From Yuukianura sp. NJ FZ-2021 (lineage: Eukaryota): a stretch of 64,000 nucleotides of DNA. Positions 1 through 64,000 of the stretch are shown here, piece by piece (within the stretch, counting starts at the first letter, position 1; each line of letters starts with the position of its first letter). The position numbers and the translations under genes are program-made. The stretch spans positions 6,262,001-6,326,000 of the forward strand of contig CM102286.1 in assembly GCA_046563655.1 (NCBI GenBank), in the 5' to 3' direction. Below the pieces are notes generated by a model. That model was not told the origin of the DNA, did not search any database, and worked only from the letters and a program-made list of their open reading frames with translations.

Positions 1-35
1 CAGCCCAGCATCACTCAACATATTTTTCTAAATAC

Positions 36-3000
36 CTTTGGTAGTTCAGGAACCTTGGGGACTTCAGCAGCGGCTGCTGCAGGGACATCACTTTCCTCTT
101 TCGGCTCCTCCTTCGTTTCTGGCTCACCGTTCGTCACTACAGCGGCGACGGCGGCCTCCGTCGGAACCTCAGCAGCACTCTCGACTTTTGGTTCTTCGGC
201 CGCTACTTCTGCTGTCTTAGTCTCCTGGCCCTCCGCTGCTGCGGCCTCCTCCTCCTTCTTCTGCAACAGATTCAAAAAAGAAATACAATTAATTAACAAA
301 ATCAAGAGATGCACAAAACCAAGAATCGGTGTAGTCTCGAATATTATAATTAACACTTTTAGCGTGTCACCCTCTCTCTGATCCACTTCCCGCCCTAAAT
401 CCAATTTGAATTCATCATTCATCGTTAAGTACGAAGTGAAAACTTCGGTTTGGATTAAACCTAGCTTTGTCACTACTTTCCCTCGCCTCTGTTCGTATTC
501 TGTTCACACAATTCCTAATTCCTTTCGTCGTTTCCTCACACTTCAGCTTCTAATTTCCAGCCTCCCCGAAAACGTGTCAGTCCAATTCGCATCGATTTCT
601 ATCTCCCTCCTCGTCCAACAGAAACAAAGCATCCGAAACACTGCTAGCAGCGCGTCGTTCCCTTGTCTCCCGCCAACTTCCATTATTTCCCAGACAAAAA
701 CTCAGACTCCATTAAAACAGACTTCTCATCAACTTTGTCATTGTGTATCATCCTTATTCTGAAAGACCGCACGTAATAATGAGTGGTTTGAGGGGAGTGA
801 TCAATAGCAGATTACAGCCAACACTCGTACTATCTTTGGTCTCCGCTCACACTTTTCAGCGTTACGCAACAAACTTCATCTTCCAGAACCAAGTGATCTC
901 GTGAACCAATTAACTCTTTCTCTAGGTTATGTTCAGCGTCTACTACGACAAAGCGGAGGCGGTTTAGCTTTAAAAACCTACACAAAATCCCAGTGACACT
1001 GCGGTTTCATTTCATTTCTGATTCCAGCGTATTACCCGGCTTTTCTATTCCGTCTTTACTGAATTACCTTTCTCCATTTTCTCCTTCGTCTGCCTTTCTC
1101 CGAAAAGAAATGAGATGAAAGACAAATTAAATGACAAGAAAAATAGACGGCAAGCGTATCGCATTTACCTCCTGCTCTAACATAACATAACCTAACTTAA
1201 GGAAAACCTAACCTTAGGGAAAAAAAATGCAGGAGAAAGCTCCGGAATTGTATTACATTAAGGTCCCTCCTTGCCCAGGGAGAAAAAACAGAATAGTTAA
1301 TAGGTTCAAAGTAGGAGAATTGCGTAAGGGGAAAGTTTTCCGAGTTAGATACCAAAGGAGAAAGGAGCCGCTAGAAGAAAAGCAGTGGAGATGAGATTCG
1401 GGTTCTTCCCTTGAATCACAACATCTAAAAACGGGGGGAAAAGGGGGCTCGACCGCAGTCAAGCTTTCGGTTAGGCTAGACAGAAATGGAAAAGTACAGC
1501 GTGGCAGTGGAGGAGGGTGAGTCATCTCGTAAGATTCGATGGGATGTACGATATAAAAAAAATTCGGGTGCTTTTACTCTGTTGAAAAAAAAAATTCGGA
1601 AGCAGAGAGAAAGCTGGTGCGTTTTCCCCCCTCGTCCACTTTTCCAGCCGTCATAAAATACGCGTGCTTTCCCCATTTTTCTAAAACAGTCGCACGTTCA
1701 AACTGCCTCCATTGTCGTAAAATACAAGCCCTCATGACCTGACCTACTGTTTTTCCCTCCGTCCAATTTCCTATTTCCACTCTTTTTTTTTGTCAAAACT
1801 GTTTTCATTTTGCAAGTACTGCCCATAATTTTTTGGGGCTTTACCAGTAAAAATAAACCAAAATCCCAGCACTTCAAACGTCAACATAACTTTACAAGCT
1901 CCTAAACACTTATTCCCTTTGTTCATTGTAAACTTTACGTAGCTAAAAATATTCCAGGGCTGTTAAATTTTCAAAATCCGTTTCATTCCTACACTCAGAT
2001 TCTAGCTCCGCTTGAAAGCCAACTTTAGTCCAAGAATTTCGCCAACTCATCTTCTCGTTGAAATAAAAATCAATTTAGAAAAATGATAAGACATAACTGT
2101 GGTTGATTGGTATGCACATTAAATTTTCTCTTAAGCTTATGGTTTCAGATATGCAATATGCAATACAAAACCACACTGCACAAATCTATTCCCATTCCCA
2201 GCCCACGCCTCCTCCTCAGGACGACCGAGTTCAAGGCCAGGGCAAAACTTTTTTCCAAGGTTGAGCAATCCCTTCCCAACGTAACTTTCTCTTAACCCAA
2301 ACTTAAGCGCATCGGAATCATCAATATCGCTTTTCCATTTTCCATATTCAGCGAATTCTGCAGCGTCAAAACGCTACCCAGCTCTAACTATTTTAAAAAG
2401 TTCAAAATTTAGCGCCAAAGTCGCTCCAGACACTCAAGAATCAAATTCCGCTTACCTTTGACCCTCCCAGGCCAAGCGTATTCAACAATCCTCGTACGAA
2501 ATTCATATTTGCAATTCGGCTAAATATTCTTCCTTGTGGAAAACTTTTGACCACAGACCTAGTCTAACACTAAACTGCGACTAACTCTGACTCAGAATCT
2601 GGAAGACTAAAGAGAAAGACGGTCATAAAAATGTTTCAATCCCAGTCACTCACTGTCCCTATGTTCTGTCCAGCCGATAATGATGCAAGTCACAAATTAG
2701 CTCTAATATAATTCCTCCTGACTCTAACCTTTCCCCTTGCGGTGTCTTGTTTGTCTCTGAACTTAAAAACTTTTGCTAATACGGAAAACAAGCTCAGCTT
2801 TATTAGCTCTACCAACAACAACTTTACATCTGCCACTTCTTCCAGGCTCTCTGCCCAGGTTATGTTTAAAAATAAATTCTAAACTGCACGGAAATGCATA
2901 TGTTTCTTGGCTACCATTTCCTTTCTTTCCACATAGTACAGTCACAAGAAAACTATTTCAATCCTAACTTGCATCATCCTCAAACTTTTCTTGGCAGCAG

Positions 3001-6000
3001 CCGATAGTCACGGGGTCAAAGATATTAGTCTAACCAAGCCTATTCATAAGGTAAAGAAAAGAAACGAGGTCAACTCATGACTGTCATGACGCTCTTGTCG
3101 TGTCAATGACACAAAAGCCAAAGATGACAGGCGGTCAGTCCATGACCAACTCCAGCAGATCACTTTCTCAAACCATGCTGGATCTTGATCTTACATCTTC
3201 TATCACAAAGTAATCCCTGTGACTCATCCTCACTCGATTCCTCCAGGGACAAACCAAGATCAAGCGGAGATTGGATATTGCCATTGCCAAATTGAAATTC
3301 ATATCAGCTCAACCTCAACTTCTATCTTATTTGTATTCTCTCCAGTCTCCAGTATCTCCGCCCTCGATAAGGTGATCACACAAACATATCTCCCGGTGAT
3401 GACGGCCACGCAAGGTCAAGGTGACCAAATCCTTGAAAAAAACATAATGGACTGACTTTGACATTGATGACGGTCTAACATATTCCATTCAAAACTCCAC
3501 AGGAAGCTAACCCAACTATGACTGGACTTGGAACCAGGGAAGCATAGAAACACTTTCCTCCACAAGTAAAATTGAGTCGACTCCGAACTCCGGAATATAA
3601 AATACAGTAAGATTTCGAATAAGTAGAGGGGAAGTATCTTGGCTTGGCAGCATCTGTGCATATACTGCAACGAAAACTGCTAGTTACATGCTGCATCCAA
3701 AGTACACTGTTCCATGCAACAAGGGTTACACATGACAGTGTCAATAGAGATAAAAGGAAGAGACACAGGGACTTTTGACATTGTCCCAGAGGAAATGTTT
3801 CACTTCCATATTTCATGTCAAGTCAAGTCTCAAGTTCAACAATCCGTTCTCCAATAACCAAAGAAGGCAAGACTATGGAAGATGAAGGATTTGGAGAGAA
3901 GATGACGTTCTTGGCATCGTCATACACCCGTAGCTCGTAACTTTATCACCTAAAGTCAACCAGGAGGAAACAGAAAAAAAAAGAAACAATGACATAGGGA
4001 CTATACAGCTCAGTCATCTTCGTCTGAGACTTCGACTCCGGAGGTTTATTTCAAACGACCAAAAAAAAAACAACTTGTCCAATCAACGTCTGAACAATGT
4101 CCGCGTCACTGACCACGAAATGGTCTCGTTTCTACTAAATAAAACACGAAACCATCAAAGTTCACCAGCACAAATACAAATCGCCTTGACTCCGTAAGAA
4201 ACTACATCTTCCAGGCGGGATTCTTTAATCCTTAAGGATTCTGGAAGGAGAGACTTAATAACTGTAGAGAAATTCCCTTCTTCGGAGAGATTTACAAGAT
4301 GAATTAGTAAAGCTAAAATGGCAGGAGGCTCAACGTAAACAGACAGCTATGGATTCCAGAACGCTTAGATTCATTCATTCATTATCTAAATTTTACGCTT
4401 CTTCCTATAGTCATGAAACGCTTAAACTTCTAAGAAGACTAACGCTTTAAAGTACTCTTTCGAAGCACAAAATTCAAAATAGAATTCAACTTTAAGCAAC
4501 AAAGTTAACGGGAAGCGCAGAAGCGACTCAAGAGCAAATGAGCCAAACTTTCAAATTTTTCAACCTCAAAACAGCGTTCAACAAACCGCGACGTCGTTTA
4601 CAGTGAGCCATTTCCTGATAAATTTATGAAAAAACACCGTACTTAATTCACTTCCAATTCCTTATAGCCCATTTCCAAAAATGTTATGTTATTCATGGAA
4701 GAAATTCCAAATAACTTAACATATCAGGACTTTCTCCATTAAAAACAATTTAAGCCTAACAAATCTTATAATGAGATACTTAAGGGCCCCTGAAACAAAA
4801 CAAAACAAAAAACTTGAACTTATTTTTTATTCTCCAGATTTATTCGGTTGGTGTTCGTACTGAATGGAATTGAAGGGCCCTTAGTAGTGCGGTAGCAAAA
4901 CCAAGGGCCCTTAATTCCACCATCTCCAGCTACTTTTCAAATCTTCACACCACCAAAGTTAAAGTTCATGGCAAAAAGAGCTCCAAAACTCCCAAATCTT
5001 CACAAGAAAAGTTAGTAAAACCCTAACCTAAAAAGCAAAGAAGCTCTTTCAGTTCAGAGCGCAACAATTCACCCCTTCCAACTTTTTACTTTTTGTTCAC
5101 ACAAAAGGGCTTTGACAGAGAGCCAAAAAAAAGTTTAGGGGGGACTTGAATAAAACCAGATGTGGTCAGGAGCCTTCGACTCCTCACAAGAAGCATCCTC
5201 ACCAAAAGATGGATGAATGTTATTAACGAATGCAACTTCGTCAAACATGCTTTTCAGTTACAAAATACTACCGTAAATTTCCAAATAAGTACCCCGTTCC
5301 GATAATACCGTCTACTTATTAGTACCTCTCTCCCAAATGCAGAGGAAAAAATTAGTAACTCGGGCCACAATTCGGAAAATCTACGGTGGTACTATGTTAT
5401 TCCGCATCCCTACTTAAGGGCCCCCCTTCACACCCTTAATAAATTCAACTTTACAAAGCTCATTTAAACATCACTTCAGCCACATTTCATTTCAAAACAC
5501 AAAAATTCAACAAAGATGAGAAATTAATTCCGAGAAACATTTTTCCCACTACACAGAAATGACCTTCTAAAATTCAATTCAATTCCTTCAAACAACTTTC
5601 TCCCCCACCTCCATCTCTTTGCTTATATCCTTAGAATATCCCAACCCGTTCCATAACCTAACTTTAGCATTTTATGCTTCGCCGAAGGTGCAGAAACTTT
5701 CACCTCCTTTTCACAAATTCAATTTGAACAAGAAGAAAAACCAAAATTCAGGAGGTTGTGTGCTTTTGTGCTCCGTTCGACGACTCCAGTTCCATTCCAA
5801 GCCCCAGTGCACAATAATATGATTTTCCAGTCCGACTAACCGTGGAGAAAGGAAATAAACATGACTAAACGACCGACCTATAACACTGAAAGAGGTCATT
5901 TCACCTTCAGTTGGAGCTCCAACAATCGTCTCTAGTTATTCCACACGGCTTTCCAACAACAAAACCTAGCCCAACATAACCTAACCCATACGTCCTAACG

Positions 6001-9000
6001 GCCCATTCCAGAACTAATATCAACCTACAATTCAGCTTCTTACGACCTCACAAAAGTTAGCGTAACGAACCCTTGACAGCATGGAACCATTAACAGACAA
6101 CTTCTGCCTTACTTGTCAGTCAAGGCAAACGCACTGCTGGCACACAAAGTCCATTCCGACTAATTTTCCAGCAGTGCTAAACAAGTACTTCAGGGTTCAG
6201 GGACCAAATGGGGGTCAAGGGTTAGCTAGTTTAAGTTAGGCAGTAAGGTTAGGGTAGGCTAAGGGCAATTGGAAACCAGTAGAACAAATACTTTGAGTTT
6301 CACCCATGGGCACTCCCATTTACAGTAATGGTTCTCAAATGCGACTCCAATAAATCACTAGAATTGTAAGCATTAGGAAGCTCATTACGTAAAAAGGTAT
6401 ATAACAAAGTAGCGGCAGCATCTGACCAAAACCTATACAAAACATCTTCGCCTGAACTAGCCTAACTTCTCCTAAAAACGGAAATTTTTCAAGATGTCTT
6501 CGACTGTCGTCGCCCATTTCTTCGTAATTTTTTTTTTCTTGTCTTTTCCAAAAATATTTCTGTAATACTACACAGTGCTATGTACGAGAATTCGGGCGAA
6601 CAAAAAACTCCGAAAACGTGAAAAACTTTTCTTCCGACTGATAAAAAACTACAAAATTTTCCGGTTTAATCCCTATGAGGAGATAGGCTTACTTCAGAAA
6701 AACTATTCTCCTTGTTGCGGAATGAGAGGTTTTACTGTAATTGCAAATGTAATTACCAGAAAAGCTTCGCGTAAATCAGTAAATCTTTTACACTGCCTCT
6801 TTCGGTGATCTCACGGGATTTCGGGCTCTTTCCCGCCGAAACTTTTTAAGCTCCACATTCGATCTTCTGCAAAAACGAAACCTTGCATAGTAAAGTTATC
6901 TCCCCACGTAATCTAAAGTGGCTGAAATTCAGAGGAGGGTGATTTGAATGAGCCTGAATATGGTCCATTGTGTTCTTCTAGCCTTAAAAGAGGTGGGTGG
7001 TAGGTCATAAAAATACTTTCATGAATTCATCTTTTTAAGTCTTCCTGGACCAAAGTCCTTTAGTAGGACTAAGGATCACTCTTAAGGATATACTAGAATA
7101 TTTATTCATCTTTTCTCTACACCAAAGTCCCTGGTTCCTACTTTAGAAAATTGAAGATGAGGACCTCAGCCTCCCAAAGAATTGGAACCTTCTTCCCATC
7201 ATTAAGATTTATATCATCCCAGCAGATAAATCAGCTCAAAATATGTCCTTGTACAACTAAAACGCTGGCGTTACAACCTCCTCCACTCCTTCCGTTTCAA
7301 CTCCACTGCCAACCTAAGCACATTTTACATGCATTTCTGAACAACTTTTTCTAAGTTATAGGAATTTCTCACCGTAGTCCGAGAGAGGGGACTTAGGTGA
7401 AGTTAAGGACCATACAGATGTCGGGGATGATAAAAAGTAGACCAAAGTGAAAGTCCACTTTTCCATTTTGCGTGTGCTGAAATGAACAGTCTCCTGCCGA
7501 CTTAACCGACTGCGTGATACACTTCCTGCTATCCTCCTCAAGTACTTTTGGACAACCACGAGTTATGCTTCCAAGCATTTTCCACCAGGTTCCATCGCAG
7601 CATCCAGGAAAGTTCTTCCAAATCTAAAAATGAGATGCTGGGATGCTGAGAATAGGAAAATGGAGTTGCGGATAAGATAAAGCACATATTTCAAGTGGCC
7701 TCCTCCACTTTCTTCCTTTCCAAAGTCCCGTAAGGCTGTCAAGGCCAGTTAGTATGGAAAGGCGTTGTACGCCATCGCCATCTTGGATGTGGGTGGTGTC
7801 ATGGCAAGATGGCCGTGATGGGGATGTTGGGCAAGATGGTGGGTGGGTGTTGGACAAGATGGAGGGGTCGGCCATCTTGGGTGTTGTGTCATGTTAGGGC
7901 AGTGGCGGTTTGTTGCTGGTCGTTGGGCTTTTTGGTTTCAGTGGGTTCTGATGGTTCTGGGCTGTACTTTCTCCAGCACAACTGTCTTGTTTTTTTGGGT
8001 GGGGGGGGGTATCATCTCCCCTGATTTTCATTTATGATTAGATCCACCTTTTGTAGCTTAATTCAGATCTGTCATTTAGGCTTGGCTGGGCAAAACGGTG
8101 GAGTGGATGGCGGGGTTGTGAAGGTTCTGTTCTTTGGCTGTTTGGATTGAAATAAATTCAAACAGTCTGATATGGTGGTCAATGCGTTCGGTTTTAGTTT
8201 TTTTTACTTGGTGTGGTTCTTTGGTGTGAATGGAGGGGCTCGTTTTTACTGTTTGGATCCAACAGGACTTGTTCCTGGAAAAAAGATTTGAAAAAAAAGC
8301 TTTTGTTGATGGAGTTGGATTGTTTCACTGTAATTTTGTTAGGGGGGATACGATCCTTTTTTTTAAGTTTCTTAGAGTAAATGATTAGAGAACCTGATGT
8401 TTTTATTTTGTTGTAAATGAAACCAAGTTGAAAAAACTGTGGTTTAAAAAACAACACTGTAACTAACCCTAGCGGAAGTTCTTTCTAGAAAAAAAAGGAG
8501 TTCGGAGTTCATCGTGAAGGGTAAAGGTTCACTTTGAATGTTATGGGCATCGGATTGTGGTGTGTCTCACTCGACTGGGATTTGGTACATGTATTGGTAC
8601 TTTCCTGATGTGTTACGGAAGGCCAGGAATGGTAGAGTTTTAAGAATGCGGCGGTATTTTTCTGCATTGGAAAGGTAACGTAGGTGCAGAGATTGAGCTT
8701 TCTTTTATTCTTTTAGTGGTCTATTTCTGAGGTGCAATGTATTTTGTAGCGAAATTTGCCCAGTAAAGCTCGATGCTGTGGAAAACTACTTTTGGAGTCA
8801 AAATACGACCCTAGAGGAGCCGTACATGACCGACGTCAGAGCAAGGCTGCGTGGCGACGATGGCGCCAACTTAGACCACGTCACGTGTGTCTTACAAGAG
8901 CCATCCGCGCTCTGTCTGACCAATACATCGTTATTTATTGGGGGTTTCGGGTCAAGGTTCGGCATTCATAAGGAATCGATGGACATACTTTCAATGAATC

Positions 9001-12000
9001 GTCTCATAGTTGTTGATCAAAACCAAGGCGGTGGTAAATTTTGGTAAATGTTTCTCAGACGGTCAATTTTTTTGTCAAGCCAGTTTTTGTTTCTTTCTTT
9101 TCTTCCTAACCTAACCTAAAAATTACGTATTCTTCAAACAAACTTTTTGAAGCAATTCCAAAACTGAACAAAAACCGCTTTCATCTCAATGTAGGGACGG
9201 TTCACACAGCGCTTTCTTGCATGCAGTATGAATGTTCCGGAATTGGAAATATTGCGTAACTACTGTTCATTTTTTTTTACTGTGCAGTTGTTGATTGTAA
9301 TTTTTTGGGTGTCGCTCTTAGAAACTGCTTAGGTTGAAGTGATTCAAACAGATCCACATGTATCCAGAAATTCAACCAGTACGTGTACATTTATTTCTAT
9401 CCGTATTTCTATTTCGTATTTCTATTCGTATTTCGTAAAAGTATTTCAAATCGAAATTGAGAGGGCATAAGTTTACTCTAGTTCTGAATCTGAAGAGCTA
9501 GCGCTGTCGCTATCCGACTCCGAACTGTCTTCCCCTAGTTGAATTATAATCGGATTGATAGGATTGTGAACAAACGTTTCGGCTAATTTTATTATGTTTC
9601 GTCCGTGCTATGTAAGCTTAGAATCATGACTAAGGTTGACAATCATTTGCTTTTCAGCTGAACTTTTAGCTTTCGGCATTTTGCAAATCAAATTACTCCG
9701 AAACCAGAATCGAATTTAAAGAAAGAAGGATTTTCTAAAGTTCAAAAATATTTTGATGATAAGTTTTCCTTAAGTCAACCTTACACGTTTCTAGGGGTGA
9801 CGCTTGAAAAATTACAATCAACAACTGCACAGTAAAAAAATGAACAGTAACACTGTGTCGGTAAGCTAATTAAGCTAAACTTAATAAGACAAGGTGAATC
9901 AAAACCATCGTCACCTTCACGATAATGGTAGATTTGGGTAGATTGCATACCTCGGAAACCATAGTTGTAACTTTTTCGTGAATAATTTTTGAAATTATTA
10001 AGAATTCACACTAAAATTTCATCGTTCGTGGAAACCGTGCTTAAATTTGCGATAAAGCGAAGGTTAGGGTTAACCTAACCTAAACTAACCTCTGCCGCTT
10101 TAATGCGCTTTGGATTTGTCTCAAAACTTTGTATGAAAAAATCCATAATATCCACATAAGTTAAACAGAACGAAACGCTCGCTCACTCTGTGTTCGCAAC
10201 ACAATTCGCAGCATGCAATCAACATAATTCGTAGCTTCCGCACGATTGTTGCACAAGAGTTTCTTCGCATCGGAAGGCTCGAAGACCTTGCAGGAGCTTG
10301 GTGACATCATAGTCACGCGCGGATATCACCAGGCTTTCAATGTCTCCGAAAATGTGGCTGCTGCCGTTTGCTTCGCAAATGAAAACTGGATTCAACGTGG
10401 GATTTAAGCTGGCAAATGTCGTTGCAAGGCGCATACGAAGTGAAACTTCAAATTACTTTGTTGAATATATTAAAAAATGTCCAAGGCCCGTAGGCGGGGG
10501 GAACTAGAGCTCCGGCTCTATCTTACTAACACCATGGACGGGCGCGGGCTCGAGTCCCGGTGTCGCCGACACGAAAGTCGTATTGCCAAGTTTGCGTTAA
10601 CAACTTAATTGGTGTCGTTAATCTCTCACATAATTTCATAATCTCTCAGGGCTGTCTCTGGCAAATGTCGGCAGTTTGTTTCCTTCTGCTGACTTGGGTA
10701 GTGGACGGTTGGCGGCATACGATGGGCTAAGCGAAAAGGACGGGTGGCGGAGCACGTGCGGCAAGCGGAGGGAATGGAGCGGAGGTGTGGTGGGATTGAG
10801 TTGGAAGTGGAGATGCTGTGGAGGTTTGGCGGCATACGATGGATTAAGCGGAGCAGCGGGAGGGAGCGGTGGCGGAGCGCGTGCGGTAAGCGGAGGGAAT
10901 GGAGTGGAGGTGTGGTGGGATTGAGTTGGAATTGGAGATGTAGTGGAGGTTTGGCGGCTAGAGATTTGCTAAGTGCTGCGGAAGGCAATGTTACCCACAG
11001 GAGTGGTAGTTAGACCAGTGAATAGCCAAGGTGACTTTTCCATCATTTAATCACCTTAACAGGTTGCGTAATACCTCATCTGTTTACCAAAACAAATAAA
11101 ATAACAAAAAAAACTAGTACCATTAGTACCAATTCTAAAACAGCTTGGTACCCGTCAAGGTAAATAGAACACTACTATAAGCTACCTGTACGAATTTCTA
11201 TTTTTGAAATCGTTGCTGATTCAGTGAGGCATTCAAGCTCTTAATTCAGAAAATGGGTAACTGTTCTTTCCCTATCTGCACCGTCACTCAATTGCTTAGT
11301 GGAATAATTGAAAAAAAAAGAGTTTCCAAATGTCGAATTGAAGCTCATTCTAAAATTCGTTCGTGTGCGGACGTTAATCAGAATGCGACCCCTGGATTTG
11401 AAAATTGAAACTGCCAAATCAAGACACAAACTCCGAAAAATTCAGTTATTCTTTCAGCCCATTTTGTTTTGCACTGGAAAAATTTCAAGCAATAACAATT
11501 TAAGAATTTTTTCTCAAAAAAATCGGAAGATTACGCTTACAATATTGCGGCAACGATTTCCTGGCGATGTGAAAAAATTTTTTTTGGACCTAACCAAATT
11601 CTTAAGAGATACAAAATTAACAAACCTTGGTGAATATCGTGAGAAGTGGGTGAGTGAGAACGGTGAGGCACAAATGTGTTCTATCATTCAAGTGTTAACT
11701 CGGAATGTGTTAACATGTGGAACCACGTGAAGTCCTAGGTGGACCTAGGCGTCAGTGCGGAAGTCGTATTTCTACAAAGCGGAGTGTCGGTTACGTACTC
11801 TGATCAGTTTGTTTTAGGAGTTTGAACTGCCAACAAGAATAAAATGTTTGGTTCCGGTGGACTCGTCCCTCTCAATATCTCGCAGGCGGCGTTACCTCTG
11901 GACACAGAGCCAGAGGAGCGGGTTGTAAAAGTGGCAGCAAAGCTGCATTGTTCGTACTGTCCGAAGAGCTTTACAAGAAAAGACACTTTGAAAAGACACG

Positions 12001-15000
12001 AGCAAAATTTTCATAAGCAAACCGAAGAATCTGAATCGCACGACGAAGAACAGAGCGACGAGGAACCTGCGTCTTCAAGCACTGAGAGTGTTGACTCGGA
12101 CGAAGAAGTGTCAGAGGCCGAATCTGCGCCAGATAATCCGGAATTGACACGTGAAAGCATTGAACTTCTGCAGCATTTACTTGCAAATGCGAAGAACGGA
12201 GTGCAAAAAGTGACAAAGGATATACTGGTTAACATAATAGAGGGTGCCGATCCTTAGAAGTTAAAACCAAGCAGCTTTATTGGAATTCAAAGCCCTGGCT
12301 TCCACTAGTAAGTTAAAAACAAACGTATCGTACGACCTAATCTGTTCAAATGTGTAATTCTTGCATGACTTAATTTTCTCACACAAGGTGGTAGCATCTC
12401 TTACATTATTATACACAATCCTACACAAGACATCATTTCAAATTTTTTGGATCGGGCGTGAAGTACGCACGAGATGAGAGATTCCAATTCTCGTAACTCG
12501 TAAAACCCGTGCCAACTTGAGATGCTGAAAACAAGTTCAATTACAGCAAACGGACTCAACCTATCCGCGGACCCGAAACAGGATTTTCACGTTTTTCGCA
12601 ATATATTCAAGCGATATGAACAGAAACTTTTTTTTAATTTCTTAGATGAAAAGTAACATTATCGTTCTGAGGTTCTGTTAACATGAAATATCTCTAGTTT
12701 TTGAAAATATTTAAAAAATTTAAGCTGCTCTATAATAATTTACTACTTTCTGTCTACTAATTTCACAGGGAGCCTCTAATTCTTAATATTCTTTCCGATG
12801 CATGAAATAAAGGAGCCAGAAATTTGTTATTCAATTTATGAACGTATATTTTTTTTTCCCCGCAATACTAACTGCAAAATCAAAAGCATGCGAGATTCTG
12901 ATTCTCTACAAGTGACATTTCTATCTACCGCCAAAATTTTCCATAACAGAACAGAGGGACGATCTTTCGAAGTGAGATTCGCTGGTCACAAATGATGCAA
13001 CTAAACTGACCTTCCCTCCCATTCTCCAAAACACAAATCTTAGCAAAATGCCTTTAAAAAATATTCCTTAATGTTTGAACCCTTTCAAACCATGTTCCCT
13101 GGAAATTCATTTATAAATTACAATCAAGTTAGTTACACAATATACTTAAGGAAAACTTATCATCAAAATATTTTTGAACTTTAGAAAATCCTTCTTTCTT
13201 TAAATTCGATTCTGGTTTCGGAGTAATTTGATTTGCAAAATGCCGAAAGCTAAAAGTTCAGCTGAAAAGCAAATGATTGTCAACCTTAGTCATGATTCTA
13301 AGCTTACATAGCACGGACGAAACATAATAAAATTAGCCGAAACGTTTGTTCACAATCCTATTAATCCGATTATAATTCAACTAGGTAAAGACAGTTCGGA
13401 CTCGAATAGCGACAGCGCTAGCTCTTCAGATTCAGAACTAGAGTAAACTTATGCCCTCTCAATTTCGATTTGAAATACTTTTACGAAATACGAATAGAAA
13501 TACCAAATAGAAATACGGATAGAAATAAATGTACACGTACTGGTTGAATTTCTGGATACATGTGGATCTGTTTGAATCACTTCAACCTAAGCAGTTTCTA
13601 AGAGCGACACCCAAAAAATTACAATCAACAACTGCACAGTAAAAAAAATGAACAGTAGTTACGCAATATTTCCAATTCCGGAACATTCATACTGCATGCA
13701 AGAAAGCGCTGTGTGAACCGTCCCTACATTGAGATGAAAGCGGTTTTTGTTCAGTTTTGGAATTGCTTCAAAAAGTTTGTTTGAAGAATACGTAATTTTT
13801 AGGTTAGGTTAGGAAGAAAAGAAAGAAACAAAAACTGGCTTGACAAAAAAATTGACCGTCTGAGAAACATTTACCAAAATTTACCACCGCCTTGGTTTTG
13901 ATCAACAACTATGAGACGATTCATTGAAAGTATGTCCATCGATTCCTTATGAATGCCGAACCTTGACCCGAAACCCCCAATAAATAACGATGTATTGGTC
14001 AGACAGAGCGCGGATGGCTCTTGTAAGACACACGTGACGTGGTCTAAGTTGGCGCCATCGTCGCCACGCAGCCTTGCTCTGACGTCGGTCATGTACGGCT
14101 CCTCTAGGGTCGTATCTTGACTCCAAAAGTAGTTTTCCACAGCATCGAGCTTTACTGGGCAAATTTCGCTACAAAATACATTGCACCTCAGAAATAGACC
14201 ACTAAAAGAATAAAAGAAAGCTCAATCTCTGCACCTACGTTACCTTTCCAATGCAGAAAAATACCGCCGCATTCTTAAAACTCTACCATTCCTGGCCTTC
14301 CGTAACACATCAGGAAAGTACCAATACATGTACCAAATCCCAGTCGAGTGAGACACACCACAATCCGATGCCCATAACATTCAAAGTGAACCTTTACCCT
14401 TCACGATGAACTCCGAACTCCTTTTTTTTCTAGAAAGAACTTCCGCTAGGGTTAGTTACAGTGTTGTTTTTTAAACCACAGTTTTTTCAACTTGGTTTCA
14501 TTTACAACAAAATAAAAACATCAGGTTCTCTAATCATTTACTCTAAGAAACTTAAAAAAAGGATCGTATCCCCCCTAACAAAATTACAGTGAAACAATCC
14601 AACTCCATCAACAAAAGCTTTTTTTTCAAATCTTTTTTCCAGGAACAAGTCCTGTTGGATCCAAACAGTAAAAACGAGCCCCCCCCCCTCCATTCACACC
14701 AAAGAACCACACCAAGTAAAAAAAACTAAAACCGAACGCATTGACCACCATATCAGACTGTTTGAATTTATTTCAATCCAAACAGCCAAAGAACAGAACC
14801 TTCACAACCCCGCCATCCACTCCACCGTTTTGCCCAGCCAAGCCTAAATGACAGATCTGAATTAAGCTACAAAAGGTGGATCTAATCATAAATGAAAATC
14901 AGGGGAGATGATACCCCCCCCCCCAAAAAAAACAAGACAGTTGTGCTGGAGAAAGTACAGCCCAGAACCATCAGAACCCACTGAAACCAAAAAGCCCAAC

Positions 15001-18000
15001 GACCAGCAACAAACCGCCACTGCCCTAACATGACACAACACCCAAGATGGCCGACCCCTCCATCTTGTCCAACACCCACCCACCATCTTGCCCAACATCC
15101 CCATCACGGCCATCTTGCCATGACACCACCCACATCCAAGATGGCGGTGGCGTACAACGCCTTTCCATACTAACTAAGGCCCCAGTAGTAAGTGCACAGC
15201 GACATTTTTCCTCTCCATAAATGTTACCCCAAGGGGTATACCTTCCCCAGCGGACACATACAGCCCTGAAATCACCTAAGAAGCAGCAGTGCACATCTTC
15301 CGCAAAAGGAAATTCCTCTCTCCACCTTCACCAGAGGAATGCTGTAGAATTGAATCATGCTTTAATCCTAAAACCATACCAAGATAATCCTAACCTAAAA
15401 ATCCAATTCTAAACCTTTTTAGAAAGGAGAGCAAGTGAAAAGAAGCACTTTCAGAATAGAGCCAGATTAGACAGTCACTTTGGGAGACTTAAAAATGTCT
15501 CACAGGGATCAGTCATGACCTTTCCCATACATTCTACTTTATCCTCCCTCAAAACAATTACCATTACCGTCACCATTTCTATCCTCAAATTATGAGGCCC
15601 AAGAACCAACTACGACCTTCAAAAATCAATACCGTGCAGTCCAACACCTCAATTTCGAAAAACGTTAAAAAAGAACCGACAAATATCGTCGTAAAGATAT
15701 AGAAAACCGCAAATTTTTTTAAACTTCTTTCAAATTCAGCAAATTCTGGGAATCAATAATTTTACAAATTTTTCGACTTAATTTTTTTTTCCTTTAACAG
15801 AGGCAAAGTGGTGAGCTTTCTCGTGAATTTTTTTTAACGAAAACTAACTACATACAGCAGTCGTACAACAAAATATAAAATAAACGCATTTGTTTTTAAA
15901 AATTGGAAGTAGGTTCGAAAAATTAACTACGTGGAAATTTTTAAGTGAGAGTAATTTACTTTTTTTTAAATGTTGTTTTTCCTGCACTGGGTGAAAGCAC
16001 AAATCATGCAAGTTCATGCCAAGTCGACTCGACTCGTAAAAACGCATAGTCGAACTCGAAATTATTCAGTAAAACCGTATTTCTAATTAAATTGAATACT
16101 AATAAAATTTAATTCAGATTTCCATAAGTCATATCGTTCGAAACAGAACTCAAATCCTTCGTCACTTCCTGCTTCAAAATCATAAACTTTTATTATCCTC
16201 AAGTGCATCTTTCAATTAAAAAATCAGATGCATCAACCCATTCATCTTCCCGCAACAAAAGTAGTGCCGGATTAACAAAGAATAGGTTAATTAGTACTAA
16301 ATAAATTATTATATAAAAATCCCATTCATCAATCCACACCCTTCAACCGTCAACCATTGAAGTGGACTGTGGACATTTAAAAACCCATGCTGACCCACTG
16401 CACACTGCACTCCATCTTAACTTATCCCCTCCACCACTTCATCTCTCCATCTTTCTCAAAATCCAAGTACCAGTCAACATGGATTCAGCGTCTGCGCTCC
16501 AACTTCAAACTTTTCATCTCTCACAAAGTACAACACTGAAATAAATGAGCCCATTGTTAACTCACTCTCCATGTACATCCACTGCCAGCACTCCAAGCAC
16601 AAGGCCTAATTACACGCAAGTGTCTGGACACACAACCAACTATAAATTTCAACTTACTTCTTATCCAAACCAAAATGGCACAAAATTAGACAGGGACGAA
16701 GTGCTTGGCAGTTAACCTAGCAGCACAACAACTCAAATTATTCAACGAATACTCCCAGCGCAATTCATTATACTAGACGGAACCCGTAATGCTTACGCAT
16801 CACGAAATAATTTGAAGCACTTTGACATGAAGGAAGGATGATTTGGAACATTTTGTCAAAAATCCGCTAGCTTTTTCGTTGACCCGAGTATGACCTAGTG
16901 CTTCAAGTTATTTGGTGATGCGTAAGCATCACGGGTTCCGTCTAGTTGAATCGAAAATGTTATTGTCGAGGCTGGGGGGGCAAGCCCCCCCAGACCCCCC
17001 CCCCCATCTTCCTTCTGACTTGAGTTGAGATTGAGATGGAATTTTTGGAAGTCTTTGCTTGGAGGAGTAAATGTAAAAGGGACACCTCAGGATCGTTCCA
17101 CTCTTCCAAGCAGAGAGTTTTCTCTACCTATAGTTTGCATTAGCATGGGATTTCACGTTGTGACGGAGCAACGCTCGTCAATTAGAGTATGATTCCTTCC
17201 CACTCCCAACAGTCGACCATTATTTTTATGTCCACACAACTTTCACCCAAACTTGTTCCAAAATTTCCTAAAACTAAAACTGGACTCAAATTAATAAAAA
17301 TTTCATTCGGAATCGGATTCTTCCCCTCTTCCTTCCTCCAGTTTACTTTGCGTGCTTCCCAGTTTTTACTTTAGTTCACCAAAAGCTCACCGGAAGTAGC
17401 TCACTTTTTTTAAGACTCCCACCAACCATTGTCTTTCAAGTTTCAGCATTCAATTCAAGTTTTTTAGCTAAAAGGAAAGGGGAGTTCCCTCTTTGATTCA
17501 AAATTGTTAGCCTGAGTGCTCATCCTTCACTGTTAATTCCCAACCAAAGAACAATCTCCTGTCTTCATCAACTTCGCAATTAGACCTCATTTAAAATTAA
17601 AACCTCAACAACATTTTGATGATGGCGGCAAAAAACAAAACCAGTTCAAAAGTACAAAAAATCACTAAAAACAAAAAACTTTTCCCAAGTTTAACGTTAA
17701 GTATCACACTAATCACCCTGCACAAAGTATTCCCTACGCCTAGCTTAGCAGTTTAGACAGAAATTACTCTCATCTCATCACTGTCGCCTCTCACTCCGTT
17801 GATGGCTTCAAGTGTGACACTTGATACAACACCCACGGAAAAACATAAGACACAAAAAAATTGTCACTTTAGTTACAAGTTCAGCAGCATCAGCATCGGA
17901 AAGAGATGCCGAGAAAACCAGGAGAGACTGTTAAAAACTTTTTTTTTCAAGAGGAGAATGTTATCCATCTAAGGCTCTCAGCACGGCAGGATGCACAAAA

Positions 18001-21000
18001 CCAAAAACGAAACAAGGAAAAAACTTTTTTTTTATTTTGAAAATACTCCCTCTTCAACTGTCGTCGTAAGAAACAATGGAAGAAGACTTTTTCCATCTGC
18101 CTTAACGACTTCAAACAAACCACACACACTATCCCTTACTAACGCTACGCACCAAAAAATAAAATTGAAAATATAGAATTTCCATTTCCTCCGCACAGTT
18201 AGTTGACACGAAAAATGGTTTTTGGACAACACCACATGGATTTTTTCCCTGGAAAACGAAAACCATAGTTTAAATCTAAAAAAAAAATCTAAATCTACCC
18301 AAAAACTGTCATCTCCTTCCCAAGTCATTTTCAAATCTCCTGTCAACCATTAGGAATTTTTGCATTTAGGTATTCCCGCTTTCCCGTTTCCAGTGAAGCG
18401 TCGTTGATGAGCATAATAACCTGCCTCAAGGGTTTCTCAAAATCTCAAAATCTGAAATCCTATACTATTCATAATACCATTCAAAATCTGCCCAAAAAAG
18501 TATAATACCTAGTCAAACATCTTCTGAAACTTCTGAAAACTGAAACTGACAACTTCGAAACATCCGAGTAACGAACAAGGAAAGAAAAGTTGTTTATTAT
18601 ATTCGAGCCAAGAATACAAGAATAACGACTCTTCCCTCCAAAATTCCACTTTCTCCTGTTTATAACGAGAATATCACTTTCCGACTTTCCTTTACAAAAG
18701 TTCAGCTCCTCTCGGTTTATGCTTTAAGTTAACCTAACTTTCCCTAACCTAAAAAGCGCGGGAAAAACTAAGAATTAGAAATTCAAACTTTTCTCCATTT
18801 CGTCCTCCTTCTTGAATATGAATTCAATAAAACCAGAAACTTTCCCACGACCTTACAGTGAAAGTGGCTTTCTCATCCCCGTATAATGAATCTCAAAATC
18901 TCAACTTTGAGATTCCTTATGAACAGATCAAGGAAATTTTCTTTTCTGAAATTTCCTCCTTTCCCTCCAAAATTTATTACCAAACTTCCATTTTCTATTC
19001 AGATTTCCTCCTAAACCATCAAAAGAAACGACCTCCTCCCATTACACTTCCGTACTAAAGGATAAGGCTCAGAAATGGAGGAGAAAGTGCCAATTCTAAT
19101 CCAAAGGCTAAGGGAAAGAAGCTTTCACTTTCGTATATTTTCTAAGCAAGCAAAAAAAAGTGCAACTTACCTCGGGTGTTGCAGTAGCATCTCCATTTTT
19201 ATGTTTGTCTTCTTTCACTTTCTTCTCCTTACGCAGGAAACTGATGCTTCGGAATGAAAATTTCTTTTGAACTTTCTTTTTGCCGCTGCTTTCTCCCTCC
19301 TTGCTCGGCGTCTTCGTCTCCTCAGCCGTCATATTTAAAACTTCCTTGGCGATCTCTTTAGCCTCATTTGAACCTTCTTCTTTAAGAGCCTCTTTGGCTT
19401 CTTTCACAATCTCCTTCACCTCTTCCTTGGCAACCTATGTAAGAACAAGAACAATCTCATTAGCAGGTTAGTTTTACATGCACAAAATATTCAAAAGCCT
19501 AGCCTAACGGTTAGCGTACAACCTACCCTGATTCACAAACCCAACTTAGCCTTATGCAGCAACTCATGCTTACTTATCGTTAGTTCCTTTAATTACTCAG
19601 ATCTCAAAGCGGAAACTCGTTTCGTTCATCAGAAAAAAAAATCTTCCTTCTTTGTTTTTTCTTACTAAAATTATTTCCACCAAAAAAACCAAATTCCGTT
19701 TCGCTTGCTCATTTCAACTTCAACCAAATAAAAACGTAAAAAACGGGGGAAAAAAAGTAAAACAATAGAAACCAAAAATAGTTTTCGGGGTTTGAATTCC
19801 ACAGTTCCAAAACTTAAATCCAGCTCCAGTGTAACTTACTTCTCAAAAAAGAGAACTTCTTCAATAAACAACGAAAACGGAACACAGGGGGCAGTTTCAG
19901 AAACTCATTCTCCACCAAGAGAAAACTTTTTGAAACGGAAGGAAACCCGCTTTTTGAAAACTTTCAAAATAAGCTTCTGCACTCCTTGCGTTCCTCATAA
20001 AAGTGAAACTTAATTGACAATTAAGTAAGACTGGGAGAAAGTAAAAGTAAAGGACCGCCTACTGGTAAAACTGCTTTCCACTAAAGTGTAAAATGCTTAA
20101 CAAAGCAAAAGCAAACAGCCTATGCTTAACAAAGCAAAAGCAAAACCCCTTTTGCTTTTACTTTCAAGTCCAATAGAAACTTAATAATAATAAAACTTAG
20201 TCAATATCCATTTCCTTAAGGTTCCTGTCCAAATTGAACTCAACATCTCTCCCAATAATTTGATTTCTAAAAGGAAACCAACAGGAAACTAGCACTGTTG
20301 AATCAAGTATCTTCTAAATAAACATAAAATACAATCATCCTATTATCTTTATCCCCAGCAGCCCTTAACTTAAGTGACTAAAAATAAGTTTAGTATTAGG
20401 TTAGGTGGGAATTCATCGGGAGAAAGGCTTCAACAATGCACTTGAACTTGCACACCCACTTGAACATATTTGGAAAGTTACTTTTGTGCTGTGCTGAATA
20501 GCAATTAAGTCCGTGTTAGTCGGAAATAATATTATTAGCCCTTCAAAATCATTCACGCATTACTCATTTCCTTCTCAAGGACCCCCTGCTCCGTATAATT
20601 CCATGAATCACTTTCAATATCATTTGAATTACAAACACAATTTTTTGGGCGGGACAAATTGAAAAAGGGCAAGCACTAGCAGAGCACAGCAAACAGTAGC
20701 AGCCTGGAAATTGAAACAGCATTTTCCTGCTACTGCACATTACTAATGCTTATTTAAACATTCACAATTCAAATCTTTTTTCGCTTCCACAAGAATGAGC
20801 ACAATTCGAAAAATGAAAAAAAAATCTGTGAAAAGTGAAAGTCTGCTCCTCTGCTCCAACTCAAGGGAAAAAAAGTTGAAATTTTTAAAAACTGTTTCCT
20901 CCGGTTTTGATATTTCTTGGTTCCAAATTTGAAAGTTTATTTTGTTTGCACGCACAAACTTCAAAAACAGCATGATTACTTCAAAATTTCAACAACTTTT

Positions 21001-22219
21001 TTTTACTTTCAGTTAAAAATAAAATGTTTTCAGTTTCCTTTTAAGGACATGTCGGGGGTCCTACATTTCTTTTTTTGGGGAAAAATCCATTCGTGTCTAA
21101 CCATGAATAATAATTTCTCCCCTCCCTCTCTTTTAGTTGAATTCCAAAAAAGAGAAAACTAATAGATTTCATTTCAGGAAGAACTACATTGCAAAATGTG
21201 TTTTCCAACAGAGACAGGAATGGGGGGAAAGTTTGAAAACAGCAAAGCACACACTAACTAACTACTACACAGGAAGTTCTCATGAGTCACCATGCCTGCA
21301 AAAATATTTTATGGACGGCAGACGCATAACTTCTGCCGAATTTCACCCGCTCCTTTCTCCCCCTCCACTTCACGTTCAAAGACATCGCAAACTCCCGGGG
21401 TTTTTTCATGCTCCCATTGCATTAAGGGACCTTCAAGGACTTCGATAAGCTAAAATTCATTAGTTCATTCTGCACTTTTCTGCATTCCGGTTCGCATGTC
21501 ACGTTCCGTCCACTCCCAGCGTTCAATCTACCCTGAATTCCATTAAAACCAAAAATACTCTACATCTTTCCCGACGCGGCTGCAAAAGAAACCGGGAGTT
21601 TTCAAAAAATATATTTTTAAAATCGCATTGATTTGTTCCAGTCTAGACTCAAAACCGCGAACACTGTAACTTTTAAGTGAGAAATTCATCCTCCTCTAAG
21701 AAATTCAATACCAGGTCATAAAGTTTACCACACTCCGAACCTTCCCAACAATTTCCCGCTTCTTTTAGCCCTTAAAGCCTCATTCCGTCCTTCCCCAAGG
21801 ATCCAAAACGAAGTGTGCCATCAACTCATTACTTTCCCAGAAATGAACTCCGAGTTGCAGTCGATGACGATGGAGGGGAGAGAAAGTTTTACGAGCCAAT
21901 ATAAAAATATCTTCGGCTCTCCCCGCCCTGATATAATGAATCAACGCGCATAAAAGTTCAGAGGGAGTGAGACACACCAACTTGATGAGCAAAATCTTCC
22001 CGAATCTTTACAAAAGCCACAAAAATTAGTCGAAAAAAAATGACTTACCTCAATCACTTGGTTCACTGTGTTGTTCGCCTCTTTGATGATCTCGTCCTTT
22101 GCTGCTGGAGCATCACCGTTGACATGGTTCTCTGGTGCCTCAGCAGCGTCAACCGGAAGAGCTTCCTTCTTCGGGCTGCCCGTTGTGATGTTGGCGGATT
22201 TACTCGTCTTTGCACCCAT
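36..22219 (-). CDS. Akap200: A-kinase anchor protein 200-like / MARCKS-like scaffold; partial, continues beyond the left edge. Coding exons 22049-22219, 19171-19434, 36-260 (all phase 0).
   Basis: N-terminus MGAKTSKS fits the myristoylation consensus (G2, S6). Basic effector segment KKKVQKKFSFRSISFLRKEKK resembles the Drosophila Akap200 polybasic domain. The rest is acidic and E/A/P-rich. Canonical minus-strand splice sites (GAG|GTAAGT, CATAG|GTT, TGCAG|AAG, AAG|GTATT) keep the frame. The ATG exon has an acceptor at 22452-22453. Confidence 0.8.
2456..2598 (-). CDS. Candidate alternative exon of the Akap200-like gene with its own ATG (2506), encoding MNFVRGLLNTLGLGGSK in frame with exon 36-260
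   Basis: Strong acceptor (CTTTCTCTTTAGTCTTCCAG|), strong donor (AAG|GTAAGC), ATG with A at -3, 17 codons ending in phase 0. Confidence 0.45.
5268..5388. mobile_element. Short MITE-like remnant with CCGTA-type (pogo-like) imperfect TIRs
   Basis: TACCGTAAATTTCCAAAT at the left versus the reverse complement of ATTCGGAAAATCTACGGT at the right. Same CCGTA terminus as the pogo at 27160. Confidence 0.35.
7747..9775 (+). repeat. Left terminal inverted repeat (2029 bp)
   Basis: Matches the reverse complement of 13144-15175 with roughly a dozen substitutions or homopolymer-length differences seen by eye. Mirrored ORFs appear in the ORF track (8778-9047+ and 13871-14140-). Confidence 0.95.
8538..10443 (+). 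pseudogene. KDM4-like JmjC histone demethylase gene, intron-containing and partly degraded (segments 8538-8674, 8750-9043, ~10163-10230, 10235-10443)
   Basis: Translation VENYFWSQNTTLEEPYMTDVRARL...NTSLFIGGFGSRFGIHKESMDILSMNRL...GKFW aligns by eye with KDM4 LERKYWKN...PIYGADV...[29 protein letters not shown]...PKSW. Downstream LLHKSFF...QELGDIIVTRGYHQAFNVSENVAAAVCFANENWIQRG matches KDM4 LRHK...[37 protein letters not shown]. 75-nt GT-AG intron at 8675-8749 preserves the frame. In-frame TAA at 10405-10407; the middle segment is in a different frame. Confidence 0.8.
9473..9679 (-). pseudogene. Small ORF (69 codons including the terminal stop, one internal TAG) with a Ser/acidic C-terminus, left TIR copy
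   Basis: CAAAATG start, MPKAKSSAEKQMIVNLSHDSKLT*HGRNIIKLAETFVHNPINPIIIQLGEDSSESDSDSASSSDSELE*. Mirror copy at 13240-13446. Confidence 0.4.
10493..10568 (+). ncRNA. Degenerate tRNA-like sequence (pseudo-tRNA, SINE head or Pol III unit)
   Basis: 76 nt. GGCGGGG pairs imperfectly with TGTCGCC. T-arm CGGG-CTCGAGT-CCCG is B-box-like. TAGAGC-TCCG-GCTCTA hairpin in the D-arm position. CTAACAC resembles a Val(AAC) anticodon loop, but the anticodon stem pairs poorly. Confidence 0.35.
10708..10958 (+). repeat. G-rich imperfect tandem repeat, two ~120-bp units plus the start of a third
   Basis: TTGGCGGCATACGATGG...AAGCGGAGGGAATGGAG.GGAGGTGTGGTGGGATTGAGTTGGAA.TGGAGATG..GTGGAGG occurs twice; TTGGCGGC recurs at ~10951. 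Confidence 0.85.
11844..12257 (+). CDS. Intronless 137-aa protein with one C2H2 zinc finger and an acidic tract, inside the Maverick-like element
   Basis: CSYCPKSFTRKDTLKRHEQNFH fits C-x2-C-x3-F-x5-L-x2-H-x4-H. E/D/S-rich middle and a helical-looking C-terminus. AAAATG start, with TCAGT initiator-like motifs upstream (~11752, ~11804). Confidence 0.7.
   Translation: MFGSGGLVPLNISQAALPLDTEPEERVVKVAAKLHCSYCPKSFTRKDTLKRHEQNFHKQTEESESHDEEQSDEEPASSSTESVDSDEEVSEAESAPDNPELTRESIELLQHLLANAKNGVQKVTKDILVNIIEGADP
13240..13446 (+). pseudogene. Right-TIR copy of the small Ser/acidic ORF (same internal TAG)
   Basis: MPKAKSSAEKQ...LT*HGR...QLGKDSSDSNSDSASSSDSELE*; three amino-acid differences from the left copy. 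Confidence 0.4.
13875..14380 (-). pseudogene. Right-TIR copy of the 5' half of the JmjC gene (exons 14244-14380 and 13875-14168); no C-terminal half
   Basis: Mirror of 8538-9043 with one N-to-D change in the larger exon. No GYH-containing segment was found downstream on the minus strand. Confidence 0.75.
16772..16946. mobile_element. 175-bp element with ~50-bp inverted ends, each resembling a Helitron 3' terminus
   Basis: Both ends read GTGATGCGTAAGCAT(C/T)AC-GGGTTCCGT-CTAG|T outward: a subterminal hairpin about 10 nt before CTAG, followed by T. Confidence 0.5.
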
Positions 22220-22660
22220 GATACTCTGAACTTCTAGATTCCAAAAATGTCAAAAAGAAAACTGGGAAGTTGTCGTCGTTAGTTCAAATTGATCCCACGA
22301 TGAGCTCGTAAGTTGCGTTGATACTGTCGTTTTTGAAGAGTTTACCACCACTGGAGCACTAGGTCTCTCAAACTCAAATTCAAACTGACTGTTTCACACC
22401 CAAGACGATCTGGTGGATCTTCAGCAAAAGACTATGAGTCTTGGTTAAGTTCTGAAACAAAAGAAATAGGTTCTATTAGATCCAACAGTCAACACTCAAT
22501 CATCTCTCAGCTCGTACTTTAACTCAACCAGGCCTAATCAGGCCATTTCATCTCCAACAAACATCTCTTTGTCTCCAATCAACTTCTACCCCCTTCCAAC
22601 TTAGGTCTAACAATAGCTTATTCTCATATCTACGTAGAACCTTATCAAATATTTCTGCGC

Positions 22661-22728
22661 ACTAGTACTGGTACTACCAGTACCAGTGAGAGTCAGCTAG
22701 TCATACTGCCAGTATGACTAGCTGACTC
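22661..22728. repeat. Two adjacent short palindromes/hairpins
   Basis: GAGTCAGCTAGTCATACT-GCC-AGTATGACTAGCTGACTC (perfect 18-bp stem, 22690-22728), preceded by ACTAGTACTGGTA-C-TACCAGTACCAGT. Confidence 0.85.
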
Positions 22729-25700
22729 AACTTCAAGCTTGACCTCTCAGTCCATCTTCTGTGGACCCACAAGATGCCAAGATCTGACCAATCAGAATCA
22801 GCATATTTTGGCCACAAATTTATTTTTGTCTAAACACATAACATATTCAATTATTCATGATCTTTTGTTTTTACTTTAAGTATCAATCACTAGAACCCCA
22901 GCAGTTGACATCCCAGGAATTTTAGTTTAAACAAGTCCACAAATAGAATAAATTTTTTCCAAGAAAGGCCAGCCTTGCCGTTCAGAAAAGTCCAACAACA
23001 CAACACAGAAATTGAAACCAGTCGCTTTTAGCGCCGTCAAGAACTTTCAACTGACCATATCAACCATCCGTTTCCGTCAACGTTTGACTGGTTCGCTGCC
23101 TGCAACTTCCAACATGGACAAACTTCGCTTCAAAAGACTTGCGCCATCCATCACATTTCCTTCCGGCTCAACTTCAACACACTTCCACAACGACTTGAAT
23201 CATATTATAATCTGCCTTCCCCGCCTCTCATATTCCCCCAAACCTTTCATTCTGACTAACTAAGCCTAAAACTGAAACTAAAACTGAAGGCTGCACATTA
23301 GAATTCATCTAAAGTGGCACTTCACACCTTATTACCGCCCAAAATCCGAAAACTTGTCCAGCCCAAAGCGTCTAGTTACAAACCTAATCCCTAAACTTCA
23401 AACTAGCCAGATTTGCGGTTAGCAAACACCGTCCAACGCATTCCTTAAGCTAAATCAGAATCTTTTCACGCCTCCAGAACCAACATAGTTGAATTTCTAA
23501 GCATGATTATACGCTCCAACTCAATTTCGAAGTATGCGCATGCGTTCCAACCGCATTTTGAACTACGCGCATGCGTTTCAACAATATATTCGCCTTGCTA
23601 AACCTGAAACCTGTACAACCTGAGTCCCTTAAGGATGTAACTGGAGGAAACCATTGTCTTTTCCACTTAACTCAAGCGTCCATCACAATTCAAATCCCAT
23701 TTTCCACCACCGCATAACATGGAGTTATCAATCAGCCAGGAGCAATTCCTGCATCCTCTCCATTGTATTTGTAGAGCAACATTGTATATCTTCCTACCTC
23801 CCAAATTAACTCCTAAACAAAACTCGTTTTGTTCATTGGGTTTGGGAAAAATATAATAATTTACTTCCTTTTGTTGTTTATCAATTCATGATTCAGAACT
23901 CGTACTGTTCGAAATGCCATTTTGTTATGGAGGAAAAGCACGAACCAACCCCCTCATTACTCAAACTCTCTAAATTTTGCAACGTAATTTGCTCCCAAGT
24001 TCATTGTTCATCTCTTGACAATGGGAAAATCTGCGTTTGGATTAAAACATCTCTCTCCAAAGAAATTCAAAATTGACTGCTAATGGCAAACGGGAATTGC
24101 TTTTAGTAGCTTTTTACAATACAAATGCTGTTCCTGACCTCACTACGTAATGTTTCGGAAAAGTGCAGGAAATCCTATGTTATTTTTTGCACTCATCCTA
24201 TGTAATCTTTTTCGCATACTATTTTCCTCTGTTATTTTTGCACAGGATCTCTCCATCCCATTAACTTCCCGTTGTCTTCCATCCATTATCCTACTTAAAC
24301 TCTGCGGAAGGAAATCGTCACATTCATCCGAATCTGAATTCATTCCTCAAAACGCAAAGCACTCTGCACTTCCTCCCTCCAACATTCCTCAGGAGACTTA
24401 AAAACTTAAGCACAGTTACATCTATATTTATACGCCTTGCTCCTCCCCATTCCCAGAAGTAGTACTAGAAGTAGACATCAATAAATTAGAAATTCCAGGA
24501 GGGTTGACATTAGCAATTACTTAAGGTAGCTAAACGCATCCAATTACTACTGAAGGTGGACTGACTACGCCCTCCTATTCTCTAGAGCCAAGAGCCTAAA
24601 ACAATGGTTCTGTTGCCTGGAACCATCCCAAATTATTCCAAAACATCAAATTAAGGGCCTTTTTCCGTCATCTTCCAACTCCAGTCCCTCCAAGGGACCA
24701 TCCCTTAACACCATTCCAGTTCAAACTACCGTAAAACTTCTAATAATTTCCGCGTCTACTCAAATTCTCAACTTCCCCCTGGCGTTTAGTGGAAAACCGA
24801 CGTTTAGTAGAAGTTTTACGAAACGCCCTAACAACATAATCTAACTTTAGTTTTTAGAATTTCAGCAGCACTCGACTCAACCTCATTTTCAAAAACAAAT
24901 CGTCCGATTTTTCAAAATTCACACCGAAAATCAAAGTCACCACACATTTCCTCTGGGCACTTCCGTGTCCACATTCCTTCATTTCAAACAATTTCGTCCA
25001 TTTCCTCAAAAAAAATCCGAAAAACCGGAACAAGAAAGCTGCTACACCGCAATCACAGTCAATCCATCCTCATCCCAATTCCCTACCGTAACATCCTGAA
25101 ATTCCTGTCCACAAAAAACTAAGAACTTCCCGCCATCACGCCAAGAAGCAAAGGTTGGTAAGACGACAGTTCAGGAAATGGGTTTCTGTTCTTCCAGAAA
25201 ACCGTCCACAACTCCCAGAAAGCCCATCTTGATCAATTGAGCTTGTCCTGGCAAACTCCTTGTCTCTCATCCGTGATCTCTGAGGAGCCCTTTCACTGCA
25301 TCTTCCTCCGAAAAAAAATCTTCTCAAACCTTTGAAAATCCTGCCTTACAGATCACAACTCCTCATTCACATTCATCCAGCGCTTAGACAATAGCCACTC
25401 TCATCCTTTACATGTGTTTCCTATACTACAAAAAAAATCCAAGCACTGGCAAGTTAAAGAACGACTTCAGATGAAATGCCCACAGCCTTGTCCATCAATT
25501 GCCTCTCCTCAGAACACACAAAATAAGAATTCCTCCACGCAGTAACGCAGAAATTGACATTCAGTTCACGCAGATCCTTACAAGACGCATTGAATAAAAA
25601 TACTTTTGTGTACACTTAAAAACATCCGTTTGTTCTCCCTTCAAACTTTTTTTTTCCTTAATTCAAAAGAGAAAACTTTTCTGGGCCATTTAAAATCTTT

Positions 25701-27228
25701 AAAGACTCAAAAGGAATTAAAAGCAAGGTTATTTCTCATCTTAACCAGACAATAAAAAAGAAAAGGCCCATTAATTTACTCTCCTTTACACTCAAAAACT
25801 TCTTCTTTTTAGAAAACCCATAAGAATCACTTTATAAATGGCAACTCAGCCTTAATAAAATAAAACTTGGATGCTGACATGGACCAATTTAAATTTAAAT
25901 CTCACAATTCCCTCCCCCATTTAATTCAACTAACAAACACAACACAGCCCGCCTTGACTCTGAACTTGAAAAACAAGCAACCGAACCGAGCGGGATTCCA
26001 ACTTACGTCAAGCTCAAAAGAAAATCTGCTTCATTTTTATTTTGAAATTTCCATAACAGGCAAATAAAATTTCTCCCTGTTCCGAAATTTCAAATCTGAC
26101 AAAAACCGTGTTTCATCCGTTTTCGTTTTCCTTTTTCAAAAGAAAACTTGAGACAGATCCCAAGCGGTGTATAAACGTTCAAATTGTAAACAAACGTCTC
26201 TGATTTTGCAATGTTTCATACTGCTTACATTTCATGAAGCAAACTGCTTTACTAACAATAAATCACAGAGCCCAGCAGCCATAAACATCCAAAACCGTTC
26301 ACATACCACTCTTCATTTTTTTTTACATCTTTAGCAATAAATCTTTAAATTGAGCGTACAAGAACCTAACGCTTTTGATCTGATTTATTGATTCCAGTGC
26401 CACAGACAAATGAAGGTGTCACACTTTGGTTAAAAGCCTCAACAAAAAGTGAAAAAAAAAAATCATGTCTCGACCACAAGGAAAAAAAAACTTTTCCGAA
26501 AAATTCAAATCTCTACCACTCATCTCTTGTGACTTACTTTTGACAATTATTTATCACAAAACTGAAATAAAAATAACATAACAATTCCCAAGTCGTGAAA
26601 ATCCTAACGGTAAAGTTTTCCTTTAGAAAGTCATTTATTTTCACAGTTCTCATTATCCCGTTCCCATTATTCCTAGCCACAAATCCTCAGGAAAAACATT
26701 ACTCGTCCTAATTTTCAAAAAAAGATAAACGCATTGTCTCATTATCGTCAACTAAAGTCCAAAGTCATCAACTAAAGTCCCACGAAAATTAAATGCGACT
26801 TAACCATGACTTCTCACATTGCATATGTCCATGCTCGCTCACGTAGTCAGTCACGTTAAGAATGTGCTGACACACTAAACTTCTCAAATGTCCACGACGA
26901 CACTTAATGTCACCATTGTCACCAACCAAAAGATCCAAAGAAACGCTCAACATAAATCATAGTAAACTTAAACTTGGCAGCATCTCTACACTTTTCTGTC
27001 ATCAATTTAACATGTTTACACAATTTTAGTTGTTGCCCAATGTTTAATGATCAAACGCTATCAATCCTTGGCAGTTTAGCAGTAGAAAGACGTGTGTAGT
27101 AGTGGGAACAAGAACAAAGTGTCCCCTGAGTCAACACCAGATAAAACAAATTACTTTTACCGTATTTCCTTGACTATAAGCCGCACTCGTGTATAAGCCG
27201 CACCAAGAAATTCTCAAAAATACCTTAA

Positions 27229-29831
27229 CCTCTTGAACCCTAAATACGACTTTAGTCGTATTTTGTTTGCGTGCTCAGGGGCCTGAATACGACTATAGTC
27301 GTACTTTCTGTGCGTGCTCAGGGGCCTGAATACGACTAAAGTCGTATTTTCTGTGCGTGCTCAGGGGCCTGAATACGACTTTAGTCGTATTCTGTTTCCG
27401 TGCTCAGGAGCCGGACTACGACTATTGTCGTATTTTTTTTCCGTTTTTAAAATAAAAAAAGAAACCTTTTGTGAAATGTTATTGGGACGGATTCCTATGG
27501 AAAATGAATTGAAAATCTTTTTATAAAAGAAGAAAATTTTGAAAAAATTGAAAAATCAATATTTTTTTAAATTTTGACAACGTAACAACGTATTCCAACG
27601 TAATTCGAACTTCTTGGCCAAAATTCAAATTATAAAAAATATTCGAAGTGAAAAAGTGTATTCTTGGACACATATTTCAGCTTTGTTTGACCCAAAAAAA
27701 TAATTAGTCTCAACTTTTCTTACATTTCTTGTGATGATGTCATATAGGAAGGTCCACATTAAAAGTATACAATAGAATTGATTATTTACTTCAACAGTTA
27801 AAAATAATTAAATATTCGAAAATAATGTAATAATGATGATACAATAGGCGTTATAAACAAATATAACCACAAAATATATCTATGCCAATATGTTTAAGTA
27901 TAAACAATTAAATAAATAAAATATAGAATGAAATGAATAGTAAATAAAACGAATTAAATAAATATAAAATATTTTAGAAATATATATATTTATATACATT
28001 TTATTAATTAATTAATTTTATTATTAAATTTTATAAAATAAGTTAAGGTAATAATAACTTTGAAAATAATATTAATAGAATAAAAAAAGATCCTACGATA
28101 AGTTATTACTAAAGATACTTTACTATTATATTATATAAAAAATTATTATTTACTATTACTTCATTATTGCCTTATTATTTTATTATTAATATTATTATTA
28201 CATAGTACTATTACATATTATATGCTTATTATACATTATTTTATTTCTTCCACCTAGATCGAATTAAGTAGAAGTATCCATTTCTATCCATTTTATCCAG
28301 CCCTTTCGTCCGGACGAAACCGGAATAAATGTATTCTCCATTGCATATCCACTGAGCGAAGCGTCAAAAAAGTGGATATCCACCAACTGAATATTAGTGT
28401 GCTCGCATGGATAAAATATTTTTTCCATGCACTAGATGAGGTGCAAGTATCTGGAAGTATCAATTTCTATCCAGTCATTTCGTCCGGATAAAACTGGATG
28501 AAATACATTATCCACTGAACAAAACGTTTATTAACTTATTATTACAAAATTAATTCTTATATTATTATTTATAACTATTATTAATTAATTATTATTATTA
28601 ATGAAAATTAATTATTAATATTAATAAAAATTAATTATTATTAATAATTATTATAAAAAAATTTAAAATTACAACATAATTGAAAAAACAAACTTTCTAT
28701 TCACCGTTAAATCTAAAAAAATATACAAATAATACACACCCGGCGGGTAAAGCTCCGCTCCTTTGGATTCATTCATTTCGTCCATTTCTTCCACTGGATA
28801 TCCAGTCGTAGATGAAATGTCGAACAAGTGGATATCCGCCAATACTGATGTTTGTGATATGTTTCAGTGAAAATTTACTGAAATTTAATATTTTAATTAA
28901 TTAATTAATTAATTAAAAAATTAACTAACTGCTTTATTAGCATTAATTATTATTAAATAATTAATTATTATTTTATTGTGAATTAGTCAATCAATTTCTT
29001 AAATTTTGTTTTATTTGAATGAAAAATCTCAATATAATATATAATATAATTATACAGTGTAACGTTTGTGATATATATCAATGAAAATTTAGTAAAATTT
29101 TTATTTTATTTAATTTATTTATTTACTAATTAATTATTTTATTACTATGAATTATTATTACAGAATTTCAAAAATTCCAAAATATTGTTGTATTTTTTTC
29201 AAATGTCATCACACCTTCTAACTTACTAGCTTTTCACTTTTTGGAAAAAAGGGTATTTTCAAAAATGCAGAATTTCGCTGAGCTGAGCAGCCTCGCCATA
29301 TTCAATACTTATGTTAGCATATGATATTATTACAATCAAAAATGTTGCACTCGTCATGAAAAGTTGAGAAAATGGTTTTTGGTTGTCAAAAAAGTGTAAA
29401 ATGCCCAGAAATAAATTTTCTAACAGTAATTTGAATTTTGCTTAAAAAGGACGAATTACTTCGGGAAACACTTTTTCGGTTTTTTTTTAAATTCTTGAAT
29501 TTTTTTTTCAAAAAAAATTAGGGGTGTATGTACATGTACTAAGGCAATTGACAAGAAACTCCAAAATTTTTGTATCATATTCCAAAAAAAAATTGGAATT
29601 TGTGTCAAACTAATCCGGCACCAACATTATGTTAGATTGTGTATTTAATTTTGGGTCAAATATGTGAGAAAATATCGGGGCATAAATCCGGCCACTTGTG
29701 TCACCCCACAAAAAAAATGGCGTCGCCCTGGAATCGTAACAATATTTTAATTTAGTCAGCCGTGGTAACCAATGGAAATTAAAAGAGGGCCGAAAAACAA
29801 ACACCTCGAAAATAATTCAGGGTTCAAGAGG
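27229..29831. mobile_element. Non-autonomous piggyBac-type element nested in the pogo
   Basis: TTAA at 27225-27228 and 29832-29835, 13-bp perfect TIR CCTCTTGAACCCT, very AT-rich non-coding interior. Confidence 0.8.
27239..27435 (+). repeat. Subterminal tandem array of five ~43-bp units, each with the palindrome TACGACT(W)(W)AGTCGTA
   Basis: Unit is approximately CCTGAATACGACTATAGTCGTATTTTCTGTGCGTGCTCAGGGG and starts within the left TIR; the fifth copy is degenerate. Confidence 0.9.
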
Positions 29832-29944
29832 TTAATAGCGCGAAAACCTGTAGTTTAAAGTTAAGAACTGAGATTTCACACCTGGTTTCTTACCCTTGCG
29901 GTCAAGTTAATTTCTACATCAGTATAACTCTTAAGTTTTTAACG

Positions 29945-30435
29945 ATGGATGGACCAAAGGTCACTCGCAAATCGTACACGGCAGAATTTAAGCTTCTGGT
30001 CTGTCGGAGAGCCGAGGCAGTTGGCAATCGTCCTGCTGCTCGTGAATTCTCAATTGATGAGCGCAGTATTCGCCTGTGGAGGAAATCGCAAGACAGTCTT
30101 TCCAAAATAAAGAAAAAGACTGGTCAGAAAAGTTGGAACTTTTTCGCGCTTATGTGGCTGAAAAGAAGTGTCTGGGTTCAATCTCCACAAAAAATATTCT
30201 CAACATGGACGAAGTTCCGTGTCAATTTGATTTGCCTGACACCAGAACCATCGCTGAAACGGGTCAAAAGGATGTCACATTGGTTACCACTGGCTCTGAG
30301 AAAAAAAGTTTCACGGTAATCTTGGCCGTAGGTGCTGAAGGGGAGAAATTGGTGGGACGGATTTGCTCAATTGACACTAGATTAGAACAGTTTAACGTAG
30401 AGTCTAGTACGTTTTCACACAATTCCTACTCTTGA
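29945..30435 (+). pseudogene. pogo transposase remnant: Brinker-type DNA-binding N-terminus joined out of frame to the start of a DDE_1 domain
   Basis: RKSYTAEFKLLVCRRAEAVGNRPAAREFSIDERSIRLWRK (BrkDBD-like HTH), then in another frame NILNMDEVPCQFDLP...TTGSEKKSFTVILAVGAEGEKL (first catalytic Asp). The CENP-B HTH and the rest of the DDE domain are missing. Confidence 0.85.
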
Positions 30436-33400
30436 TTAAAAAAATCTTTAGTTTTCAGGAAAAGAGAAATTTTTTTTTCAAAATTTTCCGAAATTTCTTA
30501 GATATGCCGCGGCTTGTAGTCAAGGAAATACGGTAATACAAATAAATTCTCTCCCACTGGTTCCTTTCCAACTTTACTACTAAAAGATGCACTTTAATAT
30601 CAAAAAAGTTCCATTTTGGACAAAGATCATGTTACAACTCCACTTTAACAAAGAGAACAAATAAGATGAGACACGACACAAACATCTCTTGTAAGCATCT
30701 CCACCCTCCATTACTACTAAAACAGTATAACGTCGCATCACATTAAAAAAATATAACACAAAGTAAAAGTCAACGCAAATGCAATTTGCGTGATCCATCA
30801 AAACGGAGATGCTCGTCTTTCCGTTTTTCAAAAAACAAGATCCAACGTGAACTCTAATTTCCGGAGGAACAGAGTGCGATAGATCGTGTTTCCTTTCCTC
30901 ACTTAATTTTTACGCCTAGATGAACTCTTTAGACATGCACGGATGTCATACAGCATCACATTTCTCTACTTCGTATTCCTTAGTTTTACATTACACAAAA
31001 ACATTTCAACTAAATCCGACAAAATTCACACAAATCCAACTTTTAGTCGGCCTCTTTTCTAGCATCCGCTTCAATTTTTAATTAAGCCCTAACTTTCAAC
31101 AAAGTTCCAAACTTCAAAAATTAAATCCCGCGGCACACTAAAACTCTGCAAACTCTGAAAATCGTACTCTCAGAGTTTCAGTGACGAATCAAACTCCGCA
31201 ACATCGATCTGTGTTTCCCGCCGTTTTAATCCATGGCATAAACCGATCCACACCCCTAACATTTTCCTCCGGTCAGTAAATGACCGCTTTTACTATTTCT
31301 ACTAAAACCGAGCTGGAATTGAACTGGGAACCCCTCAAATCCAATGAATCTTTTATGACATAGGAACAACAGTTAGTCTCTGGGATTTTCACCAACTTCC
31401 CTTTGTTATGACTAATCAGGAAACGTAAAAACGGGCAAAACCCTAACCTCCCTGAACATAAAAGCACTTGGGAATGAAGACACAACAATCCGCCATTACT
31501 GTGGGGATCCGCCAAATCAATTTTTCTCCCACTGTGCTAAAACTAGGCTTTCATTTCATTATACCAAAAAACCGTTCATTTTCTCAAGACACAAACAGTC
31601 GTAAAATGTTCATACTGAATCTCAATGAATGCCGTGAGATCCAATCTCTCATCCGGTAATAAACTTAAAGCCAAACTAAAACAACGGGGGAAACTATTTG
31701 GGGCAAAACAGTAAACTTTTAGCAAGATTTACAAGTCTAGTCGAAATCCATACTCCGTGCTTCATTGCTCATAGTGCTTAAAACTACTTTTGCAAAAAGT
31801 TCTCATGTTTCAGCCATTAAACAGGCATCTTAAAGCTAACTACGTGACCCAACCACATTACGTTTTCCACCCAAAACGGAAATTGTTGCAAATTATTCAG
31901 AAAACGAGACCAGCCCCTCCACGTCACTTTTAAGCCTAAACATTTTAAGTTTTCAACTTATCGTCCAAACTGTTTTTCGCAAATTCGGGAACCACCCTTG
32001 CTAAGCTACTAGAGTAGCACAAAATTTGAATAATTCTTACATTGTTTAGTCCAAAGTTACAAATTCCCTAGTAAATTGCACATTGAAAACCAGTGAACAC
32101 CCCAAAAAGTTACCATAGTCAAAGTTCAAAGACCGCTCAATTCAAAATTGAACTTCACCGCGTAAATTACCGTCGTTAGTACTATTAGTCTTCCCAGCCC
32201 CGAGCTAAAAGCCAACTTTAATCTGCGCAGACACAGACAAAGTAGTGTGCTTAAGTAAGAGCTCTCTTCGCACAAGTCGTGGGGCTCTGCCCTCGCCCTT
32301 GATGATGAGTTCAAGTTCAAAATCACTGCGAAAAGAAGTTACATGCGAAAATTAATGGCATAATAACTCCCATCCCAGGTTACGCCTCTCTAATTACCTC
32401 TGGGCTCTTATCCCTTATCCCACCTAAAATCAGCTTCACTTTATTGAGTTTATTGGCCTCTCTATTATTCTCTACATGTATATTCTACATATACCCTTTG
32501 TAGTCTACACTTTGCAAAATTAATACGCTTACAGCTTACGCACCAAATTACATTATTCACGACTCCCAATATTGAATTAGCCCCCAACGAATATCCGTAA
32601 CACTCAAAATCCGGTTTTCCATCACAGCCGTAGAAGCAACAATTCCTCTATGCATGTTCTCACAGTCCAACACCCTCCTCTAGAATTTTAGTTTAGAAAA
32701 GCCTCAAGAGCCTTAACAATACTTCCAGCATCATCCCTCACTGACAAGCCATAGGAAATAAATCACATCATCTCCCCAAACCAGATTCCATGCACCCTAT
32801 ATACTCAAAATGCACACGAGGAAAGCGGGAATATAAACCGAAATTCGGAGTGAAACCGAAAGTTTCAGAGTTATTCCATACAAGAAAGCAGGAAACTCTC
32901 CCCTCCCTAGCCGTAACATACTCCCCGCTTAAAAGTGTGCATAGCCCTTGAAACTCAGCAGGACAATTTCTCCACGGAGCAAAGCCCGGTGTACACAACT
33001 AATGATAAAATATATGGCATTTTGAAGGGGGTTATTACACTTTACCAACTCTGAACTAATTTCCACTTAAACTATGTGTAACATGATAGCACCCAATTCC
33101 TAGTCTCTGGCCTACCAAATTTAGCCTCGTGGCAACCAACCACAACAAAAAGCATATCCTAAATATTACATAACTGTTCACACCTCGCCTGCATTGTTTA
33201 ACTTTCCTTTCATCATATGCACAAGAACTCAAAAGAAAACAAAATCAGCTTTCCTTTAAACAGCCTCCCCTTACCACACTCGTGCGGCTTCCAAAGTTAC
33301 ATAATCTAATGAAACAAAATTACCCTAAATCCTCGCATATACCGTTGGTACTTTAGCTCACAAATGAAATTGGCGCCAAACAGCTCATCTTTTTTTGAAA

Positions 33401-36400
33401 AATGACACTTTTGGACATGACACTCCTAGGTTTTGGTCCAATCAAATGAAAATTCTCATCTCCTTGAAGGCCATTCCGTGTCAACGTTACGACCCTCTTT
33501 TCTTCCCAATTTTCAAGCAATTGAGTAAGCTTTTGGCCAAGGCCAAGGCGTCGTTTTCGTAATGATCTGTCATTTTCCGTCCATGTGCTCCCCACACAAA
33601 ATTCCTTCCAGAAACATTCCTTAGCTGAAAGTTCAGTATCTCAGGACCCCTTGAACACTTTTTCCATTTATCCCAAAGCTGTTAAGCTGTTCCAGCTTCC
33701 CCGTTGACAAAAATCTTCAATCGTCAGAGACTTTATGAAACATGGTTTTCAAAAATTTTAAAAAATAAAAGGAAATATGAACTTCCAGCTCTTGCAGCGT
33801 CAAATTCAACAAGAGCATCTCTGAGCAAACATAACTTCAACTTTTCTTTACACTTTATCCGTCATATTTCAAGAAAGAGAAAGAATACTTGTGTTCGTTG
33901 TGGCGTGTCTAAACCTAATTACGTTTACTTTCTAGAAGATCCAGGATCCACTTTCAAGTCCCGCGGCTACGCATACGGATCTTCCGATATCCGCTTTGCA
34001 ACATATTCCCATGTTTCAAAAAAAAAAAAAAAATGGCGGGAGCACAAAAACTGGCGGGAATGCCAAAAACTTTCCTCCAGAACCCAGAAATGTTGCTTTT
34101 AGCGAATCCATCTCATATTTCTTATTTCAAATTTCAGAACTTTCACTTTCTACATCTGCCAGGCGCCATGAATAATCTTTCTCCTTGCCGAAAAACAAAT
34201 TCATCAACTAATGAATCCACTTCTGCCTAAACATTTCAAATTCCAGCCGCGTCTTCCGAAACTCTAAAAACACATTTTTTTTACTTCCACTCTACATCAG
34301 TTCAAACCCTGAGAAAAGATATTAAACATCACATGTTTCATCTTGTAAATCTCCATGATTCATGTTCCGAAACAGCATGGGCGGTGTTCTTTTCCGTTCT
34401 AAAAGTCCTTATAGAAAAGCATTTCAAAAGCTTGTGAGCCGGTCATTACAAAAAAAAACATTTCAAAAAGTTGTGGGACAAATCTTCCCATTAACTTCAA
34501 CCAGCAGCAGCTTCAGTCCAGAGTTCTACAATTTAAAAAAATCTCTTGAAACTTCCCGCTTCCAAAATGGACACCGGAGCAAATCAAGTTCATAAGTTCA
34601 GAGATCTAGCTGAATTGCCATTCCCGTGTCACATCCAAAGCTCCAGAATTGGTCGTAACTTCCCACAACCCCAAAAGCCCAGTCAATCATCACCAGGCCG
34701 TTGCCATGGTAGCCGTCAACGCAGTCTAGAGACAATCTGTTCCTCTTGAGACTTCTGTGGGAAGATGGAAGGGATAGAGGGGGAGAAAGTGGCTTCATGG
34801 CTTCAAAGAAACCTAAACCTTCAAAATCCAAGTCCGCGTGTAGCACTACGCAAGTATCGCAAAAGTGTCTGAAGCTCTCCAAAATGTCCCTACTGTATCA
34901 GTATCACATGGCAAGGATGGCCGTACTTCCCAGCATTCTGGCCTCCGATCCAGAAATCTCCCTGGTAAGGCAAAACCCTAGTCCAGACTGTATACGCGTC
35001 TCTTACGCATGACGTTGACGTTGTGGCACCCCCTTCGTCTCGCTATATCCAAAGTGCACTGCATTTGGAACCTTCGGGAATGTTTCCAAGGGCAAGGTTT
35101 CCACCGTAGACGAACAGACTAAAGTAGCGAAAGCGAACCAGGGCAAACAGGGGGAATTTGGTGGTACAGAAGCATCTCTAGAAGAAAATAGTGGCAGAGC
35201 ATAGCAAAAGCTACTACCAAAGGACCTCATCAACTGGAAGATGCGATTGCGCTCCACTTTGACTCAACAATTCTTTCATCTTCCACTCCAGCATCCAACA
35301 GAAGAAGGCAAGAGCAGAATAGAAAATGGTTCAACTTAACGCTACTTCTGAACAAGGCGGAGGGTTGAAATTACACTGAGGAGGGTTGGAACCAACAGAT
35401 CAATAAACGAGATCTAGCCATACCAAAAAGCAGTACAGAAGGAAAGCAAAGATCCAACGCCTAACCTAACCATAACCTAAGGAACCTAACGTATAACATC
35501 TTAAGCATTTCTTAGCTCCAAATCTTCTGCCTAGCGTAACACTCCATTTCCAAATTCGCGAAAAATAGCTTCCTTCAAAACAGCATCCGACACTCGCACT
35601 TTTATCTTGGCTTTTCAAAGCCAAGAAAAAGCCATTTGGGATTTGAAATATTCTCTCGCAAAAACACACAAAAAACTTAATTCAAAAAAACCTGTCTTGC
35701 CACTTTTCCTTTCTCTTAACCTCAAAAGTATTTCTCGGAAAAAGTTAAGTTGATGGATGAACTCCATCCCAATATTTAAGTACCCCCAGCAGAACACATA
35801 GAAAGTGAGAGGAATCCCATTACACCGCCTTCCCCTTAACTCTTCCAGAAGATCCAATTAAAATTACTTATGTATGTGAAGTGGGAGAAGATTTTTCGTA
35901 GGTAGCAAAGTAGCGACAGAACCAGGCCCATTACAACACAAAAATCTTCCCCAGTCTGTACTAATTTTTTACATAAAAGACGCTGCTACAGATTTCGCTA
36001 CAACTCATCAGCATGTTACCCGCCGTACTTCAACCAGACAGAGCAGAGGTTGAAGTACGGACACCCTCCTAAGTATAATTCACAAAAACCACTTCAAACC
36101 ATCTGTGCAGACAGATATTTTTTTGACGTAGCCAATTTTTACTTTTCAACTTTGCACAACAGAAGCAATTAGGAACCTGAATCCGCCCTTAAAAGCTTCC
36201 AACGAAAAAAGAAACAACTTTTTAAAAAATCTACAAAAAAAAATCGTCATAATACGCACATGGAACTTGGTGCTTTAAAAAAACTGTGCCAGCATCTCCC
36301 TTACAAAATCAACTTCCTTCCTAGTTATCCCCTTTCCAACGTTGACACACTTAAAAACCGAAACATACTTAAAAAAGATAACTTAAAAAAAAACTAAAAA

Positions 36401-39400
36401 AGCGAAACTTAAAATGTAAAATCCGAAACTGACACATGCACCACTCCGACAACAAAATTCATTTGAAAACCCTAGGCTAACTAGAAATATAAAAGTTCTA
36501 CAATTCCCAGAATTAGAAAACCACATTCCAATTTTATTTGGCAGCATTTCAATAAAACTTTTTCGTTTTTCGAAGAACCTCCTCAATTCTATTCTTCCCC
36601 AGAAGGCTGCTTCCACTTCTCAGAAGTGATTTGTCCATCCGTAATCCACATTTTCGAAAGTTAATAAAAAAAAATACCAACGCTAAAAACCTATTTCAAA
36701 AATTCTGTAAAGAAACTTTTAAAAAGTTAAGTCCCCACACGCCCTGTCTCCAAAAAACATTTCATTTCTCCCACCAGCGCCCAAACTAAAACTCCTTAAT
36801 TCAAAAATTTGAAGTGGCAAGTTCAAGAAAGATCAAAAGTTTCTTTCCTCTTCTTACTTTTTTTTCAAAAACTTTCAAAGTAATTTTGATATTTATGACT
36901 CTGGAAGTGACTACAAAGCATCTGCTGTTCTCAGGACTTCTTAAGCAATAAATCCATTTCTGGATAGAACATTTCATTTTATGAAACTCAATCCAATAGA
37001 AAATGTCTCTCCATCTCCAATTCAATGATTCAATTTTTATATTTCTCAAAGAATCAATAATGCAATCACTTGACTTTTCTTCCTTAAATTCCTTCACCCG
37101 TGGGAACAGACGAACAAGAAAACTGCTACAAGCAATGTAGCGTTTTTGCACAACTAAAAAACCTAAACCGTTGCTCAATATGGCAAAGCTATCATCTATC
37201 GCCAGTAATTAAACCATAAAACTTTCAAGTTTTATGCTGCGCAGCACATAGCTTAATTCCAGTATTAATTTTTAATAGTTGATTAGGTTAACTTTTTAAG
37301 TACCTAAAACTTATTTTGATATCTTGAGACAATTTTTATGAAACTACGTCTGGCACCATTTCGCACTCAAAATTATCATGTTTTAGCATCAGTTTTAAGT
37401 AAAAGTACCCCAGTTAAAATTACGCTTTAAATGAAAAACAAAATTTCAATTTGTTACTACCTAAAAAATTGCCACTTAATCACATAATGCTTCAGCGGCA
37501 GAACTGCATCTGCAATAATTTCAACCAACCCATTTAAAATTCAACACATGCTGTACTATTAATGATGTATCATTTAAAACTGCCTGTTAAACTCTTTTAG
37601 TTAAGTGGATTTTTTGCTCCCCAGGATTTATCTACATCCTTAGACTTACAAAAAAAACTTAAACTTAAAAAACTAAGTTGTTTGCATAACCACCACAAAG
37701 TTCTTATGCACTTCATTTCCTTTTTCCCATAACCTTAACCTCAACCAAACTTGAACTTTTAAAAGCCATATCACACAAAAACCTAGGTTAACAAAATAAT
37801 AAAAACCAAAGCAATTCAGAAACTTTTGGGTGATAAATCATTTAACTCTTTAGAAAACTTCAAATCTTTGCTACTTTAAGCTCAACTTTAGCCAAACTTT
37901 AGCTAAAACTTCGCCTATCGCCTACCTAAATCTCATTACTCCCAAACTCAAAATTGAATATGGCTTAAGGACGCCACATTATAACCTAACATTATTATTT
38001 CTCCGTCACTTTTGTTCGTGACCATGTAATACTTCATAGGATTTGAGATTTAGCTCATCTTTTTTAGGTTCCCACAAACGATCTTCTTCTATTCATTAAA
38101 TTTCGGTTTTCGACAAAAGCCTACCAAACAACCCTGGGGCCATACCGACAAAAACCAGAAAAATAGGATCATCAAAATTTATTAAAAGCCACGTCATGAC
38201 CATCCGAGCACGACTGCCTTACCACTGCCAAAAAATCCGCCAAAATTTGAAATTCCATCGCAAAATAAATTCCAACCACAACAAAAAAATCTTACAAGCA
38301 GCTCAAAAAACTTTACTAAAAAAAAACTCGCTACTCAGCAATTCCACAACTTTCTAAACCATCTTCCCTCACTCTGATTTAGTATTTCGACTGTAGATTA
38401 GCAGCATCTTACGAAATTTACTTCCATTTACCCCTTTGATCAAAACAGGCTCCATAAATCTAATTTGTCAAACAGGAAACAACTAACAACTCCGCCTTTG
38501 TGCTCAGACCGTCGTCGCAGAATCCCCCAAGTGGATTACACGCGTCTACAAAATTCCGCATTTTCTAAATAGTCGCCCAAGATTCACAAGTAAAGCAAAC
38601 ACAAAAGTCAAGCAAAAAGGAAACAAAAACACAGCCTCTAAAATTTAACGCCAACTCAGTTCCTAGATCTGCTCACTTATACATTAACATTAAGCACCCC
38701 ACAGGCCGTAAATTTTCTTGATGACAGGCCTGGAGATTCCTCGGATACGCGGATACTGGAACTGAAACCCGGAATTGTGATGAACCGAATTACAAAGTGA
38801 ACAAAAGACTTTCCCAAGCTAAAAGAACAGAGAATAGAAAAGGATTCAGAAGTTCGTGTGAGATCAAATCAACAGCGCAGCATCCACAAATGTATACCAA
38901 AAGCCTTCCAAAAATTACACCAACGCTTCTTTCACACAATTCACATCCACTTCAAATCTTCTGCCGTCTCTTTCATGTGTTCAGGACTGCTCGAATTACC
39001 AATTTCAACCAGCATGGTGGAACTGGACAATGGAACATCTCCAATTCACTTCCCTGCGCTCTGCTCAAAATAAACAAAAGTCCATAGGTCTGCTGCCTCA
39101 CAAATCAATAACTTTTCAGAAGCAGATGGAACTAGTTTACACAAAACTTCCGAAAATTCCGAATTTGTTCTAATTAACGTCAGATAAATATTGAAAATGA
39201 GCTCATGTCCGGAGGGAAAGTTTGAAATAATGCGTGGCGTTCAAATGTTGCGTGTTCCATGAAACCGAGTTACGCCATCATTTCTACACCAGTTTGGCCC
39301 CTTCACATACTTCCAGGAAATATGATCCTACCACTCCGTCAGCATCTTCGGAGTGACTCAATCAAAAATCTACCAAAAACAAGCTTCGAGCTAGTTTTTT

Positions 39401-42400
39401 TTATATAGAAAACAAAAGAAAACTCGGAAACGCAAAATTCGTGACGCTTCAGAGGCATCATTGGCGATGATTCAGTATGGATACTTCCCAAAAAAAATCT
39501 TTTGTTCGATAGAAGCATGGTGTTAGTGCGAATCCATGCCAAAATGGGCAAAAACCAAAAAAACAGAATTTCAACATTTCAGAGTCCCTTCAAAAGTAGC
39601 CTTGAACCGAGAAACCTGTATTTTCAATTTCCTTTTTTCGAAACCAATTGCACCTCAACAATTCTGGTCCAGAAAAATTTCCACTAAAATGGGCGTGGCT
39701 GGAAAGAGGTTGAGAAGATCAAACCGCAAAAAGTGAGCGGAAAAAACAAAACTGTTTCGTTAAGCTTATGAAACTCGCATCAACATTCAACATCAACACT
39801 CAACAAAAAAAATTAACAAAAAAAAAAAAAGTTAGTAAAAAATTTTCCTATGAGAAATTTTTTTGTACACTTTATTTTCGAATCTCCTTGATTGCGTCTG
39901 AAGCTGTTTCGGTTGAGGTAAACGGCCTGGCCTGAGGGACTCACTCACTCACTTTTTGCAAAAAAAAAAAAATCTTTGCAAAACTTTTGCTGAATTTCGC
40001 TTGCAGCCATTACATAACTTTTTGTACCATCATTCCCTAGGCTTAAAAATTTCTTAAAACCCAAAACTACTTCGCCCAACATACTTTTTACTTTTTCTTT
40101 TCAAAAAATCTCAAAGTACAGAGATTTACGCATAGTGTGAGAGATTCTCTTTCAAAACTCCAGCTACCACCTCTTTAGCCCTCATCCTTGAGCTACTCAA
40201 GAATTTCGGATCCGTAGAACCGTAACGAATGATGAAGAGGCAGGGCAGGCGGGGTTGAAAAAATCAAGTTAACATTTCCACCTTTATACTCCGAGTTTGT
40301 AAAGAAGCCAAATTCAATTCGTTCCCTTAGCTTTTTCCTCCCTTCAGTTCCAAATACATGCATCTTAAATATGAATCCCCCGCTTTATAACTTCTCAAGT
40401 GTCCCGGGGGTAAGTTTTCGTTCCTCAACCATGTCCAAATACAATAAAAAGTACATTGGAAAAAAACATCTTCAGAGATGACATAAACCTAACCACGTCT
40501 CTCCAGACACCAAAGTGTCCAAAATACCTGAAATGGCATGACAAAAGTAAGTCAGCAGACGTACTCTATTGTTCCAGGAGCATAAAAATACCTCAGAATT
40601 GTACTTTAAGCACAGATCTGGCACCACAAAGGAAAACAAGTTTCGGATGACTGAATACCGCATTTACCACGTTAATTAGGCCTACCTTACCTCAACGTAC
40701 GCTAGTTACTGTGAGGTAAAGGTGATGCTACATTCACCAAACCTTACTACAGATCTACAACTACTACTATCATGAATTCACGCACTCAAAAACAAGAAAA
40801 ATGTTGTTGCGAATTCAAAAACAGGCTGTTAGCATTCTGCTTTTTCCAGAAAAAAAAAACACTTTCAGGTACATTCATCTTTCTATTCATTCTACTTTCC
40901 CACTTTTATGTAAAATCGAATGACTAAACACTCCAAATTGTGTAGAATACTTATGTTAATTCATCTCCTAAAGTCCATGGTCGTGTAATACAAACTCATA
41001 CCAAGTGCAAATGATCTCAAAGGAATTAGTCATTAAGTGGATGGAAAACCTAAATAGGAAGTGACATGAACAAGAACAAGCCTATATCATTGTTTCCAAG
41101 TGCTACGGCTACCAAATTTACTCAAAAACTAAAACATGTTTCACAAGTAAAAAGTAGTTTCAGTTTGCAGAAAAAAGTAACGCTACTTTAACTTCATAGT
41201 ATTCCCGTTTTTGCAAAATTAGAAGTGTCACTTCCAAACAAACTATCCAATTTCCCAAACTCATGTCACCCGAACTTCAATTAGCCAAATTAAATCGATC
41301 CAGCTACCTCAACCATAAACTTCCCCGAACACACCTACACATCCAGACACAACAAACCAATTTGAAACCAAATGTTGTCTACTTAATGGAATGGAACCTA
41401 AAATGTAACGCTCCAAATTTGAAATTTCAAACCTGTCCAACATTCTTCCTCCTCACTAATACACTCCGGCTACAAACAACTATGTATCCTAAACATTTTA
41501 AGGTAGTCAATTCGAAGTCCCCTTGTACTTATTTCGTCCCTGCGCATAACCTAAAGGCCATCACTATAAATTCGAGAAATGAAATTTCAAAAAACGAGCA
41601 CACATTCATTTCCTCCCGCTCCCATACCAATTATCTGCACTTAAGGCCACAGCTGAATCATAAACGCTACCGAACACACCGTGCTTCGACCCCAACCGAC
41701 CTAAAAATAAAAATACCCGCCTTACTTACAAACCGCCAAAGTCACTCCAAATTTTTCAATTCTCCCCTCAAATACTAACTTTAGCTCCAAAAACTAAAGT
41801 CCGAAAGTCCACAACGTCCAAGACAGGGACACGAACAAACTCAATAGACCTTGGACTTTGGCGTGTGATTAGATTAAGCTGCAGGATTGGGATAGGCCCT
41901 AATGCATGGCAGCTGTACGTTCAAAACGGCTTTTAAGGGCCCCCTCTTATGGTTCCAGGACCCTCCTGTACGGGCACTTGTGGACTTGTATTCTTATTGA
42001 ATGTTACTTATGTGTTTTGTGCAAATCTATCTACAAAACGTCCAAAAGTCACCGTCCATAACTAGTAACTGTCCGAAAATGACCGTCCATAAACGTCCGG
42101 CTACTCCGGCTAGCCTTTGCCTATGGTTCACTGCAAAGGTTGTTAAGGGTGTAAGGACTGTGACATATTTCAGCATCACCAATGGACGAAATACCCACTT
42201 GAAAATAAGTTCTACACAGTTTTCATGTTAACTTTGAGCAGTTCAGTGAAACAATCGATTTCTGAAGACACTGTATACTACTCTACACTGGTTTTTAGGT
42301 GTGTGACTAATCGTAAGGACCCGAACAGTCACCCCCTCCCCTCCTCATCGCAGACAATTCCCAGATCTTTTCCTAATTCCTTCTTCTCCTTCAATCCTAC

Positions 42401-45400
42401 TCATAGCATGACAAGTTGACTCAACGTCGTCTCCACCGTCGTCATCCCGCCGATTCATCTTCCTCTTCCTTCATCTTTAAAGATAAATTTTTCTTTTCGA
42501 GACAAATGAGAGCTATGGTGTTAGAAAAATACTTCTCAAAAACTTCCTATCGTTAGTGGATTGGTTGTTACAAAAATAAATTAAGCATTTCTATTCGTCA
42601 AGGGCTTTCAACCTCAAATGACACTCTTCAAAGTCACTACTCAAACACAATGAAAACTCAACAAGTTGCTTTCTCTGTGTTTTTTCAAAGGAAATGCAAG
42701 TAAAGAGGAGGTGATGCCCCCAAATTGTCAAAAGAAAGTCAGATAGCTGTGAATGACATTTGACATTCACTGGAATGATTCAATTTATTTTGGTCTTCCC
42801 GTGACACAAAAACCGTCAAAACCATAAGTTGTCATCTTCACTCTTAAATCAAAGTTTGCTTCACTCGAAGGTGTTAACTAGCTCAGCTCAACTAATTAAA
42901 AAAAACTCGTAAATTCGAAAAACAGTTCGAAATTAAATTAAATTTATCACAAAACTTTTTGTTTTTTCCTACGCACATTACATAACATCAACATCCTTTG
43001 CTCAAAAACCGAAACGTGGCAAATAGCCATTACTTTATGTAATCACAAGGAAAGGAAGTGAGGGCATTGCGCTTGAGAGAATCAAACATTTCAATTCAAA
43101 ACTTCCGGCAAAACAGTTTACTTTCCTCAAAAAACTAAACTCTGCGTAGTTTTGTACTTTGTACATTACATATTTTCATAGTCCGCCTTTCGTCTACAAT
43201 GTCATTGTCATTGTTCAAACTCCAAGTCCATATCATCACGATTCACAAAATATTCAAACTCACATGAAACTTTTTTATACTTTAATTTTAACTTTTGCTG
43301 CTTTAGTTTTATATTTACATATCCAAGTAATTACAATCTGGAAGTTTTAAATAAACAGAAAAACAATAGTATTTTTCAGTTATCCAAAGATAGAGCACGC
43401 AACAACATCAACTATAAAAAAAAAAGTAAACAAGGTAAAGTGCATTATCATCCCTTCCTGACTAAATTTTTGGTTTTCAAAGTCCAACTTACAACCACAT
43501 ATTCGACATGCATTGACATAAACAAATATTGTAGAAATGATACATACAGGATTCAATTACGTTCGTTAACCTGCCTCATCAGACCCACATCCTCTTGACG
43601 TCTTAAAAAAAAGCCTCAAAATTCAAAAAAATAAAAACTTTTCAGTTTTTTATGGAGTCCGACGTCGAAAAATTAATACGTAAGCTGTTTACATACTGCA
43701 TCCACTCCAAAATAAGATTTCTCCAATACTATTATCGTTCAAGGTCGTATTGCGCAATCTCGATGCCCAAAAACAACATTTCAGATTTGGTGGTTGGCCT
43801 GGAAGTGCTACTTTGACAAACTGACATAAAAATTTGGACATACTTTGGACAAAAAACGGCTTCAAAAAAAAAACTGAACTAAATTTTTAGACTTTGTTCG
43901 AAACAGAATTTGCAAAGATGAATTTGACCCTGGCGACCGAGTTAAGAAAATTTAACATTTGAAAAATGTATGTTATGTGCGTACTGCGTAACGAAAATTG
44001 ACAGCACAGAAGCAAGCGAACAAACACCGCCAAACATCAAAGCTGCCAAAAATTTACGCAGCAGGATCACAGTCCAAAAATTAAGGTTATCAAAACGCCA
44101 AAGATCAAACAGCTCACTCAGAAAATTAACAAAATTTCCATTTCCAAGGATCCTCTTTTGTACTAGTTAATTTAAAGTACGTCTTAATTTCTAGAAGGCA
44201 AAATTAATAAAACACTCAAAGTTATTGTCCGCAGTGGAACATTTTCAAAGAATTCTTTCAGAATTAGCCGATCTCCGACATCCTGACGACGACGGTTAGG
44301 CGAACTTTCAAAAGAAAAGCTTGATTAAAATACAAAACATAGACGAATTGCGACACAAGATGCGTCTGACTCATCTCTTAAGCGTAATTAAATGATTCAT
44401 CATTAGGAATTTCATTTTACAAGTCCTTATGCAGTTGTTATTTGAAAACACACAAGTTGTGTAATAGGAACTGATAAAAGATAAACATTGTAAAGACAAG
44501 ATGAAATACAAACTGTAGTATTCGTTTGTGGTAAGTTAAGTAGCTTTCCGCATTATGTCTTTTCATTTTCCTAACAAGAGCAGATCCACTCTACAAGTAA
44601 AGTGATTCAAGACAAGACCTGATCCGTAACATGGTTCAAAAGCCAAGTCTAATATTAGTTAACTCGGCTCTAAATTTTAGTTTTAAACTATATAGGCGAA
44701 AACAATAGCCTAATAAAAATTAGTTCCAATTCAAGAGTTTCTGTTCAAAAGACATTATTATCTAAACTGCCACTGGGCTTTTTCGCACAATGATGGTTCC
44801 ATCCTACACAAACTGACTAAACTGCAAGATTTTCAGACACTCAAGCTGAGTGGTAGAGTGAAGACGATACTTAATGAAACAATAAAGTCCAATTTATTTC
44901 AAATGTTTATAAATTAAATTATAAACATTCAATATTCCTCACCACAAAGTTCGAGAGTTCACAAGAATCAATAAATCAGCAAATTCCGTAACGATATCTA
45001 CAGAGGTCATAAAAACTTATTTTTCTCTGTTCCAAGCTCATCATCTTCCCATAAAACAAAAGAATGATGGGCAATGTCAATCAAAAGTGTTCCGGGTAAG
45101 GATAGTAAGTCGTTATTTTACAGTTAAATGCGCAGTAAGTGACCCCTTATTCGACAATCCATTCCATTGTCTACGAACAGTGAGCATGCCTCAGGGACAA
45201 CTTCAAAAATAGCCTAACCTAACCCAAATCGTCAAAAGTTGCAGTCGAAAACCAAAAACATAAAAGCTTGCTCATCGTTTGTTTCGTAGAAACCACGTCA
45301 AAATGCAAACCACAGATTCACGACAACAGAATACAGTTATATTTTGATTTCACAAAAGAGTAACGATGACGAATGTCATCACTCATCAGTGTCCACTGTG

Positions 45401-46647
45401 CCTGTTTAGAATGACATAGATTAAAATGAAACTGGAAATGACCAAATTTGTATAACTGAACTAACGAGGAAAACTATAGTATGTGAGGCGGAAAATCAAC
45501 TTTTACATTATGTCAAATGACAATGACCGAAGTAGTGACAAGTATCAATTTTCAAAGAATCCAGTTTGTCACGAGTCAGCAGAACTAAATTTTCTGGAGA
45601 AACGGAATAAAAGGGAGTAAAAGTTGAAGCTGACTAAAAATCAAATGCCAGGAGCACTCCTGACTATCGCAATTTTAACATCATTTGTCAATGACCCTCC
45701 ACTGGAATTGTGTGGATAGAGGAAACTTCACTTTGACAAGTGTTTCCGTTTGATTTCACTGCACAGAAACGATGATATTTCCAAACGAATGATTCAATTC
45801 TATACCATACTGTTTCCCTTAAAACTCACTCCGCATAATCTTATCGGTGCATTTTTTAAGATGGGGGAAGGAAGTGAATGTTCCAGCTGAGTCATTCGGA
45901 AACAATCTTCATCGTAGAATTTCATCATTCAGCACATGGTTTACTTTAGCACGAAAACCATTACCCGTATTTCACATTCCGCCTTCAACGTAAATTCTTC
46001 TATTTTTAATTGTTCTTTTCAGCGCGCTTATCCATTTAGTACTTTACATATCCCATTTTACTTCATGCTTTCATGGTTTTAAGTTGGCAGATTCTGCCTT
46101 TTAACGGTTTATAACAATTCCTTCAAATCGCAACTTAAAAGACGTTGGTCACTTCTTTTTGAATGGTCAGGATTCAGGAATCATGACTCGTCAGGGCTCC
46201 TGACTCCTGAGTCAGGACCAGGAGTCAGCATAAAAAAAAAGTAGCAAACTACAATCTCCTTCACCAGTCGCCACAACACCAAACCTTCTCAATGTTTTCA
46301 TTTCGAGTCATAAAGAGAAAGAAAAGCGAGAAATGCCGGTAGCCGGTCTTGGGTTGGATTGTAAAAGATGTGGTCAGACGTTAAAACAACCGAACTTTCT
46401 CACCCAAGACATAGAAAACACTTTGTTCTTTACAAATTTCAACCAGCAGCTAATGTTTTACACCATTTTTGTAAAAGATTGGTTACGAACTCGTTACTAC
46501 TAACCGTTTAAAACGTTAAACACACAGGCGACACTATACAACGACGACGAAATAAAAACGATTGACGAAGGGTTGATAATGTGAGGCCAGAGCGAGAGCG
46601 GGGAAAACGCTAACTGATCTACTTTAAGATTCAAAACGTTTGCTTAC

Positions 46648-47290
46648 CTTGTTTGATGAGTATCTTCCTGGATGTCCGCAAGAACCGTTAGTCCAATGTT
46701 CGTTGATGTTGATCCGTGGAGGTCACGTATGTCAATGGAAGCACCAGTTGTGTCCAATTAGATAAAAGCGTTAAGAATGAGCTGTAAGTGGATGGATGAC
46801 TGTTGTGGAGCTGTTTCTCTGTTCCTGTCCAACATTCAAGTGACGCTAGGGCACAAGGGAGGGGGATCCGCTCCGGAGGAAAAGAGAGAGACATGGGAGA
46901 GGATGTTGGAGGGAACCAACCCCACAAGCATTGGACTCCCTCACGGACAAAGGGAAAGAACAACGGAAAATGGACACCATGGGGTTGTTTAGCCCCGAAT
47001 AGCACCAGTCGCCATTACTGCGAGTGGTACAGTGCAAAGTACCCCCGTAATTACACTACTGTTCAAATCACCCGTCCAAAAACGTTTTGACCAGGAACCA
47101 AAACGTCCGTTTCAAAAAGAGAAAACAAATGAAAATTATTGAAAAGTTTGAATTCAGCGCCATTAACCGCCATGCTCTTTTCTCCCCTGTGTCTCAAAGT
47201 GAAAATTTTGAATACATGGAGTTCCCGCCATTTTTCCCACCTTCACAAAAATGTCGAAGGAATTGAGTAAATGGCGCCTACTTTCCACAT
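46648..47290 (-). promoter_or_regulatory. Candidate first non-coding exon and promoter of the Akap200-like gene
   Basis: Consensus minus-strand donor AAG|GTAAGC at 46647, locally higher GC, and YY1-like CGCCAT/ATGGCG motifs at ~47158, 47168, 47225 and 47270. The A/C-rich plus-strand skew of the left part of the window appears to fade here. Confidence 0.35.
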
Positions 47291-48329
47291 GCTTTGTGGA
47301 AGGAATTTTATTTCTGCTACTGATTTTACCTGCAAAACAACATCGGTTTTAATTCTAGCTGTAATTAGTAACTGAATTGATTTAAATACAAATTAAATTT
47401 AGTTTTTTAATTTAATTTAGTTACTAAACAATCGCAGCCATATTCTCAGATATTAAACTCGTGACAAGTCAGGTCAAAATTTTTTAGGTAATGTAAAGCG
47501 TTCTTACATAATTTTAAATAAAACCTTCAGTTGATCGTGTTTATTTAAAATTTTGACTTCAAATCATGAAATTTTTGAAGTGTGGAAAGAGTCTATAACA
47601 CATTTAAACCATATAGCCCCAATAATGCGTGAAAGTGGATGACAAATTTGAAAGGGAGGATGAGTAATAAACTTGCTTGGAAAGAATTGTTCGTGTTTTC
47701 CATTGAAAAACTCGATTAATAGTCATCCGTCATCAATCCACTTTTATCATCGTTATTTCACTGTATGCCTTTTCAGCCAAACATCCCGTGACGTGACATG
47801 AGACATGAGACTGACAGTTCCAAAGATCTACAGCCCTAGCCTACTCGTAAGTTTATAAGTTTACAAGCACATGAGTTAAAGTTAGACTTTTCAGATAAAT
47901 TAGTTATCCGTTTCATGCTAAATTTGACCCATCACTGACCCGAAAGCCTTTACTAACCTTCCGGTTTCTTTGAAGTTATATTTATATAGCTGAGAGGGCC
48001 GAGTTTCTAATATTTATGTCGCCAAGCAAGATCCAAGGATCCAGTAGCCTTCTTAAGAATGGTGTGGTGACCAGTAGACAAAAACCTGTGGAAAACAAGA
48101 ACAAAACACATTTGGTTAGATTTACCTAGGTCCAAAATCTATTTCTAACACTCTTGTGACTTTGTGTCACAGGTTGAATCCCATAATACTGACGCTAAAA
48201 TGGAGACAATTATCAATTACACAGTTCTGTTCTGTTTGTTTTCCAATGTGTAATCTTGTTCTAGTAACTAAAGAACTTACCTACCAAAATGGTAATACGG
48301 ATTAAGAATAAGATATAATGAATTGCAGT

Positions 48330-49255
48330 TCACTTCTTCCTTTTTCTTCCACTTAAAAGCTCCTCAAGCTGACCCTGGACCTCCTTCAATGCCAAATCCG
48401 GAACATATCTTATTTCCGTGTATTCTCTAAAGTGAGGATGTACTTTCAAAGTTACTCCGGCAGGCAAACTGCTTTGAACAATGTCAATGAATAATGGTAA
48501 CGTCGTGCTCTCTGGATCCACGACCTGAAAGTATAATTCATAGTTTACGTGAAGATCCAGTGGGTTTAGTATGACTTATCAACAAAAGAATCCGGACGGG
48601 CAGCTTACCTGGACATTACGTTCGTACACTTGTAGTTTATACTCCGCGTCAACGACTGTGCTCTCAGGCTTCAACTTAGTTATTTTCAAATGCTTACTGG
48701 GGGTACCCCATCTGTACAGGGCCAAAGTATACCAAAATTAAGTCACAAAGCTCGATTCACATATTTAAACTATATAAACTATAAACTTACGCATCCTCAA
48801 TCTCTAGCCCAAACCTTTCAGCAGAATTATGAACAAATTTTCCAAATTCTTCCAGCACAGTGAAATCAAATCCAGTCAGCTGGATATTCACGAGATCATA
48901 TTTCGCTACTTGGGGTCCTGTAGGCTGAAACGTAAGGAATTATCGTAGGAAGAATTCCTAAGATGTGAAATCAACTTACATCCAAATAGTCGGGCTCATA
49001 TCTACCGTAATTTCTTGAGAACGATTTTGAAATGTCCACAGGAAAACGGTAGTGTTTAGAAGCTAAATATTGGGAGTATAATATCGGTTGGCTGAATGTC
49101 TTTGAGAATGCTGGTTTACTCGACATAGACTGAAGGGCCCTTCGTTGGAACTGAACGAATTGGACGCGCATCCAACCGCCCTTGTGCAACAGGGAATGCT
49201 GAATCATCGAAACCTGGTAATTTGATACAATCCGGACAGCAACAACACCTAGCAT
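48330..49255 (-). CDS. mRpL48: Mitochondrial ribosomal protein L48 (mL48, S10-like fold); exons 48980-49255, 48791-48924, 48609-48711, 48330-48524 (~235 aa)
   Basis: Spliced translation YEPDYLD|PTGPQVAKYDLVNIQLTGFDFTVLEEFGKFVH...WGTP...YKLQVYERNVQ|VVD...LFIDIVQSSLPAGVTLKV...RYVPDLAL. Canonical splice sites with consistent phases and a basic/Ser-rich presequence. The first exon could hide a small intron. Confidence 0.85.
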
Positions 49256-49779
49256 TTAAAACAAAACAAATGGAATTAATTTTGTACGTACTGTACTACT
49301 TACTAAAAGTAGTAATTAACTTATAGTTAGTATTCTTTACTAATCCGCTAAATCTGACACTCTTCTCATACTCACTCCCGCACCCGCCTCCCTGAATTCG
49401 ACGACCATTAAATTTGTAAGCGGTTAATTAATTACCTTACCGTAATCTGGCTTTCTCGATATCAATCCTTCAAAATTTCGAATTTAATAATCTGACATAA
49501 ACAGAAATGAAACACAAAATGAAAAATGTAAACAAAGCAAGCAACCTTTCGTTTCAAATTAGTTACCTAATTTATCTCGAAGAGCTACACATCGCCTCAG
49601 AAATTCACAGTTGGTCAAAGAAGACCACAAACATTATTTACACATTCAGTACACAACGGTGTTTAGTTGAAAATAGCTTACACAGTTCTATTCAGAAGGC
49701 GCGACATCAAACTAGTTAACATTATTTTAAATTAATTTGATTGCAAAATCAATTGAACTATTAAGTTCAGGTCATCCCA

Positions 49780-50070
49780 ACTATTTCAGACGGGCGCACC
49801 GTAATACTTCAGGGATTTCCGAGCCAATCCGAAATTCAAAAAGAAAATAAAGAAAACCGCCCGAAAGTTTTGAATTTTTGCCAATGTTTGATTCAAACAC
49901 ACAAGATGGCGCATATAGTATAGCCGACGAATTAGTACCGGGTACATTTTAATTAAAAAATACCGCAGCTACTGCTACGTTTTGAATTTATACAGCAACA
50001 GCAGCAAATAAGTTACCAACCAGACAAACGGTTAACGATTGTCATTGTAGCCACACACATAATCATAATC
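49780..50070. promoter_or_regulatory. Probable divergent promoter between mRpL48 and the upstream Prx5 first exon
   Basis: YY1/Pho-type CAAGATGGCG at 49902-49911 and CCAAT at ~49824 and ~49881, between divergent start codons. Confidence 0.4.
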
Positions 50071-50082
50071 ATGGCATTAAAA
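50071..50082 (+). CDS. Prx5: Candidate alternative first coding exon of Prx5 (MALK)
   Basis: ATC ATG GCA TTA AAA|GTAAAC is phase 0 and positionally equivalent to MPIK|. Splicing to 52899 gives MALKVGEKLPNVDLFEG. Confidence 0.5.
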
Positions 50083-51265
50083 GTAAACTTTTCGATTCTA
50101 ATTTTTCGATTCATTTAATTCTAATTATATAGGTATCTATTGCATACTAAGTACTACCTAGTTATTAAGCATATACGCTGCTCTAACGGTGTGTTAAATT
50201 GACCAATAACAGACCATTGTTCTGCAGAATATCTTAAACGTTTTCCAACAATTATACACGGCTTAAACAGTAAAGTGAATTTTTTTTAAACATTTTCCGA
50301 CTCAACAACGTCCTGTGCCGCGCGGTTTCTTGCCGCACCCGTATCATACAGCTGTGATGCTGACCTTCTTCTAACCTTCAAAGTTGCCCTATACTTTTTT
50401 TAGTTGTTATCTAGTATCACGAAGAACTAGCATGAGTTAAGAGTGTAATATCAAAAGCAAAAGTAATTGCGGTTTATATGTTTTGGCATTAGAGCTAACT
50501 GAAAACGTGAGAGACGAGGGTATCGAAGGAAGAGGTTAAAGTGATACAAAAACCGACACTCCACGTTGGTTACTACTTTCAGAGCCGGGTGCATGTAAGG
50601 TCAGTTTTTTTCATCATAACTGTATTTTGTGTTAGCGTTATTGAAATTAAATAGTGACGCAGGATTTGTTCAATGCACAGTGGACGGTTTTTAAAAAAAG
50701 AGTTCAGGCGTTTTTTGAAACAAACTTTAATTACAACGTTTCCGTTGACAACTCATTTGGTTGAAAGAATGCAACACTGAACAATGTACCCATTATGTTT
50801 CTTTCAACATTTAGCTAAATTTAGCAATTGGCTAACTTAGCAAAAACAAAACTTAACTAAACCTTCTTCTCTTTCGTGGCAGAGTCTAGCATTTCCAATT
50901 TCATTTTCAAACTCTTCTTCACCTTCCGTTTCTCCTGTGAATGCGAAATCACAAATTCGCAAATAATGATTATTGCAACCAAGAAAATAAACAAGAATTT
51001 AGGAATACTTTGGATAAGCTTTGGGCCTTAACTAAGCATTATGCGCGGATTTGCACCTCAAAATATCAAAGACCAAGTCATCCAGAACGCTAATCACCCT
51101 TCGGTTTGTCATTAGAGGGTGAGGGTTTTCGAGGACAAAAATCAATCGGTACGTTTATTTTTGGGTCAAAATGACACTGGTAAGTCAGTTTGTTTACAAA
51201 ATTTATTTCTTTCCATGAGAGCCAAAAAATAAATAAATCGACCATTGTGCAATGGCTGTACGCTG

Positions 51266-52484
51266 TAATTATGCGGCTGGGACGTAGAAGGGCGACTTTC
51301 GTGTTTACTCCAAAATTTTCCCGTCGCCTTGGCGATTTTTAAAAAAATTCCTTACTTTAAGGCCTGTTCACACTGGGCCTTGATGTACTCCGATATTTCG
51401 TCGCCCAGTTTTGATTATAATTTTTTTTAATGTGCGTACTGAATTTTAACGCGTATTTTTTGCGATATCGGAAGAAACAAAATTTCGCGGATATATATGC
51501 GGATGCCTAATAACATGTGAAAACCTCCCTCCAGGGAATAGCGTAATCACACGTGAAAATCTCCTTCCTGTGTCGTGTGGCGAAACCGCCACACGATAGA
51601 AATCGCAGATCTGATTCACATGTAGAAATTACGACAGGAACCACACACAAATCTCGCAGTTGGTAATACACAAAAGAAAAAACGCAGCCGCAACTAGTAA
51701 CTAGAGTACGTGAGAAAAAAACTCCCATCAGCGAGCATCGCAGTTGCACGCAAAAAAGTTGGTAATAGGGGCGAGTATTCGAGTATAAAATTCTCATGCG
51801 CAGTTGCCGTCTTGCAATGTGAAAACAAAATGACAGTATAAAATCGCATATTGCGTGAACGCAAGCACACAGCGGTTATCAGTTTCAATTTTTACCGATT
51901 TCAGCTGTGAAGCTTAGTAGCGATTTTGAAGCGCAATTTAGGCTACAATTTTGATCTGATTTTCAGCTGCGATATACGCGTGCGATTTCAGCTTCAATTT
52001 TTACTTGTGATTACAGTTGTGACGTCTCAGTGCGATTTCTGCAACGATTCAACTGTAGCACATTATACTAGCATTGTAATTCGTGACACAAACCGTAACC
52101 GATCCAATATTGCGCTCGCAGCGAAAGTCGACAGAAATAAAAAATTTTGACTAATTGTTATTTCAACATTTCTATGATTCAACAAGTAGTGACTTTTCTA
52201 CACTATTTGATGGAGATGATAATATTAAGCCAATAATGGTTTAAATCATATTATTTGTACATTAAGATCATTATGATTATTATTAATTTATTATTATCAT
52301 ATAATATTATAAACCAATTCGCGTGCGCCATCTGCGGTGAATAATATTAGCGCTGAATAGCGCTCATGAGTTCACTGTGTGCACCACCCTTAATATTTTG
52401 AAATTTTGTCGAAAATCGCCACGGAAAATAGAAAAAAAGATGTAAACACGAAACTCGCCTTTCTACGTCCCAACTGCACAATTA
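51266..52484. mobile_element. Degenerate non-autonomous TIR element (~1.2 kb), family unassigned
   Basis: TAATTATGCGGCTGGGACGTAGAAGGGCGACTTTCGTGTTTAC (51266-51308) versus the reverse complement of 52442-52484 (TAATTGTGCAGTTGGGACGTAGAAAGGCGAGTTTCGTGTTTAC). No clear TSD. Confidence 0.55.
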
Positions 52485-52680
52485 GCGAGTTGAGTGGGAG
52501 GTGTTAATCAATATCCGATGATAGGATAGAGTATAAATCTATTTTCTATTCATTCAGTTTTGCTTTTGCAATATCATTTTATATAGAACTCGACAACGCC
52601 CTTCCCAGCCAGTCTTGATTTATCGAATTTCGATAAGCTAATCACCCCTCAACCGGTCCCGTTACTCTTTTAACATTTAA

Positions 52681-53778
52681 ATGAATTCAGCTTGCCGAAG
52701 AGGATTATTCCAATTCTTGACGCCGTTTGTGAAGAATCACTTTACCGGTGAATCACTCCTGGTGAAAGGAAGGGGAATCTCGTACTCAGCGTCGTTAAAC
52801 ATGCCAATCAAGGTAACTATTCAAACACTTACAATGTGTTAATTGCAAATTACGAATAAGCAGAGCTCTTTTTCATTTTAAATTGATCTTATTTTTAGGT
52901 AGGAGAGAAGCTTCCAAATGTTGACCTTTTCGAAGGAAACCCAGGAGGGAAAGTGAACCTTGGCGATCTTGTCAAGGGGAAGAAAGTCGTCATCTTCGGA
53001 GTACCCGGTGAGCAATTCTTATTTTATCAAAGACAAAGATTTACTTTATCAAAGACAAAGATCCTACCGCAGAAAACAATTAATTTTTTATAAATATTTT
53101 TTTCTGCTTCTTAGGTGCATTTACTCCGACTTGTTCCAAGGTAAACAAACGAGCTTGGGCTATGTAGCCTCCTTTCTCGCGGATAACAATTTCTTACCTG
53201 TTTCCCGTAAATATTTAACGTTTGACGATTTACAGACACATCTTCCTGGATATGTTGATCAAGCTGGAGAAATCCGCGCAAAAGGAATTTCGGAAATTGT
53301 CTGTGTCTCGGTCAACGATCCTTTCGTAATGGCTGCCTGGGGAGAACAGAATAAAGCTGACGGAAAGGTAACATTATTTGCCTTACCGCCAAGTTGGCCT
53401 GAATCGTTTTGTTATACCGAATAGTTGTATTAATTTTTTCTTAATTTTTGGTTTGAAGGTGCGAATGCTTGCTGATACGACAGCCGAATTTACGAAGGCT
53501 ATTGATGTAGCTCTGGACTTGACGGGACCCCTTGGAGGCATTCGATCGAAACGGTTTGCTATGCTGGTAAGAAACGTGTTTGGTTAACACCTAAGCAAAC
53601 AGTACTCCACCTAAACATTGATTTTCTTTCTCTACGTCTACAAAATATTTCCGAATTGATCAATTTTTCAATAAAAACTTTCCAGGTCGATGATGGCGTG
53701 GTGAAAGCAATGGAGGTGGAACCTGACGGAACTGGAGCTACATGCTCTCTTTCAAACAACTTCTTGAAGAAGTTGTAA
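52681..53778 (+). CDS. Prx5: Peroxiredoxin 5 (atypical 2-Cys); exons 52681-52812, 52899-53007, 53115-53140, 53236-53367, 53459-53566, 53686-53778. 199 aa with presequence, 159 aa from the second ATG at 52801.
   Basis: GVPGAFTPTCSKTHLPGY (peroxidatic Cys), CVSVNDPFVMAAW, RSKRFAML and EPDGTGATCS (resolving Cys). 40-aa in-frame upstream extension resembles a mitochondrial presequence. C-terminus is KKL. Confidence 0.95.
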
Positions 53779-54206
53779 ATCGTTAGCATCAAAACATTCA
53801 TGCGTAACGAAGTGTTAGCTTGGAATTCTTGAGTCATAAATTAATCAAATATTGTCCAGATACTAGTTATTTAGGAATCCATACTTACTGATCTGGTGAC
53901 TTTCATAATACAACTTTAGAGTGACTTTTCCCCCAAAAAATTGTTTGATAGAAGATCTCTATTCGAAGAAATGCGAGATACAAACTCAGCTCTGAATTAA
54001 ATACTAACACCAAATTGTCAAGTTGTTAACACCCAGAAATCCACTTTTTTCAAAAATTGTGCTTTTAATTTCCTTTTCCAAGCTTTGTTTAAAAATGTTG
54101 TTCTAGAAAAGGTCAACTTAAAATCTCATTCGAGTTTCATCTGGTGACACCAATTAGGTGTATACCGGTGCAAAAACTGCCTAGGAAATGCTCTTATCTT
54201 CTCTTT

Positions 54207-57200
54207 TTAGACAATTGAGCTTATGTATTGTGAATCAAATGAAGCGTAAGTATTTTTGAATATCTTTTTGTACTCAAGAAGTGCTTCTTGATTTCTTTCT
54301 GTTTTGTCATCATAGGCAGATCGTTTCTTTGGATCCGAAAGAATTTCATACGCCTCCCGAATTTCCTGGAACAACTTCGTCTCAATCGTCTTCACTTTGT
54401 CGGATTCTGTAAAATGTTTATCTAACAAGAAAAAATCCAAAATGGAGATTAGTCCCCAGCATCAAACAACTTCAAGCTTGTTGCACTTGAACCATCATCT
54501 TATGATCTTCCACGTGGGGAGCAACCAGCGGGAACGTAAAAGTTGAACGACTTACCCGGATGATGTCTCAAGGACTTTCTCCTGAATGCTCTTTTGATGT
54601 CATTTTGAGAAAGTGTTCGTGCAACTCCTAGGATTTTGTAGTAATCCTTAGCGTTGGAATTAGCAATCTGCTCCATCTTCTCTACAACTTTCAGCAGAAC
54701 GACAATATTCGTGTCCTCTGGAGCATAACTTTGAGCAATCTTGAAACAAAAGGTTCGTTAGCACATTCTAATTTTACTTTTTTATGTACATTTTCAAGAA
54801 GTACTAAGCTTTTGTTAACCCTCAGTTCGGCGAAAGCCTTGTCAAATAAATCCTTCTCCACCAGGAGCATCGCACGGTGGACTCTGGGGCGTACAAATGG
54901 AATATTTTCTTTGTTCCGAATTGAACGTTTTGATCGTCTGGTTTCTTTTCCATTTAGAATCGATGGTGAATACTTCCTGGAAGAACTTCCTTTGTCCACA
55001 GTTGGAATTTCTTGGCTGTGGCTACAACTTGCACTACAACCTGCCATTCCATTTGTGCCCTAAGAATGATACCGGAAAACTTCAGTTATATCAATTACGA
55101 ATCAAGAAGCTCAATTCAATGGAAGAAAGTTCTCACCAAATGATTTTCCGGAAACTCGAGGTAGACGAGGAGCTTCTGCATTTCACGCCCATGTCGAATC
55201 ACAACGTAGATTCCAAAGACTTTGAATAAGACACGTACAACATTGTAGGTAACATAGAAAACGGAGAGAAAGACGTATGGAAGAAAAAATCGGATGCAGA
55301 GAATGATGAGGGAGACTAGGGCAATGCGGGACCTGAATTAAATTTTCAAGCTTCTTAATTGTTTTGGAAACTTGAAATTTAAAATTTCCTTACCAAATGC
55401 GACAGGCAGCTCGTTCGTTTTCAGGAATGGCTTTCTAAAATGTCAGAAGGGAAAAGCAACTTCTAAAAGTTAGGAATTTGTGGAGAAAGTTTCGTAATTT
55501 GAGGTCACAGAGGTCTTTTGTTTGCTGTTTGCGTGGTGTCTCACTTGATACATAGAGAACATCGCAAACAAAAGTGAAAGCAGAAGGAGAAACTTTGACT
55601 TTAAACTTTGCCTTGAGCACTGAACCTTGAACACGTTCGATATCTCACGCTGGTTACAAGTGTAAGGTTACACTGGAAACGAGCCCGAGAAAGCTACAGG
55701 CTGGCATGTTACTCCTGCCCAATTACTTTCAAATTAACTTACGAGGACTGGCTCTTGGCCGTTTTTCGAAATCTGAAATTCTGAAACACGGAAGTGGTTT
55801 CTCATTGTTCAAAAACACTTTTGGCACCATTCCCGTTTCACAACGCGAAAAAAAAAGAATTCGACCCGGGGTGGGATTGAACACCTGTCGGGCGAAACGG
55901 CGAAAGTGACCTTTTTCGGGGTGGGGACTCTATCCCCTGGACCAAAACAAAGACCACAGAGCTGGTCCCTAGAAAATGAGTTTTTCATGCGCACAGGAAG
56001 GGGGAAAGTGAAAGTCAAAGAAATTTTTTTCAAATTAAAAGTTAACCGATTAAAATTAACAACGACACTAATTGCTCTTAAGAGGAGCATTCTACAACAA
56101 ACAAATTACGATCTTTCCCCCGTTTTTCGCAAATACTCAAGGTTTATCTAATTTAATATCCCAGTTAAAAAAAAACAAAGTGACTTACTTTCGTCTAAAA
56201 TCGTAACAATTTTAAATTTTGTTCAATTTTTGAAAGTTAACATGTTTTTAGAATATTGGCACTCTGTAATGTGATATTCAAAAAAGAAACATGAAAAACA
56301 AAGTATCTTATTACAATGACTGCATCGGATGAAACGACTTTCTTTTTGACATTTGTTGCAAATCGGTGAGTCTCCTTTCTTCCAGTGAAAGCAAATCTGC
56401 TCAACTGAAAAGAAATTCTCCTTGTCGCTGGATTCCAGAAATCCTGCAGCTACAAAAGAGTAGCGTATCATAGGGTTAAAAACTATGATTTCTCCAAATT
56501 GCAAGTTTTGATTTCGAAGAAAGCGAAGCACATCCATTATGTTGAAGCGTCGAAAGGCTATACTTTGGGTGAGAATCCGCGAATTTGACAATTCGTACTC
56601 TCTTCAAGTGGAATTTCGTTGACTTCCATCTCTTGCTCTATAGCAAACGATTCGTCCCGTTCATTGATGTCTAAAAAGTTTAATTTTAAATTGTTGTCAG
56701 ACACTTTCACCTTATGTGAAATAATATGAAAAATGTACAGTGTGTACAAGTTTTTGGAGTAAAAAGTTTAAATTCCAGATTCTGATGTCTTGATGTACCA
56801 TGAATCGTCAAGTCTTCTTCTTCGGCTAAAACGAAATCATCCAGCATTTGCAAGAACAATTTAAACAGCTTTCTTGCAAATAAGTTCTGTACTTTCACTA
56901 TGATTGGGAATATCGTGTCCTTTGAACTCCTTTTCTACAATCCGAACAAATTTTCTTGCGATTGTAATAGGATTAACCTCTGACGACTCCATATTTGTGA
57001 AATACTTTGACTTTCACTTTAATAATGAGAGGAACTACGTCGGTTTTACGAAAAAAAAACGTTTTTCTTGTACCTTCCATTTTTCCCTGCAGGTGTGCAT
57101 CATTAATTACTTTTTTACCAACGGGAACAGCTAATTAGGTTTTTGTCCAGAGGATAGAGCTCCCACCCCGAAAAAGGTCACTTTCGCCGTTTCGCCCGAT

Positions 57201-58133
57201 ATGGGTTCAATCCCACCCCGGGTCGAATTCTTTTTTTTTCGCGTTGTGAAACGGGAATAGTGCTAAAAGTGTTTTTGGACAATGAGAAACCACTTCCGGG
57301 TTTCAGAATTTCAGATTTCGAAAAACGGCCAAAAGCCAGTCCTCGTTAGTTCAGTAGACACGAACTTTGTAAATATACGAACAACCTAGTAGATCAAAAG
57401 TTATGTTCATAGTTTCGTTTCACTTTTGCCCTACGAAATTCTCCATGTTCGAGGCGTTCTTGGATTAAGGGAAAACCGAAAATGGAATTTGTTCAAATAT
57501 TTGACACATTTTTCCCCAAATGAGGAATTTTTTGAAACACTCTGAAAAACTTTGGAAAAATTCTTTTTTTAGCACACAAAGACTCTCTGTAATTCTGCAA
57601 TTGAATTTTTAAAAAATGGGTTCGACAACGTTAAGATCGATGATTGGCCAAATCTACTTTCTGGTGGTAATTTTTTGTCAATTCTAACAACTTCTAATTT
57701 TTTTTTAATTCTCAGTACCCTGCTTACCCCATTGCATGATTTGCACAAGAAAATTGAGCTGGATACTTGGAGAAAGAATCCAAAAAAGTAAATGAGCGTC
57801 AAAAACGGTGACAATAGGAAGTCGTACACTCGGGGATCAAGGACCTTGATGACTTCGTAACTAAGGACCATCTCGTCTTCCGGAATCTCCCTTGACTTGT
57901 GTCCATACTTGGGATTTGGAAAGAAGATCGATACCACTGCATAAAACAAATCACAGACTCTCCATAGCTGGAACAACAAAAAAAAACAATGACAGCTCGA
58001 CGTGACCTCTTGACCTTTCAGTTTTAGTGTTACGCCAAACGCCTTTGTTTTATCTTACCAGGTCAATTGCCGCTAGGACTTGGCACTTCCTCCTGTACCT
58101 AATTGGCGGTACATTTCGTTGCATGGAACTCAT
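54207..58133 (-). CDS. J-domain (DnaJ class C) protein with hydrophobic N-terminal segments and a TPR-like repeat; exons 58059-58133, 57767-57967, 55545-55649, 55394-55434, 55137-55332, 54820-55059, 54556-54739, 54207-54421 (418 aa)
   Basis: DYYKILGVARTLSQNDIKRAFRRKSLRHHP|DKH...FQEIREAYEILSDPKKRSAYD is a J-domain with an intact HPD motif. All eight exons join in frame using GT-AG sites (1257 nt). CAACATG start. The J-domain exons are secure; the five upstream exons are a manual model. Confidence 0.7.
55742..57345 (-). mobile_element. Deleted DNA transposon with ~207-bp TIRs, probably IS630-Tc1-mariner superfamily, in an intron of the J-domain gene
   Basis: 55742-~55948 matches the reverse complement of ~57139-57345 (CGAGGACTGGCT...). 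Flanked by TTA on both sides. Minus-strand coding remnant 56223-56591 ends in a Cys/His cluster (CNKC...CSHC...LCFSCF...YH). Confidence 0.75.
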
Positions 58134-60618
58134 GTTGAAATGTCAAAATTGTTCCAGGAACTGCAGTGATCCGTAGGAACAGTAAGAAAGATGAGCGTAG
58201 GATTTGCTTTCACTTTGACGTGAAAACATTGAGTAACAGTCTTCAGGAAACTGACACTACCCTGTTAAAGGTGTGAAGACACTGTTATTTTTGGGCACTG
58301 TTAAGACTTACTAGAATCCACCAGAGAAAGGTTCTAAAGTGGTTCTCATAAATCGATTTGTTCCTTGCCTAAGGTTCTTGTTTCGACTGCTCCCAGATCT
58401 TTCACAAGATGTGGCAAGACCACCATGGAAACGGAGTCTGAATGGGCTAGGCAAACATGTCATCCGGGATCCGCAACCCACAAGCACACAAACCTGCTTC
58501 CAGCATTCTCTAGACGAACAATCCATGCCTACCACTGTTCTCTGCTTCTACGCTTGAGACAGTAATTGTTTAAGGGTTTTTAAGTGGCTGGGTCTCTACG
58601 TCTTTCGTACTGACAGAAACATGCTTTCACTTTCCATTTTCACCTTCAATTTCGTTGCACCTTCAATTGAAGGCTGAGGAAGGAGAAAGCTTAACACTAT
58701 CGTTTTACACTTGACATTCCACGGCAGGACCTGATGTCCATGGACTAGACCTGTCAAAAACAGTTTTCGCAAAAACGAAATTGGCAAATGATTGTGACAA
58801 ATCATTGGGAACCTTGAACTATATTTTACTACCAGTAGTTCAAGAATGTTACATGTAGTTAATGCTAGGAATGCTAGGTAACCTAAATTTAGGCGCACTT
58901 AACTAAATCCACCAAGGAACTTATTCTGAAATCTGAAAGTAATTTCTACCTTCAACAGTTACTTCGTGCAATCCAAACTGTGCTGCGTTAAGTAGGTAAA
59001 AGGTTAATAGAAGAAAACGTAAATCGCTTGAAGAAAACCATATTTAAGAAAATCAGAAACTCAAGAAATAGTAGCGAAGTCACAAAACGTGCTTTAATAC
59101 AGTTGCTCTGCTTTTCTGCTTTCATTGCTTTCTAGTACCTAGGTACCTGATAATGATAAACTACAAAATGAGAGAAAGAGTGAAAGCACTTTAATTCTTT
59201 GGAGAAAGATTGTTCAGAGATTCTTAATTTGATTATTTTGTCATCAATTAAGCAAAACTTCATTAGCTTAGAGTTAATTGGACTAATTAGATTAGTACAA
59301 GTACTAATTTAGTAACATAGCCAAGGTCTAAAATTGGAATAGCAGACGAGAAAATACGATAGAGAAAGTAAATCACCCACATTTGCTAATGCTAAGAGTA
59401 GAAAGTGCGCGAAATCTGTAACTTCACCGGCTGATCGGCCTCTTCGCTTCGAGTCGAGCACTTTCGAGGAAATTTTTTTTTTTTGATTTTTTGGTAGGGT
59501 CAATTTGAATTTCCCTTGTTCTGAAGACCGTTGACCTTCGTAATTAATAATCGGTGAAGCAAAGAAATACCTAATTTGTTACGGAGTGAACGTTCAATCA
59601 TTCCAGCAACCGGATTTGGTAATCTAGGAGATAACATCTACCCAATGTAAAATGTAACTCATGATGAGAAGATGAATGAGGTAAAATTAAATTCGTCAAC
59701 TTTCTAACCTTACTTTCTATTCTGACGTTTAGAATGACTCGTTGAACCTGGGAAGTAATGCTGCGTGTCCGTCCAAAACGTACTGGATTCCTACAAAAGT
59801 CGTTGGGAGTTATTATTTTGGCCGAGGCTGCTTTTTTTGGTGCAGCGTATCTTACCTGGCGAAAATTCAACAACAGCAGAGGTCAGTAATCATTTGAATT
59901 CATTTAAGGTTTAGTAAATAGCGTTGTTCAGTTCTCTTGCCGAAATTAATTTCCAGTTTTATGCAACTTGATTAGTTCTTGGGTTGGGTTAATTGGTCAG
60001 TATTCTTGTTATAGACTTCCGTAAAGCCGCACAAACAGAGCATCCGTGGTTACTTGAGAGATACTATCAGATTGGAGAAGTATTTGACTCAAAGAAAAGC
60101 ATTCGGAAACACGATCAATTTGTTTGGGAAGTAGAGGCCAAAAGCGAAAGACTAAATAATATTCAGACGAAGTAAGAATCCGTCGTAAGTCTAATGTATG
60201 GCAGAGTATTGCTTCATCTAATTGGTTGGACAGCCCTCGGCGGTATTTTGTTTCAAGTGTGTCAACCAAGTCAAACGGATCGTGATCAGGTATTTGTCTG
60301 AACGTTGAATGTATTATTAGTCCTATTGCTATCAAGGTTAATTTTTTGTACTCATTGTTTCTTGCAGTTAAGGGAATATACACGACCACGACAGTCCGTA
60401 CGAGTTGTACCGCCTACGAACCCGACTGTAAAGAAGAAACCAAAACAAATGACCGATACGGAAGAAAAGAAGGAAACGTAACTTAGACCAGAATTTGCGT
60501 TTCGAGTTTGTAAATAGTAACATTAGGAACAGATTAATGTTTGATTAGTCAAGTCGAACCGTAGAAGTTTGATAACGTTCTGTTAGGACTTAGTAACGTT
60601 TATAGTTTATAAATCAAA

Positions 60619-61872
60619 ATGAGTTCATCGTCAAAGTCATCCAAGACCAGCCAGCGTGCTGACGAATTTGTGACCAGCTTTGGAAGGGCGAGAGCCTTGA
60701 TTCTAAAACGGATTGAAAATATGCAGCCAGGAGACGAGAATACACAAGACATCAACACAAAATTGACCGTACTATCAAATGACATCCAGGAAATGAGTTC
60801 ATCTCTTCACGATGCCACACTTTTCCTACCTGCGTTTTCCATCAAGGTACCTAAATTTTGCTTACATTAACATACATCTTTGAATTATGGTACGTAATTC
60901 ATTTTCTGTTGGTATTTTGTAGATGCGTCAGGAGGAAATCAGGGAGTTAGAGAAGGCGCTGAAAGCAAAGGAAGAATTGCTTTTTCCAAAGAAGAAGTTC
61001 GGTTTCAAATCAAAACTCCAAGAACCAGCAGTAGAATCTACTAAAACCGAAACGGGGGAAAACTCGGCGACACTCAAAGGAGACTCAGACGCACCATCAG
61101 ACCAAGCTAAAGCTAATCACGCAGTAATATCAAAAAATTGTTTATCGTGATTTTGCAATAGTGTAATATCTCAATCAATTTTCAATATTTAGGTCAGTGG
61201 GAACTATCTTACAGTTGAAAATCTGTCCAATGAGCTACTTACTCATGAAGATTCCGAACTGAACAGGAACGACGTTCTTGTCCGAAATCTTGACAAATGT
61301 ACCTTGAATCTATTTGGAAGTCCTTCCACACTGCGTTTGGTCAACCTTACGGAATGCAAACTCTTATGTAAGTTTGGTATCGTGTTTGCATACTGATAAC
61401 GTTTTCAACATTTTGTTTTCATTTTAGGTGGACCAGTGTTTACTTCAATCTTTATCGAAGACTGTCGAAATTGCACCTTCTTCCTTTGCTGTCAACAATT
61501 ACGAGTCCACTCTTCAGTCGATTTGGACATATACTTGCGCGTGCGCTCTCGAGCTGTTATTGAAGACTGTTCAAAAATTCGTTTCGGTCCTTACAACTGG
61601 GAACACCCAAAATCCGCTGAGCTCCATGCCGCAGCTGAAATTGATGAAACTCTTGAAAGGTATTAACCTTGGAAAGACGTCAGCATTGACTTGATACCCG
61701 TAATTTCGCTTAACTACGGCGGTATTTTACTTCCAGATTCGATTGTGTTGATGACTTCAACTGGCTTGCATTTACTACACCCTCCCCCAATTGGGTTATT
61801 ATCCCGCCTGGAGAAAGAATTGAGCCGTCTCTGAAAACTGATGCGATTCCGAATGCGAGTACTCTATCGTAA
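60619..61872 (+). CDS. TBCC: Tubulin-specific chaperone C; exons 60619-60846, 60923-61123, 61193-61367, 61428-61659, 61737-61872 (323 aa)
   Basis: LHDATLFLPAFSIK...PKKKFGFK N-terminal domain. CGPVFTSIFIEDC...CQQLRVH...RAVIEDCSKIRFGPYNW...VDDFNWLA...SPNW C-CAP/cofactor C domain. Consistent splice phases. Confidence 0.93.
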
Positions 61873-63604
61873 CATCAATATTTACTCGGCAGGTCCAGGC
61901 TACAGACTGCTTAAGAACTAACAATTCTAATTCAATCTATACTACATGAACAATTTACTGAATTTATATTCCTTATACCTAGTATTGCTCTGCTGAAATA
62001 CACGCTGAAAACTTTATCAATTAGACTATAGAAACTATTGGTAGAAGAGGCTGTGTCGTTACTGGCAATACCCGTAATATCAAATCGTTTTTCAAACTTC
62101 GTGCAAGGATTCAACTTTAGAATCAAGAGTATTATCCCGATTGATTTTCTGCTGCACAATATTTGGAACTTTAGCTGTAACATACGCTTATAGAAAATCT
62201 TGATTCACATTGTCGAGTCAATTTGTAGCAGCGTCGATTACGCGGAAAATGACTCAAATCATGTTAAAAAGTGAATTGAAAAAAAAAAATTCGAAAAAGT
62301 TGGCAAAATAAGTTTCTTTCCTGGATCCGAACACGTCTGGGTCCAGTTTGAAGTTTTCAAAAAAAAAAAAATTCTCTAAAACAACGTTTGGTACTAAAGT
62401 AGTGTGAAAATGAGTTTTAAAAGAATTTGGAAAAATTTGTTTTGTTGATCCTGAAGGGTCCCTCCTTCGCTTCACTTTCAAAGATTGTAAAAACAACCAA
62501 GTCTAAAAACATGCAATGGGGGGCCTTACCCAACAACAGATTTGTTTGCGGAAAACGATTGGAATTGACTTAACAGGCGTCAAAACCAAACAATATTCAG
62601 AAATAAAGCCGTAAACATAACGGAAGTTTCATTTTTGTCACGGATTCGTTTTATTTATATGTTATAGCTACTGAAGAGTATAACACGGAAAACAAACTTC
62701 AATAGATCTTGCAACAAATATCGATTTCTTGATTTACAAACAGAGTTCATTTCTCAAAATGAACTATTAAACTATAAAAATCTTATATCGAAATACGAAA
62801 AGTTGTTACACAAATTCGACTAAATTCAGTTTAGGTAACGGAGACGGAAGAGATATGGGTGGGTTTCTTAAGATTTGTTGTAACTACCTAAAAGAAATTT
62901 TATGAACTTGACAACCAAACTAACGTTGAGCAACAGCATCATTAAGCTTATTTAGCAGTTTGAAGCATGAGGGGCAATTTTGAAAATTTCGAAAACTAAC
63001 TTATTCATAACGATTATCCTCCGTGTTTTATCCAAAAACAATTTGTCCTGACCTTAGTCACCCTATGCGAAGCTTAGTTTAACTTATTTAGCATTATATA
63101 GGTTAAACTTACATTAGTATGATTGTCTTCTGTACTAAAGTAAATCAGTCGGGGAAGTATTTTTTAGAAAAGGTTGACAATTTGCAAGAAAATACTGAAA
63201 AATTCATATCTAGTTTAAGTTACCAGTATTGAACTTTTTGTTTTACAGCAACAGGAAGGAGAGTAAGAAGTTTCAAAAATTTAAATTAATGTTAGGTTGA
63301 AACTAGTTATGGCCACGGCTTACAATTAATATGGTAAACTTCCACTATTTTTTATACCTTAATCTCTAATTTGTTTCATTTGTTTCTTTCTATCTTTTTA
63401 CATTTTTGTAAAAGAATGTCTTCAAACAATCTCTGTCTTAAAAAAGTTAAAGCTTGATTTCACAAATTGAACTTAAGGGTGTTCTTCTATGTTTTCCTTT
63501 GAAAACGAAAACTCCTCTAAAAGATATTCTGAACGTTCAAAAAATTGCTAGGCTGAATATTTTGCAAATCTAGTTTTCTAAGTTCTTCAGATTCAAAATT
63601 CAGA

Positions 63605-64000
63605 TTATTGCGGTAGAAGTTTGAATGGTTTTGGCGGACGGGCAGGCGGGAAAGATTCGCGCGCTTCTTGTGTTTGCTTTGAACAATTTGAATTTTGAAC
63701 AGTCGGAGTCGTAGGTGCTTTCTGATTGGTTATCAGCGCACTGTCGCTTGAATTGAGTAATGCTTTGATCAGGGGTAGCTCCAGTACAGCGCACTTCTTA
63801 CGTATTGAAGTCAAATCTACTTCACTGGGTGAAGGGACCTGGAATATTCAAAAATTGCGTTTAGAATATTTGAAATTTTGGTTAAAATTTTCGATTTCTT
63901 TTGAAAAAAAAACTTACCGTCTTCTTTTTATAAGGTGGTGGAGGTGGCAGATTGTAAAATGCTTGAAGCGTCTCTTCCGTTTCCTGCACAGGTTGTGAGT
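63605..64000 (-). CDS. ex: Last two exons (63918->64000 partial, 63605-63838) of a gene entering from the right, probably expanded (Hippo-pathway FERM protein)
   Basis: LPPPPPYKKKT|VPSPSEVDLTSIRKKCAVLELPLIKALLN: a PPxY motif plus a segment resembling the L(D/E)LPLIxAL motif I recall from insect Expanded C-termini. Canonical donor and acceptor, phase 0. The FERM domain is outside the window. Confidence 0.5.

Follow-up and report, generated by a model that had tools for sequence, protein, structure and literature searches.

A unit of 7,429 bp (7747-15175) with long inverted arms lies in the window analysed here, a 64,000-nucleotide stretch of contig CM102286.1 of Yuukianura sp. NJ FZ-2021, and it raises two questions: whether it is a genuine transposable-element insertion, and by which machinery such a unit could have been moved. 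A sequence-only reading of the window had proposed a Maverick/Polinton-like element, reduced to its terminal inverted repeats (TIRs) and some chromatin-related cargo and recently inserted in an intron of Akap200.

Architecture and ends of the element

The features of the element are collected in Table 1. A repeat search recovered five collinear inverted segments that span both arms, and the repeat search, BLASTN and the sequence ends together bore out the proposed unit, with its AG...CT ends and the exact 6-bp AAGGCC duplication on either side. By BLASTN the two arms are 99.115% identical over 2035 columns (9 mismatches, 4 gap openings), and a MAFFT alignment places 18 differences in the same number of columns, as 9 substitutions and 9 gap columns. 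The element termini read AGTTAGTATGG...CCATACTAACT, and the outermost ends, AGTTAGTA...TACTAACT, carry two AGT copies separated by one additional base (AGT-T-AGT), a period of 4 and not of 3. Five short motifs in alternating orientation form a subterminal array within 135 bp of each end, and the two element ends hold 10 of the 21 AAGATGG/CCATCTT heptamers in the whole window. Within the window the terminal 27-mer was found once at each element end and nowhere else, and it had no match in 100 shuffles; the terminal 20-mer had no match in the metagenome, viral or prokaryote contig collections. A composite structure, in which host DNA would lie between two small but complete elements, was considered and rejected, because the terminal motif is confined to the two outer ends. 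Elsewhere in the window, a second inverted repeat (55729-57358) is a Tc5/pogo-type relic that is unrelated to the element.

Table 1. Features of the element and its target site (positions in the window; X1 and X3 are public read sets).
Feature	Positions	Strand	Evidence or remark
Target-site duplication, left copy, AAGGCC	7741-7746		Retained singly in the empty site
Left inverted arm, 2029 bp	7747-9775	+	Repeat search, BLASTN, MAFFT
Terminal region, starts AGTTAGTA (AGT reiterated)	7747-7880	+	AAGATGG/CCATCTT five times, at 7778, 7806, 7833, 7856, 7872
JmjC relic, N-terminal piece	8697-9044	+	Stop-free 116-codon frame inside the arm; H-x-E iron-site motif kept
Nested MITE-like unit	9261-9851		Own inverted ends 9272-9354 / 9758-9840; multi-copy in read sets
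Unique interior, 3368 bp	9776-13143	+	Matched at 100% identity by contigs of X1 and X2
JmjC relic, C-terminal piece (KDM4/Rph1 type)	10210-10449	+	In-frame stops 10225, 10405, 10441
High-copy repeat fragment	10312-10581		Depth 6847 in X1; loose ends at 10581
G-rich repeat, ~125 bp, 2 copies and partial copies	10701-10975		Repeat search, BLASTN
Intact 137-codon ORF	11844-12257	+	One C2H2 finger, acidic Ser/Glu/Asp tract, short C-terminal tail
Right inverted arm, 2032 bp	13144-15175	-	Second JmjC N-terminal piece at 13874-14221; X3 contig enters from the interior
Target-site duplication, right copy, AAGGCC	15176-15181		Sequence and empty-site joint

Empty site, second locus and age of the insertion

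In contigs from public read sets, position 7740 is joined directly to 15176, with 7435 bases skipped, one AAGGCC kept, and 6 letters at the joint that fit both sides. This empty allele, which the sequence-only reading had proposed to look for in other individuals, was present in all four runs, which come from 2 samples and 2 studies under 2 organism labels. The anchors are long in three of them (203 in X1, 255 in X3, and 255 in X4, where the contig measures 9391 nt) and short, at 24, in X2. The filled left junction was found in none of the four. In a contig from a second organism (B), the element sequence stops exactly at 15175 and 255 bases of other DNA follow, marking a second locus; this locus offers one flank only, so the length of the target-site duplication (TSD) rests on a single complete insertion. 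Another contig departs from the element 68 bases inside the end, which indicates family variants with only the terminus in common.

The precise empty site with its single AAGGCC, together with the exit at 15175 in a second organism, identifies a real transposable-element insertion whose empty allele is still present in the read sets, and we consider it nearly certain that the unit is a mobile, non-autonomous TIR element. The insertion is recent, and the evidence for this is the polymorphism; the near-identity of the arms, which had also been taken as a sign of recency, cannot date the event, as TIR elements have no LTR-like clock.

A broken JmjC gene, a zinc-finger ORF and nested repeats

Two pieces of a broken JmjC demethylase gene were found in the element. 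The N-terminal piece, within the arm, is bounded by in-frame stops just upstream (8676, 8694) and at 9045; it had no Pfam match and a weak best PDB match to KDM4B (E 0.58), and its best ten Atlas clusters all carry JmjC (score 0.94, 181/256). Relatives of this arm ORF were absent among longer proteins and in viral contigs, and an exhaustive HMMER search of 1.84 billion representatives returned no match at E<=1e-3, and so no intact relative. The C-terminal piece, read through its stops with X, matched Rph1 at E 5e-7 and KDM4D at 2.9e-5, with 37 KDM4/Rph1-type rows at E <= 5e-4. It can be aligned with residues 284-358 of Rph1 and with KDM4A-D, over a span that takes in the second iron-binding His region and then Cys-x-Cys, and where conservation is highest it shares 19 of 40 aligned residues with human KDM4D (manual count; ~47%). 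Neither a JmjN domain nor the ~30 residues between the two pieces were found, and extending the relic upstream (8469-9104, read through) or downstream (8886-9263) gave no PDB match.

Judged from these alignments, the JmjC homology is significant and of KDM4/Rph1 type. The interior piece and the H-x-E of the arm piece are features held in common with the KDM4/JHDM3-Rph1 demethylases, from which the present sequence differs in its stops, in the gap between its two pieces and in having no JmjN. Instead of the intact reading frame of the KDM4 subfamily, there is a frame broken at four stops (9045, 10225, 10405, 10441), which marks a relic rather than a gene, as had been recognised from the sequence; the same stops mean that the suggested anti-silencing module is dead in the present copy.

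The arms enclose the 5' part of the JmjC relic and most of the nested MITE-like unit, so that both are present twice. Depth over the MITE-like unit in X1 is ~890-1240, against ~200 in the flanks, and the homology between the arms ends inside it, at 9775. The high-copy repeat fragment, beyond whose end at 10581 other copies continue differently in all four runs, is probably what had been described as a tRNA-like unit; ARAGORN found no tRNA in the element, and Rfam none at E<=1. The zinc-finger ORF held up as a frame with one C2H2 finger (Pfam E 8.5e-5, 23.2 bits), but its score lies below Pfam's cut-off of 25.2. It had no relatives by word search or in viral contigs, its Atlas neighbours were all of a generic C2H2 kind, and the "small acidic ORF" listed separately is most simply its acidic tail. 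The exon-like ORF at 15-260 (-), the candidate Akap200 exon, had no matches and no Pfam family, and the placement in an Akap200 intron was not borne out.

It is about an even bet that this cargo is simply host DNA, an old pseudogene of JmjC type plus a small zinc-finger gene, accidentally caught between transposon ends and uninformative on the biology of the family. The relic is far diverged from human KDM4D and was dead long before the recent insertion, given its several stops; the failure of the HMMER search to find an intact relative of the arm piece and the make-up of the interior, a patchwork of repeat fragments, agree with this account. It is compatible with either mobilising enzyme considered below and so is not exclusive, and the arm piece, despite its divergence, is still an open frame of 116 codons with H-x-E. 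We think it quite unlikely that the ancestral family was an insect Maverick/Polinton-like element with its own KDM4-type H3K9/H3K36 demethylase, perhaps plus the small C2H2 protein, in which the demethylase stripped repressive marks from the element's own copies (anti-silencing) and its 5' part joined the arms; intact copies of such a family may survive in this or related genomes.

Superfamily assignment and transposition machinery

No transposition machinery is visible in the element, as the sequence-only reading had reported: Pfam identified no polymerase, integrase, protease, ATPase, capsid or DDE family in 53 ORFs (17 + 36), and none of these in six read-through frames at E<=0.5, where hAT dimerisation and transposase families were also absent. 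With no machinery of its own, the element must, we infer, be mobilised in trans. By definition, a Polinton carries genes for a retroviral-like integrase and a protein-primed PolB (excerpt of PMC5499653); neither was found here, nor were capsid, protease or packaging ATPase, and Polinton membership would be at most that of a non-autonomous derivative.

The proposed Maverick/Polinton-type origin is plausible, and we put it midway between likely and unlikely; its basis is the 6-bp duplication together with the long arms and the AGT-reiterated terminus, the last of which the sequence-only reading had not used, with the superfamily read from one insertion. A duplication of 6 bp is described as the characteristic length in Polintons (excerpt of PMC10045372), and the single complete insertion has AAGGCC on both sides and once in the empty site. 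The arms agree with the long TIRs of the group (hundreds of bp to ~2 kb). An excerpt of PMC8097293 gives Maverick TIRs of 46-1447 bp and, for vertebrate Mavericks, reiterated 5'-(AGT)2//(ACT)2-3' or (AG)3//(CT)3 ends that adjoin 6-bp duplications and are thought to serve jumping-back. Among insect polintons, ~2-kb gene-bearing TIRs are reported in Pieris, and polB-less derivatives are reported to have still moved (excerpt of bioRxiv 10.1101/2025.02.07.637071). The present element shares with Mavericks/Polintons and these polB-less derivatives the TSD length, long arms and AG...CT ends, with an AGT repeated at a period of its own, whereas it has no core gene at all and measures 7.4 kb against 13-25 kb (PMC10748475).

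Several points argue against this assignment, beside the single complete insertion behind the TSD length. Relics of Polinton genes are completely missing, which would be unusual in an element derived by deletion. The motif at the ends is one base longer than the published (AGT)2, with a period of 4 against 3, and the published motif is from vertebrates. Arrays of transposase-binding motifs near the ends are found in cut-and-paste elements, and the five-motif subterminal array here looks like one.

Somewhat doubtful, though a serious candidate, is a non-autonomous cut-and-paste element of a DDE-transposase superfamily with a 6-bp TSD (an unusual hAT-like group, an IS3EU/GingerRoot relative or an undescribed family), its arms lengthened in foldback-like fashion by aberrant repair. 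The motif array and the absence of Polinton gene relics both favour it, and the word depth of the interior (~41-62 against ~140-200 in the flanks, in X1 and X2) would fit a low-copy mover without multiplication, a weak hint given that word depth is not equal to copy number. A DDE relic, however, is likewise absent, and the reiterated AGT of the terminus is left without explanation. Elements of the hAT type have short TIRs, a hAT transposase and a duplication that is typically 8 bp, against 7 bp for Galileo and 9 bp for Foldback; all of these lengths differ from the 6 bp seen here, and no hAT family was detected. Foldback and Galileo elements resemble the present one in arms that are very long for the element size and in an interior that is non-coding or gutted, but their arms are internally repetitive (excerpt of PMC3573991), whereas the present arms are unique and hold a gene relic and a MITE. 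IS3EU/GingerRoot elements do make 6-bp duplications, but their termini are TA..TA, occasionally TG..CA (excerpt of PMC10045372), against AG..CT here, where there is also no transposase relic.

Neither type of transposon would be needed if the unit were a fold-back chimera of the assembly or an inverted segmental duplication of local origin. Long-read assemblies are known to contain erroneous long inverted repeats, and all four runs show the empty allele without the filled left junction, but this reading is close to refuted and very improbable, in view of a TSD that an artefact does not explain, an exact empty site with clean ends, interior contigs from X1 and X2 with 100% identity, and contigs of organism B that bridge the interior and the right arm (X3, 12379-13211) and exit at 15175 into a different flank.

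Proposed explanation and significance

We favour a non-autonomous TIR DNA element, recently inserted at AAGGCC in non-coding DNA and probably mobilised in trans, for which the likeliest mover would be the retroviral-type integrase of a Maverick/Polinton with the same termini, making a 6-bp staggered cut. Copying would probably be carried out by the protein-primed polymerase of the partner Polinton, with the reiterated AGT of the terminus serving a "jumping-back" start. In this account the 2-kb arms are a secondary inverted duplication, which holds most of the MITE as well as the 5' part of the dead JmjC gene of KDM4 type.

As a lead only, the dead gene of KDM4 type points toward transposon-borne chromatin enzymes in animals, of which no case was among the entries listed by literature searches. 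If the mover was instead a cut-and-paste transposase, the element would be a non-autonomous transposon of an ordinary kind, set apart by the unusual length of its arms. If the Polinton assignment is true, a small derivative without core genes has moved recently, and a working Polinton integrase, probably with a polymerase, would be acting in trans in this insect lineage. The arms would then indicate that long inverted repeats of the Polinton type can take up genes and nested transposons, and the element would provide a compact 7.4-kb substrate for studying end recognition by virus-like elements.

Structure and age of the element

The element is a 7,429-bp unit bounded by long inverted copies of one sequence, which a repeat search resolved into five inverted segments in collinear order, with 99-100% complementarity in each. 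BLASTN aligned the arms (2029 and 2032 bases) at 99.115% identity, with 9 mismatches and 4 gap openings, and in a MAFFT alignment 18 of 2035 columns differ. The first bases are AGTTAGTATGG and the last CCATACTAACT, AAGGCC borders the element on both sides, and the terminal 27-mer is confined to its two ends (0 matches in 100 shuffles). The coordinates and counts of the sequence-only reading were thereby reproduced.

Arm homology stops at 9775, having entered the second inverted end of a nested MITE by 18 bases, and lengthening of the arms therefore followed MITE insertion. The arms are a secondary inverted duplication of ~2 kb of the left side and not an original non-coding TIR. The 99.1% arm identity dates that duplication or a later homogenisation, not the insertion, and thus no longer serves as the sign of recent insertion for which it had been taken.

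Features of the element and host exons in the window
Feature	Position	Remarks
AAGGCC, left copy	7741-7746	
Left arm	7747-9775	
JmjC relic, arm piece	8697-9044	116-codon stop-free frame
MITE-like unit, ~590 bp	9261-9851	own inverted ends 83-90 bp; crosses inner edge of left arm
JmjC relic, interior piece	10147-10500	
Very high-copy repeat fragment	~10312-10581	
G-rich repeat, ~125 bp	10701-10975	
Intact ORF, 137 codons	11844-12257	one canonical C2H2 finger (E 8.5e-5), then acidic tract
Truncated copy of MITE-like unit	13144-13660	within right arm
Right arm	13144-15175 (-)	
AAGGCC, right copy	15176-15181	
Host exon, Redoxin-like piece	52957-53424	E 1.7e-4
Host exon, DnaJ domain start	54503-54757	E 9e-10
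Host exon, tubulin cofactor C	60613-61663	TBCC_N E 1e-9; TBCC E 2e-24

Affinities of the element

Pfam searches of 17 ORFs, of another 36 with 45 codons or more, and of six frames read through the left arm and interior (E<=0.5) yielded no family of polymerase, integrase, protease, ATPase, capsid or DDE transposase; the element has no transposition machinery of its own. Its family matched nothing in any collection searched. We put the chances about even that it is a Polinton-type derivative moved in trans. Its 6-bp duplication, a length known from a single complete insertion, resembles that of Mavericks/Polintons, for which passages in the literature give 6 bp as characteristic (PMC10045372) and use it in recognising elements of vertebrates, lizards and nematodes (PMC8097293, PMC3014272, PMC10748475). 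The long arms are a further likeness: TIRs of 46-1447 bp are described for vertebrate Mavericks (PMC8097293) and gene-bearing TIRs of ~2 kb for Pieris polintons, in a preprint that also describes derivatives without polB that still moved (bioRxiv 10.1101/2025.02.07.637071). The termini, AGTTAGTA...TACTAACT, carry AGT twice with one extra base in between. The reiteration counts for Maverick/Polinton, and the departure from the published, vertebrate-derived motif, 5'-(AGT)2//(ACT)2-3' or (AG)3//(CT)3, whose reiterations are thought to permit jumping-back in protein-primed replication (PMC8097293), counts against. Polintons are described as encoding pPolB and integrase by definition (PMC5499653), whereas the element keeps neither, not even as a relic.

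Five AAGATGG/CCATCTT motifs lie within 135 bases of each end, and 10 of the 21 copies of this heptamer in the 64-kb window fall in the two ends. These arrays resemble the subterminal transposase-binding arrays of cut-and-paste elements and count against Maverick/Polinton, and a cut-and-paste family making 6-bp duplications is a less probable but still credible source. The other superfamily with 6-bp duplications, IS3EU/GingerRoot, has termini reported as TA..TA (PMC10045372), which do not fit, a further point for Maverick/Polinton. The element is of a kind already known: a non-autonomous TIR element, probably derived from a Polinton. An integrase encoded elsewhere would recognise its terminal ~70 bases, and if that integrase is a Polinton's, copying would proceed by protein-primed synthesis from the reiterated AGT.

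Empty site and further copies in public reads

Contigs assembled from public read sets were compared with window positions 5500-17500. Matching sequence came from four runs, each covering part of the stretch: X1, X2 and X4, from one sample of organism A and one study, and X3, from organism B and a second study. Contigs of all four join 7740 directly to 15176, skipping 7435 bases, with six letters that fit either side; this joint is the empty target site, keeping a single AAGGCC. Its anchors are 203 in X1, 255 in X3, 255 in X4 (a 9391-nt contig) and only 24 in X2, and the site is solid in three of the four runs, from two independent studies. Because X1 and X2 contain, besides the empty site, interior contigs identical to the window (e.g. 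9827-10579, 11329-13119 and 8353-9018), filled and empty alleles coexist in the organism A sample, which may be the source of the window assembly.

From organism B, an 843-nt contig (12379-13211) crosses from the unique interior to the right arm, and one contig reaches exactly 15175 and continues into 255 bases of unrelated DNA, revealing a copy that has this terminus but sits at a different locus. A further contig diverges 68 bases inside the element's end, suggesting family variants with only the terminus in common. A filled junction at the 7740/15176 site was seen in none of the four runs. We consider an assembly artefact highly improbable. The insertion is polymorphic and the element mobile, with a 6-bp staggered cut at insertion, an empty allele persisting in other read sets and at least one further locus in the second organism.

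Contents of the element

The JmjC demethylase relic proposed from sequence alone is real. Read with X in place of stops, its interior piece matches residues 284-358 of yeast Rph1 (E 5e-7, 33 bits) and KDM4A-D (E 3e-5 to 5e-4) across the region of the second iron-binding histidine and the following Cys-x-Cys; it is interrupted in frame by stops at 10225, 10405 and 10441. The arm piece lies upstream, inside the left arm; its best PDB match is KDM4B residues 116-202 at an E of only 0.58, with H-x-E aligned to the enzyme's iron site, and its ten best Atlas clusters are all JmjC (score 0.94, 181 of 256 features). It has no Pfam match, and HMMER found no relatives among 1.84 billion representatives. 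The pieces share strand and correct order, and we read them as one KDM4-type gene, now dead; the ~30 residues joining them were not found. Since the first piece sits in the arm, an inverted second copy lies at 13874-14221. Only 19 of 40 residues are common to the relic and human KDM4D in the best-conserved stretch (manual count on the alignment), and the relic therefore diverged long before this insertion; most likely the gene's death also preceded it by long.

The zinc-finger ORF of the sequence-only reading is present and intact, and no relatives of it were detectable. The MITE-like unit is multi-copy in reads of both organisms, and the very high-copy repeat fragment has no tRNA or Rfam match.

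Elsewhere in the window

Contigs in each of the four runs also skip 420 bp at 16772-17191 (joint 16771->17192, 1 shared letter), which makes this stretch another polymorphic insertion, in all probability a MITE or SINE. The repeat in which it falls is of very high copy number (depth reaching ~18,000 in X1), and an inverted repeat is present at 16767-16828/16890-16951. An inverted-repeat element at 55729-57358 (220-bp arms, 93% alike, 1190 bp apart) was rejected as a relative: the C-terminal domain of Tc5 transposase is matched by its interior ORF, 56226-56603 (-) (E 2.7e-5), and it is a decayed pogo/Tc5-type transposon. ORF 29816-30319 has a Brinker-type DNA-binding domain (E 2e-7); a pogo/Tigger-like transposase, now decayed, probably supplied it as its helix-turn-helix head. 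No match was obtained for the acidic ORF at 15-503 (-), rich in Ala, Glu and Pro and named earlier as the host gene Akap200.

Significance

The cargo would be inactive now; the JmjC gene is dead, and the C2H2 ORF is open. A transposon-borne anti-silencing demethylase is an attractive idea, but its basis is a single copy whose demethylase is a dead relic, and the portions of the literature covered by our search contained no animal case.

Follow-up and report, generated by a model that had tools for sequence, protein, structure and literature searches.

The DNA between positions 7747 and 15175 of the window (the whole 64,000-nt stretch analyzed here) is a real mobile element, present or absent at its site across public data, and it carries what homology identifies as a KDM4-family JmjC sequence. 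The gene is dead; as read from its remaining coding pieces, the relic is unable to make an enzyme. The best explanation, and in our judgment a probable one, is a non-autonomous transposon that was moved in trans and that carries a once-working, now defunct KDM4 passenger. The locus is a lead towards working copies, rather than evidence of an active anti-silencing gene.

The element is 7,429 bp long, has the ends 5′-AGTTAGT...ACTAACT-3′, and is bordered on the left (7741–7746) and right (15176–15181) by the target-site duplication AAGGCC. Its terminal inverted repeats measure 2,029 bp on the left (7747–9775, plus strand) and 2,032 bp on the right (13144–15175, minus strand); blastn of 7747–9775 against 15175–13144 found the arms 99.1% alike over 2,035 columns. 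They differ in 18 columns (10 substitutions and four indel events) and include a 920-nt stretch with one difference. An empty site was recovered in contigs of all four public runs examined (X1–X4; two studies, organisms A and B), where position 7740 is joined to 15176 with 7435 bases skipped. Six letters fit either side of this joint in every run, and the same six are read as the left duplication; the shorter sides extend 203, 24, 255, and 255 letters in X1–X4, respectively, and a 9,391-nt contig of X4 runs across the empty site. In organism B, the loose end of an X3 contig behind 15175 continues into a different flank. Together, the empty site and the 6-bp target-site duplication show the stretch to be a real mobile element, and the original prediction that the JmjC gene is transposon-borne holds.

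The relic is encoded on the plus strand in three pieces. The N-terminal half (8769–9044) contains, all in frame, the Y of EPYMTD, the H-K-E motif (CAT-AAG-GAA, 8967–8975), the N of SMNRL, and the K of GGGKFW; it is followed by a middle piece, NETLAHSVFATQFAAC (10169–10216), whose frame differs from that of the next piece and behind which a TAG stands at 10232–10234. The C-terminal half (10240–10440) includes LLHK, GYHQAFN, with its His encoded by CAC at 10327–10329, and AGKCRCK. Metal, 2-oxoglutarate (Y, N, K), and zinc (C, H, CxC) positions are all kept at aligned places; the roles of the HxE...H triad and of these cosubstrate and zinc residues are presumably those described in the KDM4A literature. 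The motifs and coordinates given in the original prediction (H-K-E, the GYHQAFN His, the TAA at 10405, EPYMTD, SMNRL, GKFW, LLHK, and the middle piece) were recovered as claimed. Its proposed first exon (8538–8674, plus strand) and intron (8675–8749; GT..AG, 75 nt, frame-keeping) fared less well: they lack homology support, since the N-terminal piece scores 13.8 bits against KDM4B by itself and 12.4 bits once the exon is added. JmjN was not matched in three read-through frames of 7747–8750 (E ≤ 1) or in six frames of 7747–13145, and domain searches of the element's read-through frames found neither PHD nor Tudor domains. Compared with a KDM4, the relic is missing JmjN and approximately 115 residues at the start.

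A 71-aa C-terminal query, with the TAA read as X, found matches at E ≤ 1 in 56 different PDB sequences. The best 37 of these 56 were all KDM4A–D, Rph1, or one KDM4-like “2-oxoglutarate oxygenase” (E 1.3e-6 to 4.4e-4), including yeast Rph1 at 1.3e-6 and KDM4D at 2.4e-5, and the alignment continues across the stop (AGKCRCK vs. AGKCHCI in Rph1). For the 116-aa N-terminal piece, the search at E ≤ 10 gave six sequences, of which five were KDM4B or KDM4C; the best match, to KDM4B residues 116–202 (13.8 bits, E 0.58), is not significant alone (E 0.58–1.1), and arithmetic from both searches gives an E of ~1e-4 when the search is restricted to the 37 KDM4-type sequences. The order is colinear, with the C-terminal match falling at 252–303 (KDM4D 252–293). 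Identity to KDM4B, KDM4D, and Rph1, counted from the alignments, is ~33–43% over the aligned stretches. The 21-aa NETLAH middle piece, too short for testing by itself, gave no match, and stretches of the other frames over the N-terminal half are open as well. The comparison with Pfam JmjC (PF02373), proposed earlier as a check, fell short: the C-terminal piece scored 14.6–15.1 bits against a gathering score of 24, and the N-terminal piece gave no match. These results nonetheless support a KDM4-family JmjC sequence that keeps its catalytic positions, as had been predicted. The sequence is also as divergent from cellular KDM4 as was claimed, with none of 1,835,955,588 representative proteins matching the N-terminal half at E ≤ 0.001. 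Searches of protein libraries and public-run contigs gave no relatives, and the intact paralogs that had been suggested as a target did not appear there, nor did any other copy.

Decay of the gene, also part of the original prediction, is evident at several points. A TAA (9045–9047) directly follows GGGKFW, without a phase-compatible GT donor; the interval 9045–10168, which includes a nested MITE, offers no clean junction between the gene halves; the frame changes between 10216 and 10240; and an in-frame nonsense TAA interrupts the C-terminal half at 10405–10407. Because of this combination of stop, missing junction, frameshift, and nonsense codon, neither an uninterrupted coding sequence nor a clean exon structure is present, and the relic as it stands is incapable of producing an enzyme. 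Over ~176 homologous codons there is one in-frame stop, as compared with 3.7–4.4 expected at 40–50% residue change in a crude simulation that considers substitutions only and ignores indels (P(≤1) 0.12–0.05, a weak result). Identity is only ~33–43%, yet none of the ten named functional positions has been lost. Together with the scarcity of stops, this retention suggests past constraint, and the gene may have diverged for long as a working enzyme and then broken recently. That divergence would have taken place either in a host, with capture as genomic DNA coming later, or in the element's ancestors, in which the gene traveled as cargo.

The element has further parts. The nested MITE (9263–9847) is 585 bp long, with inverted ends of ~77 nt and TA on both sides; most of it lies, like the N-terminal JmjC half, within the left arm. 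A stretch at 10422–10657 is bracketed by a 13-nt direct repeat (10409–10421 and 10658–10670; two matches vs. 0.04 expected) and is in part a high-copy repeat: contig depth of the bin 10208–10641 reaches 6,336 in X1 versus ~200 in the flanks, and all four runs have contigs with a loose end behind 10581. In the element's unique core, contig depth, a weak measure, does not exceed that of the flanks. An intact 137-codon ORF (11844–12257, plus strand) encodes a single C2H2 zinc finger, whose match to zf-C2H2 (E 8.5e-5) stays below the cut-off, together with a tail that is acidic and rich in Ser; no homologue was found in our search. Tandem repeats also occur within the element.

A search of 130 ORFs of at least 75 aa revealed no polymerase, integrase, capsid, or transposase family within the element. 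Similarly, pPolB, integrase, capsid, packaging ATPase, and maturation protease found no match in ORFs of at least 75 aa across the whole window or in six-frame read-through of the element; the six read-through frames of 7747–13145 yielded only zf-C2H2 and a Sybindin match at 0.07, and a further frame search of the element returned nothing in six of six frames, JmjN included. The element is a non-autonomous DNA transposon without a mobility gene of its own. Its Maverick-like features are the 6-bp duplication, the long terminal inverted repeats, and the AGT...ACT ends, and only these; to our knowledge, no other transposon superfamily combines the three. Reports of Maverick/Polinton elements include 6-bp duplications and (AGT)2//(ACT)2 end motifs (PMC8097293); polintons, according to PMC5499653, encode pDNAP and integrase “by definition.” Because no core-gene remnant was found, a Maverick in the usual sense is ruled out. 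The Maverick identity in the original prediction therefore stands as to ends, repeat length, and duplication and falls as to core genes, and the assignment that we infer is drawn from the ends and duplication size only.

A mirror copy of the N-terminal half lies in the right arm (13874–14167, minus strand; 97 of 98 residues identical by tblastn), with no C-terminal half behind it; the sole difference is A versus G at 8802. A gene located between the terminal inverted repeats, as had been envisaged, is accordingly ruled out, the first half being inside the left repeat. Because the inner edge of that repeat (9775) falls inside the nested MITE, the present 2-kb repeats are probably secondary: with the first half of the gene and the MITE in place by then, the left 2 kb would have been copied inverted to the right-hand end, a duplication that preceded transposition of the element. 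The mover would have acted in trans, most likely as an integrase supplied by an autonomous Maverick/Polinton-type element, since the ends and duplication size alone point to that superfamily. The relic would today be a passenger; its passenger status, like its former function, is inferred.

Chance is an extremely unlikely source of the likeness to JmjC. The subthreshold Pfam score and the E of 0.58 for the N-terminal half would suit such a reading, but it is contradicted by the C-terminal E of 1.3e-6, by two independent, colinear best matches to one family, and by an alignment that runs on past a stop codon. It is also very unlikely that there is no transposon and that a host pseudogene is instead surrounded by a segmental duplication in inverted orientation or by a faulty assembly, for example a palindromic chimera of long reads. 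The near identity of the arms, with 920 nt holding one difference, speaks for this, as do the filled junctions, which no contig among those listed bridges, and contigs do not tell the two arms apart; against it stand the precise empty site and 6-bp duplication in four of four runs from two studies, the element end that abuts another flank in organism B, and an X3 contig (12379–13211) that reads through position 13144, where the right arm ends on its inner side.

Passive capture, by which part of a host KDM4 paralogue was taken up as genomic DNA in Pack-type transduplication and never encoded protein within the element, is a possible but less than probable account. The missing JmjN and first ~115 residues, the intron-like gaps, and the adjoining unrelated material (C2H2 ORF, tandem repeats, high-copy repeat) are consistent with it; a recent capture, however, should look close to a cellular gene, and none in the libraries does, though the species' own proteins are perhaps absent from them. 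Long-standing Maverick cargo, selected for H3K9me3 removal as a counter-silencing factor, with this copy decayed and intact ones elsewhere, seems unlikely to us. Such selection would agree with catalytic, cosubstrate, and zinc positions kept at 33–43% identity to KDM4B, KDM4D, and Rph1, with a single in-frame stop over ~176 codons, and with the absence of a close cellular relative among 1.84 billion representatives. The gene mael belongs to the piRNA pathway. Insect polintons have been linked to mael (preprint 10.1101/2025.02.07.637071), and the closest precedent comes from endogenized giant viruses, whose KDM4-like genes are divergent, bear introns, and have the JmjC part only (PMC11244446). 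However, neither an intact nor any other copy was found in the protein libraries and public-run contigs, and no Maverick core gene lies beside the relic. The unique-core depth, weak as that measure is, gives no indication of a large family, and the gene was not needed in cis, since it had been split and in part duplicated before the element moved. The trans-moved transposon with a dead passenger remains our preferred explanation.

H3K9me3 is described as a main transposon-silencing mark (review PMC9406493), and a transposon with its own H3K9me3 eraser would represent direct counter-defence. The locus shows a dead relic, not counter-defence. Full-text literature searches produced no case of transposon-borne KDM4-like cargo, and reports of such cargo are so far confined to giant viruses endogenized in a protist; the idea thus has a precedent in Amoebidium (PMC11244446). 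The element, with its ends, duplication, and present/absent insertion, and the protein signature are both defined, so intact copies can be sought in the full genome and in related ones, and the anti-silencing question becomes directly testable. More speculatively, an arthropod Maverick/Polinton lineage may have carried a working JmjC-only KDM4 as anti-silencing cargo, with this copy a recent wreck and intact copies between the same AGT...ACT ends surviving here or in related genomes; we regard this as distinctly unlikely.

Among known systems, the KDM4/JMJD2/JHDM3 family (human KDM4A–D, yeast Rph1) supplies the relic's best and only significant matches and shares with it, in alignment, the HxE...H triad, the Y/N/K positions, and the C, H, CxC zinc positions; the relic differs in its ~33–43% identity, broken frame, and location inside a mobile element, and in that no JmjN, PHD, or Tudor domain was found. 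Gene capture by DNA transposons is familiar from Pack-MULEs and Helitrons, and element-borne factors that act on their own chromatin include VANC of VANDAL and the TET/JBP genes in KDZ transposons. These systems also place a cellular-type gene or gene piece inside a DNA transposon, but they involve other superfamilies and other enzymes than the element described here, whose relic is known from sequence alone.

Mavericks/Polintons share with the element the 6-bp duplication, long terminal inverted repeats, and AGT...ACT ends (PMC8097293). Insect polintons have gene-bearing repeats of ~2 kb in which genes are duplicated (preprint 10.1101/2025.02.07.637071), much as gene sequence is duplicated here; unlike Mavericks/Polintons, the element lacks pPolB, integrase, capsid, ATPase, and protease and is about half the usual size. 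The endogenized giant viruses of Amoebidium, according to Sarre et al. (2024, PMC11244446), carry divergent, multi-exon, JmjC-only KDM4-like genes, of which many copies are intact and some transcribed. The relic resembles these, by description and not by sequence, as a divergent, multi-exon KDM4 paralogue reduced to its JmjC part within a genomic parasite; in the protist, a giant virus insertion carries the gene, whereas the carrier described here is a 7.4-kb terminal-inverted-repeat element in an arthropod-like genome, and a single broken copy contrasts with many intact ones (PMC11244446). A working anti-silencing KDM4 cargo, if real, would be an animal-transposon parallel to these endogenized giant-virus genes.

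The 7,429-bp segment at 7747–15175 is a mobile element; its TIRs are 2 kb long, and its TSD is 6 bp. In a self-comparison, positions 7747–9775 proved to be the reverse complement of 13144–15175, 99.1% identical over 2,035 columns (10 substitutions and 4 indel events), and the hexamer AAGGCC occurs on both flanks. Contigs from four public sequencing runs (X1–X4; two studies and two organism labels, A and B, with one sample common to three of the runs) were compared with positions 5000–18000. An empty-site joint, 7740 to 15176, was recovered from all four runs, with 7,435 bases skipped and 6 letters that can be assigned to both flanks; the shorter side of the joint measures 203, 24, 255, and 255 letters in the four runs, and one X4 contig (9,391 nt) crosses the empty site without interruption. 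In X3, from organism B, the insertion is missing here, yet contigs match the element at 8263–8960 (17 differences), 10971–11545, and 12379–13211, and one X3 contig exits the element end at 15175 into another flank. These joints, together with the X3 contig, mark a mobile element whose presence at this site varies and which has a different location in another organism. The original prediction of a transposon-borne gene thus gains support from data independent of the window.

Three coding-like pieces, each in its own frame, lie on the plus strand of the element. The N-terminal piece (8697–9047) reads ...LDAVENYFWSQNTTLEEPYMTD...FGIHKESMDILSMNRL...GGGKFW and then meets a stop; the middle piece (10169–10216) reads NETLAHSVFATQFAAC; the C-terminal piece (10228–10440) reads ...ARLLHK...GDIIVTRGYHQAFN...FANENWIQRGI-stop-AGKCRCK. 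The coordinates first reported for the H-K-E motif (8967–8975), the further His (10327–10329), and the TAA (10405) are all correct. Confirmation with the Pfam JmjC model, which had been proposed as a check, was not obtained: the C-terminal piece scored 15.1 bits (E 0.031) against a cut-off of 24, and the N-terminal piece gave no match. Nor did the proposed upstream exon (8538–8674) bring any gain, as the score against KDM4B drops from 13.8 to 12.4 bits when it is added.

Comparison with solved structures (PDB) was more informative. The 59-aa C-terminal piece placed KDM4D on top (E 0.013); with X at the TAA (71 aa), it matched yeast Rph1 at E 1.3e-6 and KDM4D at E 2.4e-5, the first 37 of the 56 matches listed being KDM4-type throughout and KDM5 following later, at E of ~0.1 or more. 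The alignment to Rph1 crosses the TAA (AGKCRCK vs. AGKCHCI), which identifies this stop as a nonsense change within former coding sequence. For the 116-aa N-terminal piece, five of the six sequences at E ≤ 10 were KDM4B or KDM4C; the best match, KDM4B 116–202 (E 0.58, or ~1e-4 by our own arithmetic if restricted to the 37 KDM4-type sequences), is colinear with, and upstream of, the C-terminal match (252–303). Identity, counted from the alignments, is ~33% for the N-terminal half with KDM4B and, for the C-terminal half, ~43% with KDM4D and ~36% with Rph1. All ten KDM4A-functional positions are kept, namely the Fe ligands H, E, and H, the 2-oxoglutarate contacts Y, N, and K, and the zinc ligands C, H, C, and C. 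Domain searches of the read-through frames detected no JmjN upstream, and neither the 21-aa NETLAH piece alone nor a candidate continuation in another frame (10383–10490) matched any PDB sequence.

The gene is broken in several places. A TAA directly follows GGGKFW, no GT donor of compatible phase joins 9044 to 10169, and ~ten KDM4 residues are missing from the account between these positions; the 1.1-kb gap holds a 585-bp MITE (9263–9847) with inverted ends and TA on each flank. Further downstream, the frame shifts between 10216 and 10240 (the first frame meets a TAG at 10232), a TAA interrupts the relic at 10405, and homology to KDM4 ends near 10440, adjoining a high-copy repeat. The PDB matches, the ~33–43% identity, and these stops and frame change bear out the earlier reading of a KDM4-like, divergent, and decayed sequence. 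Short TTAGG/CCTAA-type runs lie in the gap at 9108–9122 and 10063–10090, on either side of the nested MITE. At the other end, a 13-nt direct repeat, CTGGCAAATGTCG, occurs twice in 10409–10670 (0.04 expected) and flanks ~236 nt, part of which is a repeat of very high depth (6,336 for its bin in X1); loose contig ends lie behind 10581 in all four runs. The interval 10409–10670, in which ARAGORN found no tRNA, may be a SINE-like insertion at the very end of the relic.

The position of the gene within the element bears on the order of events. Because the N-terminal half lies within the left TIR, the element contains two copies of it, the mirror copy (13874–14167, minus strand) being identical at 97/98 positions; the C-terminal half is single-copy and lies in the unique core. 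Since the inner TIR edge (9775) falls within the nested MITE, the present TIRs would be younger than the MITE insertion: the MITE would have inserted first, and the left 2 kb would later have been copied, inverted, onto the right end. The TSD and empty site would place a transposition of the element after this duplication. On this order of events, the element moved with a gene that was already disrupted and is hence dispensable in cis; the relic, dead as it stands, is probably a passenger of this non-autonomous element.

The label of Maverick, also part of the original prediction, fits the ends of the element (TSD, TIRs, and end motifs) and not its genes, as no defining gene was found. The ends AGTTAGT...ACTAACT, the 6-bp TSD, and the long TIRs agree with Maverick descriptions, and we know of no other superfamily that pairs a 6-bp TSD with such ends. 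Passages of one account give Mavericks a 6-bp TSD and the end motifs (AGT)2//(ACT)2 or (AG)3//(CT)3 (PMC8097293), and sections of a preprint describe gene-containing TIRs of ~2 kb in insect polintons (10.1101/2025.02.07.637071). Polymerase, integrase, capsid, ATPase, and protease families found no match among the 130 ORFs of at least 75 aa in the whole window; six read-through frames of 7747–13145 returned only a C2H2 finger and a Sybindin match at 0.07, and six further read-through frames of the element returned no match. With no defining Maverick genes, the element would be at most a non-autonomous derivative, to be moved in trans.

The sole uninterrupted gene-like ORF within the element (11844–12257, plus strand) is intact and encodes, in 137 codons, a single C2H2 zinc finger plus a tail that is acidic and rich in serine; a word-index search among proteins of 75–240 residues found no relative. 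This ORF was considered as the C-terminus of an Rph1-like JmjC-plus-zinc-finger protein, and is treated as separate because its ATG is closely preceded by an in-frame TGA (11823–11825) and repeats fill the 1.4 kb between it and the relic. Also inside the element, positions 10701–10958 hold 2–3 tandem copies of a G-rich unit of ~120–125 nt, 85–89% alike.

Word-index searches among longer proteins found no relative of either half of the relic, exhaustive phmmer with the 169-aa N-terminal read-through recovered none of 1,835,955,588 representative proteins at E ≤ 0.001, and relatives were likewise absent from the metagenome and viral contigs searched. Given this lack of an N-terminal match and the 33–43% identity to KDM4B, KDM4D, and Rph1, the relic does not, on sequence grounds, represent a recently copied canonical KDM4. 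Its ~176 homologous codons contain one in-frame stop, as compared with 3.7–4.4 expected at 40–50% residue change (P(≤1) 0.12–0.05) in a crude substitution-only simulation that ignores indels; other frames of the region are also partly open. The kept functional positions and the single stop weakly suggest that most divergence accrued while the gene still worked. It may have done so either in a host genome, to be captured afterwards as genomic DNA, or as cargo of the element's ancestors.

The surrounding window looks like animal genome, with few long ORFs, split exons, and TTAGG-like repeats; TTAGG is the arthropod telomere unit. Its ordinary cellular-gene exons mark it as host chromosome: a redoxin-like match below cut-off (52957–53421), DnaJ in two exons (54210–54757, minus strand), and TBCC_N plus TBCC (tubulin cofactor C; 60613–61663). 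Contigs of all four runs skip the 420 bp at 16772–17191 (joint 16771 to 17192), where depth in X1 is 17,310 vs. ~200 in the flanks and a 62-nt inverted repeat accompanies a mir-268 match below threshold (28.3 vs. 47 bits); this looks like a second insertion absent from those contigs, a high-copy MITE-like repeat. Rfam and tRNA scans of 7000–17500 returned only that sub-threshold match, outside the element, and no tRNA. At 55736–57351, 213-nt inverted repeats (93.9%) surround a Tc5 transposase C-terminal ORF (56226–56603, minus strand; E 2.7e-5, below cut-off), a decayed pogo/Tc5-like DNA transposon. Over 12000–44000, GC skew on the plus strand stays negative, at −0.17 to −0.35 for most intervals of 2 kb. 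A 43-bp tandem repeat is present in 4–5 copies at 27239–27453. At 29816–30316, within AT-rich sequence (GC 0.27 at 28–30 kb), a 167-aa frame matches the Brinker DNA-binding domain above cut-off (E 2.1e-7).

The locus is a moderately interesting lead, its value lying in the exact ends and protein signature, which can be used for tracing intact copies. Full-text searches of openly available main texts turned up no JmjC gene described from a Maverick or from any other transposon. The closest precedent for the relic comes from the endogenized giant viruses of Amoebidium, in which divergent, JmjC-only, intron-bearing KDM4-like genes are the most enriched domain (PMC11244446).
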